From assembly GCA_028689615.1 (NCBI GenBank), contig JAQVCV010000001.1, forward strand, positions 133,697 through 197,696: a DNA stretch of 64,000 nt, in the 5' to 3' direction. The notes below the pieces were generated by a model. The model worked only from the letters and a program-made list of their open reading frames with translations. It searched no databases and had not been told where the DNA came from. Made by a program: the position numbers and the translations under genes. Shown one piece after another: positions 1 to 64,000 of the stretch (position 1 is the first letter of the stretch; every line of letters starts with the position of its first letter). The stretch is from Bacteroidales bacterium. GTDB taxonomy: Bacteria > Bacteroidota > Bacteroidia > Bacteroidales > TTA-H9.

Positions 1-1
1 T

Positions 2-334
2 TGGCAGGCCGCCTTTGCCGAACTGATTGTACCTTACATTCAACCGGGAGTGCTCCCGCACGAAATGGCCCACGCCCTCTCGAACCATGTAGCCAAAGGA
101 TTTGCCACCACCACTGGCGATCCCCTCCTGTTGGCCGTTTTTCGCAAACTCGACGGTTCGGCAAATTTTATCACAACCCTCGAAACCCTTCCCGACGGGG
201 CCGTTTTTGCCCTTCAGGGCCAATTGTTCCGCAAAGGGCAGAAACTAAGAACTTTTTATAAATGCTTATCGCTATCCAACCAACGCGAATACCGCGTGCG
301 AGCCACCGCCGAAGTTGAAAAAGTGAAGATGTGA
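2..334 (+). CDS. HExxH zinc metallopeptidase (M48-like), 3' part; gene enters from upstream of the window
   Basis: Frame open from base 2. Translation ...IQPGVLPHEMAHALSNHVAKG... contains HEMAH (HExxH). Stop TGA 332-334. Family beyond HExxH is by resemblance only. Confidence 0.5.
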   Translation, partial: WQAAFAELIVPYIQPGVLPHEMAHALSNHVAKGFATTTGDPLLLAVFRKLDGSANFITTLETLPDGAVFALQGQLFRKGQKLRTFYKCLSLSNQREYRVRATAEVEKVKM

Positions 335-338
335 GGCT

Positions 339-464
339 GGTTTCTGGTTTCTGGTTTCTTGTTTCTTGTTTCTTGTTTCTTGTTTCTTGTTTCTTGTTTC
401 TTGTTTCTTGTTTCTTGTTTCTTGTTTCTTGTTTCTTGTTTCTGGTTTCTGGTTTCTTGTTTCT
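339..464. repeat. Tandem heptamer array, 18 units (3x GGTTTCT, 12x TGTTTCT, 2x GGTTTCT, 1x TGTTTCT)
   Basis: Read directly. Starts 5 nt after the stop codon with junction GGCTGGTTTCT, the same junction as the array at 50891. Confidence 0.95.
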
Positions 465-496
465 GCGGTGACTGAGCGATTCCAATTTTGAGTTTG

Positions 497-527
497 TTTT
501 CTCCTATAAATCCGTGTTAAAACAGAC
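497..527 (+). repeat. 31-nt 5' fragment of the ~105-bp TTTCTCCTATAAATCC intergenic repeat family
   Basis: ttttctcctataaatccgtgttaaaacaga matches the first ~30 nt of the copies at 50972, 51078 and 51683, then diverges. Confidence 0.8.
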
Positions 528-539
528 GAAGAGCTACAA

Positions 540-1152
540 GAGAGCGCCCCTCTCCTCGCCCCTCGTCCCTCTAATCCCTCGTCCCTCTCGCCCCTCGTCC
601 CTCTCGCCCCTCGTCCCTCTCGCCCCTCGCCTCCCGATCACTATCCGGGACGTCCCTCTTCCCTCTCGTCCCTCGCCCCTCGCCCCTCGTCCCCTCTCCC
701 TTTCCCTCTCCTCTTGATCCGTTTCTCATTTCGTCCAGACAGAAAAAAATTCTACCCAGACAAAAAAAAATTCTATCTAGGCAAAAAAAAATTCTGTCTA
801 GACAAAATTTTTTTTTGCCTAGATCCATTGAAACGCGAACCTTGATTCGTTGAACCAAACGATGGCTTGCAGAGAAAAAAAGCCCTATCATCATCACCCC
901 ACTCCCCCATCCCGCTTCCGATGTCTATCGGAACTCGCCTCCTTCTCCCCCTCTCCCTCTCGTCCCTCGCCTCCCGATCACTATCCGGGACGCCTCTTCG
1001 CCTCTCGCCTCTCTCCCCTCTTCTCCCCTTCTCCCTCTCGTCTCTCGCCTCCCCTTCTCCCCCTCGCCCCTCGCCTCCCGATCACTATCCGGGACGCCTC
1101 TTCGCCTCTTCGCCTCTCTCCCCTCGCCCCTTCTCCCCCTCGCCCCTCGCCT
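540..1152. repeat. C/T-rich low-complexity tract with three copies of a hairpin core and an A/T-run palindrome
   Basis: CTCGCCCCTCGTCCCT-type arrays at 545-715 and 940-1150. Core CCTCGCCTCCCGATCACTATCCGGGACG at 625-652, 965-992 and 1069-1096. Perfect 16-nt arms TCTAGGCAAAAAAAAA / TTTTTTTTTGCCTAGA at 776-791 / 808-823. ORFs across it are only Pro/Ser/Leu low complexity. Confidence 0.9.
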
Positions 1153-2853
1153 CTAATCATGCTTAATCAGCAGGCTTCCCGGCGGTGGCGCCGGATGGCT
1201 GGTGAAGTGCATGGCGTCAGCAGCGGAGCAACCCTGGGCTGTGGTAACGGTTACGGAATAGGTTCCGGTTGACATCACCACCAGGGTGGAGCTGGTGGCT
1301 CCGGTGTTCCACTGGTAGGTGTAGCCTGCGCCGCTTCCGGCATCGAGCAACACCGATTCGCCCGCGCAACGGATCAGGTCGGGCCCCAGATCAACCTGGG
1401 GGCGCGGGTTTACGGTTAGCACATCGGTGCGGGTGCTGTCGCAGCCCGTAAGCAGACTGGGGCCGCCACTCAGCCAGGTACCGCTGGTTTTGCGCCATGC
1501 CCCGGCAAGCCAAAGGCTGTCGCCCTGGCACAGGGTGTGGGTGTAGAAGGTTGATGCATCGCGATGAACCACCAGGTTGAGAGGCGTTAAGGCCTGGCTC
1601 AGGGCATACCACCAGGTGTTGATGGTGTTGTCGTTGCCGGCAGCGTTAAGCCAGGTGTGGCATCCGTTGGTGGGCGAAACACACCCGTTGAGCTGCAAAC
1701 CTCCTCCGGTGAGCAGCGTATCAACCCAATACGTTTTAGGCGTAGGACCCGTGGGGCGCACCAGGTTGATCTTGATGCCCCCGCACTCTTCAGCATCGAA
1801 AAGGGGGAGGTTGGTCAGGCCGGCTGTTACCTGCCCCTCTACACGCACCGGGGTTCCGTTGGCAACCGGTTGCCCCAGGCCATTCAGCCCGTTCCACACG
1901 AAAGTGTTCAAACCCGGGCTGACCGAGCCTGCCAAACTCACATCCTCGGGCTGATACCCCGGCAAAGGATTCACATGCACCATCAGATCGGCCACTCCAT
2001 ACGAATTGACCCCTATCACCAGATTGATCTGTCCACTGCAACCTTGCGGAGTTCCCGTGAAACTGGTGACACCTCCCAGACTTCCATTCGGAAAAACCGA
2101 TGCATCGGGGTTGTTGAGAAACACTTTGTACTGCCCGTACTGAACACGCCCCGGTTGCGACAAACGGTCGTAGGTGAGGTTGCCGGTGTTGGTGCATCCG
2201 GTGGCATTGCTGCACACCCCAAATATGTAGGGGTAGAAGTTGTTGAAGCTGGCTTCAGTCACAATCATATCGTCGGAATAGATGTAAAACTTCCCTTTGA
2301 ATTTGCGTGTTTGGCTCATGGTGCTGAAAACCCAGTTTTTCGACCACAGCCTGCCGTTGATGGCCACGTTGGCAGCGGTGCTTACTGTTACATCGAAAAA
2401 ATGAACGTTGAGTTTTCCTGAGGCAGGCACCACAAACTCGAAGTAATAGTCGCCCGTGGTGAGGGGCTGGTGCATCAGGGCATTGTAGCCGCCGGTAGCA
2501 ATGGCCGAAGGTCCGGCACAAGCCTGGTTGTAATCGGCCAGGTAGCCTGGCGATCCCGGGCCGAGCGTTCCGGTCATCACGGCCACCCCCGACGGATCGA
2601 AAAGGGTGTAGGTGAGGCTCATGCTCCATTCCATCCCGAACCCAAACCAAATCTTTTCGGAGGTGCTGGCCACCCGCACGTTGAGACGACCCTCTTCGCC
2701 GGCACAGGCAGCAGCAAAAGCCGGATAAGGCCCAAAATTGCAATGGGGCCACAACTCGCATACATCAGTCGAGGCGGGCATCACTTGTTTGGTGCCTTCG
2801 GCGAAGGTCAGAATGGGAATCAGCAATACAGCAATGAACAAGAGGAGACGCAT
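1153..2853 (-). CDS. Secreted protein, unrecognised N-terminal region, C-terminal Ig-like module ending ...LIKHD
   Basis: 566-aa ORF with signal peptide MRLLLFIAVLLIPILTFA. The last ~85 aa (VDLGPDLIRCAGESVLLDAGSGAGYTYQWNTGATSS...) align with the C-terminus of the 26519-27901 protein. Confidence 0.8.
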   Translation of the reverse strand: MRLLLFIAVLLIPILTFAEGTKQVMPASTDVCELWPHCNFGPYPAFAAACAGEEGRLNVRVASTSEKIWFGFGMEWSMSLTYTLFDPSGVAVMTGTLGPGSPGYLADYNQACAGPSAIATGGYNALMHQPLTTGDYYFEFVVPASGKLNVHFFDVTVSTAANVAINGRLWSKNWVFSTMSQTRKFKGKFYIYSDDMIVTEASFNNFYPYIFGVCSNATGCTNTGNLTYDRLSQPGRVQYGQYKVFLNNPDASVFPNGSLGGVTSFTGTPQGCSGQINLVIGVNSYGVADLMVHVNPLPGYQPEDVSLAGSVSPGLNTFVWNGLNGLGQPVANGTPVRVEGQVTAGLTNLPLFDAEECGGIKINLVRPTGPTPKTYWVDTLLTGGGLQLNGCVSPTNGCHTWLNAAGNDNTINTWWYALSQALTPLNLVVHRDASTFYTHTLCQGDSLWLAGAWRKTSGTWLSGGPSLLTGCDSTRTDVLTVNPRPQVDLGPDLIRCAGESVLLDAGSGAGYTYQWNTGATSSTLVVMSTGTYSVTVTTAQGCSAADAMHFTSHPAPPPGSLLIKHD

Positions 2854-2945
2854 TGGGAGAGGGGAGTGGGGAGTGGGGAGTGGTTAGTGGATAGTGGGGA
2901 GTGAATAGTGGGGAGTGGGGAGTGGGGAGTGGTTAGTGGGGAGAA
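2854..2945. repeat. AGTGGNN heptamer array (AGTGGGG/AGTGGTT/AGTGGAT/AGTGAAT)
   Basis: Read directly. Fills the whole space between the start codon of 1153-2853 and the 3' end of the four-helix-bundle gene. Confidence 0.9.
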
Positions 2946-3301
2946 GGAAGGGATTTTAGAAGCCCGTGAATCATTTTGTTTATTTCTTCAGCTTGGCCAA
3001 GTAACAAATGGCTTTTTTCATCATCTAAAAAGCCTAATTGTTGCGCTAAAATAACCAAGGTTTCTAACTCTGCCAGCGAACCTCTTGAAATACCAAGAAA
3101 CTGCCTGAATTCACCAGTGGTATTCCTTGCTTGCCCTTCGGCGATATTCGCAGCCACGGAAACGGCTGCCCTTCGAATTTGCGAAACTAAGCCAAATAGC
3201 TCCTCTTTTGGAAAGGTTGAGGAAAACTTGTATGATTGCTTGGTCAATTCCATAGCTCTTTGCCAAACAATCAGTTCCCGGAAATTTCTTACTTTTTCCA
3301 T
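2933..3301 (-). CDS. Four-helix-bundle protein (23S rRNA intervening-sequence protein family)
   Basis: 122 aa. FRELIVWQRAMELTKQSYKFSSTFPKEELFGLVSQIRRAAVSVAANIAEGQAR...FLGISRGSLAELETL is the hallmark pattern of this family (from memory). Confidence 0.9.
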   Translation of the reverse strand: MEKVRNFRELIVWQRAMELTKQSYKFSSTFPKEELFGLVSQIRRAAVSVAANIAEGQARNTTGEFRQFLGISRGSLAELETLVILAQQLGFLDDEKSHLLLGQAEEINKMIHGLLKSLPSPH

Positions 3302-3302
3302 A

Positions 3303-3640
3303 TGTTTAAGTGGTTGGTGGATAGTGGATAGTGGGGAGTGGTTAGTGGACAGTGGGGAGTGGGGAGTGGTTAGTGGGGAGTGGTTAGTGGGGAGTGGACA
3401 GTGGGGAGTGGACAGTGGGGAGTGGTTAGTTCCGAAAGCCCCGATCGCTATCGAGGGAAGTGACTCGTCGGGAGGGAAGTGGACAGTAGCTCGCGTCAGC
3501 CACTACTCACTACTCACTACTCACTACTCACTACTCACTACTCACTACCCACTACTCACTACTCACTACTCACTACCCACTACCCACTACTCACTACTCA
3601 CTACTCACTACCCACTACCCACTACTCACTAACCACTATC
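3303..3640. repeat. Imperfect ~340-bp palindrome built from heptamer arrays around a unique centre
   Basis: AGTGGNN heptamers at 3303-3432. Unique centre with hairpin CCCCGATCGCTATCGAGGG at 3439-3457. CACTAC(T/C) heptamers at 3494-3640, whose reverse complement is AGTG(A/G)GT. Confidence 0.85.
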
Positions 3641-4077
3641 TTCCAAACCCTCCTTTCCCCCTTGCACTCCACCCTCAGCAGGTAGGTGCCGGAAGCCAGC
3701 GATTCAACATTGAGGGTGTTGGCGGCTGTGAGGTTCCCGAAGCTCAGCACCGGGCGGCCGCTAATGTCGCACAGGTGGGCGGTGGCGGTGGCATCGCCCA
3801 GGCGGGTGATGTCGAGGTGGAGGTTTTGCTTCACGGGGTTGGGATAGACCGTTACCTCGCTCAGCAACTCAACCTCATCGGTGGGTTTGAACTCAGGCAG
3901 CAAAAATTCTGCCGTGTCGCCGGCGGTTTGTTTCACCTCCTTCACCTCTATGAAGCGCTGGGTTCGGTTGCCCGAGGCGTCGTAGGTGAAGCGGACGGTT
4001 TGGTTTGCCTGCGAGAAAACGTTGCCGGCAAACAGAACAACTACAAATAATAAGGAAAAAATGGTTTTCATATGCAA
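3622..4077 (-). CDS. Small secreted protein: signal peptide + one YD repeat + T9SS type-A C-terminal sorting domain
   Basis: MKTIFSLLFVVVLFAGNVFSQ, then RFTYDASGNRTQRF. C-terminus VTVYPNPVKQNLHLDI...LCDISGRPVLSF...LASGTYLLRVECKGERRVWKIVV fits the Por_Secre_tail pattern. Confidence 0.85.
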   Translation of the reverse strand: MHMKTIFSLLFVVVLFAGNVFSQANQTVRFTYDASGNRTQRFIEVKEVKQTAGDTAEFLLPEFKPTDEVELLSEVTVYPNPVKQNLHLDITRLGDATATAHLCDISGRPVLSFGNLTAANTLNVESLASGTYLLRVECKGERRVWKIVVSE

Positions 4078-4085
4078 AAAATGGT

Positions 4086-4619
4086 TTATTCATCCTTCAT
4101 TAAAATATTAAAAGAACTGGGAACCTCTGTACATCGCCGAAAACAGAAGGTATCCTGAGTGGTTAGAACCTGATTGAAAATATTCTTTCTTGAGAAAAAA
4201 AGCAAAGTAGAATCATTCAAAACCTTTGCCCGAAGCTCCTCCGATTTGAACATTTGAAACTTATCGCGACCACCCCATACACGATTTACTATAAGAGTGT
4301 CATTTCTGAAGCAATAAATTCCCCAGAAATATGGTATAAAACGAGCACTATTGTTGACATTACAACTTTTTATTATGCTGTCTTTGCTAATGACATCATT
4401 GTAGAAATAACCATCCGGGAAATAGATTTGTCTTTCCAAATCATCATTACCGAATTCCTCCAAGTAAACCCCATTTATTATCCTATTGTATAAGCCGGAA
4501 TAATTCTTTTTTATAAGCAATATTGATTTATCATAGGGGAACCTTTCTGTTCTACATGAATATAATATCAGCAGCAACAATAAAGCTGCTTTAATGTGAT
4601 GTAGTCTTATATTTACCAT
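4086..4619 (-). CDS. Putative immunity lipoprotein for orphan toxin 2
   Basis: Start chosen at MVNIRLHHIKAALLLLLILYSC (lipobox Cys). Its ATG overlaps the toxin stop (ATGGTAA). AT-rich. Shares LND(S/T)TLL and other motifs with 6587-7189. Confidence 0.65.
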   Translation of the reverse strand: MVNIRLHHIKAALLLLLILYSCRTERFPYDKSILLIKKNYSGLYNRIINGVYLEEFGNDDLERQIYFPDGYFYNDVISKDSIIKSCNVNNSARFIPYFWGIYCFRNDTLIVNRVWGGRDKFQMFKSEELRAKVLNDSTLLFFSRKNIFNQVLTTQDTFCFRRCTEVPSSFNILMKDE

Positions 4620-6346
4620 AAGGTATATCTTTGCTGTGTGCCAAAATGTGAGTATGCTTTCCAATAATTATTAAGTTTCCTGAAAGCTGGTTGTGGACTA
4701 ATAATGCCATGTGCAAACTTGTTCTGAAAAACATGTCTTATATTTTCGGAATTTACACCAAAGGAAAAGCTCTTATAACCAAAAGTCAAAGCTCCTAACC
4801 TGAACCTTTCATCATCGACATTTCCACCACTATAGTAACCGTTGGGATACAATTCAGGCTTATCTGTTTTTATCTTACCAGTTTTATAGTCCCCAGTCAT
4901 AATATTTAATCGAATGTTGAAATCTTTATACGCCAGTTGAACAGCGGCCGTTCGATAAGCATCACCACCATCGTTTAAACCTCCACCATGATAATCGGTA
5001 AAGGGTGCGCCATCATTTTCGTATCGGGCAGAAAACTCACCAATTCTTAATTTGTAGCCAGCAACCTGCTGTGAAGGATATGTACCTTTACCAAATCTTG
5101 TTGAGTAAACTCCAAATCCAAAATCACCCTTTCCCATTTCCCAGCCACCACCAATACGTGAGCCACCTTTGGCCATCATGCCAACGTCTAATCCGATGAC
5201 ATTATAGAAACCATTAGCGTCCCTGTACGCATAGGTTGCGCCAACACTTGCACCTACATCGAAGCCTTGTGTTCCAAACATAAAAGCAGGCGAAAGAGAA
5301 AGAGAAAAATTTTCAGTTAACGGAATGTTTATTGGCGGAATAAGATTGCTGGCAACGGCATTAATTGCCATGTTTTGAAGATAGCCAGCAACTGCTTTGC
5401 TTGATGCCGCTGTCATTCCTTCGCCAGCGGTTGCTATACCACATGTATTGTAACCAACCCAGGCAGAGGCAGCAAATCCGGCGCCTTGGGCCAACGCTGG
5501 AGCACCCCAATTCCCTGAACTGATTCCGTGAGAAACATAGCCAAAAACAAAACCAACGCCGGCAACTACTAAATCATCTAAACCAAACCATTCCCCGCTC
5601 GGATCAGTATATCTCAAAGGATTATTCAAACAATAGCTGTACCGGTTCAAATTCTGGGGATTATCGGGAGCCTGTATGTAGGGGTCAGCAGAAAGAAATC
5701 TTCCTACCAACGGGTCATAGGCACGGCCGTTCATGTTGATGAGGGTGAACGGATAGAGGTGCTCATGGAACGTGAAACCGCGATCAATCAGGGGCGAGGG
5801 GATGGAGGCGAGGGACGTGTAGGGCTGCCAAGTGGCGGGGTCGCGCCTATTGCCCTCCCGAAGGCTCGGGATTGGTTCAACTAGGGGTTTTGTTTCGCTG
5901 TGCTCACAAAACCCAAGTTTCACGCAACACGCGTCGTAGCTCAGTTCCTGCACCACATTGCACTCGGCATCGGTGATGAGGTTGGGAGAACCCAAATGGT
6001 CGGTATAGATGTAGTACATCTTCCCTTCGTTGTTCTGGTCAATCACGTACATGGCAAACAGCGAGCCATCGCCACCGGTGAGGTAGTGGATCTTTTGGAT
6101 GGTGCCGGCTGCGGGTTTCGAGAGGTTTTCGAGGCCGTCGCCAACCGGGTTTCCGGCCAATGCCACTCCCAATCCTTGTTTTTCATGAGTGGGGTTGTTT
6201 AGTGCGGTAGTGGCCAGCCTTTCACTGGTGCGCCGCCGCCCGGTTTGTTGCTGAAAAGCCTGGGTTGTACCACGTCGCGATGACTTCCCCTGCACCCCTT
6301 GGGGATGGGATGAAGGGGAGGCTGATGGTGGTTTGTGGGCGATCAT
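4613..6346 (-). CDS. Orphan Rhs core-tip + C-terminal toxin cassette 2
   Basis: Contains the conserved block IQKIHYLTGGDGSLFAMYVIDQNN.GKMYYIYTDHLGSPNLITDAECNVVQEL...NPLRYTDPSGEW (5588-6145), then an unrelated Gly/Ser-rich tail. Lacks the long RHS body of the main gene. Confidence 0.8.
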   Translation of the reverse strand: MIAHKPPSASPSSHPQGVQGKSSRRGTTQAFQQQTGRRRTSERLATTALNNPTHEKQGLGVALAGNPVGDGLENLSKPAAGTIQKIHYLTGGDGSLFAMYVIDQNNEGKMYYIYTDHLGSPNLITDAECNVVQELSYDACCVKLGFCEHSETKPLVEPIPSLREGNRRDPATWQPYTSLASIPSPLIDRGFTFHEHLYPFTLINMNGRAYDPLVGRFLSADPYIQAPDNPQNLNRYSYCLNNPLRYTDPSGEWFGLDDLVVAGVGFVFGYVSHGISSGNWGAPALAQGAGFAASAWVGYNTCGIATAGEGMTAASSKAVAGYLQNMAINAVASNLIPPINIPLTENFSLSLSPAFMFGTQGFDVGASVGATYAYRDANGFYNVIGLDVGMMAKGGSRIGGGWEMGKGDFGFGVYSTRFGKGTYPSQQVAGYKLRIGEFSARYENDGAPFTDYHGGGLNDGGDAYRTAAVQLAYKDFNIRLNIMTGDYKTGKIKTDKPELYPNGYYSGGNVDDERFRLGALTFGYKSFSFGVNSENIRHVFQNKFAHGIISPQPAFRKLNNYWKAYSHFGTQQRYTLW

Positions 6347-6392
6347 GAGGTTGGGGTTAGAGCGACAAAGTTAGAAAAGATTTGTAAAACTT

Positions 6393-6566
6393 AGAAGGAT
6401 TTGATAGTTTCATTAAGGAAAGGGAGAGCTGCCCTCACCTCCTTCACTTCTATATAGCGCTGGGTTCGATTACCCGAGGCATCGTAGTCGAAATAGACGG
6501 TTTGGGAGAAATCGCATAAAGAAATAGTTATTATAATTAAAAATAATGAAACTACAGACTTCATAT
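6393..6566 (-). CDS. 57-aa leader ORF: signal peptide + single YD repeat (copy of the 5' end of 3622-4077)
   Basis: Hand translation: MKSVVSLFLIIITISLCDFSQTVYFDYDASGNRTQRYIEVKEVRAALPFLNETIKSF*. Below the 60-aa cutoff of the ORF track. Whether it is expressed is unknown. Confidence 0.5.
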
Positions 6567-6586
6567 GATAATAGTTTAAGAATTAA

Positions 6587-7189
6587 TCAATCTTTTCGTT
6601 TTCTGCTTTCATGAACACCTCTCTGGTACCAGCGTTTGTTTATATACCAGATTTTTGTACTGTCAGGTTTTAATTTGGTTTTATAAAATCTAAAAACGTT
6701 CGGCTCATTCTTTTCAAATTCAATATCATAGTGTGTGTTCTTGTTGGAAGTAATTAGTAACGTTGTGTCATTTAACAAAACCCCTTTGCTAATAAAAAAC
6801 TGACGAACAATAAACTCAGAATAGTTCAATCCAAAACCTTCAGAATAAAATGTGTCATTTTTTATATAATAATCTCCCCAGATTTCATCAGCATCATATT
6901 TGTACCATTTCAAAATCGTTTTCATACAACTATCCGGATCAGACCAAAACTCTGAACCTCTTGGTAAAGCAGAACCAATAGTCCGTTTCTTCCCATCTGC
7001 ATAAAAAGCTATTCCTCCGGATTTATTTACTGAAACATAAATTCCATCATATCTTAATTTGAATCTATTATCACTCTTATAAACTGGTTGTTTAAATACC
7101 GAAAAGTCTTTCCTAATTGTGATAGGTATAAAACAAGAACTAAGAGTAATCAACATCAAAAGGCCAACAGATACGTTAATTTTCTTCAT
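6587..7189 (-). CDS. Putative immunity lipoprotein for orphan toxin 1
   Basis: Start chosen at MKKINVSVGLLMLITLSSC (lipobox), 1 nt after the toxin stop at 7191-7193. AT-rich. Paralogous to 4086-4619. Confidence 0.65.
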   Translation of the reverse strand: MKKINVSVGLLMLITLSSCFIPITIRKDFSVFKQPVYKSDNRFKLRYDGIYVSVNKSGGIAFYADGKKRTIGSALPRGSEFWSDPDSCMKTILKWYKYDADEIWGDYYIKNDTFYSEGFGLNYSEFIVRQFFISKGVLLNDTTLLITSNKNTHYDIEFEKNEPNVFRFYKTKLKPDSTKIWYINKRWYQRGVHESRKRKD

Positions 7190-7190
7190 T

Positions 7191-8798
7191 TCAAAACGGG
7201 TAAAGCGAAAAAGGATTAATATAACCACCTTGAAAAAACAAGCGAGAATCCGGACCTAATTCAGAATTAAAGTACGGTGAATGAACAATATGCTTATGTA
7301 AGCCATTCTGAAACAAATCCTGAACCCAGGGAGCGTCTATGCCTGTTCGTGAATTGGTGTTGCCGTTTCGGTATCCAAGGTATAAGCCTGCCCATAATCT
7401 GCTGCCAGAAGAGTAGGTGTATCTTTCCTTCTTATTTTTTCCCCAGATTGGAGACTCCCATGTTTCATTTCCGCCTTTAAAATAATCGGATTGTCTCTCT
7501 GCAACTGGCGGTGCGGTAGTGAATAAATTAAAACCAACAGTATGATTTCCAAGTCCTATTTCGGCGGCAGCAGTTCGTGCTTTATCCCCTCCAACAAAAG
7601 CATCATTTGTCATTCTAAAAGAAAAATCACCCTTCTGATAACCCACAGCCCAGTTGTTTTGTGGGTGGCTCCCCGAAAAAATTGTCCCGCCAAATGAGAA
7701 GTATTGATCGTTTGCCCTATCATAATAGGATATTCCTCCACTATAATTAAACCCACTAACCTTTGTAGCAGCCCGATCAATAAGATTACCAAAACCAGAC
7801 GAATAGCCAGCACCGAGATTAAAAGAAAAATCCCCAACGGCTACCGATGAGCTTGCATTGGCATAAAATCCACCCAAACCAAAGCCTGCCGAAGCACTAA
7901 AACCGCCATTGTTATATCCAACTGATAATCCAATATTGAATGGGTCTAGGCCAAATGAAAAGGAACCAAATGAAACTCGCGCACAACTGCTCATCCCGTT
8001 TGTTACAGTCATCGATTTATTAAAAGCACTTGCTAAAGCATTACTTTTACCTTGAATAACATTACTCAAAAACTCAGCAGTTGATGCGATTATCATAAAT
8101 GGGATTGCAAGGAACTCCCCGCTCGGATCAGTATATCTCAATGGATTATTCAAACAATAGCTGTACCGGTTCAGATTTTGTGGGTTATCGGGAGCCTGTA
8201 TGTAGGGGTCAGCAGAAAGAAATCTTCCTACCAACGGGTCATAGGCACGGCCGTTCATGTTGATGAGTGTGAACGGGTAGAGGTGCTCATGGAAAGTAAA
8301 TCCCCGGTCAATGAGGGGCGAGGGGATAGAGGCGAGGGACGTGTAGGGCTGCCAGGTGGCAGGATCGCGCCTGTTGCCCCACGCATCAAAACTTAACTCC
8401 TGAACCACATTACACTCGGCATCGGTGATGAGGTTAGGTGAACCCAAATGATCGGTGTAGATGTAGTACATCTTCCCCTGGTTGTTCTGATCAATCACGT
8501 ACATGGCAAACAGCGAACCATCGCCACCGGTGAGGTAGTGGATCTTTTGGATGGTGGCTTCGCCGGGTTTCTCGATGATTTCGAAGCCGTCGCCGACCGG
8601 GTTTCTGGCCAATGCCACTCCCAACCCATGCTTTCCAGAAGCGCCGTTGTTCAATGCGTTAGTGGCCAGCCTTTTCCTGGTGCGCCGCCTCCCAATTTGT
8701 GGCGGAGAAGCCCGTCTTGTTCCCTTTACCACAGACTCCACTGGCACCCGTTGGGGGTGTGGTGCAGAGGTGGCAGAATGTGGTTTGTAGGCGAACAT
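7191..8798 (-). CDS. Orphan Rhs core-tip + C-terminal toxin cassette 1
   Basis: Conserved core block at 8112-8597 ending NPLRYTDPSGEF, then a divergent tail. Start set at MFAYKPHSA by homology with MIAHKPPSA of cassette 2 (ORF track start is 8819). Confidence 0.8.
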   Translation of the reverse strand: MFAYKPHSATSAPHPQRVPVESVVKGTRRASPPQIGRRRTRKRLATNALNNGASGKHGLGVALARNPVGDGFEIIEKPGEATIQKIHYLTGGDGSLFAMYVIDQNNQGKMYYIYTDHLGSPNLITDAECNVVQELSFDAWGNRRDPATWQPYTSLASIPSPLIDRGFTFHEHLYPFTLINMNGRAYDPLVGRFLSADPYIQAPDNPQNLNRYSYCLNNPLRYTDPSGEFLAIPFMIIASTAEFLSNVIQGKSNALASAFNKSMTVTNGMSSCARVSFGSFSFGLDPFNIGLSVGYNNGGFSASAGFGLGGFYANASSSVAVGDFSFNLGAGYSSGFGNLIDRAATKVSGFNYSGGISYYDRANDQYFSFGGTIFSGSHPQNNWAVGYQKGDFSFRMTNDAFVGGDKARTAAAEIGLGNHTVGFNLFTTAPPVAERQSDYFKGGNETWESPIWGKNKKERYTYSSGSRLWAGLYLGYRNGNTNSRTGIDAPWVQDLFQNGLHKHIVHSPYFNSELGPDSRLFFQGGYINPFSLYPF

Positions 8799-8821
8799 GG
8801 GGTTGGTTTGGAGCGACAAAG

Positions 8822-8992
8822 TTAGAAAAGATTTGTAAAACTTAGAAGGATTTGGTTTTCATTCAGGAGTGAGGGAACCTGCTTCACCTCCTTCACCTCT
8901 ATGAAACGCTGGGTGCGGTTGCCCGAGGGGTCGTAGGTGAAATAGACGGCTTGGGAGAAAGCGCTAAAGGTTGTTAGCAGTGCAACGAACAT
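8822..8992 (-). CDS. 56-aa leader ORF: signal peptide + single YD repeat (second copy)
   Basis: Hand translation: MFVALLTTFSAFSQAVYFTYDPSGNRTQRFIEVKEVKQVPSLLNENQILLSFTNLF*. Not in the ORF track (under 60 aa). Confidence 0.5.
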   Translation of the reverse strand: MFVALLTTFSAFSQAVYFTYDPSGNRTQRFIEVKEVKQVPSLLNENQILLSFTNLF

Positions 8993-9085
8993 AACAGTAA
9001 GTTTTCCCTTATTCTCATATGTTTGATGTAATTATATTAATTCATTAGACATTAGGCTCAATCTTGTTTATTAATGATAGGTACA

Positions 9086-9736
9086 TCAATTTGAGTTTTC
9101 TCTATCCCATTCTTTTTGCACCTTCAATAAAGATTTAATCATTAAATCATAAATTCTTTTATTTTTCAATCGAACAGGTTCAAGAAATTCAGGAAGTTTT
9201 TTTGGAGGGCATGGGGAGTCGAAATAAAAGAACCAAAACCCTAAAACCGATGAATTGTCAAACTTAATTAGATTTTTAATAAAAACATCTAGATTCTCTT
9301 GAAGTAAATTATTTGCTCCTAATTTAAAGAAATTAACAGCATCTGCCTGCCAGCATCCGTTCTTAGCAATATTAATGATACTGATAAATCTCCTATTTAT
9401 ATCTATTTCATGCAAAGTGTAATAAATATCTATAATATGATGCTTAGCATTATCATACAGAATTGATTTGTAAAATTTAGTTGATATTTCATTATCAATA
9501 CATTTAACAGAGTCTTGATATCCATAAATTTTTACAAACTGGGCAAAAGTTTTTGGGAAAGCCTTAAAAAACAAATCTCTATAAATTCTATTTGAGTCAA
9601 CATTATCAGTCCGATCAATTAATTTCACAAGATGAGACAAAGTGTCAGCCTTAGAATTAATTTTGCTATCGATTGTTTGTGAGTAAGTAGTCGAAAACAC
9701 AACTAATAAAGAAATGTAGAAAAACAATCTTTTCAT
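9086..9736 (-). CDS. Putative exported immunity protein for the main Rhs toxin
   Basis: 216 aa, signal peptide MKRLFFYISLLVVFSTTYSQ. Starts 15 nt after the Rhs stop. AT-rich. No recognised family. Confidence 0.6.
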   Translation of the reverse strand: MKRLFFYISLLVVFSTTYSQTIDSKINSKADTLSHLVKLIDRTDNVDSNRIYRDLFFKAFPKTFAQFVKIYGYQDSVKCIDNEISTKFYKSILYDNAKHHIIDIYYTLHEIDINRRFISIINIAKNGCWQADAVNFFKLGANNLLQENLDVFIKNLIKFDNSSVLGFWFFYFDSPCPPKKLPEFLEPVRLKNKRIYDLMIKSLLKVQKEWDRENSN

Positions 9737-9751
9737 TTTCAGTAAATATTA

Positions 9752-12700
9752 TTAATACAAATTAAAATAAAAAGTTAGCCCTCTTTGTTCAGCATGAAGA
9801 TAAAGCTGTTTAAACATATTCATTGCATCGCCGCTGCTCCATACTGCATTAGCTGAATAACTTGTACCGGGCAAGAAACATGCCTTAGTATTTGACGGAA
9901 AATTTCCCGTATGAATTAATACCTTTGTACGACCCGGAATATTCATAATTTCAAAAGCATCAGGATATTTTACGGAGCTATAGCGGGAAACTTCATAAAC
10001 ACCTGCTTGAATTCTAAGTCCAGAACCTTGAACAGTGGAGGATGGCCCTGCCGGTTCTAAAAAAAATCCTTCTGTATTATCATCAATACAATAACGGCTT
10101 ATGGTAGATTGGTCTGTTTCAGCAAATCGCTCAACATTAAAATAAAATTTATTTTCGTTTACTATTGGATTAATTGTTGACTTTAGATTACCTGTACTCA
10201 ATTCCGAGTTACTAAAATTCTGGCTAACGAACGGTAGTCGTTCGGGTGCCTTAAAAATTCTATCACCATTCCAAAAAGTTCTGCCACCATTTCTTGCGTC
10301 TAATCCACCAACAAGCCCACCAAAAGCAGCACCGGTAAATCCACCAATTAATCCGCCAAAGATGGCACTTTTAAACGCCTCGTCACCGGTTTTACCCTGA
10401 AGAAGAGCATTACCATATCCAGCTACTGCTCCTGAAGCAAACCCTGCTCCACCACCAATGGCAGCACCCGACCAAAAACTTGTTGCAGCAACCTGAGCAG
10501 TAGAACTGCCGATTGCACCTGCCCAGAAAGAACCACCTGCATAGGCAGAACTTATTCCTGCACCTACACTTGCGCCAATTGCTCCTGCCGCAGCACCAAT
10601 CCCAAAACTTAACAAACCCTTTGCGTTAAACTCACACCCACCCATTATCCAGTTGGCGATTCCGCCAATGATCATCGCTTCAAGAAAGAATTCACCCTGC
10701 GGATCACTATACCTCAATGGATTATTCAAGCAATAGCTGTACCGGTTCAAATTTTGGGGGTTATCGGGTGCCTGAATGTAGGGATCGGGGGAGAGGAAAC
10801 GGCCAACCAAGGGGTCATAAGCCCGGCCGTTCATGTTGATGAGGGTGAACGGATAAAGGTGCTCATGGAATGTGAAACCGCGATCAATCAGGGGCGAGGG
10901 GATAGAGGCGAGGGACGTGTAGGGCTGCCAGGTGGCAGGATCGCGCCTGTTGCCCCACGCATCAAAACTTAACTCCTGAACTACATTGCACTCGGCATCG
11001 GTGATGAGGTTGGGAGAACCCAAATGGTCGGTATAGATGTAGTACATCTTCCCCTGGTTGTTCTGATCAATCACGTACATGGCAAACAGCAAACCGTCGC
11101 CACCGGTGAGGTAGTGGATCTTTTGGATGGTGCCTTCGCCGGGTTTCTCGATGATTTCGAGTCCGTCGCCGACGAAGGTTTTTTTCGTGATAACTACATC
11201 ACTTTGAGTCAATTCCTGATAGGTTCTTTGGTGGTCATAACCATAAAAGATAGTCAAATGGTAAGGGGCCTCGGTAATGGAGGTCATCTTGTTGTAGGAA
11301 TTATAAGCAATGGTTTGTGGTGCTTGAGGCCATTGGGCAGGATTTGCATCAGCCGAAATAAGCGCATATGGGTTGCGCGTACCACAGTCGTACTGTGCAT
11401 CTTCAAAGATAAACCCTAAAGAATTACTTTTACCCATGACATTGCCTAAAAGATTGTAGTCAGTATTTCCGGATACTACCCCGTTTAGGTAGGTTACGTC
11501 CAACCGATCAAGATTATCGTAAGTGAACGACTCATGTAAGGTGGTAGAGCCGGCAATTTTCTTTCTCCAAGTCAAATTGCCCACATTGTCCCATTCGTAA
11601 AGCCTTTTAAACAGCTCAACATCCGCTCCTTTTTTTACGATCTGGGCTGTAAGCAACCCCCTGTCGTTTTCGAAAACCGATTCGGCTATAACACCATTGC
11701 CATGCAATGCCTTGGTTAGCCTGCCGTAGTTATCGGTGGCATTTACCGCCCAAAGCAGACATGGATCGTAACCACCCTTGTACAGTTTAGCAACTTCACC
11801 ATTGGGTGCATATTCCGTTAAAATGGTTAAGCCATCAGGAGTTTCCTTCCTTTTCACTCTGCTGAAAGGATCATAGGCAACACTCTGGGTATAATTGACC
11901 CCGTTGATTTGATTGGTTATCTGACTAACTCTGGCATACTCATCAAAGGTGTATTCGGTGGAGTGTCCAGGATAACTAACCGACCCCAGCAACCCGTTGC
12001 CAGAAGGTTTGTTATCATAAATCCAGTTTGTGGTACCTTCTGGTTCAATTCGCTTAGTCATCCTTCCCAGTATATCATATTGGTACGTTGTGGCCACGTC
12101 CTGCCGGGAATCGTCACGTGAAACCATTTGATCGAAAGCATCGAATTTAAAATCAATGGTTCCTGCTGCCGGATCAATAAGCTTTGTGCAATTGCCATGG
12201 CTGTCGTACTCGTTCACTATGCTGGTTTCCTGCGGTTGGCCTGAATGATAGGTGTTCACAACATTGCCATCACAGTCGTGTTGAAAAATCACACTACTAC
12301 CGCTCGCATCTTTGCTCTGGGTAAGCCATCCGGCAACGTTCTTAGTCTGAACGGTCTGGCGGGAAAACATGTCGGTGTATTTCGTAACCAGACCTTCATA
12401 CGTCACCGAAGTGGCGCCCCGGGAAGTGGTTGTAGCAACTACCCTGTCAAGGGCATCGTAGGTATAGGTGGTGGTAATATCGGAAAGAGAGGACAAGGCA
12501 TAATAATAGGCACTGGTCTGGGTATGCAGCCTTCCCCTCGAGTCATAGGTTTTGTCGCTATACATCTTTTTCCCTTTAGCATCATAGCTTACAGTTCGAA
12601 GCTCCTGTCCCATGCGGTTGAAAAAAGTAAGTGCTTCAGAGGTTCCTGATGTTTTGGTCCAAACATAGTACAACCCTTCGGGCGGATTGTCGTCATGCTC

Positions 12701-15700
12701 AACCCCTCCCACTTTGGCCCAACGTTTACACGAAACATTTGTAGTGCCCTCAGGCATTGAAGTACTTGACTGAATGCCCAATATATCGTTGACTGAAGTG
12801 GTTTGTAACCCGTTCATATCGGTTGTGGACGACACGTACAATTCGAGAGGATCGTAAGAGTAATACACCGGAAAGTTCTTTGGATCTCTTTTCGATTCAA
12901 CCAAATAGGGTCTGTCGGCAAAATACTGTGTAAGCGAAATTCGCGAAGCAGGAGCAAGCGTGCCGGTTGGAGGAATGTAATTGGGCGCACTTGCTGTTTC
13001 TTTAGTAATTAACCCCAAAGCCGAATACTCAAAAGCCTTTTTAACAGCCATCTGATCACCCGGATCAGAGGCATACTGAACAACCTCTTTTACCAAAGGG
13101 TAACCTGTCTGGCCGTTTTGATAATAATCATAATCTGTCTGCGCTACTTTGGACATGAACGAAGATGAACTTGGCTGTTTGTAATAACTTGTTGCAATCA
13201 CAAGATCTGGTCTGTTCAGCAGGTTATTCTCTACAGGCAAGTATGTTGTATTTACCACTGAACGGTGTTCAAAATTGATTTCAGGAGTGGAAAACTCGTA
13301 ATCGTTCGCCGAGCGGGATTCAACCTGGTTGATTAATTGACCCAAAGCATCGAAAGATTTATGAACACGACTCGTACCTGTGAAAAAACCTCCCAATGGA
13401 TCTCTGGTTTTGGTCAACGATCTGGACTCAGTAACACGATAACGCTTATCGGGATTAACAAAGTACTCGTTCTCAATTTGGGTTCGACTGAGGTAATTCC
13501 CTTCCTGAACGAGGTAGCTTACCTGGTAATCAGTTTCGGGTAAAATAAAAGAATAAGTAGCTGTATTATCTGTAAACAACTTGGTATTGATTAAGGTTCT
13601 GAGGTTGTTTACTGTATTCTCTGTCCTAACCATATCGAAATTTAGGAAACCTTTCCCTTTTCTGTGAAACATTCCGGAAAAGTAGCGATAAACTTCCTCA
13701 TTCAACAGGGAGGTTCCTGAAAGAGTCTTTCTCTTTTGTGTAACATACATCGGCATTGAAGAGCAAAAAACATTTGATTTGGTATCTTCATACAGATTCA
13801 ACAACTGATTGCTGTAAACTGACGATGATTTACCCGGAGAATAAGTAATTTGCTCTTTCACTCCAAACCCATTTTCAATCTCTTTTAAAAGGCCTTCAGG
13901 CTCTCCGGCTCCGAAGTAATAAAAATGCAACTCACCTAACATTGTTGATACTACATCTTCTTTATTATCTCCATTTATATCACTTGCATAGGAGCTCTGC
14001 CAAATATAAGCCCTGTTCTCCCATGACGAGTTGTAACTTTTCATATACTGTGGAACACCGAACCCTTTTTGGCTAAAATATATCTTTCTAACATATTGTT
14101 GATTAGACGATAATCTTTTATCATAATACGATTCCATGACGTCGTCCATGCCATCACCGTTGAAATCACCAACTAAATATACAACATCTGACAGGTAGGT
14201 CCAAGAAGAATTGCTAAGGTGTCCACCAGGTTTCACGTTTATGCCAAAAGAAATCTCCTCTTCTGGGTATGAAAAGGTAGCGCCTGTTCCATAGCAAATA
14301 AGCCACCTCCCTGTTTGACTATTCCATTCGGGTTCAGGAATGAAATGTAGTAAATCCGACAGACCATCTCCATTATAATCACCATAATACTCATATTTCC
14401 AACGCGAGTGACCAGTATGAATATTAAGGAATGAAGTTCCCGAATTGTTTAAAGTAAGAATCATTGGGGCTTCGGTATCTTGCATATCTCTACAAGACAA
14501 TTCTGCACGGTTATCTCCATTGAAATTAATCGGGCGAAAGTCTTCAAAAAGATTGAAGTCTGACCCGATCATAGCATTAATCTGATTTAATCCTATATCG
14601 TTATTGTTTAACTCCGTCAGAAAACAATATTGCCAGTTCTTTGGCCCGTCAATATGATCCCATAAGTCCTGAGAGTTTAAAAAAATGTCATCTAAACCAT
14701 CACCGTTATAATCAGCAAAAACAAATTCAATTAATCTCTGTTGAATATTGCCGGGAAGATCTATTACCGCAGAAGGTTGAAACTCTGGTTCCAATGGATC
14801 AGCAATCAAAAATTGAACTTTGTTAATAGCATCATAATCATCCCAATCTGCCGTAATATAATCTTTGTTATCGTAATCAAAAAAAACTACTAAGTCTGTT
14901 TTATTATCTCCATTAATATTTGCAGAAAATATTCTGGCTCCACCAAAAATATCCCAACCAGATTGAGAGACTATATTGTTGGAATTCTGAGGTTGGTTTC
15001 TAAGTGTGAAGCCGCCATTTTTATCATTAATGAAAAGATCCCAGCCAGAAATTACCCTAGCGTTCGTCTGTACCGGATCAAAATACCATTTCGCTCTAAT
15101 AAAATCAGTATATCCATCTCCATTGAAATCGCCTGGAAGATAATCAGCCGTATTACCATTTCCTGAACTGGAATAGGCCATCCCGCTGGTTTGTTGCGTC
15201 GTTAAAAGAATCTCGCTGTTATTTGAATAGAGTAGCTTAGTTGGATTGAATGAATACTCATTACCCGGTGCTGAATACCGTATGCTTTCAATTGTGGTCA
15301 TGCCTACGGCCATAGGATAGCCGTAGAACAAATCATAATGATAAACTTCAGTATCACCTTTTTTTATAACAATTGCTTCTATAACACGATCATAAAGATA
15401 TGCAGTTTGGTTAGAGTATCTTACAAAAGGTGATTCTGTCTTGTAAACAAACTCAACATTATATACCGCAGTTGAAAAATTAGCAACATTCGAGTTATAG
15501 TTATATAAAATTTTATGCGGTACAACAGAAAATTCTCCGCCAGCTGAGCTATGGTAATACTCAATTTTGATCGTATTTCCAAACACATCTACCACTTTAT
15601 CCAAAAACCATTGAACGGCAGGTCCGTTTGGTTTCCATATTTTCGATGTCTCCGAGGACCCATAGTAGGACACTTTCCCGTCGGGGCTGTAAACCTTGAA

Positions 15701-16336
15701 ACCACCTCCATTAGGCACCACTTTCATTCCGTTCTCGGCTTCAAACCGGTATTCTGCATCTGTTCCCCAGTAATTTCCACTGGTAACAAACAAGCGGCTT
15801 CCATCCAGAGCCAACCTGTCAGACTCATCAAAATCAACCGGATCAACAACTCCATCATAATATAAATTGCTCGGACCCCTGCTGATACTTGACAAACCTC
15901 CCAGCGACCAGCCATGCCCCATATAGCCATCACCTCCGGCAGAATTGTAAACCAAACTAAGGCTTGGTGTCATGCCTGGGATACACTCAGGTAGTTTTAA
16001 CGGGATGGTATAGATATAATTCCCCATGGGGCCAACTGAACCTTGCCCTTCAATGGTCCCTACAACCCCGTCATCGCCGGGGTTCGGCCCTCCGGTAAGG
16101 CCGGTGGTGGGGGGAAATATCATGTAGGGATCTATCAAGGCATGCAATTCCTTGTCGGCAGTGGCTTGGAATGAGGCACCTGGCACAAAGTTCACAAATT
16201 CACTGGCTTTGTAGGTTGTTCCGTCGGTGACCGGAGCATTGATGGTAAAACTTTGTCCGGTAAGGGTTGTTCCGGTTTGCGAAAAAACCTGAAAGAACCA
16301 CAGGGTTGCGAAAAAGAGGATGACTGTTTTCTTCAT
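9752..16336 (-). CDS. Full-length Rhs/YD-repeat polymorphic toxin with SpvB-like N-terminus and FG-GAP/VCBS-like repeats
   Basis: 2194 aa with signal peptide MKKTVILFFATLWFFQVFSQ. SpvB-like MTPSLSLVYNSAGGDGYMGHGWSLGGLSSISR. Seven GDxNGDGxxD-type repeats. YD repeats (YTYDALDRV, EYDSHGN, YQYDILGRM, VAYDPFSRV). Core ends GRAYDPLVGRFLSPDPYIQAPDNPQNLNRYSYCLNNPLRYSDPQGEF, followed by a variable tail. Confidence 0.95.
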   Translation of the reverse strand: MKKTVILFFATLWFFQVFSQTGTTLTGQSFTINAPVTDGTTYKASEFVNFVPGASFQATADKELHALIDPYMIFPPTTGLTGGPNPGDDGVVGTIEGQGSVGPMGNYIYTIPLKLPECIPGMTPSLSLVYNSAGGDGYMGHGWSLGGLSSISRGPSNLYYDGVVDPVDFDESDRLALDGSRLFVTSGNYWGTDAEYRFEAENGMKVVPNGGGFKVYSPDGKVSYYGSSETSKIWKPNGPAVQWFLDKVVDVFGNTIKIEYYHSSAGGEFSVVPHKILYNYNSNVANFSTAVYNVEFVYKTESPFVRYSNQTAYLYDRVIEAIVIKKGDTEVYHYDLFYGYPMAVGMTTIESIRYSAPGNEYSFNPTKLLYSNNSEILLTTQQTSGMAYSSSGNGNTADYLPGDFNGDGYTDFIRAKWYFDPVQTNARVISGWDLFINDKNGGFTLRNQPQNSNNIVSQSGWDIFGGARIFSANINGDNKTDLVVFFDYDNKDYITADWDDYDAINKVQFLIADPLEPEFQPSAVIDLPGNIQQRLIEFVFADYNGDGLDDIFLNSQDLWDHIDGPKNWQYCFLTELNNNDIGLNQINAMIGSDFNLFEDFRPINFNGDNRAELSCRDMQDTEAPMILTLNNSGTSFLNIHTGHSRWKYEYYGDYNGDGLSDLLHFIPEPEWNSQTGRWLICYGTGATFSYPEEEISFGINVKPGGHLSNSSWTYLSDVVYLVGDFNGDGMDDVMESYYDKRLSSNQQYVRKIYFSQKGFGVPQYMKSYNSSWENRAYIWQSSYASDINGDNKEDVVSTMLGELHFYYFGAGEPEGLLKEIENGFGVKEQITYSPGKSSSVYSNQLLNLYEDTKSNVFCSSMPMYVTQKRKTLSGTSLLNEEVYRYFSGMFHRKGKGFLNFDMVRTENTVNNLRTLINTKLFTDNTATYSFILPETDYQVSYLVQEGNYLSRTQIENEYFVNPDKRYRVTESRSLTKTRDPLGGFFTGTSRVHKSFDALGQLINQVESRSANDYEFSTPEINFEHRSVVNTTYLPVENNLLNRPDLVIATSYYKQPSSSSFMSKVAQTDYDYYQNGQTGYPLVKEVVQYASDPGDQMAVKKAFEYSALGLITKETASAPNYIPPTGTLAPASRISLTQYFADRPYLVESKRDPKNFPVYYSYDPLELYVSSTTDMNGLQTTSVNDILGIQSSTSMPEGTTNVSCKRWAKVGGVEHDDNPPEGLYYVWTKTSGTSEALTFFNRMGQELRTVSYDAKGKKMYSDKTYDSRGRLHTQTSAYYYALSSLSDITTTYTYDALDRVVATTTSRGATSVTYEGLVTKYTDMFSRQTVQTKNVAGWLTQSKDASGSSVIFQHDCDGNVVNTYHSGQPQETSIVNEYDSHGNCTKLIDPAAGTIDFKFDAFDQMVSRDDSRQDVATTYQYDILGRMTKRIEPEGTTNWIYDNKPSGNGLLGSVSYPGHSTEYTFDEYARVSQITNQINGVNYTQSVAYDPFSRVKRKETPDGLTILTEYAPNGEVAKLYKGGYDPCLLWAVNATDNYGRLTKALHGNGVIAESVFENDRGLLTAQIVKKGADVELFKRLYEWDNVGNLTWRKKIAGSTTLHESFTYDNLDRLDVTYLNGVVSGNTDYNLLGNVMGKSNSLGFIFEDAQYDCGTRNPYALISADANPAQWPQAPQTIAYNSYNKMTSITEAPYHLTIFYGYDHQRTYQELTQSDVVITKKTFVGDGLEIIEKPGEGTIQKIHYLTGGDGLLFAMYVIDQNNQGKMYYIYTDHLGSPNLITDAECNVVQELSFDAWGNRRDPATWQPYTSLASIPSPLIDRGFTFHEHLYPFTLINMNGRAYDPLVGRFLSPDPYIQAPDNPQNLNRYSYCLNNPLRYSDPQGEFFLEAMIIGGIANWIMGGCEFNAKGLLSFGIGAAAGAIGASVGAGISSAYAGGSFWAGAIGSSTAQVAATSFWSGAAIGGGAGFASGAVAGYGNALLQGKTGDEAFKSAIFGGLIGGFTGAAFGGLVGGLDARNGGRTFWNGDRIFKAPERLPFVSQNFSNSELSTGNLKSTINPIVNENKFYFNVERFAETDQSTISRYCIDDNTEGFFLEPAGPSSTVQGSGLRIQAGVYEVSRYSSVKYPDAFEIMNIPGRTKVLIHTGNFPSNTKACFLPGTSYSANAVWSSGDAMNMFKQLYLHAEQRGLTFYFNLY

Positions 16337-16453
16337 AACTGGGCTGTTTACGATTTATTCAGTTGAGAAAGCATGGGGTTATCCCTTCAAAGCAGGTTTT
16401 CTAAACTCTAAGTGCAATTCAAAGTAAAGAAAACCATGCCAGGAGAAAACTAC

Positions 16454-17812
16454 CTATTTGTTTTGCAACAATGCTTTCAATTCGTTGATTTGATTTTGCT
16501 GTTGTTCTATGGTTTTTTGCTGTTGAATCATATATAAGGTGAGTTCTTCAACTTTTTTTAGCAGGGTGGCTTGCATTTCGCCCACAGCTATTCCTTCACT
16601 TGCAACCTCTTTGGCTGATGGCACGTCGGGAAGGCGGCCGTTTGTGGTAACAAACCTTTCAACTTCCGACAATGCTGGCAGATTATACTGGGGAGAGAAC
16701 ACATAATCGGGCCATGGTGACGACACCTCGACTTTAATCTCCTTGCATCCAATAACTCCATTTACAGCTAAGGTGTAATCGAAGGTATTGCTTGTGTTTA
16801 TGCCCACCTTTAATTTATCGGTATATATACCACCTATGCCGTTGTTGATCCAATATTGAGGAAACAAGGTTGCGGCATCGGTCCAATTCCCATAACCCGC
16901 GCGATCGCTAATCAAGATTTTGCCTTCATCAGCATTTGTTCGCAATTGGAAGGTATCGGTAACCATTCGAGGGGCAGCTATCAATTTTGAGGCACCCACT
17001 ATGGCAGTAGTTATAGTATTGTGCACAACAGCATATTTACTGATGATTTCTCCAGTAGGATTGATAACGAAGGCCAAATTGGATGAGTAACCCGGAATTT
17101 CTCCTATCGGCTCCCCCTCCCCTTTTTCGATGGGATTTGTAATATCTCTCAAAGCCCAGAATTTGAAACATGAAGCTTCAGCGGAGTTAACAAAGTTGAC
17201 CGATTTCATTCGCTTTGGGTCAAAGCGAACAACAATGCTGTCACCTGATCCGATTTGTAACTGGGTTAAAGGGGCTGTATCTAAGCCGATACCCAGTTTA
17301 TCAGTGAATACTCCATTGCCAACCACCTGAAGAGTGGTAGCAGGCACATTGTCGGAGCCAATACCTAATTTTCCAGAAAATATACCATTCCCTGACACAT
17401 GCAGTGAAGCCGCAGGCTGAAAAGCCGCCGTGCCGCCAATGGCGGTTTTCGAACCAAAATAGTTCACATAGTTGCTCCCTGTTTGATACAATCCGTATGA
17501 AGAACCGACGTTTAATACCTCGAAGGAGAATAATGGGCTAGATAACCTAAGTCCTTTGGTGTTATTTGTACCGTCAACTTTTAGATCTAAGAGAAAGTCA
17601 GTACTACTAAAAGTGCTGGGGTTGTATGGGAATAACAAACGGGGAGGGTAACCCGACATACCATTATAATACTCATACAATTTTGTATCAACATAGGTGG
17701 CAGGGGTGGTTTTCTTTTGTATCAGACCACTTGTCTGTCCAAAGAGCAACTGGTTAGAACACAACAACAATGCGGCAAGGATACCTGCACAAACTTTTAC
17801 TTCTTTTTTCAT
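16454..17812 (-). CDS. Secreted tail-fibre-like protein with Bacteroidota-type C-terminal WPDYVF / coiled-coil domain
   Basis: Signal peptide present. Repeats LHVSGNGIFSGKLGIGSDNVP / LQVVGNGVFTDKLGIGLDTAP. C-terminus SSPWPDYVFSPQYNLPALSEVERFVTTNGRLPDVPSAKEV...LLKKVEELTLYMIQQQ. Confidence 0.75.
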   Translation of the reverse strand: MKKEVKVCAGILAALLLCSNQLLFGQTSGLIQKKTTPATYVDTKLYEYYNGMSGYPPRLLFPYNPSTFSSTDFLLDLKVDGTNNTKGLRLSSPLFSFEVLNVGSSYGLYQTGSNYVNYFGSKTAIGGTAAFQPAASLHVSGNGIFSGKLGIGSDNVPATTLQVVGNGVFTDKLGIGLDTAPLTQLQIGSGDSIVVRFDPKRMKSVNFVNSAEASCFKFWALRDITNPIEKGEGEPIGEIPGYSSNLAFVINPTGEIISKYAVVHNTITTAIVGASKLIAAPRMVTDTFQLRTNADEGKILISDRAGYGNWTDAATLFPQYWINNGIGGIYTDKLKVGINTSNTFDYTLAVNGVIGCKEIKVEVSSPWPDYVFSPQYNLPALSEVERFVTTNGRLPDVPSAKEVASEGIAVGEMQATLLKKVEELTLYMIQQQKTIEQQQNQINELKALLQNK

Positions 17813-17844
17813 AAGGTTTTAAAATTTTGAGATGATTCGTGCTG

Positions 17845-17852
17845 CAAACGTA
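17845..17852 (-). promoter_or_regulatory. Bacteroidota-type -7 promoter box (TAnnTTTG)
   Basis: Minus-strand TACGTTTG about 33 nt upstream of ATG 17812. Confidence 0.4.
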
Positions 17853-17892
17853 CAATATTTTTTTAAAACTGCAAGATTCCCGAAAAAAACTT

Positions 17893-17900
17893 TAGTTTTG
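17893..17900 (+). promoter_or_regulatory. Bacteroidota-type -7 promoter box (TAnnTTTG)
   Basis: TAGTTTTG 15 nt upstream of ATG 17916. Divergent from the box at 17845. Confidence 0.4.
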
Positions 17901-17915
17901 TCGAAAAAAAATTCC

Positions 17916-19604
17916 ATGATTACACACCATCTTTCTTTAACATTGAGTTTGAACAGTCTTTTTCGTTGCTTTGCAAGCTGCTGTTCAATATTTTTTCTTT
18001 TCGCCTTTACCCCAAACACAAAGCTTTTGGCCCAAACCCCCATCCCCTTCACCGAAACCTGGGAATCGGGCAGTTTTGAAACCAACGGGTGGACCGTTTC
18101 GCAGGGAAGCGGACAGTGTGCGGTTGTCAACCAGGGTTCACCGGGCAGCAATTGGTCGGCGGGCTTCACTCTGGCTGCAGGTGTACCGGCCGGCGACTCG
18201 GTAGCTTTACTCTCGCCGTGGATTGATGCCCAACAGGCTACCGACGGGTTGCTGGTGCTGGCATTCGACTACAAACTGCTGAACCCCGACAGCACCCAAT
18301 GGCCGCTGCTGAAAATGTATGGCGATGCAGGCAACGGTTGGGTGAAGCTCTACGAGCTCACCTACGACGCTTCGCTCGACTGGAGGGAGTTGAAGGCCGA
18401 TCTCCCCATGGCTAAAGGGCAACAGGTGCGCCTGATGTGGGTGGCCGCGAAAGAATCGGACACCGCCGCGGGGCAATGGTTTATCGACAACATCAGCCTG
18501 GCTCAACCGCAATCCACCCCTGTTATCAACCTCGCTGCATGGGCCATCAACCAACCCGAGGCTTACAAGGCGGAACTCAACTGGAACAAACCAGTTGTCA
18601 ACCCTTTGGCGGAGCCGCTTCGCGATTCAACGCTAAGCTATTTTAACCTATATCTTCCTATGTATAATGGTATGCTTTACCAGTACACCGGCACCGGAGT
18701 TGGTATCTTTTTCGACAACAAAACTTATCAATCTTCTATACTCTCGGAAGTTAGTTTTTTCTATAAATATCCTCCCGGAGAATTTTCAGGCCGGTCAAGT
18801 TTCAGGGTTCAACTGATGAACCTCGAAACACGCCAATTGGTTGGAACCTTCGGCCCCTTCACCACCAGTTATGCCCAGGGGTGGCAACACATACCCCTGA
18901 ACCTGACCCAGATGCCACAGGTTGATTCGCTGGCAGTGCTCATCGAACCGCTTACTGAATATAATTTCAGCAGAGGAAATTCAAACCAGCCCGGAGTTGC
19001 CTTTTGGGAAGATTATACCTACCCCTACCAACACTCCATTGCAATCAGTTTGTATGACACGAGTTATATACTTATCTCAAATTTTGGTGAGCTGATTATG
19101 GAACTCACCCTGCTCACCCCCGATGGCCGGCAGACAACGGTTTCGCCCTCCTCTTACTCGGTAAACCGCTGGCAACAAAGCCTGCCGCTGCAATACCTCC
19201 CCATGGCCACGGTTGACAGCAACACCACCCAATGGTTCGACACCCAGGTGGAACGGGGCTGGTACAGCTACTTTGTCACGGCCAACTATGCCGATGGTTC
19301 CTCGCTCAACAGCGACACGGTGGCCGTGGAGATGCCCTCGGGACAGGGGTTGGTGGAGCCTTCCGCCGGTTTGCCCAACGTGGCTCCCAACCCGGTGCAG
19401 GGCAGGGTGCTGAGGCTGTCGGATGCAAATCAGGCTGTTTCGATAAAGGTTACCGATCTTTTGGGAAGAACCATCGCGGAAACAACCTCTCAGACTCTGC
19501 TCGTGAACGGACTGCCGCTGCCCCAAATCAACACGGGCTGCTTTCTGGCTCATATCACGCTGGCCAATGGGCAAACCGTTTGCCGTAAATTTGTGGTTCA
19601 GTAA
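17916..19604 (+). CDS. T9SS cargo protein (choice-of-anchor-J-like N-terminus, type-A C-terminal sorting domain)
   Basis: Start at MITHHLSL...FLFAFTPNTKLLAQ. PFTETWESGSFETNGWTV near the N-terminus. C-terminus VAPNPVQGRVLRL...VTDLLGRTIAE...GCFLAHITLANGQTVCRKFVVQ. Confidence 0.85.
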   Translation: MITHHLSLTLSLNSLFRCFASCCSIFFLFAFTPNTKLLAQTPIPFTETWESGSFETNGWTVSQGSGQCAVVNQGSPGSNWSAGFTLAAGVPAGDSVALLSPWIDAQQATDGLLVLAFDYKLLNPDSTQWPLLKMYGDAGNGWVKLYELTYDASLDWRELKADLPMAKGQQVRLMWVAAKESDTAAGQWFIDNISLAQPQSTPVINLAAWAINQPEAYKAELNWNKPVVNPLAEPLRDSTLSYFNLYLPMYNGMLYQYTGTGVGIFFDNKTYQSSILSEVSFFYKYPPGEFSGRSSFRVQLMNLETRQLVGTFGPFTTSYAQGWQHIPLNLTQMPQVDSLAVLIEPLTEYNFSRGNSNQPGVAFWEDYTYPYQHSIAISLYDTSYILISNFGELIMELTLLTPDGRQTTVSPSSYSVNRWQQSLPLQYLPMATVDSNTTQWFDTQVERGWYSYFVTANYADGSSLNSDTVAVEMPSGQGLVEPSAGLPNVAPNPVQGRVLRLSDANQAVSIKVTDLLGRTIAETTSQTLLVNGLPLPQINTGCFLAHITLANGQTVCRKFVVQ

Positions 19605-19667
19605 AAACAAACACCCGTGAGCAACATTACACAAAAGGCTGGAATGGGTAGTTCAGGGGATTACTAC

Positions 19668-19745
19668 ATTTCTCCTATAAATCGTTGTTAAAAACAGAAC
19701 TGAACTTATGGGTGATTCGCTGACTTGATTTTCAAATCTTCGAAC
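19668..19745 (+). repeat. Divergent copy of the TTTCTCCTATAAATCC repeat family
   Basis: atttctcctataaatcgttgttaaaaacagaactgaacttatgggtgattcgctgacttgattttcaaatcttcg aligns with the 50972 consensus. Confidence 0.75.
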
Positions 19746-19750
19746 TTGTG

Positions 19751-20284
19751 CACCCGCGCTTCGCTCTGGTGTTTTTTTTAACCGCTAAAACCGCAAAGAT
19801 AACTTCTCGCCAAGATCGCCAAGATGTAGGACTCGGATTTTGGGACCGCTAAGGCACTTCGTGCTGACTGCACTCGCTATACCCGTTAGCATTAGCGTCC
19901 GATAGATGACGCAGGCATCTCCGCGGTCTTAACAATACCCGTCGAAGAATTTTAGCGTTCTTAGCGTCTTGTCTTCGCGCTCTTAGCGGTAAAAGAATAC
20001 CCGTCTCTTGCAGGAAACAGCTTTCATCACCCGCGCTTCGCGCTGGTGTTTTTTTACCGCAAAGATCGCCAAGGTAGCTTCCCGCTAAGATCGCCAAGAT
20101 GTTGGACTCGGATTTTGGGACCGCTAAGGCACTTCGTGCTGACTGCACTCGCTATACCCGTTAGCATTAGCGTCCAGCAGATGACGCAGGCATCTCCGCG
20201 GTCTTAACAATACCCGTCGGAAAATCTTAGCGTTCTTAGCGTCTTGTCTTAGCGAGCTTTGCGGTGAAAGAATGCCCGACCAGC
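19751..20284. repeat. Two tandem copies of a ~267-bp unit
   Basis: Both units begin cacccgcgcttcg (19751 and 20018). The central ~160 bp (ggactcggattttgggaccgctaaggcacttcgtgctgactgcactcgctatacccgttagcattagcgtcc...) is nearly identical in both. Confidence 0.9.
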
Positions 20285-20420
20285 AAACACTTAGCCGGAT
20301 TTTTTATTTCGCCCCTTCAGGGCTCTCTCTCCTCATGGAACCCTGCGCATCGTGGGGTTTCACCCCACGCTGACGTATGGGGCCCTTTCAGGGCTGCTTC
20401 GCGAGGTGCAAGAGTCAATT

Positions 20421-20530
20421 CATGACTTTGTTTCTGCTGTTAAGCCTCTTAAAACAGACCTGAACTAACCGATAATCCACTGGTTCGATTTTTAATCGTC
20501 TGTGGGTAATGCTGTTTCATGCATTTTTGA
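20421..20530 (+). repeat. Copy of the TTTCTCCTATAAATCC repeat family (divergent 5' end)
   Basis: ...aaaacagacctgaactaaccgataatccactggttcgatttttaatcgtctgtgggtaatgctgtttcatgcatttttg aligns with the 50972 consensus. Confidence 0.75.
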
Positions 20531-20550
20531 CATTAAAAAGTTGCTTTATC

Positions 20551-20949
20551 GCAACTCGGAAGCTGTGTAAAGAGACTTTGCAACTAGGGAAAGAGACTCG
20601 GGAGCTGTGGAACGAGACTCGGGAGCTGTGGAACGAGACTCGGGAGCTGTGGAACGAGACTCGGGAGCTGTGGAACGAGACTCGGGAGCTGTGGAACGAG
20701 ACTCGGGAGCTCTGGAACGAGACCCGGGAGCTCTGGAAAGAGACTCGGGAGCTGTGGAACGAGACTCGGGAGCTCTGGAAAGAGACCCGGGAGCTCTGGA
20801 AAGAGACTCGGGAGCTGTGGAACGACACTCGGGAACTGTGGAACGACACTCGGGAACTGTGGAACGACACTCGGGAGCTGTGGAACGACACTCGGGAGCT
20901 GTGGAACTGTCGCTTCCTGAAATTACTTTGTCGCTTCCTGAAATTACTT
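20551..20949. repeat. 21-bp satellite: 17 units of GAGACTCGGGAGCTGTGGAAC-type plus 2 units of TGTCGCTTCCTGAAATTACTT
   Basis: Units counted by hand: 20551-20907 is 17 x 21 bp, with 3 variant classes in blocks. 20908-20949 is 2 x 21 bp. There are no spacers between units. Confidence 0.95.
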
Positions 20950-21186
20950 GACAGATTTAAACTAAAAAACTGTAATTATTGGCAAATCTAAAACATCTTT
21001 CTGAGTTATTCAGGATTTTAAATTGATATTCCTGAAAACAGCAGCGAGGTGATGGTATTTACTGGTTTGATATTCATATTTTTTCAAGTTCCTGTTTTGG
21101 ATATTTTCCTGTTCTATTTTCCTGATTTAATATCACAATTGAATGTGTTTTCCTGTTCAATCATTTTTTCTGGAATCATTTTCCTG
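20914..21186 (+). repeat. Cluster of eight same-orientation TTCCTG motifs
   Basis: TTCCTG at 20914, 20935, 21029, 21089, 21106, 21119, 21150 and 21181, usually as TTTTCCTG(T/A), plus a variant TTTCTGG near 21168. Confidence 0.8.
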
Positions 21187-21349
21187 TAATGCCAAAATCA
21201 ATCTAAAGGGCTTAGCGGGGCAAGGATTTTTAGAAAAAATACTGCCCCGTCAAGGAGTCGACTTCTCCTGCCGTGTAGCAAGTGGTTGAACACAGCCAAA
21301 TCTCAGGTATTCAGCACCGGGCCCATCGCGGCTATCCTCTAACTGCCCA

Positions 21350-22867
21350 TCAAACCCCTCTCACCAGGGCATCGGGGATGTTAAGAGGCACACGACGCAG
21401 GAATCCAACTGTTTTTGCAATATCGGTAAACAAAACCCTGTCGTTTTCAACGAAAGGGACCTCGGCACGGTAGGCAGCCACGAAATTCTCGATAAAAGGC
21501 GACGATTGTGCAGGCCTGCGGAACTCCAAAGCCTGAGCAGCGTTCATCAACTCGATGGCCAAAATTTTCTCGAGGTTGACAACCACTTTCAACAATTTGG
21601 TAGCGGCATTAGCCCCCATGCTCACGTGGTCTTCCTGGCCTTGCGACGATTCGATAGAATCGACCGAAGCCGGAGTGCATAGTTGTTTGTTTTGACTCAC
21701 GATGCTGGCTGCGGCATACTGAGGAATCATGAAGCCGGAATTGAGCCCCGGGGTGGCCACCAAAAATCCAGGCAATCCGCGTTTGCCTGCAATAAGCTGG
21801 TAGGTTCTGCGCTCGCTGATATTGCCCAGTTCAGCAAGTGCAATGGCCAGGAAATCCATAGCAAGCGCAATGGGTTCGCCGTGAAAATTGCCCCCGCTGA
21901 TGATCAGGTCTTCCTCCGGGAAAACGGTAGGATTGTCGGTAACGGCATTGATCTCTTCCGAGAAAACTTTTGCTACATGGTTGATGGTATCTTTCACTGC
22001 TCCATGCACCTGCGGGATGCACCGGAACGAATAGGGATCCTGCACATGTTCTTTATGCCTTTCGATAAGTTGTGAACCGTTCAGAATGTCGCTGAAACGT
22101 CGGGCAGTGCTGATCTGTCCCTGATGCCCTCTGATCTGGTGAAGCAGATGGTTGAAGGGTTCGATGCGTCCGTCAAAAGCATCGAGCGATAAAGCACCGA
22201 TTATGTCGCTCAGGATCGAGAGCCTGAACGACTTCAGGAGGCTGTAAACCCCGAAAGCACTCATAAACTGGGTTCCGTTGAGCAGAGCCAGCCCCTCTTT
22301 CGATTGCAGCGCGAGGGGTTGCCATCCCATTTGCTGCAACGCTTGCGAAGCCGCCATCTTCTCCCCGTTCATCCTCACTTCACCCAAACCCAGCAACGGG
22401 AGCGACAGATGAGCCAACGGGGCCAGATCGCCCGAAGCACCAAGCGAACCCTGCTCGTAAACCACGGGCAAAACATCGTGATTGTAGAAATCGAGAAGCC
22501 GCTCAACAGTGGCCACCTGCACCCCGCTGCGACCATAAGCGAGCGATTGAACCTTGAGCAAAAGCATGAGCCTTACAACTTCGGCAGGGGCTTCGTCGCC
22601 CATACCGCAAGCGTGCGACATCACGAGGTTGGTTTGCAATTGCGAAAGCTGCTCGCGCGAAATACTGTGGTTGCACAACGACCCAAAACCGGTGTTGATG
22701 CCATAGATAGGGCCATCGTGGCTGGCCATCTTACGGTCAAGATAGTCGCGGCAGGAAGCCACGCGGCTTCTCGATTCAGCCGAAAGCACCACGCGCTGGC
22801 TTTCGTTGATGATATTAAACAAATCGTTGAAAGTGAGTTTCTCGGGACTTATTGTATAGGTTTTCAT
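21350..22867 (-). CDS. hutH: Histidine ammonia-lyase
   Basis: 505 aa. GINTGFGSLC, MIO-forming GSLGASGDLAPLAHL, and NLVMSHACG (the Ser-His pair is typical of HAL rather than TAL/PAL, from memory). Confidence 0.9.
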   Translation of the reverse strand: MKTYTISPEKLTFNDLFNIINESQRVVLSAESRSRVASCRDYLDRKMASHDGPIYGINTGFGSLCNHSISREQLSQLQTNLVMSHACGMGDEAPAEVVRLMLLLKVQSLAYGRSGVQVATVERLLDFYNHDVLPVVYEQGSLGASGDLAPLAHLSLPLLGLGEVRMNGEKMAASQALQQMGWQPLALQSKEGLALLNGTQFMSAFGVYSLLKSFRLSILSDIIGALSLDAFDGRIEPFNHLLHQIRGHQGQISTARRFSDILNGSQLIERHKEHVQDPYSFRCIPQVHGAVKDTINHVAKVFSEEINAVTDNPTVFPEEDLIISGGNFHGEPIALAMDFLAIALAELGNISERRTYQLIAGKRGLPGFLVATPGLNSGFMIPQYAAASIVSQNKQLCTPASVDSIESSQGQEDHVSMGANAATKLLKVVVNLEKILAIELMNAAQALEFRRPAQSSPFIENFVAAYRAEVPFVENDRVLFTDIAKTVGFLRRVPLNIPDALVRGV

Positions 22868-23288
22868 AACGAATTAAATGAATTCAAAAAAATGAATGAA
22901 AAAAACAAGGCACCCATCTTGTGCAAACGACAAGTTAGGTTAAACCAGAAAGTAACAGAAAGAAATGCTGTTGACACTGCGCCCTTAGCGCGAGCAGAGA
23001 CAGGTGCGGTTCACCTTGATTTTGTATTTCAACAGAAACGAGTGCATCGGGTTGCAAAAGTATCAAATCTGGCTGGTATAAAAAAAACCAGAGTCAAGCT
23101 CAAAGCACAAGTGCTGCATAAACAGCGGGCTGCCAAAAGACTATAAGCAACCGGCAAGGCTGCCATGCCCCCCAACCCAGAGGTCATCAGGAGGCCAAAC
23201 CACCCACACCAGGCAACCGTTAGCCCTCGTTGGCACAATTTAACTACCTCCTTAACCTTTTTTTGCAATCACAAGGCAATTTTTCCCC

Positions 23289-23296
23289 TACTTTTG
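23289..23296 (+). promoter_or_regulatory. Bacteroidota-type -7 promoter box (TAnnTTTG)
   Basis: TACTTTTG about 42 nt upstream of ATG 23339. Confidence 0.3.
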
Positions 23297-23338
23297 ACGT
23301 CTGATTCCAACCTTTGAAGGAAACCAATTGTTGAATAG

Positions 23339-25480
23339 ATGAAACTCAATTTTATAGATATGCTGAAAAGTATCGTTCGCTACAGCCTGGCCCTGGGTCT
23401 GCTGTTGCAGGTTGCAAGTTGCTCGGGGCAATCGCGGGTCAACGAGCAGAAAAAGGAACTGGTGATGATTGACCTTGTGAAGCGCACCATCGAACAAGCC
23501 CACTACGACCCCAAGGAGTTCAACGACGAATTCTCGAAAGAGGCCTTCGACGAGTACTTCAAGCAACTCGATGTATTCAAGCGCTTTTTCACCCAGGACG
23601 ACATCAAATCGCTTCGCAAATACGAAACACTGCTCGACGATGAGTTGAAGGCCTACGACTTCAATTTCTTCAATGCCACCAACGAGATGTATGTCAACAA
23701 CATTGCCCGTGCCAACAAGATGTGCTTCGAGATTCTGGAGAAACCCTTCGATTTCAACGTGAAAGAGAGCTACGAACTCGACCCCGACAAACGCTCTTAC
23801 CCCAAAAACGAGAAAGAACTTTACGAAGCCTGGCGCCTGTCGCTCAAATACGAAGTGATCACCCGGCTGGCCTCGCTGGTTGAGGCTCAGGAAAAGAAAA
23901 AGTTCGATCCCGAAAAGAAAGAGGGCAACCCCAAAACCCTGGCCGAACTCGAAGCCGAAGCCCGCGAAAAGGTCACCAAGCGCTACAAAGACTGGTTTCA
24001 CGAACTCGACAAACTTGAGCGCGCCGACCGCCTGGCCGACTACGTGAACTCCCTCATGGCCGTGCTCGATCCCCACTCCAACTTCTTCCCCCCGAAAGAG
24101 AAAGAAGACTTCGACATCAACTTCTCGGGTCAGCTCCAGGGCATTGGAGCCACCCTCACCCAACGCGACGGCTACATCACGGTGGCCAACATCGTGCCCG
24201 GAAGCCCGTCGTGGAAACAAGGCGAACTGGCCGTTGACGACAAAATCATCAAAGTGGCCCAGGGCGATGAAGAGGCAGTTGACGTGGTTGACATGCGCCT
24301 CGACAAAGCCGTGCGCCTCGTGCGCGGGAAAAAAGGGACCAAGGTGCGCCTCACCATCCGAAAAGTTGACGGCACCGAAAAAGAGATCTCCATCGTGCGC
24401 GACCTGGTGATCATCGAAGAAACCTACGCCAAGTCAGCCATCCTCACCGATTCGCTCACCGGCCGCAAAACCGGCTACATCTACCTCCCCTCGTTTTATG
24501 CCAACTTCGACGACCCCAACGGTCGCAGTTCATCAGAAGACATGAAAAAAGAGGTCATCAAACTCAAAGAACAGGGCGTTTCGGGCATTGTGCTCGACCT
24601 GCGTGGCAATGGTGGCGGATCGCTGCAGGATGCCATCGAGATTGCAGGCCTCTTCATCAACACAGGCCCCGTGGTGCAGGTAAAAGCCCGCTACGGCAAA
24701 CCCCAGGTATATGGCGACCCGGCACCCGGCGTGGTTTACGACGGTCCGCTGGCCATCATGATCAACCCCATGAGCGCATCGGCATCAGAAATCCTGGCCG
24801 CGGCCATGCAAGACCACCATCGCGCCGTAATTGTCGGCAGCACTTCGTTTGGTAAAGGCACCGTGCAACGCTTCTTCAACCTCGACGACATGGCCCGCGG
24901 CTACGACGACGTGAAACCCCTGGGAGCCTTGAAGGTTACCATCCAGAAATTCTACCGCATCAACGGCGGGGCAACCCAACTCAAAGGGGTAAGCCCCGAC
25001 ATAACCATGCCCGACATGTATGCACACCTCGACGTGGGCGAACGCGACCTCGACCACCCCATGCCCTGGACCGAAATAGACAAAGCCCCCTTTCAACCCC
25101 TCCCCTACCAAACCCTTTTCGGACAACTGAACGCCGCCAGCCAGAAACGCCAAAGCGCCGACACCATCTTCCAACTGGAAGAGGAGAACGCCCTGCGCCT
25201 CAAAGCTCAACGCGACCGCACCCTCATGCCCTTAGATATGGCCACCTTCAGAGAAGAGAAAGAGAAGGCCGAAACCACCGCCAAACGCTACAGCAAAATT
25301 GACGAAGTGGTGATGCCCCTGCTGGTTGCCCCCCTCAACGACGACCTGAACGCCGCCGATACAGGCCGCCGCGAAATTGTGAAACGGTGGGTGAAAAACC
25401 TCCGCACCGACAATTACCTCTACGAAACCACCCGAATCCTCAGCGACTGGAACACGTTTGGGGTGGCACGGAAAGAATAG
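23339..25480 (+). CDS. ctp: Carboxy-terminal processing (tail-specific) peptidase, family S41
   Basis: 713 aa with lipoprotein-like signal ...LLLQVASCSG. PDZ-like GIGATLTQRDGYITVANIVPGSPS. LDLRGNGGGSL, ASASEILAAAMQD and FGKGTVQ. Confidence 0.9.
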   Translation: MKLNFIDMLKSIVRYSLALGLLLQVASCSGQSRVNEQKKELVMIDLVKRTIEQAHYDPKEFNDEFSKEAFDEYFKQLDVFKRFFTQDDIKSLRKYETLLDDELKAYDFNFFNATNEMYVNNIARANKMCFEILEKPFDFNVKESYELDPDKRSYPKNEKELYEAWRLSLKYEVITRLASLVEAQEKKKFDPEKKEGNPKTLAELEAEAREKVTKRYKDWFHELDKLERADRLADYVNSLMAVLDPHSNFFPPKEKEDFDINFSGQLQGIGATLTQRDGYITVANIVPGSPSWKQGELAVDDKIIKVAQGDEEAVDVVDMRLDKAVRLVRGKKGTKVRLTIRKVDGTEKEISIVRDLVIIEETYAKSAILTDSLTGRKTGYIYLPSFYANFDDPNGRSSSEDMKKEVIKLKEQGVSGIVLDLRGNGGGSLQDAIEIAGLFINTGPVVQVKARYGKPQVYGDPAPGVVYDGPLAIMINPMSASASEILAAAMQDHHRAVIVGSTSFGKGTVQRFFNLDDMARGYDDVKPLGALKVTIQKFYRINGGATQLKGVSPDITMPDMYAHLDVGERDLDHPMPWTEIDKAPFQPLPYQTLFGQLNAASQKRQSADTIFQLEEENALRLKAQRDRTLMPLDMATFREEKEKAETTAKRYSKIDEVVMPLLVAPLNDDLNAADTGRREIVKRWVKNLRTDNYLYETTRILSDWNTFGVARKE

Positions 25481-26046
25481 AAAAACCACCGGAGCACAAC
25501 ATCATCACAAATAGAGGTTGAGATTATGGTTACAAGAGAAAGTGCAATAAAAACCGCAAGATCATTTATAAGCGACTGCCAATCAAAAGGATTAACTTTT
25601 CATAAGGTATTCCTTTTTGGTTCTGCAGCCAAAGAGAAGACTCACGAGTGGTCAGATATTGATTTGCTTTTGATTTCCGACCAATTTACCGATAACCTCT
25701 TCGACAATCTGAAACTATACTCCAAGGTTAACATAAAATATCCGCTGATTGAGACCCATCCCTATCCCACCACTTATTTCTACGAAGGAGATGATTTTAT
25801 TCAGGAGATTATTAACAACGAGAGCATTGAGATATTACCCATCCCTAACTCCGTTTAAAAAGAGTACAGAGAGTAGATCTTTGAGTTTCGATCCGGATTT
25901 AAGTTCTCGACCTTCGTGATGTTGCACCTTTTTGGATGTCGCCCTCACTTAGCAAGTTTTTATCCGATGTTGATTGTTGCTTTTCTCTACGAAACCACCC
26001 GAATCCTCAGCGACTGGAACACGTTTGGGGTGGCACGGAAAGAATA
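25418..26046 (+). mobile_element. 505-bp single-gene insertion bounded by perfect 62-bp direct repeats (duplicated ctp 3' end)
   Basis: ctctacgaaaccacccgaatcctcagcgactggaacacgtttggggtggcacggaaagaata occurs at 25418-25479 and 25985-26046 with no mismatch. No recombinase gene lies inside. Confidence 0.7.
25526..25858 (+). CDS. Minimal nucleotidyltransferase (MNT-like, Pol-beta superfamily)
   Basis: 110 aa. LFGSAAKEKTHEWSDIDLLLIS is the GS-x(n)-DxD NTase signature. No HEPN partner ORF is adjacent. Confidence 0.8.
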   Translation: MVTRESAIKTARSFISDCQSKGLTFHKVFLFGSAAKEKTHEWSDIDLLLISDQFTDNLFDNLKLYSKVNIKYPLIETHPYPTTYFYEGDDFIQEIINNESIEILPIPNSV

Positions 26047-26076
26047 ACCGACTTACCCAAATCAAGGATTCACAGC

Positions 26077-26113
26077 CACCTGCCGCCACTTTCTGGCGGC
26101 AGGTGCTGTTTTC
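26077..26113. terminator. Hairpin terminator (probably bidirectional)
   Basis: CCACCTGCCGCCA cttt(c) TGGCGGCAGGTG followed by CTGTTTTC. Lies just after the second copy of the ctp 3' end, and just after the stop of the minus-strand remnant at 26112. Confidence 0.65.
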
Positions 26114-26410
26114 AGGAAATCCATTCCCAAAAATTATCGCGGTTGACCACCAATACCACCGCAGGCTTATAGGCCCCGGCAAACGAGGGGGGAACCCTGA
26201 AATCGGTCTTCGGGCTAAGTTCAAACTCCCAGCCCTCCATCGTGCCGTCGCGCTCTTCAACACAGTCAATTTCTGCCAGTTATTAATCTCAACACAACCC
26301 GAAATCGGCAGACAAACCCACTTTTTGCTAATGCAATCGCAAATAGTAGCCACTTTTTGCGATTCCATTAACAGAATTTTATACCGAAACCACTCGATAC
26401 AGCCATTCAA
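26112..26410 (-). pseudogene. Possible frameshifted small gene, family unrecognised
   Basis: Frame 1: MNGCIEWFRYKILLMESQKVATICDCISKKWVCLPISGCVEINNWQ. The adjacent frame continues EIDCVEERDGTMEGWEFELSPKTDFRVPPSFAGAYKPAVVLVVNRDNFWEWIS* and ends 7 nt from the hairpin. Judged only by protein-like composition. Confidence 0.25.
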
Positions 26411-26487
26411 CCGCCGTTTAAAACACGAAAAACTACCTCAACAGAGGCAACTTCTGTCAATAATTGTGTTACAATATTGTTATTGAC

Positions 26488-26495
26488 TACCTTTG
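26488..26495 (+). promoter_or_regulatory. Bacteroidota-type -7 promoter box (TAnnTTTG)
   Basis: TACCTTTG 23 nt upstream of ATG 26519. Confidence 0.45.
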
Positions 26496-26518
26496 CGAAA
26501 CCTACCACCCTTCGAACC

Positions 26519-27901
26519 ATGATCCACTTTAACCATAAACTATTCATTTTAGGCGTTTTGCTTTGCCTTGTCGGGAAGACGGGGTGGGGGCAGTTGCAGG
26601 TAGAACAAGACAAAACTGCTCAACAATTAGCAGAGATGCTGGTTGGGAATGGTGTTACAGTGCTAAATCCTTCCATTACTGGCTCTTCGATGGCAAATGG
26701 TTTTTTCTTTAACGGAGAGACAACCAATCTGGGAATCGATTCAGGAGTAGTAATAAGCAGTGGTAAAGTTGTTAATATTCCAGGACCTGTAAATACAGGA
26801 CTCAGCACAGGTTTTAATCTTCCAGGCGATATCGATCTTTCTACCTGGTCAGGGAAAACAACTGCAGATGCTTTTGTTTTAGAATTTGATTTTATACCTT
26901 CTTATGATGAAATAAATCTGACATATACTTTTGGATCATCAGAGTATCAATCCGTAGCATGGTACACCGGTGATTATAACGATATATTTGCCTATTTTGT
27001 ATCCGGGCCAAGACCCAACAGTTCAATTCCATATAATCGCGAAAATATCGCATTAATACCCAATACCGAAATCCCTGTCTCAGTTTTCAATGTAAATCCC
27101 GATGTCAATAATGAGTACTATAGGGGGAATTCAGGGAATACTATAGCATTTTATGGTCTGACTGTAGTGTTTATTGCATCTTTACCCGTTGTTCCTTGCG
27201 AGCAATATCATATAAAAATTGCATTATCCGATGCCGGGGGATCTCCTCCTAATGGTGACGATGTTTATGATTCCGGCGTTTTCCTTAAAGCCGGTAGTTT
27301 CTCCAGTCCTGGTATAGCCCTGGAACCCTTATACACCACCCCAGGCGGCGAACCCTTTGCAGTGGAGGGCTGCACCCAGGCCGATTTGAGGGTTACCCTC
27401 CCGTTTGCCAACCCCGTTACTTCGTGGGTGGTGTTCGACAGCATCACCGGCACAGCCACCAACGGGGTTGATTACAATTTCCTGAACGACAGCGTGATGT
27501 TTCTCCCTAACCAGGTAAGCGTCACCATTCCCATCGTACCCGTTTACGACGGGCTGCCCGAAGGCGACGAAAACATCTTTATCTACCTCTCCAACCAGGT
27601 GGGTTGCGCCGGCACCAACCTTCAGCGCACCGAAATTGTGCTGCACAACTTCACCCCTGTTGAAATTGGCAGCGACACGGCGGTGTGCGAGGGAACCCAG
27701 GTAACCTTCGATGCCGGCGAAGGTTACAAAAGCTACACCTGGCACGACGGCTCCCACGGCGACACCTGGACTTCGACCGGCACGCCATCGGTTACCCAGG
27801 TGAGCGTCAACATTATCGACAACTACGGCTGCCCCAGCTCCGATGCCCTTCAACTCACAACCCACCCCCAACCGGTTCAAAACCCCATCAAACACGAATG
27901 A
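26519..27901 (+). CDS. Secreted choice-of-anchor-L + Calx-beta protein, C-terminal Ig-like module ending ...PIKHE
   Basis: Start at MIHFNHKLFILGVLLCLVGKTGWGQ. QLAEMLVGNGVTVLNPSITGSSMANGFF...FDFIPSYDEINLTYTFGSSEY. Calx-beta-like ITGTATNGVDYNFLNDSVMFLPNQVSVTIPIVPVYDGLPEGDENIFIYL. Confidence 0.8.
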   Translation: MIHFNHKLFILGVLLCLVGKTGWGQLQVEQDKTAQQLAEMLVGNGVTVLNPSITGSSMANGFFFNGETTNLGIDSGVVISSGKVVNIPGPVNTGLSTGFNLPGDIDLSTWSGKTTADAFVLEFDFIPSYDEINLTYTFGSSEYQSVAWYTGDYNDIFAYFVSGPRPNSSIPYNRENIALIPNTEIPVSVFNVNPDVNNEYYRGNSGNTIAFYGLTVVFIASLPVVPCEQYHIKIALSDAGGSPPNGDDVYDSGVFLKAGSFSSPGIALEPLYTTPGGEPFAVEGCTQADLRVTLPFANPVTSWVVFDSITGTATNGVDYNFLNDSVMFLPNQVSVTIPIVPVYDGLPEGDENIFIYLSNQVGCAGTNLQRTEIVLHNFTPVEIGSDTAVCEGTQVTFDAGEGYKSYTWHDGSHGDTWTSTGTPSVTQVSVNIIDNYGCPSSDALQLTTHPQPVQNPIKHE

Positions 27902-28014
27902 GTAATTTTTAGATTGGCGAACAATACTCCTTTTACAAAAACCAACTAATCAACTACTTCGTCATGAATAGAAAAAATTTAACAAGCAACATCCTTTTCA
28001 AATCGAAATTATCC

Positions 28015-28022
28015 ATACCTTT
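28015..28022 (+). promoter_or_regulatory. Bacteroidota-type -7 promoter box (TAnnTTTG)
   Basis: TACCTTTG about 150 nt upstream of ATG 28171. Confidence 0.3.
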
Positions 28023-28170
28023 GCACCCTTTTTTGGAAAAACATTAATTTTTGGTTGAAAATGAATTTCTTAGCATTGAAAACCTTTTTTTCAGCCGTTT
28101 GTTAATGTGAAGTTAAAATGCAGTTAACAGGGGTTTCGCACCTTTGCTGCCGTTAAAGTGACGATCATTT

Positions 28171-30252
28171 ATGCCATTGACAAAACTTAGAAACATCGGT
28201 ATTGCCGCGCACATCGATGCCGGAAAAACCACCATGTCGGAGCGAATCCTATACTTCACGGGAGTCACCCGCAAATTAGGCGAAGTCCACGACGGACAAG
28301 CCACTATGGACTTCATGAAGCAGGAGCAGGAGCGCGGCATCACCATCGCTTCGGCAGCCATCACCTGCCAATGGAACGACTACCAGATCAACCTGATCGA
28401 CACACCGGGGCACGTTGACTTCACAGTTGAGGTAGAACGTTCGTTGCGTGTTCTGGATGGTGTGATTGCCCTTTTCTGCGCCGTGAGCGGAGTGGAACCC
28501 CAGAGCGAAACCGTTTGGAACCAAGCCGATCGCTACAAGGTGCCCCGCATCGCCTTTATCAACAAGATGGACCGCACGGGTGCCGATTTCTACGAAGTAC
28601 TCAGCCAGCTCAACAAAGACCTCGACGCCCACGGACTGGCTTTCCAGCTCCCGATAGGAGCTGAAGACGACTTCACCGGCATCATCGATGTTGTTGAGCA
28701 AAAAGCCTACAACTTCGATAAAGAGACCCGCATAGAGATTCCCATCCCTGCCGATATGACAGAGAAAGCACGCGAAGCCCGTCTGGCCATAGCCGAAGCT
28801 CTCTCTGATTTCAGCGAAGAGATCATGGAACTTTTCCTTGAAGACAAGGAAGTGCCAACCGAGTTGCTGAAACGGGTGGCTCGTGAAGCCACCATCAAAC
28901 TGAGCATCACACCAGTTTTCTGCGGAGCTGCCTACAAAAACAAAGGGGTTCAGTTGCTGCTGGATGGTGTGATCGATTACCTCCCCTCGCCTCTCGACAA
29001 AGGTGCCGTGGTAGGACACGACATTGACGATCCGGAAAAGACCCGTTGCCGCAAGCCCAGCAGCAAAGAACCTTTCGCTGCTATAGCATTCAAACTGATT
29101 CACGATCCCTACGTTGGCCAACAAACCTTTATCCGCATCTACTCGGGTGAGCTGAAGAGCGGCATGGGCATTTTAAACAGCACCAAAGGCAAGCCCGAAC
29201 GCATTGGCCGTATCCTGCGCATTCATGCCAAAGACCGCGAAGAGGTAACCGTGGCAGGTCCCGGCGAAATTGTGGCCCTTATCGGGATGAAAAACACCAA
29301 AACCGGCGACACCCTCTGCGATCCAGAGCATCCTCTGCACCTCGAATCCATCCACATTCCGCCCAGTGTGGTGGAGTTGAAAATAAACCCCGCTACCCGC
29401 AAAGACCAGAGCAAGCTTGGTGAAGCTTTGGCCAAACTCACCAACGAAGATCCTTCATTCAAAGTTCGTTACGACGAAGAGACCGAAGAAACCGTGATTT
29501 CGGGAATGGGCGAGCTGCATCTTGAAATTATTGTGGACCGTCTGAAAACAGAATTCGGACTCGAAGTGGTTGTGGGTGAGCCCGCCGTAGCATACCGCGA
29601 AACTTTGCAAGTAGAACAGGAATCGACTTACCGCCACGTGAAACAATCGGGTGGTAAAGGCCAGTTTGCCCACACGGTATTGCGCGTAGAACCCAATCCT
29701 GGCAAAGGGTACGAGTTTATTGACCGGATCAAGGGAGGTGCTATCCCCGCCGAATACGTCACCTCGGTAAACAAAGGTATTATGAAGACCATCGAGGACG
29801 GCGTTTTAGCCGGTTTCCCTGTTGTTGATGTGAAAGTTACACTCCTCGACGGCTCGTTCCACCCGGTTGACTCCTCCGATTTCGCCTTCCAGATTTGCTC
29901 ATCGATCTGCTTCAAACAAGCGTTCATGAAAGGCGATCCCCAGTTGCTGGAGCCTGTAATGAAGGTTGAAGTGAACACACCCGACGATTACATCGGCGAC
30001 ATCGTGGGTAACCTCAACAAACGTCGCGGACGTATTGAATCGATGCGCCGCCACCGCAAAGGGTCGCAGAAGGTGAACGGATTTGTGCCTCTGGTTGAGA
30101 TGTTTGGTTATGCAAATTCGCTTCGAAACCTGTCGAGCGGACGTGCCAACTACAGCATGGAGTTCTTCCAGTATATGCCAGTTACCAGAGCGGTTCAGGA
30201 GGATGTACTCAAGAAGCTTGCTGAGAAAAAGCGTGCCGAGCAAGGCAAATAG
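28171..30252 (+). CDS. Elongation factor G family GTPase (stand-alone paralog)
   Basis: 693 aa. [44 protein letters not shown]. Not next to rpsL/rpsG/tuf. Confidence 0.9.
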
Positions 30253-30293
30253 TCGCAGAATACATTTCGTTTTTTATACTTTCTTTTGTGTTG

Positions 30294-30326
30294 ACCCCGG
30301 GGTTGCGATAGCTCCGGGGTTTTTAT
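30294..30326. terminator. Bidirectional hairpin terminator between convergent EF-G and tadA
   Basis: CCCCGG ggttgcgatagct CCGGGG followed by TTTTTATT. Confidence 0.6.
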
Positions 30327-30351
30327 TGTTCAATGAAAGCCGTAAGGGCGG

Positions 30352-30804
30352 TTATCGTTTGACGGCGAAAAAGGATTTCATCAGGTTGGCGGCTTCGGTG
30401 CCACCAGGACCTTGCCGCAGAATTGTTTTTGGGTGCAGTGCCTTTGGTGCAAAAGCAAGGAAACCCCTTTTGGGATCGGAGGCAGCATACACCACCGATC
30501 CAATTTGCGACCACCCCAAAGCTCCGGCACACATCACGCAAGGCTCGAGGGTAACATAAAGTGTGCAACCTGTGAGGTATTTACCGCCCATGGCATGGGT
30601 TGCCGCTGTAATGGCAATCATTTCGGCGTGGGCTGTGGGGTCGTTGAGCTTCTCGGTGAGGTTGTGCCCGCGGGCTACAATGCGCCCTTGAAAAACCACC
30701 ACAGCACCAACAGGGATTTCGTTGTGTTGCATGGCCAGTTTAGCCTCCTTTAAGGCCTCGGCCATAAACCTGGCATCATCAGTCGGTAGCTCACTCAGAA
30801 TCAC
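30352..30804 (-). CDS. tadA: tRNA-specific adenosine deaminase
   Basis: 150 aa. HAEMIAI and PCVMCAGAL zinc-binding motifs. Confidence 0.9.
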   Translation of the reverse strand: MILSELPTDDARFMAEALKEAKLAMQHNEIPVGAVVVFQGRIVARGHNLTEKLNDPTAHAEMIAITAATHAMGGKYLTGCTLYVTLEPCVMCAGALGWSQIGSVVYAASDPKRGFLAFAPKALHPKTILRQGPGGTEAANLMKSFFAVKR

Positions 30805-31204
30805 TGTTGCAGTTATCAGCGGGGTTTAAATATTTATCGATGGTTGACAGCAAGACATCGAGGGAGACAGGCTTTGTAATGAAATCAGTACATCCTGCCG
30901 CGTTTCCTGCCATCGAATCGGCAAGCAGCACGTGGGCAGTTTGTGCCACTATGGGCAACCGTAAGGTAGTTTCCCTGATGACCCGGGTAGCATCAAGGCC
31001 ATCCATGCCCGGCATATCCAAATCCATCAGTATAAGCTCTATTTCAGAATTTTCCCTGAAAAGCTTTACGGCTTCAAAACCATTAGAGGCCCATAGTATA
31101 TTGAGACCACGGTGGGCGAGTGCCGCGGAAAAATATTGAACACTTGTTTCAGAATCTTCGGCAATAAGTATGGTCTTGCCAGGCCATTTGTATTGATTCA
31201 GCAT
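30791..31204 (-). CDS. Stand-alone response-regulator receiver protein
   Basis: 137 aa. ILIAEDSE...LILMDLDMPGMDGLDATRVIRE...PIVAQTAH. Confidence 0.85.
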   Translation of the reverse strand: MLNQYKWPGKTILIAEDSETSVQYFSAALAHRGLNILWASNGFEAVKLFRENSEIELILMDLDMPGMDGLDATRVIRETTLRLPIVAQTAHVLLADSMAGNAAGCTDFITKPVSLDVLLSTIDKYLNPADNCNSDSE

Positions 31205-31224
31205 TGCAATGGGGCTTGTGGGGA

Positions 31225-32817
31225 CTAAAGGTGAAAACGGCGGTTGATGATCTCAGTAAGCTGTTCGTTTTTAAATGGTTTTGTAATAAAATCGTCCATT
31301 CCGGCCTCGAAGCAAACATCGCGATCGCTTTCGAGGGTGTTGGCTGTCATGGCTACAATGGGGATGTGTGATTGAAGCTTCTTCTCGTCCTCCCTGATTT
31401 TCAGGGTTGCCTCTATTCCATCCATCTCCGGCATTTGTACATCCATGAGAATCAGATCATACTTCTTTTTCCGAAACATATTGAGAGCCTCTATTCCGTT
31501 GACGGCAACATCAACCGAGTGCCCGTTTTTCTTAAGATTGATAACGGCCACCTTTTGGTTGATGGGATTGTCCTCAGCCAGAAGGATTTTGAGTTGTAAG
31601 GGCGATTGAGCAACAAACTGCTTTTCGTGAAGAGAGACTTGAGCGGGGTGCAATATTTTTTCAAATGTAGCAGTAAACCAAAAAGTTGACCCATGTCCCA
31701 ATTTGCTTTCCACGCCAATTTGTCCGTCCATCATTTCACAAAGGCTTTTGCTAATGGCCAACCCCAGGCCGGTGCCGCCATACTTGCGGGTTGTTGAAGG
31801 GTCGGCCTGCGAGAACGATTTAAACAACCTCTCCTGCTGTTCAGTAGAAATGCCAATCCCTGTATCAACCACTCTGAACATCACCTTCACGGTGTTTTCC
31901 CCCTCTTTGTGCAACACAACATTCACCTCCACCTTACCATTTGGAGCAAACTTAATGGCATTGTTCATCAGGTTGACCAAAATCTGTTTGAGGCGAAACG
32001 GATCGCCCAAAAGGGCTTCGGGAATGTCGGGACTGACGCTGTAGCCGAGCACCACGCCGTTGTTTTGAGCGTTTACCTGCAACATCCTCAAAACCTCTTC
32101 AATTTCGGTGCGTAAATCAAACGGGATAAGTTCCAGATCGATCTGCTTTGATTCAATTTTTGAGAAATCAAGAATGTCGTTGATTATCGAAAGGAGGTTT
32201 TTCCCTGAAACCAGAATGGTTCCCAGGTAGTCGCGTTGCTCGTCGTCGAGATTTGTTTGCGACAAGAGTTCCGACATTCCAATGATGCCATTCATCGGGG
32301 TTCGGATTTCGTGGCTCATGTTGGCCAGAAACAACGATTTGGCTTTGGTAGCCGTCTCGGCTTTCTCTTTTGCCGCTTTGAGTTCTTCGTTCATAAACTC
32401 CTTCTCGCGCAACAGACGCGCCAACTCTTGCTTTTGGTGATAGAGTTCGAGGAAAACCTTTACTTTGCCGCGCAACACACGCGGATCGATTGGTTTGCTG
32501 ATAAAATCGACGGCACCGCTTTCAATCCCTTTAACAACATGAAACTCCTCTTTATAGATTGCCGAAACGAAGATTACAGGAAGAAACTGAGCCTGTCGGG
32601 TTTGCCTCATCAGTTGAACGGTTTCGAATCCATCCATTCCGGGCATTTGTATGTCGATGATTGCCAAAGCAAAATCATGATTCAACACTTTTACCAGCCC
32701 TTCGTTGCCCGACAGAGCCCTTACGAAGTTCACATCAAAGCCATCGAGGACGGTTTCGAGCGAAACCAGGTTCTCAAGCTTATCGTCAACAATCAGAATT
32801 TGTGGTCTTTGAGTCAT
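31225..32817 (-). CDS. Hybrid histidine kinase (REC-HisKA-HATPase-REC)
   Basis: 530 aa. N-terminal REC (ILIVDDK...[12 protein letters not shown]), [31 protein letters not shown]-terminal REC ([11 protein letters not shown]...[10 protein letters not shown]). Confidence 0.9.
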
Positions 32818-32824
32818 AGATGGT

Positions 32825-35800
32825 TTATTTGAATAGCCATACGCGCATCAGTGAAATGAGCTTCTCCACGTTCACAGGTTTGGAGATGTAATCGTTGGCT
32901 CCGGCGTTGATGCATTTAGCCCGATCCTCTTTCATAGCCTTGGCCGTTAGAGCAATTACAGGCAAATTCCGAAATCTTTTGTCTTCTCTGATCTTCCCAA
33001 TGGCTTCATAGCCATCCATCTCGGGCATCATGATGTCCATCAGAACAAGGTCGATATCCGGATGGTTTTGGAGCATTTGAATAGCGTTTTTGCCGTTGTC
33101 GGCCGCTTTTATATCCAGACCTTTGTCTTCCAACACCCTTGTAAGGGCAATCACGTTGCGCATATCGTCATCAACAATCAGTATCTTCTTTTCTCTGAAA
33201 ATGCTGTCTTTGTCGTGCAAATAGGAGATGATTTGTTGTTGGTCGCTGGGAAGTTCGCTCACAACCCGATGCAAAAAGAGTGCAGTTTCATCAAGGAGTC
33301 GTTCTTCCGATTTAACCCCTTTGATGATAATTGACTCGGTATAATTGTGAAGTTCGGAATTTTCTTCGCGGGTAAGTTCCCGGCCGGTATAAACAATTAC
33401 GGGAGGAATTTCGACTGATGGATCGCGTCGCAATTGTTTAAGCAATTCAAACCCCGACATGTCGGGCAGACCCAGATCAAGGATCATGCAATCGAAGTGG
33501 TGCGATTTAATTTTGTCGATGGCCTCTTTACCACTGGAAACAGAGCTTATGGCTACTCCCTGATCGCCAATAACCGACCGGATGCTTTTTTGAAGGTTCG
33601 CGTCATCTTCAACCAGCAGAAGATCCTTGATTTTTCGGTTGACGTAGCTGCCCAGTTTATCAAAAGCCTTCTCGAGTGCTTCAGGTTGAGCTGGTTTGGT
33701 GAGGTAACCTATGGCACCTTTACGGAAAGCATCGATGGTTTCTTCGTAGGCCGACATCATGTGAACCGGGATATGACGGGTGTCAGGATTCTGCTTGAGT
33801 TGATCCAACACGGTCCATCCGTCGATACCCGGGAGGTTGATATCGAGGATAATGGCAGCCGGCTTGTGTTTGGTAGCAAGTTCAATTCCCTCTTCCCCGG
33901 TAGGAGCTGCCAACACTTTGAACCCTTTCCCGCGTGCCTCACCGGCCAAAACACGGGCAAAATTGGTATCGTCTTCCACAATCAGAATGACTTTATCTCC
34001 GGAAAGTAAACTCTCGCGATCGTCGGGAATCCTGTCGATGGGTTTATCGGGCAGCACGGCAGGCTTAGGAATCTCCACATCCGGAGCCAGGTGACTCATG
34101 CTTTGCCTGAAGGGTTCGGGTTTGGGGTTGCCGGCAATTGGCTGTGGAGCCGATGATTCTTCGGGATCTTGTTTGGCAACCTGAGCCAGAGGTTTTATTT
34201 CGCCGTTAAGCGGAAGATAGAGGGTAAAAACAGAACCCTGCCCCGGATTGCTTTCCAGACCGATTTCGCCACCCAGCAGGCGAGCCAGTTCTCGCGATAT
34301 GGAAAGCCCCAGACCCGTACCGCCATACTTGCGCGAAGTGCTGCCATCGGCTTGCTTGAAAGCTTCGAAGATTTCCAGTTGCTTTTCAGGAGGGATGCCA
34401 ATACCGGTATCGCCAACACTGATACTTATGGCGCCGTTGGTTCTGAGGTTTTCAGTTTGCAATTGGTTTTGTGGTTTCGCAACGGCAATTGAAAAAGAGA
34501 TGGTTCCGTGAGGAGTAAACTTAACAGCATTCGACATCAGGTTTTTAACTATTTGCTCTACCCTTTGCCTGTCGGTAAGCATGGTATCGGGAACCTGTTC
34601 AGATAGGTGCAAATCAAGTTTAAGGTTACGGGCTTCAATCTGATGGCCAAAAGAGCGACGTACATAATGCAACAGATCCGACACCGCCATATGTTCAGGA
34701 TTGATATCCATGCGTCCGGCTTCAATTTTCGACAGGTCGAGAATGTCGTTGATAAGACTAAGCAACTCGTTGCCGCTGTGGTTGATGATTTCGGCAGCCT
34801 CGGTCTGGTCGGGAGTCAGGTTTCCTTTCTTGTTATCGGCCAGGCTTCGCGATAAAATCAGCAAGCTGTTGAGCGGCGTACGCAGTTCGTGCGACATGTT
34901 GGCCAGGAACTCCGATTTGTATTTGCTTGCCCTTTCCACATCAGCAGCTTTTCGTTCAATCTCCTCTTTTGCTTTTTGCAACTCCTGGTTTTTAACAGCA
35001 ATTCCCGCCTTTTGCTGTTCGAGCAGGTGTGTTTTTTCTTCCAGTTCTTCGTTCGTTACCCGCAGCTCTTCCTGTTGCGCCTGAAGATTTTGCTCCGACT
35101 CTTTCAAAGCCCTTGCCTGCTCTTCGAGTTCCTCGTTGGCTTCACGGAGTTCTTCTTGTTGCACCCTCAACTCTTCGGCCTGTTCCTGAGTTTGCAGGAG
35201 CAAGTGTTTCATTTCCCATTTCACCCTGATACCCTGCAATGAGATGGCCATCCCTTCGGCAACCGTGTCAAGCAGCTTTAATTTTACAGGATCGAACGGG
35301 GAAGTGGATGCCATTTCGATAACACCGGCAACCACTTTCTCATGAACCAGGGGCATAACCACCACAAACTGTTCAGAAGCTTCGCCCATTCCACTGCGGA
35401 TAAGGATGAAATCGGAAGGAGCTTTTTCGAATACAATCATTTTCTGCTCCATGGCAGCCTGCCCAACCAACCCCTCACCAAAGGCAAAACGATTTACATC
35501 TGACTTGCGGTGGCTAAAAGCATAACTGCTTGTAAGGGTGAGCTGATCGTTCTCTTTGTTGATGTACAAAGCCGCAGCCTGAAAACCAAGCAGGTCGGCC
35601 AGCTCTACCAACAAATCAGATCCGAGTTGCTCCATCGACTTATCGCCCCGCAGGGCGTCGTTGATTTTAACAACACCGGTTTGGAGCCAGATATTTTCTG
35701 AATTAAGTTTGTTGAGACGGGCCAGGTTGTCGCGCATTTTCACGAGGGCATTACCCAACAGATCGTTTTTGCTAAGCAAATTGTAGGAAACGCCTTCGTG

Positions 35801-37048
35801 GCCTTCGCCCACAGCTTTGGCGAATTGAGCAGCAGCAGCAAGGTTGGCCGAGAGCTTGTTGAGTGCTTTTGCCATGACACCCAATTCGTCGCTGTTTGAA
35901 ATCACCAAAGGATGATCGCGGTCAACTACTCCGGCAGCCAAATCGTTGAGAACAGCCGTAGTTTTCACCAATGGCCGGCTGATATAGCGGGCTACCAACG
36001 AGATAACAACAGTCATCAGCAGAAGGCCTATCACCCCAACCAGAAAAGTATTAAACAAGGCATCGTTGGCCCTCTGGGTGATGGACGAGGTGGGAACCAA
36101 CACACCTACCGACCACAGGTTGTGAATCTTTCCGATACCCACAGGCACAAAAGTGATGTAGGCCTCAGCACCGGTAAAGGTATCGTCGAATGTAACCGAA
36201 TGGTGGTCGCCTTTTTTTATATGATCGAGGAAGCCAAGTTGATCGACTATGGCCGAATCGACAGCTCTAATGTTTTTTCCAATGAGGTTTTGTTGAGGGA
36301 AAGTAACCAGGCAGCCATCGTTGGACGTCAAAAAAGCAAATCCGGTTTTAAATGGCTTATGGTTTTCAAACTCTTCTCTAAAATTGTCGAGACTGACGTC
36401 GATCCCTATCACCCCCTTAAACTTCCCGTCAACAACAATAGGAACCACCATGCTTGTTTGCAAAACGGCGTCTTCAACCCTGCCTGTATAACTGTAGCTG
36501 TAGGGCGACAAAACAGTTTCCCGGAGCGTTCGCTTGGGAATGGTATAATAGTCGCTTTGAAACAGGACTGCATCGGGATTCCACTTTTCGAGCAGGATGT
36601 TATCCCCTTCGCGGTAGTAAGTTACAGCCAGATTCCCGAGTCTTGTGCTGCCATCTTTTCGGGCAAACCGATGATCGAGACGATCGATCGTGAGCGTGTC
36701 CCAAAGAGTCCAGACCGATAGAAACGATGGGTTTTCCTTCATGCTCTTGTACATCATGGCCATAAACACCTCGCGACGGTTAGGTTCGGGGATGGTTTCG
36801 TAGCGCGAAAAAACCAGGCCAAGGGTACGAGCGGCGTTCATGTACTCGTTGAGGGTGCTGGTGGTTTGGGCGGCATAATCATGTGCCTGTGCATCAACAA
36901 GTGCATGAGCCGAATCAACAGCTCTCTGCCGGTTGGTGACTCCCACGTAAATCAGCACGATTCCGAAAATAACCAGGGTGGTACTTACAATAGCCACCAT
37001 CAGTTTTCGCCCTAAAGTGGCTCTGAACAATTTGTTTCTCAATGTCAT
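32825..37048 (-). CDS. Large hybrid sensor kinase (TM-Cache-like-TM-HAMP-GAF-coiled coil-HisKA-HATPase-3x REC)
   Basis: 1407 aa with two TM segments flanking a periplasmic sensor region. [29 protein letters not shown]. Three receiver domains ([17 protein letters not shown]; [18 protein letters not shown]; [17 protein letters not shown]). Confidence 0.9.
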
Positions 37049-37136
37049 CGGTTTTATTGGTATAGTTTGGATGGATGAGTATGGGAAGGTTATACGAAGA
37101 TAGTTAAATTTGTTACATCAATTGCATAAAACAACC

Positions 37137-38579
37137 CTATTTTCCTGATTTTCGTTTGGCGATATAACCCACGCCCATCACCAGGGCAGCGACGATAAAG
37201 GCCGGCACGAACGATGATTTGGGTTCTGGTCCGTTGGTACTTATAACACCCCAGACAAAAAACACCACATTAACCACAAAACCAGAAAGGATACTGGCAA
37301 GGGCAACTTTTCGATATCTGGTTGCGCTGCTGTGGGTGAGTGCGACCAAGGTGACCGGAACAAAGATGCTGATGGTTCCCAGCCCAACCACCATCAGGTT
37401 TACAATATCGGGGCTAACCAGGGCCAGCAGCAGAGCCAACAACCCGAAGAGAATGGTTGCCAGTTTCACCCCCCAGAAAAACCTTTCCCGGCTAAGAGGT
37501 TTACGACTCCATCCTTTCAGATCGTTGATGGCCGAAATGGCAATGATGTTGAGAAAACTGTCGCCCGAAGACATCAGGGCGGAGAGAAGCCCGACCACAG
37601 CAAAGGCAAACAAACCATGCCCACTATGCCGGCTGATAAAAAAGAAAGTAGAATCGTCGGGGTTCAGGTCAGCACCGCCCTGTACGCGCATCGCCATACC
37701 AACCAATGGGAAAACAAGGTAAAACGGGAGCATCCCGAATCCGGACCACAAAGCAGTTTTGCGGGCCACCTTAGCCGATCGCGCTGCCAGCAACCGCTGC
37801 CAGATATCCATTCTGACAAGTACCGACGGGGCAATAAAAAGAGGCAACCCTATTAAGAACGCCAGTCCGAACGACGTGCCGTTGAGCATTGGTTCAGGAA
37901 GGCTGCTCACCAAATCCAATCCGTGCGTATCAGCCCAAATACCAGGGATGAAGATGGTTACCATCATCACCACAATCATCACAAACTGAATCATGTCGGT
38001 AACTATAACACCTGCCAGCCCGGCCATAGCGGTATAACCGATGACGATAAGACACGAAATAACAGCAGAAGCCAGATAATCAATACCAAAGGAATATTTC
38101 AAAAGCGAAGCCATACCAACAAACTGAGCAGCAAGAAGGAAGAAAAAGATAAACACGTTAACTCCGGTCACAACCGACGAAAACCAACGGGCAAATACAG
38201 GCGATTCGTGAATGCCGTAAGACCTGTTGAGAAACTGAGGGAAAGAGTAGATGCTGTACCTTACACCAGCCTGCCTGATCCTGGGTGCAAACCAGGCCAA
38301 CAAAAAGAAGCCCAGGAAATAAGCCACCCCGACGCCGGTGGCCGCAAAACCAGCCTGATATCCCATCGAAATAAGCCCCATGCTGGTTCCACCTCCCACG
38401 AAAGTGGCCAGGGTGGTGAGCACGAGTGGAAGCAATCCCGTTTTGCGGTTGTTCACCAGGTAGGCTTCAAGTGTTCCCCCTTTGATGTGCCGTAGGGTAA
38501 CTACGAGCATCAGCAGAAGGAACACCGCCACCCAGAACAGCAGCCAGCTTGTTGTTGGTTCATTATCCATGCACCACAA
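37137..38579 (-). CDS. Sodium:solute symporter family transporter (putative)
   Basis: 480-aa polytopic membrane protein with about 12-13 hydrophobic segments. Family assigned by overall resemblance. Start may be M4 (38570). Confidence 0.6.
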   Translation of the reverse strand: MWCMDNEPTTSWLLFWVAVFLLLMLVVTLRHIKGGTLEAYLVNNRKTGLLPLVLTTLATFVGGGTSMGLISMGYQAGFAATGVGVAYFLGFFLLAWFAPRIRQAGVRYSIYSFPQFLNRSYGIHESPVFARWFSSVVTGVNVFIFFFLLAAQFVGMASLLKYSFGIDYLASAVISCLIVIGYTAMAGLAGVIVTDMIQFVMIVVMMVTIFIPGIWADTHGLDLVSSLPEPMLNGTSFGLAFLIGLPLFIAPSVLVRMDIWQRLLAARSAKVARKTALWSGFGMLPFYLVFPLVGMAMRVQGGADLNPDDSTFFFISRHSGHGLFAFAVVGLLSALMSSGDSFLNIIAISAINDLKGWSRKPLSRERFFWGVKLATILFGLLALLLALVSPDIVNLMVVGLGTISIFVPVTLVALTHSSATRYRKVALASILSGFVVNVVFFVWGVISTNGPEPKSSFVPAFIVAALVMGVGYIAKRKSGK

Positions 38580-38706
38580 AAATAGGAAAAGGAATGAATA
38601 AGCCCCCCTCTTTTTTGCTCACTCCGCAAAAAGGAACCAGGCCGCGACAGGCGGGCTGATCAAAAAGAACCCCTGCATGAGCGAACAACCAACCCCCTTT
38701 CATCTC

Positions 38707-38714
38707 TATCTTTG
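38707..38714 (+). promoter_or_regulatory. Bacteroidota-type -7 promoter box (TAnnTTTG)
   Basis: TATCTTTG 19 nt upstream of ATG 38734. Confidence 0.45.
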
Positions 38715-38733
38715 CAACCTTAAAACCGAATTT

Positions 38734-39975
38734 ATGAAAGCTGAAATTATAACCATTGGCGACGAACTGCTTATTGGACAAGTGATTGACACCAACTCTG
38801 CCTGGATGGCGACACAACTAAACAAAATTGGTATTGATGTGCGCCAGATCACGAGCATCCCCGATTCGAGGGTTCACATTCTTCACGCGCTGACAGAAGC
38901 AGGGAACCGCGCCCGGGTTGTGCTTATCAGCGGTGGCCTGGGGCCAACCCGCGACGACATTACCAAGCAAACCCTGTGCGAATTTTTCGACACTGTTTTA
39001 GCCCCCGATCAGGATGCGCTGGCCGATATCACAGCTTTGTTTGCAAAAAGGGGTTATCCCATGACCGAGCTCAACCTGCGTCAGGCCGACATGCCCGAGG
39101 CATGCAACTCCATTCCCAATCCCGTTGGCACCGCCAGGGGGATGTGGTTTGAAAAAGAGAACACCATCTACGTGTCGATGCCCGGGGTTCCCTTCGAGAT
39201 GAAACAAATGATGACCGATCATGTGCTGCCTGCACTCCGCCTTCGGAACAAAGGGACATCGGTTGTTCACCGAACCATTCTCACCACCGGTGTTGGCGAA
39301 TCGTTTCTGGCAGCCCGCATCGAGACCTGGGAAAACTCGCTTCCCGCCTACATCAAACTGGCCTACCTTCCCCAACCAGGCATGGTTCGTCTGCGGCTCA
39401 CTGCCCGCGGATGCCATGAAGAGAAACTCACCTCCGAGGTAGCCTCGCTGGTTGATAAGCTCTACACCCTGATTCCTGAGTACATCTTTGGCGAGGAACC
39501 AGATACCCTCGAAGAGGTAACAGGAAGGCTGCTGCTAAGGCATGGACAAACCCTGGCCACTGCCGAGAGCTGTACCGGAGGCGCCATAGCATCGCGCATC
39601 ACCACAGTACCAGGCAGTTCATCGTGGTACAAGGGATCGGTTGTAGCCTACGCCAACCAGGTGAAAGAACAAGTGCTGGGAGTTGAAAAAGAGACCCTTG
39701 AGAAGCACGGCGCCGTGAGCGAACCCGTGGTGATACAAATGGCCCAAAACGCCCGGCAGTTGCTCCATACCGATTGGGCCCTGTCGGTTTCGGGCATTGC
39801 CGGCCCCGATGGTGGTACACCCGAAAAACCCGTAGGAACCGTATGGATTGCTGTTTCGGGACCCAAAGCTACCCAGGCTGCCAAATTCCAGTTTGGCGAC
39901 AACCGCGAAAGAAACATCGTTCGAGCCACGGTAGCAGCTCTTAACATGCTCAGGGTAAGCCTGCTCGACGAATAA
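38734..39975 (+). CDS. cinA: CinA family competence/damage-inducible protein (MoCF-binding + nicotinamide-nucleotide amidase domains)
   Basis: Start at MKAEIITIGDELLIGQVIDTNSAWMA. C-terminal ATAESCTGGAIA...GSVVAYAN... Confidence 0.9.
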   Translation: MKAEIITIGDELLIGQVIDTNSAWMATQLNKIGIDVRQITSIPDSRVHILHALTEAGNRARVVLISGGLGPTRDDITKQTLCEFFDTVLAPDQDALADITALFAKRGYPMTELNLRQADMPEACNSIPNPVGTARGMWFEKENTIYVSMPGVPFEMKQMMTDHVLPALRLRNKGTSVVHRTILTTGVGESFLAARIETWENSLPAYIKLAYLPQPGMVRLRLTARGCHEEKLTSEVASLVDKLYTLIPEYIFGEEPDTLEEVTGRLLLRHGQTLATAESCTGGAIASRITTVPGSSSWYKGSVVAYANQVKEQVLGVEKETLEKHGAVSEPVVIQMAQNARQLLHTDWALSVSGIAGPDGGTPEKPVGTVWIAVSGPKATQAAKFQFGDNRERNIVRATVAALNMLRVSLLDE

Positions 39976-39984
39976 TTGCTTCAG

Positions 39985-40009
39985 TGGCCAACCACTCCGC
40001 GGGTGGCCA
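39985..40009. terminator. Hairpin between convergent cinA and DUF2461 genes
   Basis: TGGCCAACC actccgc GGGTGGCCA (8 of 9 pairs). No clear U-tract. Confidence 0.35.
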
Positions 40010-40022
40010 GAACCGTTCAACT

Positions 40023-40694
40023 TCACCCTTCAGCCACAGCCACATTCAGAAAAGCATTGAAATCTTTCATTATCCGAAAGATTTCAACTGCTGTTTTTAC
40101 CAGATCAGCCCCTGCAAACTCCTCCTGTTTTGGAGCGTATCCAACCACAAAGTGTTTGTTCATCAGGTAGTCAATCCCTTCGAAGCTGGCATCGTAACCT
40201 TTGGGCGGCCTCACCAACCTGTCGCCCATATCGCTCAAGCCCCCAAACATTTTCACGAAATGGGGGTGTTTCACAATTGCCTCAAACTGGCTGAAATTGT
40301 AGAAAATTTCTTGTCTGACACGCTTTAGCACAGGCGGTTGAGGCATGTAAAGCCCCCCGCCAATGAAAGATGCACCGGGTTCGAGATGAAGGTAATAACC
40401 CGAAAAAGGACTTTTTCGGCCTCCACGTGCCACAAATACGCCAAAATGGGTTTTATAAGGATCTTTATTGTTGCTAAACCTCACATCGCGGTTGATGCGA
40501 AACAGGCAATCGGCAGGCGACACCTCGCCCACAGAGGGATCAAAGCGCTGAACCTGGCTGATAATCCCGCCCGTGATGTTCAATATTGCTGAACGCAGTG
40601 CATTGTAGCGGGGGCGGTTGGCATCGAACCATTCGCGGTTGTTGTTGGCAGCCAACTGAACAAGGAAATCAAAATAGGGTTGTGGAGTATTCAT
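40023..40694 (-). CDS. DUF2461 (TIGR02453) family protein
   Basis: 223 aa. FDFLVQLAANNNREWFDANRPRY...FRINRDVRFSNNKDPYKTHFG. Confidence 0.85.
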   Translation of the reverse strand: MNTPQPYFDFLVQLAANNNREWFDANRPRYNALRSAILNITGGIISQVQRFDPSVGEVSPADCLFRINRDVRFSNNKDPYKTHFGVFVARGGRKSPFSGYYLHLEPGASFIGGGLYMPQPPVLKRVRQEIFYNFSQFEAIVKHPHFVKMFGGLSDMGDRLVRPPKGYDASFEGIDYLMNKHFVVGYAPKQEEFAGADLVKTAVEIFRIMKDFNAFLNVAVAEG

Positions 40695-40818
40695 AACAAA
40701 GCAATAAACTGATTACACTGATGCCGTCAAACACCTTAAAGAAACCATGGTGATTGGGCAAAAGAGTTGCCAAAGATACTACATGCAGTTTTATTTCGGC
40801 TTTTTGTAAAAAAATGGG

Positions 40819-40826
40819 TAGGTTTG
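40819..40826 (+). promoter_or_regulatory. Bacteroidota-type -7 promoter box (TAnnTTTG)
   Basis: TAGGTTTG 31 nt upstream of ATG 40858. Confidence 0.45.
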
Positions 40827-40857
40827 CGTCATAACTTCTGTTAATTGCTGTTTCCAT

Positions 40858-42096
40858 ATGAAAATATTTTTCAGGCTGCTTCGCGAAAGTCTAGTATTTG
40901 CGCTCCACGAGTTGCGCGTGAACAAGGTTCGCACAGTGCTCTCCTTATCGGGCATCACCATTGGCATTTTCTCCGTCATTTCGGTACTCACCATTTTCGA
41001 TTCGCTGGAGTACCAGTTGCGATCGAGCATCAACTCGCTGGGTACCGACGTGCTTTACATCCAGAAATGGCCCTGGAGCATGGACAACAACTACCCGTGG
41101 TGGAAATACATCAACAGGCCACATACCACTTTGAGCGAGATGAACCAAATAGTAGAGCGTACGCCTGCCGCAGGAGCAGCAGCTTATCTTCTGGGTACCA
41201 ACACATCGTTTAAATATAAAAACAAAACCGTTGAAGATGTAGGCTTGCTTGCCTGCTCTCACGATTACGACAAACTCCGCACGATGGAATTCGCCAAAGG
41301 ACGCTATTTCTCACCTGTTGAATCGCAAACCGGCCGCCCGGTGGTTATTTTAGGGGGAAATCTGGCGGGGAATCTTTTTAAGGATGAAGAAGCAGTTGGG
41401 CGAACGGTAAAAATTTTCGGGCGCAAGCTCGAGGTAATCGGGGTGTTGAAAAAAGAGGGCAATGCCATTGGCGAGAGTCTTGACGACCAAGGGGTAATAC
41501 CTGTGAATTTTGCCCGCAACCTGCTTGATTTCGATCGCGATGGAACCATTGTTGTGATGCCTCGCGAAGGGGTAACCCGTGCCGAACTGAAAGATGAACT
41601 GATTGGTGTGATGCGAAGCATCCGACGATTGAAACCCGGAGCAGAAGATAATTTTGCCATCAACGAAATCAGCATTATCTCGCAGATGTTCGACGGATTC
41701 TTCAATGCCCTGGCCATTATTGGCTGGGTGATTGGCGGATTCTCGCTTCTGGTGGGAGGATTCGGAATTGCCAACATCATGTTTGTTTCCGTCAGAGAAC
41801 GCACCAACATCATCGGCATTCAAAAAGCCCTGGGAGCTAAAAACTATTTTATCCTCACACAATTCCTCACCGAATCGGTTGTGCTAGCGCTGATGGGTGG
41901 CCTGGCCGGACTGTTCATTATTTGGTTGCTCACCCTTTTGGTGACCTATGGTTTCGACTTCGAGCTGTTCCTCACCCTTAAAAACACAGTTTTAGGCCTG
42001 TCGGTCAGCGCCTTTATCGGACTTGTTTCCGGCCTGATCCCAGCTTGGTCGGCCTCAAAACTCGACCCCGTGGAGGCTATGAGAAGCAACGGGTAA
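40858..42096 (+). CDS. ABC transporter permease, MacB/FtsX-like
   Basis: 412 aa. N-terminal TM, large periplasmic domain, C-terminal FtsX-type TM bundle (...ERTNIIGIQKALGAKNYFI...). No ATPase gene is adjacent. Confidence 0.85.
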   Translation: MKIFFRLLRESLVFALHELRVNKVRTVLSLSGITIGIFSVISVLTIFDSLEYQLRSSINSLGTDVLYIQKWPWSMDNNYPWWKYINRPHTTLSEMNQIVERTPAAGAAAYLLGTNTSFKYKNKTVEDVGLLACSHDYDKLRTMEFAKGRYFSPVESQTGRPVVILGGNLAGNLFKDEEAVGRTVKIFGRKLEVIGVLKKEGNAIGESLDDQGVIPVNFARNLLDFDRDGTIVVMPREGVTRAELKDELIGVMRSIRRLKPGAEDNFAINEISIISQMFDGFFNALAIIGWVIGGFSLLVGGFGIANIMFVSVRERTNIIGIQKALGAKNYFILTQFLTESVVLALMGGLAGLFIIWLLTLLVTYGFDFELFLTLKNTVLGLSVSAFIGLVSGLIPAWSASKLDPVEAMRSNG

Positions 42097-42168
42097 CAAC
42101 TCCCTGTATATGTGATGCCTTTTCTCCAAAAAAAATCAACGCGATGTTGATTTCTCTAAATTTTGGAT

Positions 42169-42176
42169 TATCTTTG
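42169..42176 (+). promoter_or_regulatory. Bacteroidota-type -7 promoter box (TAnnTTTG)
   Basis: TATCTTTG about 68 nt upstream of ATG 42245. Confidence 0.35.
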
Positions 42177-42244
42177 CAATAATTGGAATCAAGATTGTCG
42201 AGGGGTTGTCTCCCGACAAACCAAAAGGACTCCAAATTTGCAAA

Positions 42245-42793
42245 ATGAAAGCCTTATACCTGATAATCACTATGATTTTTGTGCTGGAAGGTTATCTTCC
42301 CGCTCAAAAAGTCGTTATCAGGGAAGACATCCAAGGCTGGACAGAGCGTGTATCGTTTGGAAACTACAACCAACCCGTTCAATTAAACGAAACCCAGGCC
42401 ACCATAAGGCTAACAGGATGCAGCGTTTCGCCAACCTGTTCGGCCGAAGGCACAGGTTCGGCAGGGTGCGTGGTGGTGAGAGCTTATTGCGGGATTGTTG
42501 AACTGCCCGAGCTACCTTCGGTATCAAGCGTTAGTTTCAGAATAGGATCGATAAGCAGCGGTAAATCGGTAAAACTTCAACGCAAAGCAGGGCAAAAATG
42601 GGTGGATGTAGCCACGCTTTCGGCCATAAGCTCCCCGGCAAGAGACTTCACCATTGAAGTAAATTCCAACGAGCCCACAACCCTGCGTCTCAGTTCGGCC
42701 AACAGCAACCTTTACCTTTTCGATATTGTGGTTACCGACACTCCCACCCAGCAAGACGGGGTATTGGCAGCTCGTCTGGCATCGACACATTAA
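42245..42793 (+). CDS. Hypothetical secreted protein
   Basis: Start at MKALYLIITMIFVLEGYLPAQ (signal peptide). No recognised motif. Confidence 0.5.
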   Translation: MKALYLIITMIFVLEGYLPAQKVVIREDIQGWTERVSFGNYNQPVQLNETQATIRLTGCSVSPTCSAEGTGSAGCVVVRAYCGIVELPELPSVSSVSFRIGSISSGKSVKLQRKAGQKWVDVATLSAISSPARDFTIEVNSNEPTTLRLSSANSNLYLFDIVVTDTPTQQDGVLAARLASTH

Positions 42794-43005
42794 CCACACA
42801 GCTCCCACGCCAACAAAACGAAACATTGGCACCTGCACCTTTTACAACAACCTTCCTGCTTGAATATCAGAAAAACACACAGCAAAGCAGTGTTGCATCC
42901 AGATTGTTTACGAACACAGAACAAAAAAAAACACAATTTCTCCACTTTCCAACGTGCAGCAATATTACTTTTTTGCTACCTTAGCCCTCACCAAACCCCA
43001 CCCAC

Positions 43006-44061
43006 GTGAAAGCGACCCTGTTTGACGATACGCTGAAGTATTACAACGCCCTTCTCAACGACATTGAGAAGGCTCATCAGTTTATTTTCATGGAGTTTTA
43101 CCGGTTCGGCAGCGATGCCATCGGCAGTCGGTTCCGCGATGCACTTGCCCGAAAAGCCCGTCAGGGAGTAAAAGTAAAACTCCTGCTCGACTCTTGGGGA
43201 ACCGAGCCCCGCGATGCTTTTTTTGCCCCTGTGACCAAAGCCGGCGGTGAAGTGAAATTTCATGAAAAAATCAGGTTTTCTCCCGATTTTTTCACCAGGA
43301 GCCACCGCCGCAACCACCGCAAACTGGTGATCATCGACGACAAAATAAGCTACATCGGATCTTCCAATCTTACCGACTACAACATTGTTTGGCGCGAGCT
43401 CGTTTTGAGGCTACACGGACCGGTTGCCCTGACTTTCAAAAAGATATTCAACCAGATGTATGAGCTAGGGCCTTACCTGAAGATTCCGGCAGAGATGAAA
43501 AACACCCTCGTCTTCCGCGACCTTGAGATTATTCGCGACACACCTTCCATCACGTTTCAGCCTGTAAAAAAACGTCTGATAAGGCTCATCAAAAATGCCC
43601 GCCACAACATCGTGATCGAGACCCCTTACTTCCTCCCGAGTTTCCTGGTTCGGAAAGCCCTCATCAACGCTGCAAAAAAAGGTGTTGAAGTGAACGTGGT
43701 GATACCGCAAACCTCGGATGTGGGGATAGTTGATCTGCTGCGCAACCGCTACCTGGGACCCCTGCATCAGGAAGGGATCAGGTTCCTGCTCTACACAGGA
43801 GCAAACCTCCATGCCAAATTGCTCATGACTGACAACAAAACCTTCGCCATGGGATCGCCCAATTTCGATTACCGCAGCTTCAGATTCCAGCATGAAGTGA
43901 TGATGGTTGGCACCGACAACGACATCGTGAAGTTGCTGCTGAATCATGTATCGGGTACTGTGGCCGATACGGTTCCTTTCGACATCGATGCGTGGAAAAA
44001 TAGAGGCTGGTTTACCCGTTTTCGCGAGTGGATGTTAATACCTTTGCGGCACCTGCTTTAG
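43006..44061 (+). CDS. Phospholipase D / cardiolipin synthase-like protein (two HKD motifs)
   Basis: HRKLVIIDDKISYIGSSNL and LHAKLLMTDNKTFAMGSPNFD. GTG start. 3' end overlaps the convergent EamA ORF by 50 bp. Confidence 0.85.
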   Translation: MKATLFDDTLKYYNALLNDIEKAHQFIFMEFYRFGSDAIGSRFRDALARKARQGVKVKLLLDSWGTEPRDAFFAPVTKAGGEVKFHEKIRFSPDFFTRSHRRNHRKLVIIDDKISYIGSSNLTDYNIVWRELVLRLHGPVALTFKKIFNQMYELGPYLKIPAEMKNTLVFRDLEIIRDTPSITFQPVKKRLIRLIKNARHNIVIETPYFLPSFLVRKALINAAKKGVEVNVVIPQTSDVGIVDLLRNRYLGPLHQEGIRFLLYTGANLHAKLLMTDNKTFAMGSPNFDYRSFRFQHEVMMVGTDNDIVKLLLNHVSGTVADTVPFDIDAWKNRGWFTRFREWMLIPLRHLL

Positions 44062-44932
44062 GCTTGTATATCACCAGAAACACCCCTGAAAACACCAACA
44101 ACGCGGCACTTAGTTTCGATGCAGTAAGTGTTTCGCCGTAAGCCATCCAGGCCACCAAAGAAGCTATAACAGGCTGAAGGTAAATAAAGTAACCGGCAGC
44201 GGTGGCGCTTACATGTTGCAAAGCCCATGCTGTGAGCGAAAACGCTGTAAGGGTTGTCAGGAAGACCACGTAAAGCAGTGCCAGCCATGCTCCGGTTGTA
44301 AAATGGCTGAAAGTAAGAGATGGAAACGAACCGGCCACATAAGGCAACACGAACAACGATCCCCAGGCAAAAGTGTGGGTCATGACAGTGAGAGCGCTGT
44401 AGCGGGCCATGAGCGGTTTGACGACGACCAGATAGAGCGAATAACAGGCAATATTGAGCAATATCAGCAGGTTCCCCGTAAGAGTTCCAGCCACTGTTGC
44501 CGACTGACCTGCCAGCACCACCAGCCACAAAGCACCAGCACCACCAATGGCCATGCCTGCAACTTTACGCCAGGTAAGTCGCTCGCCTATAAGTATCAGG
44601 GCAAACACCATCACCATCATCGGGCTCAGGGTATGTATGATGCTGGTATCAACCGGTGAGGTTCGCGACAGCCCCTCGAAGAAAAAGACCTGGTTGAGCG
44701 TGATGCCTGTCAATCCACTCAGGATCATCCTCAACCGGTCGGATGGGGCTACCCTTTCTGCCCCCCTCATCCAATACCAGGGGAGCAACACCAGCAGGGT
44801 GCCGCTCAATCGGAAAATCATCAACTGGGGCGGGCTGACGAAATGAGGCATCAGCCCTTTGGCAACCGAATAGTTGACACCAAATAAAACACTGGTTATG
44901 GTTAAAGCCAGGAGTGCTTCACGCTTTTTCAT
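44012..44932 (-). CDS. EamA/DMT family transporter
   Basis: 306 aa, ten hydrophobic segments in two similar halves. Confidence 0.8.
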   Translation of the reverse strand: MKKREALLALTITSVLFGVNYSVAKGLMPHFVSPPQLMIFRLSGTLLVLLPWYWMRGAERVAPSDRLRMILSGLTGITLNQVFFFEGLSRTSPVDTSIIHTLSPMMVMVFALILIGERLTWRKVAGMAIGGAGALWLVVLAGQSATVAGTLTGNLLILLNIACYSLYLVVVKPLMARYSALTVMTHTFAWGSLFVLPYVAGSFPSLTFSHFTTGAWLALLYVVFLTTLTAFSLTAWALQHVSATAAGYFIYLQPVIASLVAWMAYGETLTASKLSAALLVFSGVFLVIYKPKAGAAKVLTSTRENG

Positions 44933-44935
44933 GGT

Positions 44936-45490
44936 TTAGGGTCTTTTTATTCGTCCACTGGCATGGTAATGCCTTATGTAGTAGGGCTCGTCTAAGCCAC
45001 TCATCATCACACCCCGTGAGGTTGAGGAGTGGACAAACCTCCCCTGTCCGGTATAAATTCCAACGTGATAGCCCTGGCGACCGCCAATTTTAAAGAAAAC
45101 AAGATCGCCTGGCTGCAGATCGTCTTTATGAATGGGATCAATATCGTTCATCATTTCGATAGAGCTTCTTTTTAGATGCAGACCCCAGGCCTCAAGCATC
45201 ACGTTCATCACCAAACCAGAACAATCGACACCCGATTTGGTTGTACCACCGTAGCGGTAGGGTACCCCAATCCACCCATCGATGGCCTTGAACAGAGTTG
45301 CGGTGGAGTTGCTGCCGGTTTCATAAGGTTCGGGAAGGGTGCTATCGGCCTCAAAAGGTCCGTCGGGAGCTGTTACCACCGGGCGATAAATATCGCGTTG
45401 AGCCTGCCTCACCTGGCGGCAGCCAACCATCATGATGACGAACATCACCATCAATATCAACCGAAAAGAAAAATTACCAGGAGCTTTCAT
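44936..45490 (-). CDS. NlpC/P60 (C40) family peptidoglycan peptidase lipoprotein
   Basis: Start at MKAPGNFSFRLILMVMFVIMMVGC. GVDCSGLVMNV (catalytic Cys) and GDLVFF...HVGIY. Confidence 0.85.
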   Translation of the reverse strand: MKAPGNFSFRLILMVMFVIMMVGCRQVRQAQRDIYRPVVTAPDGPFEADSTLPEPYETGSNSTATLFKAIDGWIGVPYRYGGTTKSGVDCSGLVMNVMLEAWGLHLKRSSIEMMNDIDPIHKDDLQPGDLVFFKIGGRQGYHVGIYTGQGRFVHSSTSRGVMMSGLDEPYYIRHYHASGRIKRP

Positions 45491-45772
45491 ACGGCAATGC
45501 AAACCTAATCAAAACATACGAAACACCAATTGGAAATTAATGCCGGAATGCCTCTCCTTACAACCCAACCCTTTACCTTCTCTCTTTCAACAACAGAGAC
45601 TGCTTAACCCCAATCTGAACCCTTGCCGGCACCCTTCCAACCTGCCCACAATTGTTGCCATTTCATCAATCGGTTGCCGAAAAGAGCATTCTGTTGTGAT
45701 CAAAAATATAACAAGTTGTGATAAAGCAGTTTTTGCGTACATTTACCTCCTTAAGGAAAATATTGATTAACC

Positions 45773-48211
45773 ATGATAAAGCAATTCATTTCGTTTCAGC
45801 TGTTGCTATTTCTAAGCCTTTTGTCTATAAAAATGTGGGCACAGGATACTGAACCAGAACAAATTGCCCTCTTGCGAAAATCGATCGAGAAAGAGCTCAA
45901 CGACAGCGCCAAAACAGCCATGCTGCTAGACTTAGGCGACAAGATTGAGAATCGAAACCCGGCAGAAGCGCTGGCATGTTACAGGGATGCTGCAGAGACA
46001 GCAAAAAAGGCTCTTAACAGCTGCCGCGACAAGGGGCGCCAGAATACCTTCCGGGCGTTGATGTCAAAAGCCCTGCGCTTCGAGGGGATCGTTCAATTGC
46101 GACAAGGTGAAACCAACCAATCGGTAATCATCTTCAGAACAGCGCTTCAATTTGCACTGTTATCGGGAAATGACACTGAAAAAGGGAAAGCCTACAATTG
46201 CCTGGCTACAGCCTTGAGGGAGGAAGGCAAGGGCGACGAAGCGATAGCCCTGTTTGAAAAAAGCGTTGGTACAGCATTGTTGGCGGGCGATTCAGCCCTA
46301 GCTTCTTCGGCACTTACCAGCCTTGGAATTCTCTATGGCGAAAAAGGCAATGACAACAAGGCTTTTGCAGCATTTTTCAAATCCCTGGCGATTGATGAAG
46401 CCCGGGGTGATGTGGATGGTGTGGCACGAAACTACACCAATATTGGGAACCTTCACAGCGATAGGGATAACCTCACAAAAGCCATCAGCTATTATACCCT
46501 CTCCCTGAAAATGGCACTCGGGGCAGGCAACCCGGCCACACTTCAAGCATCATACACAAACATGGCACAGGCCTACAATTTGACTAAGCGTTACGACGAG
46601 GCCATAAGCTACCTGAACAAAGCACTTGGCCTTTGCCGCAAGAACCAGGACAAACAAGGTGAATCGGCATGCCTTACCAACCTGGGTGTAGCCAACTATA
46701 TGCTCGGAAATTATGCAATGGCCCAGAACCATTATCAGCAAGCTCTTGAAGTAGCTGAATCGTTGGGTGATGTTGATGCTACAGCACTCCTGCTCGGCAA
46801 TCTGGCAGCATTATCTATTGAGACAGCGCAACGCCAGCCCGAAAATACACCAGCAAGAACATTGGGTTACCACCTTGCTCTAACCTACAGCCTTCGGGCC
46901 TATAACCTCGCCAGAGAGATGAAATCGGTTCATCAACTCGAAAAACTTTCTACACAATTGATGAAAGTTTACCGCATGACAGGCAATCATGCCAAAGCGC
47001 TCGAATTTGCCGAAGTGGTTATCAACTTGCGCGATTCGCTTTTTCAAACATCTAAAATACAAGCCATCAGCGAGATGGAGTCGAAATATCAGACAGAACG
47101 AAAACAACTGGAAATTGACGCTCTTGAAAAAGAAAAAGCACTGCAACAAAGCCTCGTCAAACGACAACAATGGGTCATTTACACAGTCGTGGCCGGATTT
47201 CTACTGGTGTCGGTATCGCTTATAGCCATTGGGCGGCTTTTGGCACAAAAACAAACCGCCAACAAGCTCATCACCGAACGCAACGAGGCCTTGCTTAAGG
47301 CCAACAGCGAAATAACCCAACAAAAAGAAGAGATCATAGCGCAACGCGACGAAATTGAACATCAGCGCGATATTGTAATCAAGCAAAAAAACCAGATCGA
47401 AGAAATACACCATCAGCTTACAGATAGCATTGATTACGCCTTTCGCATTCAACAAGCACTTCTCACCACGAAGTCGCAACTTGCAGCACTATTTGGCGGG
47501 GTAGTTGTTTTTTACAGGCCGCGCAACGTGGTCTCAGGCGATTTTTTTTGGGCGACACGGCTAAACGACACCATCCTCCTTGCTGTGGCCGATTGCACCG
47601 GCCATGGTGTTCCGGGAGCAATGATGAGCGTGCTCGGAATGTCGTATCTCAACGAAATCGTTCAAAGGAAACCGTCGGCCATGCCACATCAAATTCTTGC
47701 TGACCTTAGAACCGAAATAGTTGCAGCTCTCAGTCAAACCGGATTGTGGAATGAGCAGAAAGAAGGGATGGACATGTCGGTGATAGCATTCAACCCCTCT
47801 ACAGGCAACCTTTGGTTTGCCGGAGCCAACTCGCCGCTGCTCATCATCAGACCATCCAACACCATGAACCCAGCGAATATTGACACAGACTCTCCAGATT
47901 CCGACAGGCTTACCTATGTAAAAGGGGATAAGATGCCGGTGGGAATTCACGACCGGATGAACCCTTTCACACTTCACCAACTTCAGCTATCAAAAGGCGA
48001 TCACGTTTTCCTGATGACCGACGGATATGCTGACCAATTTGGCGGTCAGCAAGGGAAAAAATTCATGACACACAGGCTGCGCCATTTTCTACAGCAAACC
48101 AGCCTCCTTACGCCTGATGATCAGGAAGCTGCCTTACAAAACACCTTCGACCAGTGGAAAGGCACCCACGACCAAACCGACGACGTGACGGTAGTAGGCT
48201 TTCGCTACTGA
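45773..48211 (+). CDS. TPR-repeat, membrane-anchored PP2C/SpoIIE-type phosphatase
   Basis: 812 aa. N-terminal TPR repeats, a TM segment (WVIYTVVAGFLLVSVSLIAIG), a coiled coil, then SGDFFWA...DCTGHGVPGAMMS...DGYADQFGG...DDVTVVGFRY. Confidence 0.85.
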   Translation: MIKQFISFQLLLFLSLLSIKMWAQDTEPEQIALLRKSIEKELNDSAKTAMLLDLGDKIENRNPAEALACYRDAAETAKKALNSCRDKGRQNTFRALMSKALRFEGIVQLRQGETNQSVIIFRTALQFALLSGNDTEKGKAYNCLATALREEGKGDEAIALFEKSVGTALLAGDSALASSALTSLGILYGEKGNDNKAFAAFFKSLAIDEARGDVDGVARNYTNIGNLHSDRDNLTKAISYYTLSLKMALGAGNPATLQASYTNMAQAYNLTKRYDEAISYLNKALGLCRKNQDKQGESACLTNLGVANYMLGNYAMAQNHYQQALEVAESLGDVDATALLLGNLAALSIETAQRQPENTPARTLGYHLALTYSLRAYNLAREMKSVHQLEKLSTQLMKVYRMTGNHAKALEFAEVVINLRDSLFQTSKIQAISEMESKYQTERKQLEIDALEKEKALQQSLVKRQQWVIYTVVAGFLLVSVSLIAIGRLLAQKQTANKLITERNEALLKANSEITQQKEEIIAQRDEIEHQRDIVIKQKNQIEEIHHQLTDSIDYAFRIQQALLTTKSQLAALFGGVVVFYRPRNVVSGDFFWATRLNDTILLAVADCTGHGVPGAMMSVLGMSYLNEIVQRKPSAMPHQILADLRTEIVAALSQTGLWNEQKEGMDMSVIAFNPSTGNLWFAGANSPLLIIRPSNTMNPANIDTDSPDSDRLTYVKGDKMPVGIHDRMNPFTLHQLQLSKGDHVFLMTDGYADQFGGQQGKKFMTHRLRHFLQQTSLLTPDDQEAALQNTFDQWKGTHDQTDDVTVVGFRY

Positions 48212-48226
48212 ACCAATATCTCTCGC

Positions 48227-48234
48227 TACCTTTG
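48227..48234 (+). promoter_or_regulatory. Bacteroidota-type -7 promoter box (TAnnTTTG)
   Basis: TACCTTTG only 8 nt upstream of the TTG start at 48243. Implies a near-leaderless mRNA or a slightly later start. Confidence 0.35.
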
Positions 48235-48242
48235 TCGAAAAA

Positions 48243-50015
48243 TTGCTCGTGCAAAACTACCCTTTTCTCTACCGGAGCACTCCCCAAAGGCTGGAGACGC
48301 TTGAAGTAAAAGTTGGCAACCTTGCCCTTGGAAGTGCCCATCCCGTGAGGCTTCAATCGATGACCAGCGTGAACACCCTCGACACAGAAGCTGTGGTGGC
48401 ACAAAGCATCAGGATGATTGAAGCCGGCTGCGAACTGGTGCGCATCACCGCGCCCGGGATTCGAGAAGCCGAACATCTGGCGGTAATCAAAAAAGAGTTG
48501 AAAATCCGCGGCTTCGACATTCCGTTGGTAGCCGACATACACTACAACCCCGAGGCCGCTTTGGTAGCAGCACGCCTGGTAGAAAAGGTGAGGATCAACC
48601 CGGGAAACTACATCGACCGTCGCGCCACCCAAACCCAATTCACCCAAAACCACTACGATGCAGCGCTTGAGCAGATGGCTCGCCGAATGGCCCCACTGCT
48701 TGCAGTGTGCAAACAATACGGCACCGCACTGCGAATTGGCAGCAACCACGGCTCGCTGTCGGAACGCATCGTGAACCGCTATGGCGATACACCGCTGGGA
48801 ATGACAGAGGCAGCCCTGGAGTTTGTTGACATTTGCGAAAGCTACGGATTCAACAACCTGGTTCTCTCGATGAAATCGAGCAACACCCGCGTGATGGTGC
48901 AAGCCACCCGACTGCTGGCAGCCCGACTGGTGAAACGTGGCCGGGTGTATCCACTGCACCTGGGGGTGACCGAAGCGGGCGAAGGCGAAGATGGCCGCGT
49001 GCGATCGGCAGCAGGCATCGGGGCCCTGCTGGCCGACGGAATTGGCGACACCATAAGGGTTTCGCTTACCGAAGAGCCCGAGAACGAACTTCCTGTTGCC
49101 CACGAACTCCAAAAAATTTTCGCGGCAACATCAAAACCATCCGGGGCAACCGAAGAAAATGTTGACCTGCCTGTAATTGATCCGTTCGCTTTTCACCGCT
49201 ACCTGTCGCGCGAATGGGAAGGACTCGGAGGGGGCAAACCGGTTCTGGTGATTGGCGGCGACGGAGCCGATATGCACCCCGGCAACAAGATGCCACAACA
49301 GATCATAGCACCATCAGGAAAAGCCCTCCCCTTGCTGCACAACCCTGCAACCGAGAAACAAACCTCTGATCACGCGCTGGTATTGGAACCCGGCAAAGCA
49401 GCCACGGCCACACCCCAAACCAGGGCCTGCATAATCAGCCTCAACGATGTTGCTCAGCTACCTGCCGTGAGGCTTGCCATAACCAGGTGGCGCGAACAAC
49501 CCGAAGCGCCTCCGGTAGTGATCAGCCACAACAGCAGCATCGCCGATTCAGACCGATTTGCAACAGGAGCCTCGGCACTGCTGGGATCGTTGCTCATCGA
49601 CGGACTTGCCGATGGAATCTGGTTGCAAAACAGCTCGCTTGAGCAAAGTGCCGTGGTTGCTACCGCCTTCAACCTGCTGCAAGCCACCCGCCTCAGATTC
49701 ACCCGACCCGAGTACATCTCGTGTCCATCGTGCGGACGAACACTGTTCAACATCCAAAAGGCGGTGCAGCAAGTGAGGAAAGCCACGAGCCACCTCACAG
49801 GACTCACCATAGGGGTGATGGGGTGCATCGTGAACGGTCCGGGTGAGATGGCCGGTGCCGACTACGGCGTTGTAGGAGCCGGCAAAGGCAAAGTAACCCT
49901 GTTCAAGGGCGACGTGGTTGCCCGGCAATCGGTAAACGAAGAGGAGGCCGCCGATGCACTGGTAGATCTGATCAAAAAAAATGGTGACTGGCGCGATCCG
50001 GCTTCAAACGTTTAG
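48243..50015 (+). CDS. ispG: 4-hydroxy-3-methylbut-2-en-1-yl diphosphate synthase (long form with insert domain)
   Basis: PVRLQSMTS, PLVADIHYNP, VRINPGNY, IGSNHGSLS, YPLHLGVTEAG, ISCPSCGRT, GCIVNGPGEM. Start codon uncertain (TTG 48243 or GTG 48249). Confidence 0.9.
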   Translation: MLVQNYPFLYRSTPQRLETLEVKVGNLALGSAHPVRLQSMTSVNTLDTEAVVAQSIRMIEAGCELVRITAPGIREAEHLAVIKKELKIRGFDIPLVADIHYNPEAALVAARLVEKVRINPGNYIDRRATQTQFTQNHYDAALEQMARRMAPLLAVCKQYGTALRIGSNHGSLSERIVNRYGDTPLGMTEAALEFVDICESYGFNNLVLSMKSSNTRVMVQATRLLAARLVKRGRVYPLHLGVTEAGEGEDGRVRSAAGIGALLADGIGDTIRVSLTEEPENELPVAHELQKIFAATSKPSGATEENVDLPVIDPFAFHRYLSREWEGLGGGKPVLVIGGDGADMHPGNKMPQQIIAPSGKALPLLHNPATEKQTSDHALVLEPGKAATATPQTRACIISLNDVAQLPAVRLAITRWREQPEAPPVVISHNSSIADSDRFATGASALLGSLLIDGLADGIWLQNSSLEQSAVVATAFNLLQATRLRFTRPEYISCPSCGRTLFNIQKAVQQVRKATSHLTGLTIGVMGCIVNGPGEMAGADYGVVGAGKGKVTLFKGDVVARQSVNEEEAADALVDLIKKNGDWRDPASNV

Positions 50016-50053
50016 CCCTGCCAATTGTTGATTGTTGTAACTTTTCCGAATTC

Positions 50054-50881
50054 ATGACAAACTATCATACACATACCTACTATTGCGATGGCAGCTCCAA
50101 ACCTGCCGAATATGCCCGCGAAGCCGTGGCAGCAGGATTCACCGAATTAGGCTTCTCGGGTCATGCCCCGGTGCCTTTCAGCAATGGTTTCGCCATCCCA
50201 AAAGAAAAGCTAAGTGCCTACTGCGAAGAAGTGCTCGAGGTACGCCGTTCGTTCGGACAGTCGCTCAAGATATGGCTTGGACTTGAAGTGGACTATATTC
50301 CGGGAATCACCAGCAGCTTCGACAGCTTCCGGCAGCAAGGGTGTCTCGATTACCTGATCGGATCGGTGCATCTGGTAAAACCGGCTCACGACGATCGATT
50401 GTGGTTTATCGACGGCCCTGAAAAACAAACCTACGACGACGGGTTGGCCCAACTGTTTGACGGCGACATCAGAAAAGCTGTAACAGCCTACTACCAACAG
50501 CTGGGAGAAATGGTGACCACCCAACGCCCCGACATCGTTGGACATGCCGACAAGATAAAGATGCACAATGCCGGACGGTATTTCCGCGAGGACGAACCCT
50601 GGTATGTGGCTCTTACCCAACAGATGCTGGAGCAGGTGAAAGAAGCGGGAAGCATCCTCGAAGTAAACAGTCGTGGTCTCTACAAGGGACGCAGCAACGA
50701 TTTCTTCCCGGGAATGACTTTACTCAAGAGAGCCAGGGAAATGGACATTGCCATAACCTTAAGCTCCGACGCGCACCGCCCCGAAGAGCTAACCCTGGGG
50801 CTGTCGCAGGCCCGCCAATTGATTGAATCGCTGGGCTTCCGCGAAAAAAACGTGCACCCGTTTATCAAGGGATATAGGTAG
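50054..50881 (+). CDS. Histidinol-phosphatase, PHP (HisJ) family
   Basis: 275 aa. MTNYHTHTYYCDGS...GFSGHAP...SVHLV...GHADKI...SSDAHRPEEL. Confidence 0.85.
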   Translation: MTNYHTHTYYCDGSSKPAEYAREAVAAGFTELGFSGHAPVPFSNGFAIPKEKLSAYCEEVLEVRRSFGQSLKIWLGLEVDYIPGITSSFDSFRQQGCLDYLIGSVHLVKPAHDDRLWFIDGPEKQTYDDGLAQLFDGDIRKAVTAYYQQLGEMVTTQRPDIVGHADKIKMHNAGRYFREDEPWYVALTQQMLEQVKEAGSILEVNSRGLYKGRSNDFFPGMTLLKRAREMDIAITLSSDAHRPEELTLGLSQARQLIESLGFREKNVHPFIKGYR

Positions 50882-50890
50882 GGGGGGGCT

Positions 50891-50960
50891 GGTTTCTGGT
50901 TTCTTGTTTCTTGTTTCTTGTTTCTGGTTTCTGGTTTCTGGTTTCTGGTTTCTGGTTTCT
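50891..50960. repeat. Tandem heptamer array, 10 units (GGTTTCT/TGTTTCT), degenerating to 50977
   Basis: Follows stop TAG 50879-50881, a G8 run and CT. Same GGCTGGTTTCT junction as the array at 339. Confidence 0.95.
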
Positions 50961-50971
50961 GGTTTGGTTGG

Positions 50972-51165
50972 TTTCTCCTATAAATCCTTGTTAAAACAGA
51001 ACTGAACTTATGAACAATCCACTGGCTCGATTTCTATTAGTCTGTGGGTAATGGCCTTTTCATGAATATTTGTTTTGTTTCTCCTATAAATCCTTGTTAA
51101 AACAGAACTGAACTTATGAATAATCCGCTGGCTCGATTTCTATTAGTCTGTGGGTAATGGCCTTT
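50972..51165 (+). repeat. Two tandem copies of the ~105-bp TTTCTCCTATAAATCC repeat (second copy truncated at its 3' end)
   Basis: Copy 1 at 50972-51073 and copy 2 at 51078-51165. Consensus: tttctcctataaatccttgttaaaacagaactgaacttatgaataatccgctggctcgatttctattagtctgtgggtaatggccttttcatgaatatttg. Confidence 0.9.
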
Positions 51166-51671
51166 CCTGACTTCGACATAGGGACACCCAAATACACTAT
51201 CAATAATATTGATGCAATTTATCTATTGTTGAATCATTTAGGATTTGTTGCCACCAAAAAGCAGTGACACTTAACTTTGCATGGAGCATCAGAGATTTTT
51301 GCCATAGAATTCTTGAAATGACCGTAGTCAACCCGCCGTTGGGAATAAGGGGTAGCCTAAGCAACCCGCGAGTGAGGGCACTTGCTTCCAGAAAAAGGTC
51401 TGCCGAGAATTGCCCGAACGGCTCGGGTTGCGCAACGGAGGTCATTTCTTAGAATTCTGGCAAAAATATCTGAGCGGATCAAGAGGGCGTTTCTTTGCTA
51501 CTTTCTTTGCGCCCGATTGGGCAAAGAAAGTAGAAGCTTAATCCGATACTAATGAATGGAGATTGCTGGTTCGAAAGGATGCCAGGACACCCGATTGAAT
51601 AAATTTCAATTTACAAATAATTGTTTATAAAAGAATTATACAATTAGGATTGAAAATGTGTCGAAGTCAGG
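51166..51671. mobile_element. 506-bp non-coding element with perfect 13-bp terminal inverted repeats (MITE-like)
   Basis: CCTGACTTCGACA at 51166-51178 and TGTCGAAGTCAGG at 51659-51671. Sits where the second repeat copy is truncated. No convincing ORF and no obvious target-site duplication. Confidence 0.55.
51301..51461. other. Long-range imperfect inverted repeat (about 22-nt arms) enclosing a GC-rich ~116-nt core
   Basis: gccatagaattcttgaaatgacc (51301-51323) pairs with ggtcatttcttagaattctggc (51440-51461). Inner hairpin CCCGA acggc TCGGG. A second perfect 13-bp hairpin CTACTTTCTTTGC...GCAAAGAAAGTAG lies at about 51499-51534. Confidence 0.5.
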
Positions 51672-51682
51672 AGTTGGTTTGG

Positions 51683-51785
51683 TTTCTCCAATAAATCCTT
51701 GTTAAAACAGAACTGAACTTATGAATAATCCGCTGGCTCGATTTCTATTAGTCTGTGGGTAATGGCCTTTTCATGAATATTTGCT
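51683..51785 (+). repeat. Full copy of the TTTCTCCTATAAATCC repeat
   Basis: Near-identical to 51078-51165 and continues through ...ggccttttcatgaatatttg. Confidence 0.9.
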
Positions 51786-51798
51786 TTGTTTGCTTGTT

Positions 51799-51835
51799 GC
51801 AATGAAACCGGTGCCAATAGCACCGGTTTCATTGC
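51799..51835. terminator. Perfect 16-bp-stem hairpin downstream of the minus-strand permease gene
   Basis: GCAATGAAACCGGTGC caata GCACCGGTTTCATTGC, 39 nt past the stop at 51874. No U-tract. Confidence 0.45.
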
Positions 51836-51873
51836 ATGATGCAGAGAGCGAAGTTACGCACTGCGGTGCTTAG

Positions 51874-54216
51874 CTACTCCCAGCGAAGCACTTGCGAGGG
51901 GTTGGCCACAACTGCTTTGATACCGTGCCATGTTACGGTCAGGAGGCAAACAACCAGGGTGACTGCCAGAGCTATCAGCGGGGCAATCCATCCCGGATCG
52001 ACATGGTAGGGGAACGAATCGAGCCAACGTTGAGCCAGCGGCAAAGCCAAAGGAACGGCTACCAGGGCGGCCACCACAACCCAGCGTCCGAAACTGCGGT
52101 ACAGCAACACCATAAGTCCCTGCTCGGTGGCACCATTCACTTTCCTGATCGCCATCTCGCGCATCCGCTTGCGTGTTACGTAGCCAGCCATACCCAATTG
52201 CCCGAGGGCAGCAATAAGCAGAGCCACCAAAGCCAGAGCCACAAACACATCGGCCAGGCGCGCCTGGGTCTGCATGGAGTCTTGTTGCAGCTGACCAGCC
52301 AGCTTGTAATCGAACGTGTAAACCGGCTCCCACTCTTTCCAAACGTTGGCGGCCAAATCGAGCACGGCCTGTTGGTTGCGGGGATCGAAGCGCAGGGTTG
52401 CCCAACTCAGGTTGCGATCGTCGAAAACGAAAACCAGTGGCCTTACAGGCTCGCTAAGTCCGTCAAACTGAAAGTCGGCCATCACCCCGATCACCTCGGG
52501 GTTGGCAGCCTGCAAAGCCCAGCCACCCTCCTTCTTGGTGAATTTTTGCCCGAGTGGCTGTTCCCAGCCGATAGCCTTGGCCGCAGTTTCGTTGATCAGG
52601 ATTCGTTGTTTTTTATCAGCTTCAACAGCAGGGTCGAAATTGCGACCCGACACGATTCTGATTCCCATAGCATCAACAAACCAGGGATCAACCTGCATGA
52701 TTCTGAAAGGGATTTCGCGGTTGTTGATGGTGTGTGTTTCGGTGTTGAACATCGACCCGGGCACCCCTTGCGACAGAGCCACTTCGCTGATGAGGGCTTC
52801 CTGTTTGAAACGGTTCCTGATTTCGGCAGCATGTTTCCACACATCGCCTCTTATGGGAAAGTGAACCACCCCGTGGCGGTCGAAGCCCATCTCTTTGGTG
52901 TTGAGGTAATGAAACTGACGCCACACGATCACGGTGGCGGTAATCAGGGCAATGCTTATGGCAAATTGGGTTACCACCAGAGCTGTGCGCAACGTGGCAG
53001 CACGCCTGCCCCTCACAAGAGCGCCTCTCATGGCTTGCACCGGACTAAACGAGGCCAGAACCAAAGCCGGGGCGATGCCTGCCAGGATGCTAAGAACAAA
53101 CGGCGAAAGCAGCAACAGGTACCAGGGGATGGACAGCGAAATGGACGATCCGCTGAGGGTGTTGAACCAGGGCAACAACAACCAGCCAATGGTAAGCCCC
53201 AACATCACCGAGAGCAAGCTGATGAAAAACGATTCGGTGAGGTATCCTCCCAATAGATTATGACGCCTGGCACCTAAAATCTTGCGAAGTCCCGATTCGC
53301 GAGCCCGTCCGAGGGCCTCGGCAGTGGAAAGGTTGATGAAATTGATGATGGCCAGCAATAGAATCAGCACCCCGACAGCCAGCAACACCCAGGTTACTTC
53401 GAGGTTTCCGTGACGTGCGCCGGCCTCGTATTGTGCCGTGTTGAAAAAATAGATTTCGTTGAGGGGACGCAAACGCAAGCCGATGTCGTCGGTTGACTCA
53501 TCGTGGTAAATATTTTTTTTCAGATCGGCAGCAATGGCCATTTCAACAGCTTTGGGGTTGGCACCTTCAGCCAACAACAGGTAAGTTGGGAAATTGCTGG
53601 CCCTGAAATTATCAAGGAAATCGGGTCGGATGCTTTTTGTTACATACCTGATGGGCATAATCATATCGTAATGCAGGTGGATGTTGTTGGCATCAGCCAC
53701 CACGGCAGTCACGGTAACACTCACCTTACGGGGCATCTCCAGGGTTTTACCCAAAGGGTTTTGGGTGCCGAAAAGCTTCAGGGCAGTGGATTGGGTGAGG
53801 ATAACGCTGGTTGGGTCGGCAAGTGCTGTGGCCGGGTTGCCTTGTAGGAATTTCAGTCCAAACATAGCCGGGAAGGTGGAATCGACACAAACTCCGTAAT
53901 CAATTCTGAAGTGTTTCCTATCGGAAACCACGTCGAGGTTGTTTTGATAAAGCAACCTGCATATCTGCTCCACACCGGTTGTGCGGTTGCTCAGATACGA
54001 TCCGATGGCAGGAGGCAACACGCACCAATCGCCAAACTCCATCCTCACGATGCGTTGCGAATGAGGCACATCGCGATCGTGGTCGAACTCCTTTTTAACA
54101 TACAACATGATGAGGGTGAAAATAGCCACCCCGATTGCCAAACCGCCAATGCTGATCAGGTGTATAACCGGGCGACGGCGAAACTGACGAAAGAAAACAA
54201 ACAACGCATGTTTCAT
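51874..54216 (-). CDS. ABC transporter permease, duplicated MacB/FtsX-like
   Basis: 780 aa. Two FtsX-type TM bundles, each preceded by a MacB-like periplasmic domain. No ATPase gene is adjacent. Confidence 0.85.
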   Translation of the reverse strand: MKHALFVFFRQFRRRPVIHLISIGGLAIGVAIFTLIMLYVKKEFDHDRDVPHSQRIVRMEFGDWCVLPPAIGSYLSNRTTGVEQICRLLYQNNLDVVSDRKHFRIDYGVCVDSTFPAMFGLKFLQGNPATALADPTSVILTQSTALKLFGTQNPLGKTLEMPRKVSVTVTAVVADANNIHLHYDMIMPIRYVTKSIRPDFLDNFRASNFPTYLLLAEGANPKAVEMAIAADLKKNIYHDESTDDIGLRLRPLNEIYFFNTAQYEAGARHGNLEVTWVLLAVGVLILLLAIINFINLSTAEALGRARESGLRKILGARRHNLLGGYLTESFFISLLSVMLGLTIGWLLLPWFNTLSGSSISLSIPWYLLLLSPFVLSILAGIAPALVLASFSPVQAMRGALVRGRRAATLRTALVVTQFAISIALITATVIVWRQFHYLNTKEMGFDRHGVVHFPIRGDVWKHAAEIRNRFKQEALISEVALSQGVPGSMFNTETHTINNREIPFRIMQVDPWFVDAMGIRIVSGRNFDPAVEADKKQRILINETAAKAIGWEQPLGQKFTKKEGGWALQAANPEVIGVMADFQFDGLSEPVRPLVFVFDDRNLSWATLRFDPRNQQAVLDLAANVWKEWEPVYTFDYKLAGQLQQDSMQTQARLADVFVALALVALLIAALGQLGMAGYVTRKRMREMAIRKVNGATEQGLMVLLYRSFGRWVVVAALVAVPLALPLAQRWLDSFPYHVDPGWIAPLIALAVTLVVCLLTVTWHGIKAVVANPSQVLRWE

Positions 54217-54285
54217 AACATTTCGATTAATAGGATGCTTATGTTTGAAGAACTAACCCACGCAAATGTTACAAAAAATGATTTT

Positions 54286-54429
54286 TTTTGTTTGTCTTGT
54301 TTGTTCTGTTTGTTTTGTTTGTTTTGTTTGTTCGATTTGTTGTTTTGGTTCACCCATCATCCCATCTCTTGTCTCTCGCCTCCCGTCTCCCTATCACTAT
54401 CCGGGACGCCTCCCGCCTCTCCCCTTTTG
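54286..54429. repeat. T/G-rich heptamer-like array followed by a C/T-rich tract with a hairpin-core copy
   Basis: ttgtttgtcttgtttgttctgtttgttttgtttgttttgtttgttcgatttgttg, then ctcgcctcccgtctccctatcactatccgggacg (54375-54408). Confidence 0.85.
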
Positions 54430-56208
54430 TTAATCGTCGGAGGAGTCTTTGAGGAGGCGGCGGTATTTTGAGAATACGTTGGCACGTGAAACGAATCCCA
54501 CGTATTTGCCATTTTTGATAACGGGGAGGTTGTAGTGGGCAGTTTTTTGGAATACCAGGGCCACGTCTTCCATCGAATCATCGGGCGATACGCTCACATC
54601 GGGCATAAACATCAATTCGCCCACGGTTAGTTTATCGTATTGTGAATGATCGAACAGGATGTGACGCACATCGTTCATAAACACCACCCCGAGGTAGGTG
54701 TTGTCGGCATCAATCACCGGGAAAATGTTTCGTTCCGAACGGGCAACCACCTGCACGAAATCACCAAGTTTCATATTGATTGTAACAGTGCTGAAGTTTG
54801 TTTCGAGCAGGTCGCTCACTTTCATGCGTTGTAGTATGGCTTTATCTTTATGATGGGTGATGAGTTCGCCGCGTTCGGCCAGCCGCTTGGTATAAATGGA
54901 GTAGGGTTCGTAGTAGTGAATGGTGAGGTAGCCGATGGTGCTGGTAATCATAAGGGGGGTGAGCAATTGATAACCGCCTGTGATTTCGGCTATAAGGAAG
55001 ATGGCTGTAAGCGGGGCATGCATCACACCGGCCATCATTCCTGCCATTCCAACCAGGGCGAAATTGGCTTCGGGCAAATCGAGGCCGATGGTTACGTTAA
55101 GAAGGCGGGCAGTAAAGAAACCGCAAACGCCACCCATGAAGAGGGTCGGGGCAAACACACCGCCAATACCTCCGGCAGCATTGGTAACAGCCATTGCAAC
55201 CACTTTCATCAGGAGAATCATGAGCAAAACACCCAGGAAAAACCACTCGTTGGAGGCCACCCCTCTAAAAACCGTCTGGTTGACAATGTCTTCGCCATGC
55301 CCTTTCATGAGCAGTTGCAAAGCCTCGTAACCTTCGCCAAAGAGAGAAGGGAAAAAGAAGATCATGATGCCAAGCATGATGCCCCCGCCGATGGCTTTCA
55401 TGGGCCAATTGGTGAAACGTTTGGCCCATTGCTCGATAAACATAGAGACGCGGGTAAAATAGAGGCTGAACAACCCGCACACGATTCCCAGCACGATGTA
55501 CCACGGGATGCGCAACAGCGTGAAGTGCTCGTGGATGTTGAAGGTGAAGATCACGCTGCTTCCCAGCAAAAAATAAGAGACAACCGATGCGGTAACAGCA
55601 CTGATAAGCAGCGGGATGATGGTAGCCACGGTAAGATCGAGCATCAACACCTCGATTGTGAAAACCAAACCCGCGATGGGGGCTTTGAAAATGCCGGCAA
55701 TGGCACCAGCAGCACCACATCCCACCATGAGGGTTACCGTTTTATAGTTCAGGCGAAACATCCGGGCAATGTTGCTGCCGATGGAGCTTCCGGTGAGAAC
55801 GATGGGGGCCTCGGCACCCACCGAGCCGCCAAAGGCAATGGTAAGGGTGCTGGCAATGATGGAGGTATAGGTGTTGTGAGGTCGCAGGCAACTGTTGTTT
55901 CGCGAAATGGAATAAAGGATACGGCTCACACCGTGGCTGATGTTGTCGCGCACCCAATACCTTACAAAGACAACGGTAAGGAGGATGCCAGCCAGGGGTG
56001 CAGCAAAGTAAAGGTAATTGCCCTGATCGAGATGGAAGCCGTCGGAAAGGAAATAGTGGGTGTAGTGAACCGTGTTTTTGAGTAAAACGGCGGCCAGACC
56101 GCTCAGAATACCAACCAAAAGACTCACTATGTAAATAAACTGCCGCTCGCTGATGTGGCGAACCCTCCAACGCAGGATCGAGGCAAAAAACTGGTGACTG
56201 TTCAACAT
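54430..56208 (-). CDS. ClC-type chloride channel/antiporter with C-terminal CBS pair
   Basis: Start reset to MLNSHQFFASILRW (ATG 56208); the 67 residues upstream in the track ORF are repeat-derived. GSVGAEAP and GIFKAPIAG-type ClC motifs. CBS-like C-terminus. Confidence 0.85.
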   Translation of the reverse strand: MLNSHQFFASILRWRVRHISERQFIYIVSLLVGILSGLAAVLLKNTVHYTHYFLSDGFHLDQGNYLYFAAPLAGILLTVVFVRYWVRDNISHGVSRILYSISRNNSCLRPHNTYTSIIASTLTIAFGGSVGAEAPIVLTGSSIGSNIARMFRLNYKTVTLMVGCGAAGAIAGIFKAPIAGLVFTIEVLMLDLTVATIIPLLISAVTASVVSYFLLGSSVIFTFNIHEHFTLLRIPWYIVLGIVCGLFSLYFTRVSMFIEQWAKRFTNWPMKAIGGGIMLGIMIFFFPSLFGEGYEALQLLMKGHGEDIVNQTVFRGVASNEWFFLGVLLMILLMKVVAMAVTNAAGGIGGVFAPTLFMGGVCGFFTARLLNVTIGLDLPEANFALVGMAGMMAGVMHAPLTAIFLIAEITGGYQLLTPLMITSTIGYLTIHYYEPYSIYTKRLAERGELITHHKDKAILQRMKVSDLLETNFSTVTINMKLGDFVQVVARSERNIFPVIDADNTYLGVVFMNDVRHILFDHSQYDKLTVGELMFMPDVSVSPDDSMEDVALVFQKTAHYNLPVIKNGKYVGFVSRANVFSKYRRLLKDSSDD

Positions 56209-56400
56209 GAGTGCAAAGATAGCGGGTTGGAGGATAAAAGCAAAAGAGAGGGGGGAGGGGGAGGGAGAAGAGGGGGAGAGGGGGAGAGAGGGGCGAGGGG
56301 CGAGAGGCGGAGAGGGGGACAAGGGGATAGACATCGGAAGAGGGGCGTCCCGGGTAGTGATGGGGAGGCGAGGAGAAGTGAAGGGGAAAAACACATGCAA
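56209..56400. repeat. G/A-rich (minus-strand C/T-rich) low-complexity tract with a reverse-oriented hairpin-core copy
   Basis: cgtcccgggtagtgatggggaggcgagg at 56346-56373 is the reverse complement of cctcgcctccccatcactacccgggacg. The adjacent gacatcggaag matches cttccgatgtc at about 913-923. Confidence 0.85.
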
Positions 56401-56423
56401 CCCAAACAAGAAGAGAATCTTAT

Positions 56424-56472
56424 GGATTGAAATAAAACTACACGATAGGTTAGGGTGTAGCTCGACTGAAAT
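56424..56472 (+). repeat. 49-nt hairpin repeat, copy A (upstream of cas6)
   Basis: GGATTGAAATAAAACTACACgataggttaggGTGTAGCTCGACTGAAAT. Stem CTACAC/GTGTAG. 38 of 49 aligned positions are identical to copy B. Confidence 0.7.
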
Positions 56473-56910
56473 GGCCGTCTGGGTTGAAACCTACGAAGGC
56501 AAACTTGTGGAAACCATTTTCGCGCCCAAATCCATTGGCAAAGTGGTGTTTAAGCATGATTTGATGCCAGGCGCCATCAATCGTCCTTCGGCTTTACTTT
56601 ATTGGGGCCACAATCGTGGCAAAAAAACAGTGCCGGAAACTTTTTGCCCGATGCCCAACATCCCTAACCCGATGCCGTGACCGGTGCAACACCCAAGGGC
56701 GGTTTTGAGTTGCGCTTCAACCTGTCCCACTGCCCTCTGGACAAATGCAAGGTGCTGGTGGAGATCAACCAGTCGTGGAACAGAAACGAACACTACACCG
56801 ATTTAAACACCCTCACAACGACGTTGCAGGTTGCCGAAAAAATCACGTTGATTGTGGGGATGCGACAGAATTGCTTACGGCATAGAGAACAAGCAAGGGT
56901 GTTTGCGTAA
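56471..56910 (+). pseudogene. DUF2271-like gene remnant (N-terminally truncated, frameshifted)
   Basis: MAVWVETYEGKLVETIFAPKS...LLYWGHNRGKK... stops at 56678-56680. The motif PDAVTGATPKGGFELRF continues in another frame (56668 onward). No signal peptide. Confidence 0.4.
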
Positions 56911-57007
56911 TGACGAATTTGCTTTCCAGAGAAGTGAATGTTGATTGTTTGGCAACAAACAGTTTGTATTCCCCAAAACCGTACTTTTACGATCTAAAAC
57001 CCAGATC

Positions 57008-57799
57008 ATGCGTTTTCGAATCACCCTTACGTTCAATCAATCCCAACCGGTTCTGTTTCCGGTTGACTACCGTTTTGCTCTTGCCGCTGCTGTTTACCGT
57101 GTGATGGAACAGGGCGACGCAACTTACAGCAAATGGCTTCACGACACAGGTTTTGCCGATGGCAACAAGAGGTTTAAATTCTTCACGCTCTCCCCTTTCC
57201 GGTTTCAGGAATCGGTGTATGAAGCGCGGCACAAGGCGCTGCGCATCCTGTCGCATGAAGCTCAGTTTACCTTTTCGACTTTGCAAATTCCGATGGGCGA
57301 AAAGTTTGTGCAAGGGCTTTTTGCCAACCAACGAATAACCCTTTCGCAACATGGCCACACTGTGCACATGGTGGTGAAAAGCGTGGAGCGACTTCCCGAT
57401 CCGGTGTTTACCGACCAGATGGTGTACAGGGCTGTTGTGCCCGTGGTTGTGTCGGTTCGCGATCGAGAGGTTCACCGCCACGAGCAGTTCCTTCCGCCGC
57501 TTGATGTACGGTATGAAGAATTGCTTCATCGCAACCTGCGGCAGAAACTCGCGGTGGCGATGCAAACCGAAGGGCAACCCCTGACCCTCGCGCCTGATGC
57601 CCCTTTCCGGTTCGTTGTTATCGGCGAAGCGCAAAAGCGTGCCTTTTCGGTAATCAGACCCGACGGCCAACGCCCGATTATCGTCATTGGATACACCTAC
57701 ACCTTTGAACTCGAAGCTCCCCTTGCGCTGCACGAAATAGGCTATTGGACAGGCTTCGGCGAACAAAACTCCTTTGCAGGGTATGTGGAGGTGGGGTGA
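57008..57799 (+). CDS. cas6: CRISPR-associated endoribonuclease Cas6
   Basis: MRFRITLTFNQSQPVLFPVDYRFALAAAVYRVM...YSKWLHDTGF...RFKFFTLSPF. C-terminal glycine-rich loop GFGEQNSFAGYVEV. Confidence 0.85.
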   Translation: MRFRITLTFNQSQPVLFPVDYRFALAAAVYRVMEQGDATYSKWLHDTGFADGNKRFKFFTLSPFRFQESVYEARHKALRILSHEAQFTFSTLQIPMGEKFVQGLFANQRITLSQHGHTVHMVVKSVERLPDPVFTDQMVYRAVVPVVVSVRDREVHRHEQFLPPLDVRYEELLHRNLRQKLAVAMQTEGQPLTLAPDAPFRFVVIGEAQKRAFSVIRPDGQRPIIVIGYTYTFELEAPLALHEIGYWTGFGEQNSFAGYVEVG

Positions 57800-58031
57800 T
57801 TGGGAACGGCAGTTGGCTGTTGGCCTTTGGCTGTTGGCGTATTTGCATGGTTGGGCTGAATTGGTTGGTTGATACAAGGAGGGAGCGAAGGGTGACGGAG
57901 TAGTTTTTCTAAACTGCTTATCAATTGCAAATCAAACTTATTAAATTTGCTGCTTAAAGATTGCATTGGACCTGACTGAAATAAGCTCCATGTCAATTTA
58001 ACTCGTTGCTGAAAGTGAAATGAATTAAGCC

Positions 58032-58547
58032 ATGACGATTACCGGAACCCACTTCAACTATTATTTGATTTGCCATCGAAAATTGTGGCTGTTTGCCAAT
58101 GGATTTCAGATGGAACACACCAGCGATCTGGTTTATGAAGGTTCGCTGATACATGAAACAACCTATACCCATCGGCCTGAGAAATTTAAAGAAATTGAGA
58201 TTAACGGGGTAAAAGTTGATTTTTATGATCCGAAAGAGCAGGTGATTCACGAGGTGAAGAAAAGCGACAGCCATGAGGAGGCTCACGAATGGCAATTGAA
58301 ATACTATATTTTCGTGTTGCAAAATGCCGGAATTGACTGCCGCTATGGCTTGCTGGAATATCCCCGGCTAAGGATAACCCGGGAAGTGGTGCTCAGCGAT
58401 CCCGATCGCCTGACCATTGAAGCCTACCGCCACCATATACAATCCATTGTAGGCAATGCCCAATGCCCCAAAACCATTGCCCGTACCAAATGCAAAAATT
58501 GCTCCTATTACGATTTTTGCTGGTCGGGTGAATCAGATTTGGAATAG
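58032..58547 (+). CDS. cas4: CRISPR-associated exonuclease Cas4
   Basis: 171 aa. GTHFNYYLICHRKLWL, EVKKS and a C-terminal Cys cluster CPKTIARTKCKNCSYYDFC. Confidence 0.85.
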   Translation: MTITGTHFNYYLICHRKLWLFANGFQMEHTSDLVYEGSLIHETTYTHRPEKFKEIEINGVKVDFYDPKEQVIHEVKKSDSHEEAHEWQLKYYIFVLQNAGIDCRYGLLEYPRLRITREVVLSDPDRLTIEAYRHHIQSIVGNAQCPKTIARTKCKNCSYYDFCWSGESDLE

Positions 58548-58615
58548 AAGCCAAGACACAAATACATTTGCATACAACCATTTCTCTAGAACTATTAATC
58601 AATCAGGAATAGCGT

Positions 58616-59620
58616 ATGAAAAAGACCTATTATTTGCTTAACCCGGGTCGTATGTCGCGAGTCGATAATACGTTGAAATTTACTCCGGTAAATGAACAAG
58701 GCGAAGAGGGTCCACCAAAGTTTCTCCCTGTCGAAAATACCGATCAGCTCTACGTTTTTGGAGCACTTGATGCCAATTCAGCCTTGTACAATTTTTTAGG
58801 AAAAAACGACATCACCGTCCATTTCTTCGACTATTATGAAAATTACACCGGAAGTTTCATCCCACGCGATTCGCTTATCTCGGGCAGGATGGTAGTAGAG
58901 CAGGTAAAGGCAGCGTTGGACAACGATCGCCGACTCACCATTGCCCGAAGGTTTATCGAGGGAGCTGCATTTAACATTCTTAAGAATCTTAAATATTATG
59001 ACAACAGAGGGAAAGACCTTCAGCCGATTATAAGAACCATTGCCAACCTGGCTGATACTGTTGGTGATGCCCCCGACATTGCTTCGCTTATGGGAACCGA
59101 AGGCAATATCAGGCAGTCTTATTACGATGCTTTTAACTTAATTCTTAATAGCTTTTCAATGAATGAGCGCAGCCGTCGCCCTCCCCGCGATGAAGTAAAT
59201 GCGCTGATCAGCTTTGGAAACATGGTTTGCTATTCTCAGTGTTTGAGAGCCATTCATCAAACCCAACTTCATCCCGCTGTTAGTTTTTTGCATGTTCCAG
59301 GCGACCGACGTTATTCGTTGGCATTAGACATCAGCGAAATTTTCAAGCCGGTGCTGGTTGACCGCGTAATCTTCAGGGTTATCAACAAGAAGGAGATAGG
59401 TCCTGCCGATTTTGAGCCCAAGCTGGGAGGACTGTTTTTGAAGCAATCGGGGAAGAAAACCTTTATGCAGGCATTCGAAGAGAGGCTCAACGAAACTTTC
59501 ATGCACCGCACCCTTAAGCGCAACGTGAGTTTCAAACAACTCATGCGGCTTGAATGCTACAAACTCATCAAGCACATTATGCAGATTGAAGAATACAAAC
59601 CTTTTAAGATGTATTGGTAA
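58616..59620 (+). CDS. cas1: CRISPR-associated integrase Cas1
   Basis: 334 aa. GNIRQSYYDAF, RSRRPPRDEVNALISFGN, LHPAVSFLHVPGDRRYSLALDISEIFKP. Confidence 0.9.
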   Translation: MKKTYYLLNPGRMSRVDNTLKFTPVNEQGEEGPPKFLPVENTDQLYVFGALDANSALYNFLGKNDITVHFFDYYENYTGSFIPRDSLISGRMVVEQVKAALDNDRRLTIARRFIEGAAFNILKNLKYYDNRGKDLQPIIRTIANLADTVGDAPDIASLMGTEGNIRQSYYDAFNLILNSFSMNERSRRPPRDEVNALISFGNMVCYSQCLRAIHQTQLHPAVSFLHVPGDRRYSLALDISEIFKPVLVDRVIFRVINKKEIGPADFEPKLGGLFLKQSGKKTFMQAFEERLNETFMHRTLKRNVSFKQLMRLECYKLIKHIMQIEEYKPFKMYW

Positions 59621-59637
59621 CATAAAAATGAAAAAAT

Positions 59638-59901
59638 ATGTATGTCGTTTTGGTGTACGATGTGGGAGAGAAACGGGTGGGTAAAATGTTGAAGTTGTGT
59701 CGTCAATACCTCAATTGGATTCAAAACTCTGTATTCGAAGGAAGCATTACTGAGGTGAAGCTTCAGGAATTGATTGTTAAAGCCAAAGGGGTAATGGATA
59801 CAACAACCGACAGTCTGATTGTTTTTAAAAGTCGTGAAGAGAAATGGCTCGAAAAAGAGATTGTGGGGGTGGATCGCAACCGGTTGGATGTGTTTTTGTG
59901 A
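59638..59901 (+). CDS. cas2: CRISPR-associated Cas2
   Basis: 87 aa. MYVVLVYDVGEKRVGKMLKLCRQYLNWIQNSVFEG. Confidence 0.9.
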   Translation: MYVVLVYDVGEKRVGKMLKLCRQYLNWIQNSVFEGSITEVKLQELIVKAKGVMDTTTDSLIVFKSREEKWLEKEIVGVDRNRLDVFL

Positions 59902-60114
59902 GGGAAATGGAGTATCGAATAAACAAGGGAACAGGGGTGAGGCAATGGGGTGACCCCGTGACAGGGTGAAGAGGTGACTTCGTGACGCGATGACAGGTGC
60001 AGAACCCCATAAACAAAACGAATTCAACGAACTCAACAAACAAGAAGGGTGTGACAAGGGGCGAGCTCAAGAAAACAAACAGACCAAGCAAACCTACTAT
60101 GAGAAATAGTCCAC

Positions 60115-60161
60115 GGATTGATAAAGCTACACTATATAATAAGGTGTAGCCCGATAGAAAT
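60115..60161 (+). repeat. 47-nt hairpin repeat, copy B (downstream of cas2, upstream of the effector genes)
   Basis: GGATTGATAAAGCTACACtatataataagGTGTAGCCCGATAGAAAT. Same stem as copy A. Sits at the visible switch to AT-rich sequence. Confidence 0.7.
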
Positions 60162-60299
60162 TAAGATCACAGTGAAACGACAAATAGTCTCATTATTAGG
60201 AATTAAAATACCTAAATAGAATCAACAATTCTAAGACGCACATTAACAAACACATATAGTTATGTTGAAGAAAAAAATTAAAAAATTGTGTTAAAACGC

Positions 60300-60312
60300 T
60301 TGACAATGTCAA
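60300..60312. promoter_or_regulatory. Perfect palindrome TTGACA a TGTCAA (operator-like)
   Basis: Read directly, about 230 nt upstream of the ATG at 60540. Function unknown. Confidence 0.3.
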
Positions 60313-60539
60313 AAGAGTAACTAACTTAGCCGCCGAAAAAAACATAAAAACCGATGTATCTACAGCGGATCAATCATAGGTTCCTCATCATTCCTCCGGC
60401 CTTTCAGCCAGATGCAGCGATCAGCATCCCGTTGCGCTTCAGCTAAGTTGCGGATGGTGTAGGTAAAGCATCATCCGGGAGAGAGGCGGCAATTAAGTAA
60501 GCAAAATTTTTATTTAAACACTATATTTCAGAACATTAC

Positions 60540-61970
60540 ATGAGTATTGAGTATAAAAAAGTTAGCATAGAATGGTTAACGCGACCAACAGGCGATCCTT
60601 TTGCTGATGCAGGTGGTTTTGTGATTGAATACCTTATGAAAGAGCATCCTCAAAAAGACATAATGGAACTTATAGAATATGTAACAAAAGACATATATAT
60701 AGGTGCTTGGAAAGGAAAATTGCACAGCTACTATCATGGTTCAAAGATTACCAATACATCTATAAAGACAGATGAAGAAAGAATTAATGGCACTTTAAAA
60801 CTGTTTCGAGGCATTCTGGATGAAAGCGAAAGTTCAGATTTTGGCTTCTGTCGGATAAGTGGTATCGAAACAAAACTTTATAGCCTTGGAAGAGAAAGTT
60901 TAATGCTTGCCGGTTCAGGAGGGTTTATTAACTTTCATCATAGTTTCGACGAAGGGCTGAAGATGTCAAAAGAAATAGCAATCAGGATGTTTTTTGTCCC
61001 ATTAGCTACAATCCTACTCCAGGGCAAAATTATGCTGCTACACGGAAGTAATGAAAAGGTGACGAAAATATTTGTGCAAAGAAATTGCAAAGCCAATGTT
61101 GATAGAATTGGAAAAATAACTGATGCGGAGGATATAGGAGCTTTAAAATCGGACTTTACTTTAATACCTAATGCACTCTTCGATTTTATCGATCATCTTG
61201 TGATAACTACACCAAATATATCGCAGGATATTTCGCTATCGTTGTATCATTGCTCAAACTTCATAACAAAATCTGAATTACAAATTTATAAGGTACCAGC
61301 GAAGGTGTTTAGATTCTATAGTACATGTTTACAACCCAGGTTTAAAGATGATTGGCTTTCATTTGTTCGTTCGCATTATTCCAATAAAATTCTCAAAAAT
61401 TTTCATTATAACTCGTTAACTGAGCAATTTGAATCCTCAGAGGTAAATACAAATGATGTTATTCGGAAAGATGAGTATAAGCATTTGAATAATACTATTT
61501 TATCAAAATTGCTTAATAATGAGAATATCAGAAAGAACTTTTTGTTCTGGATCAGAAAACATTCATTTAATTTCGATATAGTATCCATTTATCAACAAAA
61601 TATCATTGGTATGAAAAAAGAAACCATTATTAAAATCAAAGAGTTGGCTTCCTTCTTAGTAAGAGAAGAGAATGCCGACACTATCAAAAGAAGGATTAAA
61701 TCCTTAGATGGAATAAAAAATGCTTCAGGACTCAGAAGATTTATCCTTAAAGACATCATTTCAGCAAATTATACTGACGGAAATGAAAGCCCAATTATAA
61801 GTCTCGAAGAATATGTGAATTACTTATTCCCAGATGGATCTTACTGGGCAGAAATCAGAGACTTGCTTCTAATAGCAATCTATCAGGAACTACATGAAAG
61901 AGAACTAATAGATGACGAATTAAAAATCGAACTGACTGTTGAACAAGAAAATGAAAATAATTTTGATTAA
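60540..61970 (+). CDS. Type I large-subunit candidate (Cas8b/Cst1-like) by position
   Basis: 476-aa AT-rich ORF directly upstream of cas7-cas5-cas3. No motif recognised with confidence, so the call rests on synteny and size. Confidence 0.5.
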   Translation: MSIEYKKVSIEWLTRPTGDPFADAGGFVIEYLMKEHPQKDIMELIEYVTKDIYIGAWKGKLHSYYHGSKITNTSIKTDEERINGTLKLFRGILDESESSDFGFCRISGIETKLYSLGRESLMLAGSGGFINFHHSFDEGLKMSKEIAIRMFFVPLATILLQGKIMLLHGSNEKVTKIFVQRNCKANVDRIGKITDAEDIGALKSDFTLIPNALFDFIDHLVITTPNISQDISLSLYHCSNFITKSELQIYKVPAKVFRFYSTCLQPRFKDDWLSFVRSHYSNKILKNFHYNSLTEQFESSEVNTNDVIRKDEYKHLNNTILSKLLNNENIRKNFLFWIRKHSFNFDIVSIYQQNIIGMKKETIIKIKELASFLVREENADTIKRRIKSLDGIKNASGLRRFILKDIISANYTDGNESPIISLEEYVNYLFPDGSYWAEIRDLLLIAIYQELHERELIDDELKIELTVEQENENNFD

Positions 61971-61984
61971 TATTTTTAAGAACT

Positions 61985-63082
61985 ATGAAAAATTTAAAGA
62001 CACAGGGATTTATTTTAATTGATGTAGATGTTGTTGCCTTAAACAATGCCGGGAAAAACACTCAAAGTAACAACGACAATGCCATTGCCACCAAAACTAT
62101 CAGAAAAAATGGCAAAAGTTATGTATATGTTTCAGGACAAGCATGGCGCTTCTGGTGGAGAGAAGCATTACAAAAAAATTTGGGATGGACATTATCTCCA
62201 ATCATTCGAGAAGGCAAAATTGCATTTACAAATGCCGATCCGGTCAGTTATCCGGATGATGATGTATTCGGATACATGAGGGCGGCTAAAGATGCTGAAC
62301 TAAATGAAAATGGAGAGCCGGTAAAAGATAAACGAGGCAGTATTAAAATGACAAATGTGACGGTTACCAGGATCTCACCACTTAAAAACTCGGCCATAAT
62401 TTCAGCGGCAAGTGTTCGCCCTGAGCAAAATTGGTCAAGTATGGCCAGACAGGAGGGCGATGCTGTTCCGTATGAGAAACAAGAATATAGTGCGATAATG
62501 AAGGGGATGTTTAGTTTAGACCTTTCAATGATTGGAGCTTTCTCGAATTACAATCGTACAGGATTTAAGAATCTATCCATAGCTCTTCAAGAAAAAGCAA
62601 TAGCGGAAAATGCTATAAAAATTGATGATCCATTCGTAAAAGCCTCGAATGGAATGCCTCAAAAACTCATACAACTTCCGAAGCACATACGGGAAAAAAG
62701 AGCCGTAGATACGATTCTTGCTCTAAAGAATATTGCTGGTGGAGCTATGCAAACAAATAACATGGGAGATGTTACTCCAAAATTCATTATTCTTGCCACC
62801 ACGAATACCGGAAATCATCCATTTAGTCATATTGTGGGAAGCAAAGGGCAACGTGATGAAGAGGTTGTATTTAATTTTGAAGGACTTATCGAGGTGCTGA
62901 AGGATTACAAAGAATCATTTCAAGGAACTATATATATAGGCCGAAGAAGCGGATTTATGGATGAAATAGGAAACGATCTGGCCTCATTGAATGAGCTTGC
63001 AGATATACCTAAAGTGAAAGTTTTATCAGTTAATGAAGCTATAGATCAGTATTGTGAACAAATGAAATCACAGATAGAATAA
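61985..63082 (+). CDS. cas7: Cas7 backbone subunit (Cst2/DevR-like)
   Basis: 365 aa. VDVVALNNAGKNTQSNNDNAIATKTIRKNGKSYVYVSGQAWRFWWREAL. Confidence 0.8.
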   Translation: MKNLKTQGFILIDVDVVALNNAGKNTQSNNDNAIATKTIRKNGKSYVYVSGQAWRFWWREALQKNLGWTLSPIIREGKIAFTNADPVSYPDDDVFGYMRAAKDAELNENGEPVKDKRGSIKMTNVTVTRISPLKNSAIISAASVRPEQNWSSMARQEGDAVPYEKQEYSAIMKGMFSLDLSMIGAFSNYNRTGFKNLSIALQEKAIAENAIKIDDPFVKASNGMPQKLIQLPKHIREKRAVDTILALKNIAGGAMQTNNMGDVTPKFIILATTNTGNHPFSHIVGSKGQRDEEVVFNFEGLIEVLKDYKESFQGTIYIGRRSGFMDEIGNDLASLNELADIPKVKVLSVNEAIDQYCEQMKSQIE

Positions 63083-63750
63083 TGAAGGCCACTCGTATAA
63101 AGATAAACACATGGACTTCAAGTTTCAGGTTTCCAAATCTGATGAGCGCTTTTCAACCAACACTTGATGTTCCACCGATTAGTACGATTATGGGGCTTAT
63201 AAACGCGGCCGCTGGGTATTATATTCAAAATCGAGAAATCTCACTTGGATACTATTTTGAATATTCAATGAAATCTGTGGACCTGGAATCCATTTATCAG
63301 ATTTCTCTGCATCGTACTAAATCAGGGATATCTCCAAGTAATATAGCGATTCCAAATGTTATCCAAAGAGAATTTTTATATGATTGCCAATTATATCTGT
63401 TCCTTGCTGACAATGAAATTATTGATTACTTTTACAATCCCAGGTATCCTCTGCTTTTGGGACGAAGTAGTGATCTAGCCGGAATTGAAAGCATAAAGGA
63501 GGTTGAAATAGATACTGTGCTGAATGCTAAATTGGCTGGTCAAGTTATTCCCTTCAATGGCAACTATCTCCCTGGTGTAATACAGGCGCTACCCCGCTAT
63601 TTTACTAATACTATTCCTAGGAAAAATATTGGAACAGAACCATTTTCTGTAATATCATACGATAATCCAATTAATTCAAATCTAACTGGATATAAATCCA
63701 ATCTGAATGAATTTGATAGCGATCTATTCTTTCATCATTTAAGATTATGA
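63082..63750 (+). CDS. cas5: Cas5 (Cas5t-like)
   Basis: 222 aa. TWTSSFRFPNLMSAFQPTLDVPPISTIMGLINAAAG. Start overlaps the cas7 stop by 1 nt. Confidence 0.8.
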   Translation: MKATRIKINTWTSSFRFPNLMSAFQPTLDVPPISTIMGLINAAAGYYIQNREISLGYYFEYSMKSVDLESIYQISLHRTKSGISPSNIAIPNVIQREFLYDCQLYLFLADNEIIDYFYNPRYPLLLGRSSDLAGIESIKEVEIDTVLNAKLAGQVIPFNGNYLPGVIQALPRYFTNTIPRKNIGTEPFSVISYDNPINSNLTGYKSNLNEFDSDLFFHHLRL

Positions 63751-64000
63751 ATAAATCACAACCGGAGGTCTGGGCAAAATCCGGACCTCCTGTTTCTCTT
63801 AAACAACATATTGCAGAATGTCTTCTATTTATGAATTCACTGCAGAAGGCTTTTCAGCGGCTTCCTATTGCAGATGCTGAACATTTTTGGAGTATTCTGA
63901 AAATAGGCATTGTATTACATGATCTTGGGAAGGCTCATAATGAATTTCAAAAAATGTTAGAAGGTAAAAAATCTCGTTGGTACCATCAACGACATGAATT
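63747..64000 (+). CDS. cas3: Cas3, N-terminal HD nuclease domain (runs off the window)
   Basis: Hand translation: MNKSQPEVWAKSGPPVSLKQHIAECLL...IGIVLHDLGKAHNEFQK...WYHQRHE (HDLGK and RHE HD-domain motifs). ATGA overlap with cas5. Confidence 0.8.
   Translation, partial: MNKSQPEVWAKSGPPVSLKQHIAECLLFMNSLQKAFQRLPIADAEHFWSILKIGIVLHDLGKAHNEFQKMLEGKKSRWYHQRHE

Follow-up and report, generated by a model that had tools for sequence, protein, structure and literature searches.

The SpvB/TcdB-type Rhs toxins that are abundant in Bacteroidota have a Sec signal, but no TcA partner, PAAR/T6SS link or T9SS tag, and this raises the question of how they are exported. In the locus described here, such a toxin gene heads an array of orphan toxin genes that is closed, after orphan1 and its immunity gene, by a small gene for a T9SS-tagged protein with a YD repeat, hereafter termed the mini gene. 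How is the mini gene related to the Rhs array, and why does a truncated copy of it (a "leader") stand in front of each orphan? The locus resides in a 64-kb stretch of DNA, the window, from a Bacteroidales MAG; all sequences used are metagenome-derived. Its features are collected in Table 1.

Table 1. Features of the Rhs locus, in minus-strand order
Feature	Position (strand)	Length	Description
First gene of locus	16454..17812 (-)	452 aa	Secreted protein
Main Rhs gene	9752..16336 (-)	2194 aa	Domains from Pfam scan (see text)
Presumed main-toxin immunity gene	9086..9736 (-)	216 aa	AT-rich (GC 27-30%); lies directly after toxin
Leader2	8822..8992 (-)		Truncated mini copy: degenerate 14-aa signal-peptide stub, YD block 8954-8880, out-of-family tail
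43-nt element, copy upstream of orphan2	8811..8853 (-)	43 nt	-7 box TAACTTTG at 8824-8817, 26 nt before orphan2 ATG
Orphan2	7191..8798 (-)	535 aa from ATG	67 weakly constrained codons, Rhs core stub, Ntox23 toxin
Presumed orphan2 immunity gene	6587..7189 (-)	200 aa	
Leader1	6391..6564 (-)		Truncated mini copy: intact-looking signal peptide, YD block 6505-6435, tail
43-nt element, second copy	6360..6402 (-)	43 nt	-7 box at 6373-6366, 27 nt before orphan1 ATG
Orphan1	4613..6346 (-)	577 aa	67 weakly constrained codons, interrupted Rhs core stub, second, very divergent Ntox23 toxin
Insert in orphan1 stub	5856..5927 (-)	72 nt	In-frame, two hairpins, inside conserved AWGNRR motif
Presumed orphan1 immunity gene	4086..4619 (-)	177 aa	
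Intact mini gene	3622..4071 (-)	149 aa	Signal peptide, YD hairpin, ~25-aa linker, T9SS type-A CTD

Rhs orphan arrays consist of a full-length rhs gene and then 5'-truncated CT fragments, each with a core-homology stub and its own immunity gene, and toxins shuttle between orphan and main positions through homologous recombination in the core. Such toxin/immunity arrays, of Rhs and also of CdiA, were reportedly described by Poole et al. in 2011 and Koskiniemi et al. in 2014. The window has the same layout: a full-length Rhs gene with core, toxin and downstream ORF, and truncated stubs with different toxins. The orphan stubs match Rhs_assc_core (TIGR03696) and are 88-92% identical to positions 11173-10700 of the main gene (91.6% for the orphan2 stub, 8597-8124). 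The two Ntox23 toxins share 27% identity over 91 aa, and their immunity proteins 37% over 51 aa. The 216-aa presumed immunity protein has no family match, and its immunity function is assigned from its position.

The main Rhs protein has a signal peptide, SpvB, an FG-GAP propeller, TcdB_toxin_midN, RHS repeats (the shell), an Rhs core and a DUF5675 C-terminal toxin, and by this domain order it is a TcB/TcC-like fused cocoon. Tc toxin TcB/TcC cocoons themselves are said to have been described by Busby in 2013 and Meusch in 2014. Here, unlike in Tc toxins, a single polypeptide combines B and C, polymorphic toxins are paired with immunity genes, and the conserved partners are a small T9SS cargo and the uncharacterised 452-aa protein. 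The latter has no match in Pfam, NCBIfam, PHROG or PDB. A domain made up of its C-terminal ~120 aa is conserved in many other loci, upstream of their mini/Rhs pairs, and the ATG of the gene is preceded, at a distance of 40 nt, by a TAnnTTTG box. Because no TcA-type family was matched in the flanking genes or the window's other long ORFs, we do not file the locus as a Tc toxin complex. For polymorphic toxins, such cocoons represent the "TcdB/TcaC export mode" (Zhang et al. 2012, PMC3482391).

The most likely start of the mini gene is ATG 4071 (not 4077, as first annotated), in agreement with public protein P0001. Its product has the features of a Sec signal peptide, MKTIFSLLFVVVLFAGNVFSQ, with Lys in its n-region, a hydrophobic core, and a small-x-small site that precedes Q; an AF2 model has a helix at 3-19. 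The extreme C-terminus is a type-A Por_Secre_tail domain (PF18962, residues 77-149, E 3.9e-11; TIGR04183, E 5.1e-13). This domain is modeled with pLDDT 77-91, and its best fold matches in PDB are translocon-bound T9SS substrate CTDs (8glk_D, 8gl8_D, 8glj_D) and the mirolase CTD. The YD hairpin, FTYDASGNRTQRF, lies at the mature N-terminus, matches RHS_repeat below threshold, and is predicted by AF2 at low confidence (pLDDT 47-61), as is expected for a segment that needs a partner. The mini-protein resembles an ordinary T9SS type-A cargo in having a signal peptide and a C-terminal beta-sandwich, but its passenger comprises just ~50 residues, one YD hairpin and a linker, without an enzyme or adhesin domain. 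No T9SS core genes were found among the scanned ORFs of the window; a second, weak CTD protein is encoded at 17832-19601.

Judged from sequence, the mini gene is a resident member of a large, unnamed Bacteroidota family of SP-YDASGNR-CTD proteins. We define the family by a length of ~130-170 aa, the motif [FY]xYDASGNRxxR 17-36 residues from the start, and a CTD at the end, all of which the window's mini-protein has. A profile search yielded at least 756 protein clusters at E<=1e-6, and the best 120 of these are 130-263 aa long and carry generic names only. Across 63 diverse members (mean identity 27%), invariance outside the CTD is limited to Y-D-A-S-G-N-R and a single additional R. The linker is variable across the family, and the hairpin consistently occupies the mature N-terminus.

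The initial annotation held that a T9SS-tagged YD mini-protein is physically tied to the Rhs array, and this is true well beyond the window. Family members have a same-strand SpvB/TcdB-type Rhs neighbor in all 81 informative loci, drawn from 101 distinct family members. The linkage spans several orders and two gene orders, on one strand throughout. In three loci (L055, L069, L022), a YD+CTD tail is fused to larger surface-type proteins beside Rhs genes.

Genes for T9SS cargo generally abound in Bacteroidota, and they are overrepresented in the vicinity of other polymorphic toxins. The TANFOR toxins of Bacteroidetes lack a CTD and lie in neighborhoods enriched in T9SS-CTD genes, and CTD-independent or assisted T9SS export has been raised as an idea for them (Jana et al. 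2020, PMC7073777). TANFOR toxins are like the Rhs proteins studied here in being polymorphic toxins without their own CTD near such genes, but their scaffold is not Rhs, and their neighbors are large SprB-repeat proteins rather than a stereotyped 150-aa YD protein. The mini gene could likewise be a mere neighbor with no functional link to Rhs, for example a small T9SS surface protein kept by chance or co-transfer. We consider this quite improbable, given the linkage in every informative locus regardless of order or gene order, the fact that the only invariant non-CTD residues are those of a YD repeat, the unit from which the Rhs shell is built, and a locus (L011) in which full mini copies travel with the cassettes.

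The arrangement was initially thought to be without precedent. The adjacency itself was noted previously for Apibacter, where most rhs genes with SpvB/TcdB N-termini adjoin genes with a T9SS type-A sorting domain (Steele & Moran 2021, PMC8125069). By description this is the same Rhs class beside a type-A CTD gene, and there too the T9SS association was inferred. However, that account is a single sentence, and the family, the YD motif, a phylum-wide survey, the fusions and the copies that punctuate the array between orphans are not described in it.

All three copies of the YD unit reported at first are present on the minus strand, far beyond chance: a 29-mer from the unit matches only 3956-3984, 6458-6486 and 8907-8935, with 0 matches expected in shuffles. 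Self-BLAST aligns leader2 (8954-8880) with the mini gene (4003-3929) at 89% over 75 nt, and leader1 (6505-6435) with 4003-3933 at 84.5% over 71 nt. The predicted ORFs exist as well, with leader1 at slightly different coordinates from the original 6393-6566. A common divergence point after IEVKEVK/R was likewise confirmed on alignment, since in both leaders the similarity stops at the identical position, after GAGGTGA(A/G), and past it neither the main Rhs gene nor the remainder of the mini gene shows detectable similarity to the leaders. In contrast, the leaders do not reproduce the signal peptide of the mini gene. Among the three copies there is no homology in the parts that code for the signal peptide, and conservation begins at the FSQ cleavage site. 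Over 104 nt, which include part of the signal peptide, leader2 shares 82.7% identity with the full-length mini gene of another locus (L150).

The sequence downstream of the breakpoint was correctly claimed to be conserved between the two orphan cassettes, and the conservation is more extensive than proposed, with 43 identical nucleotides at 8811-8853 and 6360-6402. The leader tails themselves are not a conserved peptide, because after EVKEVK the two ORFs run in different frames to different stops. Homologs of the 284-nt junction were found in none of 151 loci except L152 and L153. L152 is from a close relative, with a flanking gene 93.4% identical to that of the window, and it shares the truncated leader and junction: the 8811-8853 element is inside 121 consecutive nucleotides that are identical in the two.

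These observations bear on whether orphan+immunity cassettes entered serially at a fixed site of the mini gene, perhaps site-specifically, each duplicating the 5' end of that gene. Both leaders do end at the same codon, and the intact mini gene is at the distal end of the array, as serial insertion would predict. Yet the sequences past the breakpoint are homologous and partly identical, and the signal-peptide parts of the leaders are unrelated to that of the resident gene, with leader2 resembling the L150 allele instead. Moreover, L011 has whole mini genes between cassettes, L152 holds the same unit with other cassettes, and there is no recombinase gene in the neighborhood. Serial insertion is therefore very improbable. 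Homologous junctions with identical breakpoints and a 43-nt identical core imply descent from one event, and they indicate that the block containing the junction originated once and was then copied. An integron-like, site-specific cassette array was also considered and rejected; neighboring genes encode no integrase or recombinase domain, and the boundaries are homology arms within coding sequence.

The 43-nt element contains an exact Bacteroidetes -7 box, and a box similar to TAnnTTTG precedes the first orphan in L152 and L153. TAnnTTTG occurs within 120 nt upstream of 10 of the 34 long ORFs, versus 4.9% of random windows; no clear -33 element accompanies the match in the 43-nt element. The element is a candidate promoter that would keep the orphan toxin/immunity modules transcribed. 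It is followed by the basic N-terminal stretch of the orphans, said initially to be a shared ~65-aa N-terminus lacking from the main Rhs gene. The stretch is indeed absent there (homology to the main gene begins at VGDG, 11173), and it may be translated, since none of the four known copies has a stop within its 67 codons. However, its omega (dN/dS) of 0.64-0.95, compared with 0.04-0.07 in the adjoining Rhs stub, indicates nearly neutral evolution rather than a constrained protein domain.

What, then, is the repeat unit of the array? Positions 8969-8116 map onto 6521-5592 with 82% and then 93% identity, and both stubs map onto 11173-10700 of the main gene. We propose that the unit is a block of ~850-930 nt, and not the whole 5' end of the mini gene. 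In a mini copy, the block would start where the signal peptide is cleaved and run through the YD unit, the mini linker and CTD having been lost by a single deletion or junction event; it would continue through the junction with the 43-nt element and the 67 weakly constrained codons to an Rhs core stub ending at DPSGE. Between blocks, a cassette would comprise a toxin, its immunity gene and the beginning of the next mini copy, where the signal peptide is encoded. Each cassette, flanked by blocks, would thereby lie between two conserved arms, with the Rhs core to its left and the YD block to its right. That the array is built of conserved punctuation blocks alternating with exchangeable cassettes of this kind is the reading we favor, at slightly better than even confidence.

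Tandem duplication of a leader-orphan-immunity unit, the alternative offered at the outset, fits the data as far as the leader, junction and orphan stub are concerned. Two collinear units with a common junction, two Ntox23 toxins and faintly similar immunity proteins could even suggest plain duplication with divergence only by point mutation and no cassette exchange. This is improbable because divergence is mosaic: the blocks are 82-93% identical, whereas the toxin, immunity and signal-peptide segments have no nucleotide similarity, the encoded toxins and immunity proteins being nearly unrelated. Base composition steps at the same boundaries, from 27-45% GC in cassettes to 52-60% in blocks. 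In addition, the end of the core and the DUF5675 toxin of the window's main gene (10955-10147) recur at 98.9% identity in an orphan slot of L152 (orphan B, 3988-4796), and the block upstream of that match is only 86-90% identical to the window. The same L152 orphan carries, at the same site, an identical copy of the 72-nt insert of orphan1.

These comparisons indicate cassette exchange among genomes and, as in other orphan arrays, between orphan and main positions, probably by homologous recombination in the conserved arms. The locus differs from those arrays in having a mini copy and a promoter-like element before each orphan, a second, downstream homology arm, and a variable unit that includes the signal peptide of the next gene. 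In L011, the mini genes before each of five orphans are complete rather than remnants, and the conserved block likewise begins at the boundary between signal peptide and mature protein. In most loci the mini gene is upstream of the Rhs gene and provides no right-hand arm; the two-arm arrangement is thus lineage-specific.

The leaders might instead function as small Sec-exported, CTD-less YD peptides of 36-42 aa when mature, for instance as periplasmic partners or regulators of the Rhs protein. Their YD blocks have omega values of 0.07-0.21, the signal peptides of leader1 and the L152 leader are complete, the leader2-type ORF is kept in L152 with an identical tail, and the public assembly annotates both ORFs as genes. 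However, low omega can be inherited from intact mini alleles, and the L152 identity is at the nucleotide level (121/121) and is uninformative on protein constraint. The signal-peptide stub of leader2 lacks a charged n-region, the ATG upstream of it (9018) is out of frame with it, the tails of the two leaders differ in frame, and no CTD-less homologs occur among the best 120 of the at least 756 family matches. On this evidence a functional role for the leaders has low probability, and we regard them as presumptive remnants and recombination arms.

The intact mini-protein may have a different role. TcB and TcC join by continuing each other's beta-sheet, a precedent for binding of a YD hairpin in trans. 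The Rhs cocoon has no CTD of its own, nor could it accommodate a sorting domain at its C-terminus, which is taken up by the encapsulated toxin. The least certain step in our scheme is that the intact mini-protein would be exported by T9SS, and that its exposed hairpin would bind the cocoon by beta-strand addition, coupling the cocoon to T9SS or the cell surface. A dedicated trans-acting adaptor or anchor would be consistent with the synteny, the invariant motif and the fusions; its hairpin would dock on the Sec-exported cocoon and take it through T9SS or tether it there, and its gene would in some lineages also serve as the downstream arm for cassette exchange. To this combined proposal, which is tentative, we give only a modest chance.

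The locus extends the Rhs orphan model to cassettes that are flanked by two conserved arms and have a conserved promoter-like element of their own, and it provides a pair of related genomes in which one toxin occupies the main slot of one and an orphan slot of the other. For annotation, the SP-YDASGNR-CTD family merits a name, and the calling of leader ORFs and one antisense ORF in the public assembly counsels caution. Because a stereotyped 150-aa T9SS cargo, whose invariant passenger residues amount to one YD repeat, lies beside these toxins, the mini-protein is a concrete, testable candidate for the export question of SpvB/TcdB-type Rhs toxins. If the adaptor role is true, it would mean that polymorphic toxins across Bacteroidota have a piggy-back route of export not described before.

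ORF and domain scans of the window place all array genes of interest on the minus strand (see table), including the orphans, which are 5'-truncated Rhs genes, and the leaders, which are short ORFs in front of them. The remaining window genes are housekeeping genes (EF-G, Tsp protease, histidine kinases, GcpE), and the array is thus chromosomal. Its entire length is matched with full identity by a public contig from a Bacteroidales MAG (L005). GC content is 34-48% in the main Rhs body (9752-16336), versus 50-65% in the 566-aa gene (1000-2800) and 52-60% in the conserved blocks, and the compositionally foreign part of the genome may extend beyond the toxin tip to the whole Rhs gene. Long antisense ORFs at 8448-8825(+), 5900-6202(+) and 11024-11419(+) span the conserved Rhs core and the junction, and the public assembly annotates one of them (L005 3963-4340) as a gene of 125 aa. 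These ORFs are most likely annotation artefacts that recur only through the repeated sense sequence.

Genes of the Rhs array in array order, with window coordinates
Feature	Coordinates	Strand	Remarks
Secreted protein, 452 aa, family without assignment	17812-16454	-	First in array order
Main Rhs, 2194 aa	16336-9752	-	Signal peptide, SpvB, FG-GAP, TcdB_toxin_midN, RHS repeats, Rhs core, DUF5675 toxin
Presumed immunity gene, 216 aa	9736-9086	-	3' of main Rhs
Leader2	8992-8822	-	Between 216-aa gene and orphan2
Orphan2	8798-7191	-	Rhs_assc_core + Ntox23
Presumed immunity gene, 200 aa	7189-6587	-	3' of orphan2
Leader1	6564-6391	-	Between 200-aa gene and orphan1
Orphan1	6346-4613	-	Ntox23
Presumed immunity gene, 177 aa	4619-4086	-	3' of orphan1
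Mini gene	4071-3622	-	Closes array; followed by heptamer repeats, Avd/23S-IVP-like gene, 566-aa gene

The initial annotation described a T9SS-tagged YD mini gene whose 5' end is copied in front of each orphan cassette. Overall this observation holds, with corrections to the signal peptides, the leader tails and the N-terminus, and with a 43-mer carrying a -7 box added to it. The YD unit occurs exactly three times (0 expected by chance), and both leaders match the mini gene, over 71-75 nt at 84-89%. In each, similarity to the mini gene ends after EVKEVK/R, and the sequence past this common breakpoint is shared by the two units (8969-8116 versus 6521-5592, at 82% and then 93%), with 43 nt identical between their junctions. 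Neither the remainder of the mini gene nor the part of the main Rhs upstream of VGDG resembles the unit sequence. Local alignment with a shuffled control found nothing in common between the 284-nt junction and either the mini 3' part or the main Rhs upstream of VGDG, and BLASTN/TBLASTX gave no match to the junction in 151 loci or the rest of the window.

The leaders had also been said to reproduce the signal peptide of the mini gene. Instead, the signal-peptide-coding parts are unrelated across the three copies, and conservation runs from the FSQ cleavage site on. Leader2 has only a 14-residue signal-peptide stub, and the tails of the two leaders are in different reading frames. Likewise, the "basic N-terminus" of the orphans does not behave as a conserved domain. 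Its dN/dS is 0.64-0.95 (six pairs), versus 0.04-0.07 in the adjacent core stub. When 1.84 billion representatives were searched exhaustively with HMMER, only two related sequences emerged, each in an orphan of a close relative. Given a dN/dS near 1 and this near-absence of relatives, the stretch is rejected as a constrained protein domain; the open reading frame of the 67-codon stretch is kept in 4/4 known copies. The low omega of the core stubs, and that of the YD blocks (0.07-0.21), indicates purifying selection, as expected if divergence occurred within intact genes of different lineages.

The common breakpoint and the homology of the two junctions show that the internal mini copies were truncated in a single event. 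The leaders are probably remnants and homology arms, and the leader peptides or the 67-codon extension may be produced. In another comparison locus (L146 9938-13460), a mini gene cut within the CTD overlaps a partial, frameshift-split Rhs that begins mid-shell. This locus derives from a mini-Rhs pair by a separate deletion and shows that such joins of a truncated mini gene to a partial Rhs do occur.

The 43-mer shared by the junctions contains TAACTTTG, located 26-27 nt upstream of each orphan ATG. The Bacteroidetes -7 promoter consensus is TAnnTTTG, which this element fits exactly. The consensus is present ≤120 nt upstream of 10/34 long window ORFs, compared with 4.9% of random windows. This enrichment test was used in place of a sigma-70 scan, whose model is inappropriate for Bacteroidota; that scan gave 12 promoter-like matches (13.2 expected in shuffled sequence) and 3 terminator-like matches (6.2 expected). 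A search of 2800-9300 for known RNA families produced only spurious sub-threshold matches on heptamer repeats. We infer that the 43-mer is a candidate promoter that would keep the orphan toxin/immunity modules transcribed.

Two comparison genomes settle the nature of the repeats. A Bacteroidales chromosome (L011) carries a main Rhs and an immunity gene, followed by five units, each comprising a complete mini gene, ~240 nt, a short core stub, a toxin and an immunity gene. Its conserved block of ~890-980 nt extends from the signal-peptide/mature boundary of the mini gene to DPSGF, and its signal peptides vary together with the cassettes. Three further loci (L012, L078 and L079) have blocks in common with L011, and their cassettes differ. 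Within the window, orphan1 and orphan2 have flanks that are 82-93% identical, yet there is almost no relationship between their Ntox23 toxins (27% over 91 aa) or between the corresponding immunities (37% over 51 aa). Base-composition steps coincide with the block/cassette boundaries.

A close relative of the window (L152; flanking gene 93.4% identical to its counterpart) was located through the sole distant match to the orphan N-terminus. It carries, in order, an orphan with the same N-terminal stretch, an immunity gene, a 69-aa leader, the 43-mer and a second orphan. The leader begins with a complete signal peptide and ends in the same truncated tail, and 121 consecutive nt around the 43-mer are identical between L152 and the window. 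The core end and toxin of the second L152 orphan are 98.9% identical to the core end and DUF5675 toxin of the window's main Rhs, whereas the block upstream of that toxin is only 86-90% identical to the window. Therefore, the same cassette occupies the main slot of one genome and an orphan slot of the other.

Two origins had been proposed, serial insertion of cassettes into the resident mini gene or tandem duplication of a unit. We favor unit duplication, with cassette exchange added to it, on the evidence of the shared breakpoints, the homologous junctions, L011 and L152. Serial insertion is less favored: identical breakpoints and homologous junctions argue for one truncation event, and the signal-peptide part of leader2 matches the full-length mini gene of L150 (like L151, a short metagenome contig) and not the resident gene. 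On this reading, conserved blocks punctuate the array and exchangeable cassettes lie between them. Each block comprises the start of the mature mini protein, the junction with its promoter-like element, and an Rhs core stub, whereas each cassette comprises a toxin, an immunity gene and the signal peptide of the next copy. The truncated unit formed once and was then propagated.

In L152 (1-1400) and in another relative, L153 (1-320), an orphan-type gene (weakly constrained N-terminus, stub and toxin) directly adjoins a homolog of the window's 590-aa gene. This first orphan-type gene has its own TAGTTTTG box, and its site is the place of the 452-aa gene and main Rhs in the window. The main Rhs was either deleted in L152/L153 or inserted in the window. 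No convincing homology was found between the 590-aa gene/452-aa gene intergenic region and the L152 upstream region.

A 72-nt in-frame insert, 5856-5927(-), splits the conserved AWGNRR motif in the orphan1 core stub and folds as two hairpins (-32.7 kcal/mol, z -2.8). Orphan B of L152 has a 100% identical insert at this position (L152 3916-3987), where flanks are ~85% identical; the main Rhs, orphan2 and 150 other loci lack it. The switch in L152 from "unit-like" to "main-like" sequence coincides exactly with the insert, for which a mobile mini-element, a recombination hotspot and a regulatory structure are candidate explanations.

Other neighbors of the array also recur. The 452-aa protein ends in a domain of ~120 aa (PDYVF, coiled coil) that is also encoded immediately 5' of mini/Rhs pairs in some 25 genome loci and in additional metagenome loci. 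L055 encodes a fusion in which YadA-head repeats and this region are joined to the YD+CTD tail. The domain has no family or structure match, and searches of Pfam, NCBIfam, PHROGs and PDB sequences gave nothing usable for the 452-aa and 566-aa genes. The 452-aa-type protein may be a third component of the system. The 566-aa protein, 1153-2853(-), is cysteine-rich and secreted, with weak Ig/PKD-like matches; its gene always follows the mini gene in the window's clade (L001-L004, L006, L010, L070-L073) and is absent from other clades. Between the mini and 566-aa genes, a 23S-rRNA-IVP/bAvd-like gene of 122 aa, 2933-3301(-), is flanked by heptamer tandem repeats at 2855-2943, 3309-3430 and 3501-3631, with 13-19 copies each of GGGAGTG, AGTGGGG and CACTACT units. 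In the relative L070, such repeats follow the mini gene, but an Avd-like gene is not called between it and the 566-aa homolog; the Avd-like gene of the window therefore looks to have been inserted into a repeat tract.

A first protein search found eleven relatives of the mini protein (119-170 aa), and on their contigs the gene adjoins a TcB/TcC-like Rhs. Locus scans of one genome per species plus metagenomes, with the mini protein as sole seed, yielded 143 further loci. The proposed tie to Rhs is borne out in 81/81 informative loci: a same-strand Rhs lies beside the mini gene for 81 of 101 distinct YD+CTD tails, the other 20 being on contigs too short to tell, and none of the 101 has adequate flank and lacks an Rhs. 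The Rhs or stub begins ≤2.5 kb downstream of the mini gene in 66/81 loci, and the Rhs ends ≤4.5 kb upstream in 15/81. Carriers include Draconibacterium, Maribellus, Prolixibacteraceae, Prevotellaceae, Hoylesella timonensis, Muribaculum, Dysgonomonas, Chitinophagales, Cytophagales and Flavobacteriales.

A profile search gives the family at least 756 clusters (E≤1e-6). The best 120 of these are all 130-263 aa long and are named only "T9SS type A sorting domain-containing," "YD repeat-containing" or "hypothetical." Outside the CTD, the sole invariant residues among 63 diverse members (27% mean identity) are Y-D-A-S-G-N-R..R. The CTD is predicted confidently as a beta-sandwich, and its best matches in the PDB are CTDs of T9SS substrates in complex with the translocon. 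For the YD segment, a hairpin is predicted with low confidence. Several loci carry the YD+CTD tail as part of a larger Rhs-adjacent protein, joined to a YadA-head and coiled coil (L055), to a lamin-tail domain (L069) or within a protein of at least 1392 aa (L022).

The Rhs cocoon would be Sec-exported and, because its C-terminus is the encapsulated toxin, would be unable to carry a CTD. TcB and TcC join by each continuing the other's beta-sheet. By analogy, one tentative and rather doubtful reading is that the mini protein is a partner that brings a T9SS signal or surface anchor to the cocoon by beta-strand addition. This partner role is suggested by the mutual sheet continuation of TcB/TcC, by the strict Rhs linkage of a T9SS cargo in which a single YD hairpin accounts for all invariant passenger residues, and by the occasional fusion of the tail to fibre-like neighbors.

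SpvB/TcdB-type Rhs proteins have been classed under a "TcdB/TcaC" export mode, and Ntox23 has been listed as Bacteroidetes-specific (Zhang et al. 2012, PMC3482391). T9SS-CTD genes are enriched near TANFOR toxins (Jana et al. 2020, PMC7073777). In Apibacter, most rhs genes with SpvB/TcdB N-termini adjoin genes for T9SS type-A sorting-domain proteins and are probably T9SS-associated (Steele & Moran 2021, PMC8125069). Literature searches for a T9SS YD mini protein turned up that remark alone. Thus, the earlier statement that the arrangement lacks precedent stands for the array copies and the YD family, since neither the family with its invariant motif and fusions nor the copies that separate orphan cassettes were found described; it does not stand for Rhs/T9SS-CTD adjacency. 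The locus is an array of Rhs orphans punctuated by a second partner gene, and the finding points to an uncharacterised, widespread Rhs accessory protein.

Follow-up and report, generated by a model that had tools for sequence, protein, structure and literature searches.

Eroded direct repeats around the adaptation genes of a rearranged Bacteroidales type I-B locus are probable vestiges of a decayed CRISPR array

The Bacteroidales type I-B locus described here is rearranged and has no array within the 64-kb window (the whole stretch of DNA that was analysed). Its cas6-cas4-cas1-cas2 genes are bracketed by two imperfect direct repeats, copy A (56424–56472) and copy B (60115–60161). We consider it probable, at roughly 60%, that these copies are paralogous remains of a CRISPR array that has decayed, with copy B still in place and copy A displaced to a rearrangement junction. 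Eroded repeat fragments are well documented in cas loci; the pair should therefore not be taken for a new mobile element or regulator, and is most likely an ordinary array relic.

The locus has the order cas6-cas4-cas1-cas2, a 639-nt spacer region, and cas8b1/devT-cas7-cas5-cas3. Pfam matches and gene calls place the adaptation module on the plus strand (cas6, 57008–57799; cas4, 58032–58547; cas1, 58616–59620; cas2, 59638–59901). The effector module occupies 60540–64000 on the same strand, where cas8b1/cst1 (devT, 60540–61970), cas7 (devR, 61985–63082) and cas5 (devS, 63082–63750) are followed by the start of cas3. Both lines of evidence agree with an earlier note on this DNA, which had named cas6-cas4-cas1-cas2, and identify the products encoded downstream as DevT/Cas8b1, Cas7 (DevR) and Cas5. 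A ClC channel is encoded upstream on the minus strand, and the source DNA is rich in other intergenic repeats. The cas6-cas4-cas1-cas2 genes form an evolutionary unit that occurs with different effector modules. Cas6 belongs to a rare lineage, with six relatives found and 27–34% identity to the Cas6 of canonical loci. An array search of the window was empty, with no regular repeat-spacer periodicity with unique spacers, as the earlier note had said, and no canonical array lies within 1.1 kb downstream of cas3.

Copies A and B, whose coordinates and letters had been given accurately, are 78% identical; a gapped alignment matches 38 of 49 columns, with one 2-nt gap. They lie 3.69 kb apart in the same orientation, with the similarity bounded sharply by GGATTG (left) and GAAAT (right). 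The Smith-Waterman score of the pair is 42, against 24.1 ± 2.3 (maximum 34) for 200 shuffled queries run over the whole window. The exact palindrome CTACAC-N11-GTGTAGC occurs at only two sites in 64 kb, namely copies A and B, and 0.46 matches are expected when two mismatches are allowed. The conserved hairpin reported earlier is present in the sequence, but thermodynamically only copy B stands out (z = −2.7 to −3.1), copy A being unremarkable (z = −1.2 alone, +0.2 with flanks). Past copy B the sequence does become AT-rich, GC dropping from about 43–55% to 24–30%.

The position of copy B and the left edge of copy A both point to the CRISPR repeat of this family. In more than 80 arrays of related loci the repeat is 29–31 nt long and reads CTnnnAATCGnACC-N4-TGGAATTGAAAY on the cas strand. 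The relatives' array (30-nt repeat, ...TGGAATTGAAAY) begins 200–300 nt past cas2 and, in relatives with cas1/cas2 mapped, 488–598 nt past the end of cas1. At 214 nt past cas2 and 495 nt past cas1, the start of copy B falls within the family array position, on the cas strand; copy A lies outside the interval 200–300 nt past cas2. Copy A does, however, carry the family 3′ tail, the 8-nt handle ATTGAAAY after ...TGGA. Its putative psi-repeat (56404–56433, plus strand) has the 3′ tail ATCTTATGGATTGAAAT, which ends in the exact 8-nt handle ATTGAAAT, and its final 10 nt double as the start of copy A. The full-length repeat profile gives no score there, so 56404 is only an approximate 5′ boundary. 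When 37 distinct 18-nt repeat tails of relatives were compared with both strands of the window, ATCTTATGGATTGAAAT was the sole locus within two edits of one of them; it also differs by a single edit from the 14-nt tail TATGGAATTGAAAT. By chance 0.65 such loci would be expected per window, which puts the probability of one falling at the copy A site at roughly 1e-4 to 7e-4. This match ties copy A to the family CRISPR repeat. It also bears out half of an earlier suggestion that the ends of the copies recall a repeat handle: ATTGAAAT stands at the 5′ end, whereas the terminal GAAAT has no independent support. At full length the likeness disappears, in that an nhmmer profile of 39 repeats found no 29–31-nt repeat at A or B, and PWM alignments with and without long insertions place both sites in the noise.

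To the right of these tails, each copy continues as a plus-strand segment of 39 nt, about the length of one family spacer (34–38 nt; periods 64–68, repeat 30 nt), and this 'spacer' part is common to both copies. The copy A segment (56434–56472) contains the palindrome CTACAC-GATAGGTTAGG-GTGTAG at 56438–56460 and has the 3′ end ACTGAAAT; its strain polymorphism is confined to the loop. The copy B segment (60123–60161) contains GCTACAC-TATATAATAAG-GTGTAGC at 60126–60150 and is present, with a single loop polymorphism, in all ten strain-variant contigs that cover the site. A protospacer for the 39-nt segment was searched for and not found.

The DNA around copy B holds several further candidate repeat remnants on the plus strand. 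A strongly degenerate psi-repeat (60092–60122, ...AATAGTCCACGGATTGAT) would precede copy B, its last 8 nt being the start of that copy. It lies 190–214 nt past cas2, the site of repeat 1 in relatives, and strain substitutions cluster in it; its tail CCACGGATTGAT is homologous to the repeat tail of copy A and, taken alone, is not significant. Directly past copy B, TAAGATCACAGTGAAAC (60162–60178) may be another psi-repeat fragment, judging from an alignment to the related locus L146, where it corresponds to the end of a second, A-like unit; alone, it too is not significant. A psi-repeat tail, TTAGGAATTAAAAT (60196–60209), has one mismatch to GGAATTGAAAY and comes within two edits of a 14-nt tail. 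No other block of the intergenic region downstream of cas2 is as well conserved across three lineages: the tail reads TTAGGAAT..AAAT without variation in L146, in L143–145 and in the window. Clusters of handle-like 8-mers are not unusual in themselves, and in three lineages together, the 2.1 kb of intergenic DNA past cas2 contain four plus-strand repeat-tail matches where 0.42 are expected. Among the origins that the earlier note had proposed, solo repeats left from a lost array come closest. Only about the first 10 nt of the copies and roughly 8–25 nt to their left are repeat-derived, but the hairpin and right arm are a 39-nt spacer-length segment with no match to the family repeat.

Copy A abuts a 5′-truncated, frameshifted pseudogene (56471–56910, plus strand), what is left of a gene whose intact counterpart in the related locus L005 (3822–4556) encodes 244 aa. 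By blastn the two share 72% nucleotide identity from exactly 56471, and by tblastn the remnant covers residues 57–171. The 'DUF2271 remnant' of the earlier note is thus a real truncated pseudogene, but Pfam does not support that label. Homology to the intact L005 gene begins at the last 2 nt of copy A, with microhomology CTGA(AA)T at the junction, and the right end of copy A is a true rearrangement junction. The pseudogene, between copy A and cas6, is syntenic with L005, and homology to L005 continues in blocks at 57006–57852 and 58025–59952, ending near 59952–60066. That relatives might carry the block without the repeats, which had been named as telling against the proposed origins, is partly the case: L005 has the adaptation block and lacks copy A.

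L146 retains a copy B orthologue with a broken stem. A further 33–39 nt to the 3′ side, CCCTTATGGATTG..ACTGAAAC shares an 11-mer with the left edge of copy A, and L146 therefore has B-like and A-like units in tandem past cas2. The palindrome is lost in L146 and absent from L005, L006 and all canonical loci, and no A/B copies outside this species were found in the fetched relative loci. Among strain variants, effector modules are exchanged at 60490; copy B and the next 330 nt are therefore part of the adaptation module. The interval 60298–60490 (plus strand) comprises a conserved palindromic TTGACAATGTCAA that resembles a promoter and, after it, GC-rich non-coding sequence whose conservation, judged by eye, is roughly 90% or more. 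It ends at this breakpoint and belongs to the adaptation module's downstream region, outside the repeat pair. The devT promoter region (60491–60539) travels with the effector module and is exchanged between strains independently of copy B.

We think it probable that in each copy a degenerate repeat has left its 3′ tail (...GGATTGA(AA)T), with a 39-nt spacer-length segment after it in which the palindrome would be present by happenstance. Copy B would still stand at the first-repeat site, about 200 nt past cas2, amid other repeat-tail fragments. The ancestor may have carried at least two such units in tandem past cas2, as L146 does at present, and copy A would be a displaced copy of the neighbouring unit from the same relic. 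It would form one side of an illegitimate-recombination junction that cut short a neighbouring gene; such a junction would fit either a tandem module duplication with loss of one copy or a templated insertion. The repeat pair, its tail similarity, its position, the orthologues and the junction are observed; we infer this order of events, and also that the units no longer work in immunity. Read in this way, the eroded pair is a marker of locus history, in which a type I-B array was lost from its usual site past cas2, cas6-cas4-cas1-cas2 and a tail of roughly 590 nt recombine as a unit with different effectors in close strains, and one relic unit was carried to a rearrangement junction.

Two figures bear on whether the copies are wholly inert. 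The stems of A and B are identical despite differences at 11 of 49 aligned positions (p about 0.03, computed from the alignment), and one of 51 segregating sites falls inside copy B (P = 0.08). The first hints weakly at selection on the stem, and together they could reflect a retained function instead of a neutral relic. Each copy might then be a functional crRNA-like gene of the CreR/CreA type, in which a degenerate-repeat handle and a guide of about 39 nt allow Cascade to repress a promoter without cleavage. We think this unlikely, although it survives better than the other alternatives. The exact handle ATTGAAAT in copy A and the weak signs of constraint on copy B agree with it, and the first pseudo-repeat of creA/creR retains mainly the 8 handle nucleotides. 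Regulatory mini-arrays are found in about 17–19% of I-B loci, typically near cas6/cas8, and according to Shmakov et al. (bioRxiv 10.1101/2023.03.03.530964) I-B loci commonly contain standalone repeat-like sequences and typically have long intergenic regions around cas6. Among the related loci, L105, L106, L120 and L006 contain clear single-repeat guide genes with terminators. However, neither guide here has a seed match in 55–64 kb except the paralogous copy, and the guide is self-complementary. The sole 9-mer match (60518) begins at guide position 7 and lies inside the swappable effector module. A further guide candidate at 60210 has no seed match in the window, L128, L130, L143–L145 or L146. 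Neither a terminator nor a recognisable second repeat follows the copies: the first pseudo-repeat is supported by the ATCTTATGGATTGAAAT tail match, and the candidates for a second, the fragment at 60162–60178 and 56473–56490 inside the pseudogene, are not significant. Moreover, substitution hot spots lie directly past copy B, and the L146 orthologue is decayed.

A little less likely again is a broader role, with the 47–49-nt unit functioning within a type I-B system that lacks an array. It would serve as a crRNA-like RNA or as a hairpin substrate of Cas6, kept on both sides of the adaptation module and either regulating that module or tying it to interchangeable effectors. Such a crRNA-like RNA would combine a canonical handle with a self-folding guide, and the Cas6 would be the unusual one that travels with cas4-cas1-cas2. 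Should the weak signs of constraint prove real, the crRNA-like regulators would gain a variant.

That the copies are a low-copy REP- or MITE-like palindromic element, used by a hairpin-specific enzyme such as a RAYT (Y1 HUH transposase), seems improbable. Their sharp boundaries and the position of copy A exactly at a breakpoint would suit such an element, and other intergenic repeats are abundant in the genome. In strain variants L142 and L130 the alternative cas6 is followed by a RAYT-like gene, cut by the contig end in L130, that matches NCBIfam NF047646 at E = 7e-11 but falls short of the curated cutoff; palindrome-flanked RAYT-like genes are embedded in many related I-B loci. However, the RAYT-linked palindromes belong to another family, CTGACAG...CTGTCAG, and neither this family nor a RAYT homologue occurs in the window. 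Instead of the many unrelated intergenic sites that a generic REP would occupy, the 64 kb contain just two copies, and both lie at the cas locus; 185,579 representative genomes (GTDB) gave no match, and viral contigs gave chance matches only. The repeat-tail match ATCTTATGGATTGAAAT would also be left unexplained.

We give slightly less credence to a shared regulatory element, as the earlier note had put it, in which the palindrome controls two cas operons, either as the operator of a dimeric DNA-binding regulator or as an RNA hairpin bound by Cas6. The half-sites are identical around an 11-nt spacer that varies, and one copy lies upstream of each operon, yet the start codons are 535 and 379 nt away, the pseudogene intervenes between copy A and cas6, and no seed match to any cas promoter was found. 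The exchange of the devT promoter region between strains and the distribution of the palindrome among relatives, both described above, likewise argue against it. Least credible is that the copies are att-like or target-duplication scars at the ends of a 3.6-kb mobile cas6-cas4-cas1-cas2 block: they bracket an evolutionary unit in direct orientation, but at 78% identity, with no integrase or transposase nearby, a truncated gene inside the bracket that is syntenic with L005, L005 homology running from 57006 to about 59952–60066 and a strain-level module boundary at 60490, and of the junction scars first proposed only the rearrangement at the right end of copy A finds support. An intrinsic terminator at A or B was rejected, the plus strand having no T-run and a scan that accepted only loops of 3–8 nt being negative; the minus strand of copy A has TTTTATTT, but an upstream minus-strand gene is absent.

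Among known systems, REP/RAYT elements resemble the pair in their short palindrome, conserved stem and variable loop, and RAYT-like genes occur in related loci and a strain variant; here there are only two copies, the palindrome family is another one and the window lacks a RAYT. CreA/CreR mini-CRISPRs (Li lab; type I-B, I-E, V-A) are alike in having a pseudo-repeat that retains mainly the 8-nt 5′ handle, and a spacer-length stretch after it, close to cas promoters. What defines them, partial complementarity to a cas or toxin promoter, was looked for here and not found, and no toxin gene is adjacent to the copies. The SRUs of 'Widespread CRISPR repeat-like RNA regulatory elements' (Shmakov et al. 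2023), standalone repeat-like sequences and degenerate mini-arrays of type I CRISPR-cas loci, resemble the pair as degenerate repeat fragments in a type I-B cas locus outside arrays, in long intergenic settings beside cas6/cas8, with the 3′ (handle) end of the repeat best preserved and with a proposed origin in array truncation or terminal-unit duplication. Copies A and B differ from them in having no predicted target with seed and PAM and no recognisable second repeat; moreover, the spacer-like part is palindromic and duplicated, and one copy stands at a pseudogene junction beyond the locus proper. Decayed orphan arrays and degenerate terminal repeats are alike in their site past cas2, orientation, lost periodicity, and multiple eroded repeat tails at irregular spacing. 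In contrast to decayed or trailer-end arrays, the whole array is missing here from its usual site while cas1, cas2 and cas4 are apparently intact, and one unit appears to have been copied across the adaptation genes to the other side as well.

Copies A (56424-56472) and B (60115-60161) are direct repeats with a CTACAC-N11-GTGTAG palindrome, and lie within an array-less type I-B cas locus. G-rich simple repeats (56245-56331) lie to the left of copy A; to its right, all on the plus strand, are a frameshifted gene fragment (56471-56910), cas6 (57008-57799), cas4, cas1 and cas2 (ending at 59901), a non-coding region of 639 nt that includes copy B, and the effector genes cas8b1/cst1 (Pfam DevT_C), cas7 (DevR), cas5 and cas3. 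A ClC channel gene lies upstream of copy A on the minus strand. Neither the window nor the 1.1 kb known past cas3 contains a CRISPR array, and a search between copy B and devT gave no remnant of an ancestral cas6. The modules differ in GC content across 56945-64000 (cas6, about 55%; cas4 to cas2, about 43%; cas8b1, followed to 61000, roughly 30-40%), which is consistent with an effector module acquired from a lower-GC Bacteroidales donor.

Re-reading of the window confirmed the coordinates and sequences first proposed for both copies, as well as their identity: the alignment has 49 columns, 38 identities and one 2-nt gap. The resemblance is sharply bounded, by GGATTG at the left end and GAAAT at the right, and the local-alignment score of 42 compares with 24.1 ± 2.3 (maximum 34) for 200 shuffled queries against the whole window. 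CTACAC-N11-GTGTAGC occurs exactly twice in the window, and 0.46 matches are expected with two mismatches permitted. As a free hairpin, copy B clearly beats its shuffles (z about −3) and copy A is marginal. The 11 differences between the copies all lie outside the 12 stem positions (p about 0.03 by our own calculation).

Comparison with related loci suggests where an array would be expected. We fetched 80 loci via Cas1 (64-69% identity, mostly Bacteroidales) and 37 via Cas8b1 (38-74% identity in the best-matching segment). Relatives on long enough contigs share a single order, cas6, cas8b1, cas7, cas5, cas3, cas4, cas1, cas2, leader and array, so the window order is a rearrangement that places cas6-cas4-cas1-cas2 ahead of the effector genes. 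The family array repeat is 29-31 nt long (CTnnnAATCGnACC-N4-TGGAATTGAAAY on the cas strand), with spacers of 34-38 nt. In the Cas1-anchored loci repeat 1 begins 488-598 nt past the end of cas1; copy B begins 495 nt past it, 214 nt past cas2, and occupies the array's place. The leaders of more than 60 arrays (L010-L126), taken as the 100 nt before repeat 1, have four features in common: a TCGACAAC box at about −85, a TAnnTTTG-like box, a hairpin then a T-run at about −45 to −20, and ACGG directly 5′ of repeat 1. The hairpin arms vary by locus (AGCTG/CAGCT, GCCCTG/CAGGGC, CTCATT/AATGAG). Upstream of copies A and B, no homology to these leader boxes was found. The window Cas6 represents a rare lineage, with six relatives among 5.8 billion proteins, and shares only 27-34% identity with the Cas6 of canonical loci; this type travels with cas4-cas1-cas2 in two relatives, L005 (88% identity for Cas6, 95% for Cas1) and L006 (63% and 86%).

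Full-length repeat profiles recognise neither copy. A scan of both window strands for sequences within two edits of any of 37 distinct 18-nt repeat tails gave one match, ATCTTATGGATTGAAAT, ending at 56433 and consisting of the 5′ end of copy A plus the 7 nt to its left; the matched tail, ACCTTATGGAATTGAAAT, comes from the relatives L088/L092. Since 0.65 loci per window are expected under the null, a match somewhere is unremarkable; the chance of one at copy A's particular place is, by our own estimate, roughly 1e-4 to 7e-4. Plus-strand matches to 14-nt tails occur in the non-coding DNA downstream of cas2 in all three module lineages (window 60209; L146, 307 and 329; L143, +124), four in 2.1 kb, where the window background predicts 0.42. 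Within this region, conservation across lineages is highest in the tail at 60196-60209 (TTAGGAATTAAAAT). Because of these tail matches we read the cas2-downstream region as a decayed array, and each copy as a degenerate repeat tail with a 39-nt segment after it, roughly the length of a family spacer. The palindrome would then belong to the spacer-like part, perhaps incidentally. Clusters of handle-like 8-mers (the handle being the 3′ end of the repeat) were dropped as evidence, as clusters of three arise in most null simulations, and the idea of the hairpin part as a second repeat with an insertion was rejected on profile alignment. No protospacer was found for the 39-nt segments. The exact pattern of hairpin and right arm had 0 matches in 185,579 GTDB representative genomes, viral contigs gave five chance matches without the right arm and then none in a further search, plasmids gave no match, and phages gave none or only matches with E > 1. 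Of the three explanations in the earlier note, degenerate solo repeats from a lost array comes closest; the 3′ repeat tail at copy A speaks for it, and the silent profiles speak against a full-length repeat.

Strain variants and relatives bear on how the pair arose. Copy B is present in all ten strain-variant contigs covering the site, its sole change being one loop polymorphism (2/10), and copy A likewise varies only in the loop. L146 was obtained from the sample that also gave L005; its copy B orthologue is recognisable, with a 3′ arm of GTAAAG, which breaks the stem. Located 33-39 nt past this orthologue is CCCTTATGGATTG..ACTGAAAC, which contains the 11-mer CTTATGGATTG found at copy A's left edge and has an end similar to copy A's; it seems to be an A-like unit that has suffered an internal deletion. 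As L146 carries B-like and A-like units, the ancestor is likely to have carried two or more such units in tandem past cas2. An argument from compensatory change in the L143-lineage hairpin was dropped, its alignment being ambiguous and its fold no better than shuffles.

The final 2 nt of copy A are where window homology to a 244-aa gene of L005 starts; the microhomology here is CTGA(AA)T. An intact version of this gene lies in L005, 4.2 kb upstream of cas6, and L005 lacks copy A; copy A is therefore one side of an illegitimate-recombination junction. The segment from the gene to the second unit may have been tandemly duplicated and one copy then lost, which would give both this junction and the bracketing; alternatively, copy A could be a templated insertion at the junction. 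The proposal that both copies are scars of a block insertion is contradicted as stated, since homology to L005 covers 57006-57852 and 58025-59952 rather than the interval from A to B, although copy A does lie at a junction. Among same-species strains (96-100% nucleotide identity), cas6-cas4-cas1-cas2 and a 589-nt tail (59902-60490) form a unit with two partners, either cas8b1-cas7-cas5-cas3 or a second cas6 (221 aa) then a RAYT-like gene. Each of the two tail haplotypes is found with either partner (window versus L128-L136 and L142-L146), which marks window ~60490, 330 nt right of copy B, as a hot spot of effector-module exchange. Within 60298-60490, a palindromic promoter-like TTGACAATGTCAA precedes a ~140-nt GC-rich non-coding stretch that stops at the recombination breakpoint. 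By eye, this stretch is roughly 90% or more conserved among the window, L146 and L143, and the DNA around it is ~65% identical. It has no Rfam match and could be a structured leader or an ncRNA ahead of the effector operon.

The main rival to a decayed array is that the copies act as a crRNA-like regulator, such as have been described in type I-B loci. Of the 51 segregating sites in the non-coding region only 1 falls in copy B (P = 0.08), and the copies do not differ in the stem, yet the stem is lost in L146, and the signs of constraint are weak. Neither spacer-like segment has a seed match to cas promoters, nor does a candidate guide after 60209. A shared regulatory element is unsupported. 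Rfam has no family for the copies at the gathering threshold or at E ≤ 5, and a scan found no plus-strand terminator at them. Given these negative searches for function and the weak constraint, we favour a non-functional relic, with a probability of roughly 0.6. In relatives, four minus-strand units (L120 6838-6928, L106 ~165-250, L105 368-456 and L006 ~4990-5076) consist of a standalone canonical repeat, a ~28-30-nt guide-like sequence, a terminator hairpin and a T-run, and resemble crRNA-like RNA genes with a single repeat. L105 and L120 have the hairpin AATCCATTT-loop-GAAATGGATT, L106 has a near-identical one and L006 a different one; the units of L105, L106 and L120 lie 320-400 nt upstream of cas8b1 in divergent orientation.

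That the copies are a palindromic element (REP) linked to a RAYT, a Y1 HUH transposase-like gene, is unlikely: palindrome-flanked RAYT-like genes do sit in variants L130 and L142 and in numerous related I-B loci, but their palindromes are of the CTGACAG/CTGTCAG family (19 fetched loci, 0 in the window), the window has no RAYT homologue, and the hairpin pattern is absent from the 185,579 representative genomes. The RAYT-like gene itself recurs in type I-B cas loci of Bacteroidales, in most cases with cas3 on one side and cas4 on the other (L096 6123-6521, L095 15509-15907, L100 7853-8305, L120 13470-14009, L124 15864-16265, L093 6926-7438, L112 6775-7374, L007 9180-9590, L130 2794-3228, L142 1340-1966, and further loci). 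The L130 fragment matches NCBIfam NF047646 at E = 7e-11, below the curated cutoff, and we found no description of this association in the literature.

Other repeats occur in the window. Intergenic low-complexity tracts (545-1154, 2855-3631, 54280-54421, 56245-56380) hold G-rich 8-mers and heptamers such as AAGAAAC and CACTACT, and enclose a repeated core, GGCGTCCCGGATAGTGATCGGGAGGCGAGG, with inverted copies on both sides of the ClC gene (54366-54421 and ~56340-56375). A ~106-nt MITE-like unit, TTTCTCCTATAAATCCTTGTTAAAACAGAACTGAACTTATGAA...GTCTGTGGGTAATGG, occurs at six sites, twice in tandem (492-526, 19663-19731, 20449-20521, 50966-51186, 51677-51791). Three ~2.5-kb tandem gene-scale repeats span 3900-11255, and a 21-nt tandem repeat has about 17 copies (TRF) at 20491-20970. 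In L002, a 60-nt tandem repeat lies within a 129-aa ORF directly downstream of cas3 (3783-4172).

Read as the remains of a decayed array, copies A and B add one more case to a familiar class, that of degenerate repeat-spacer remnants within cas loci.
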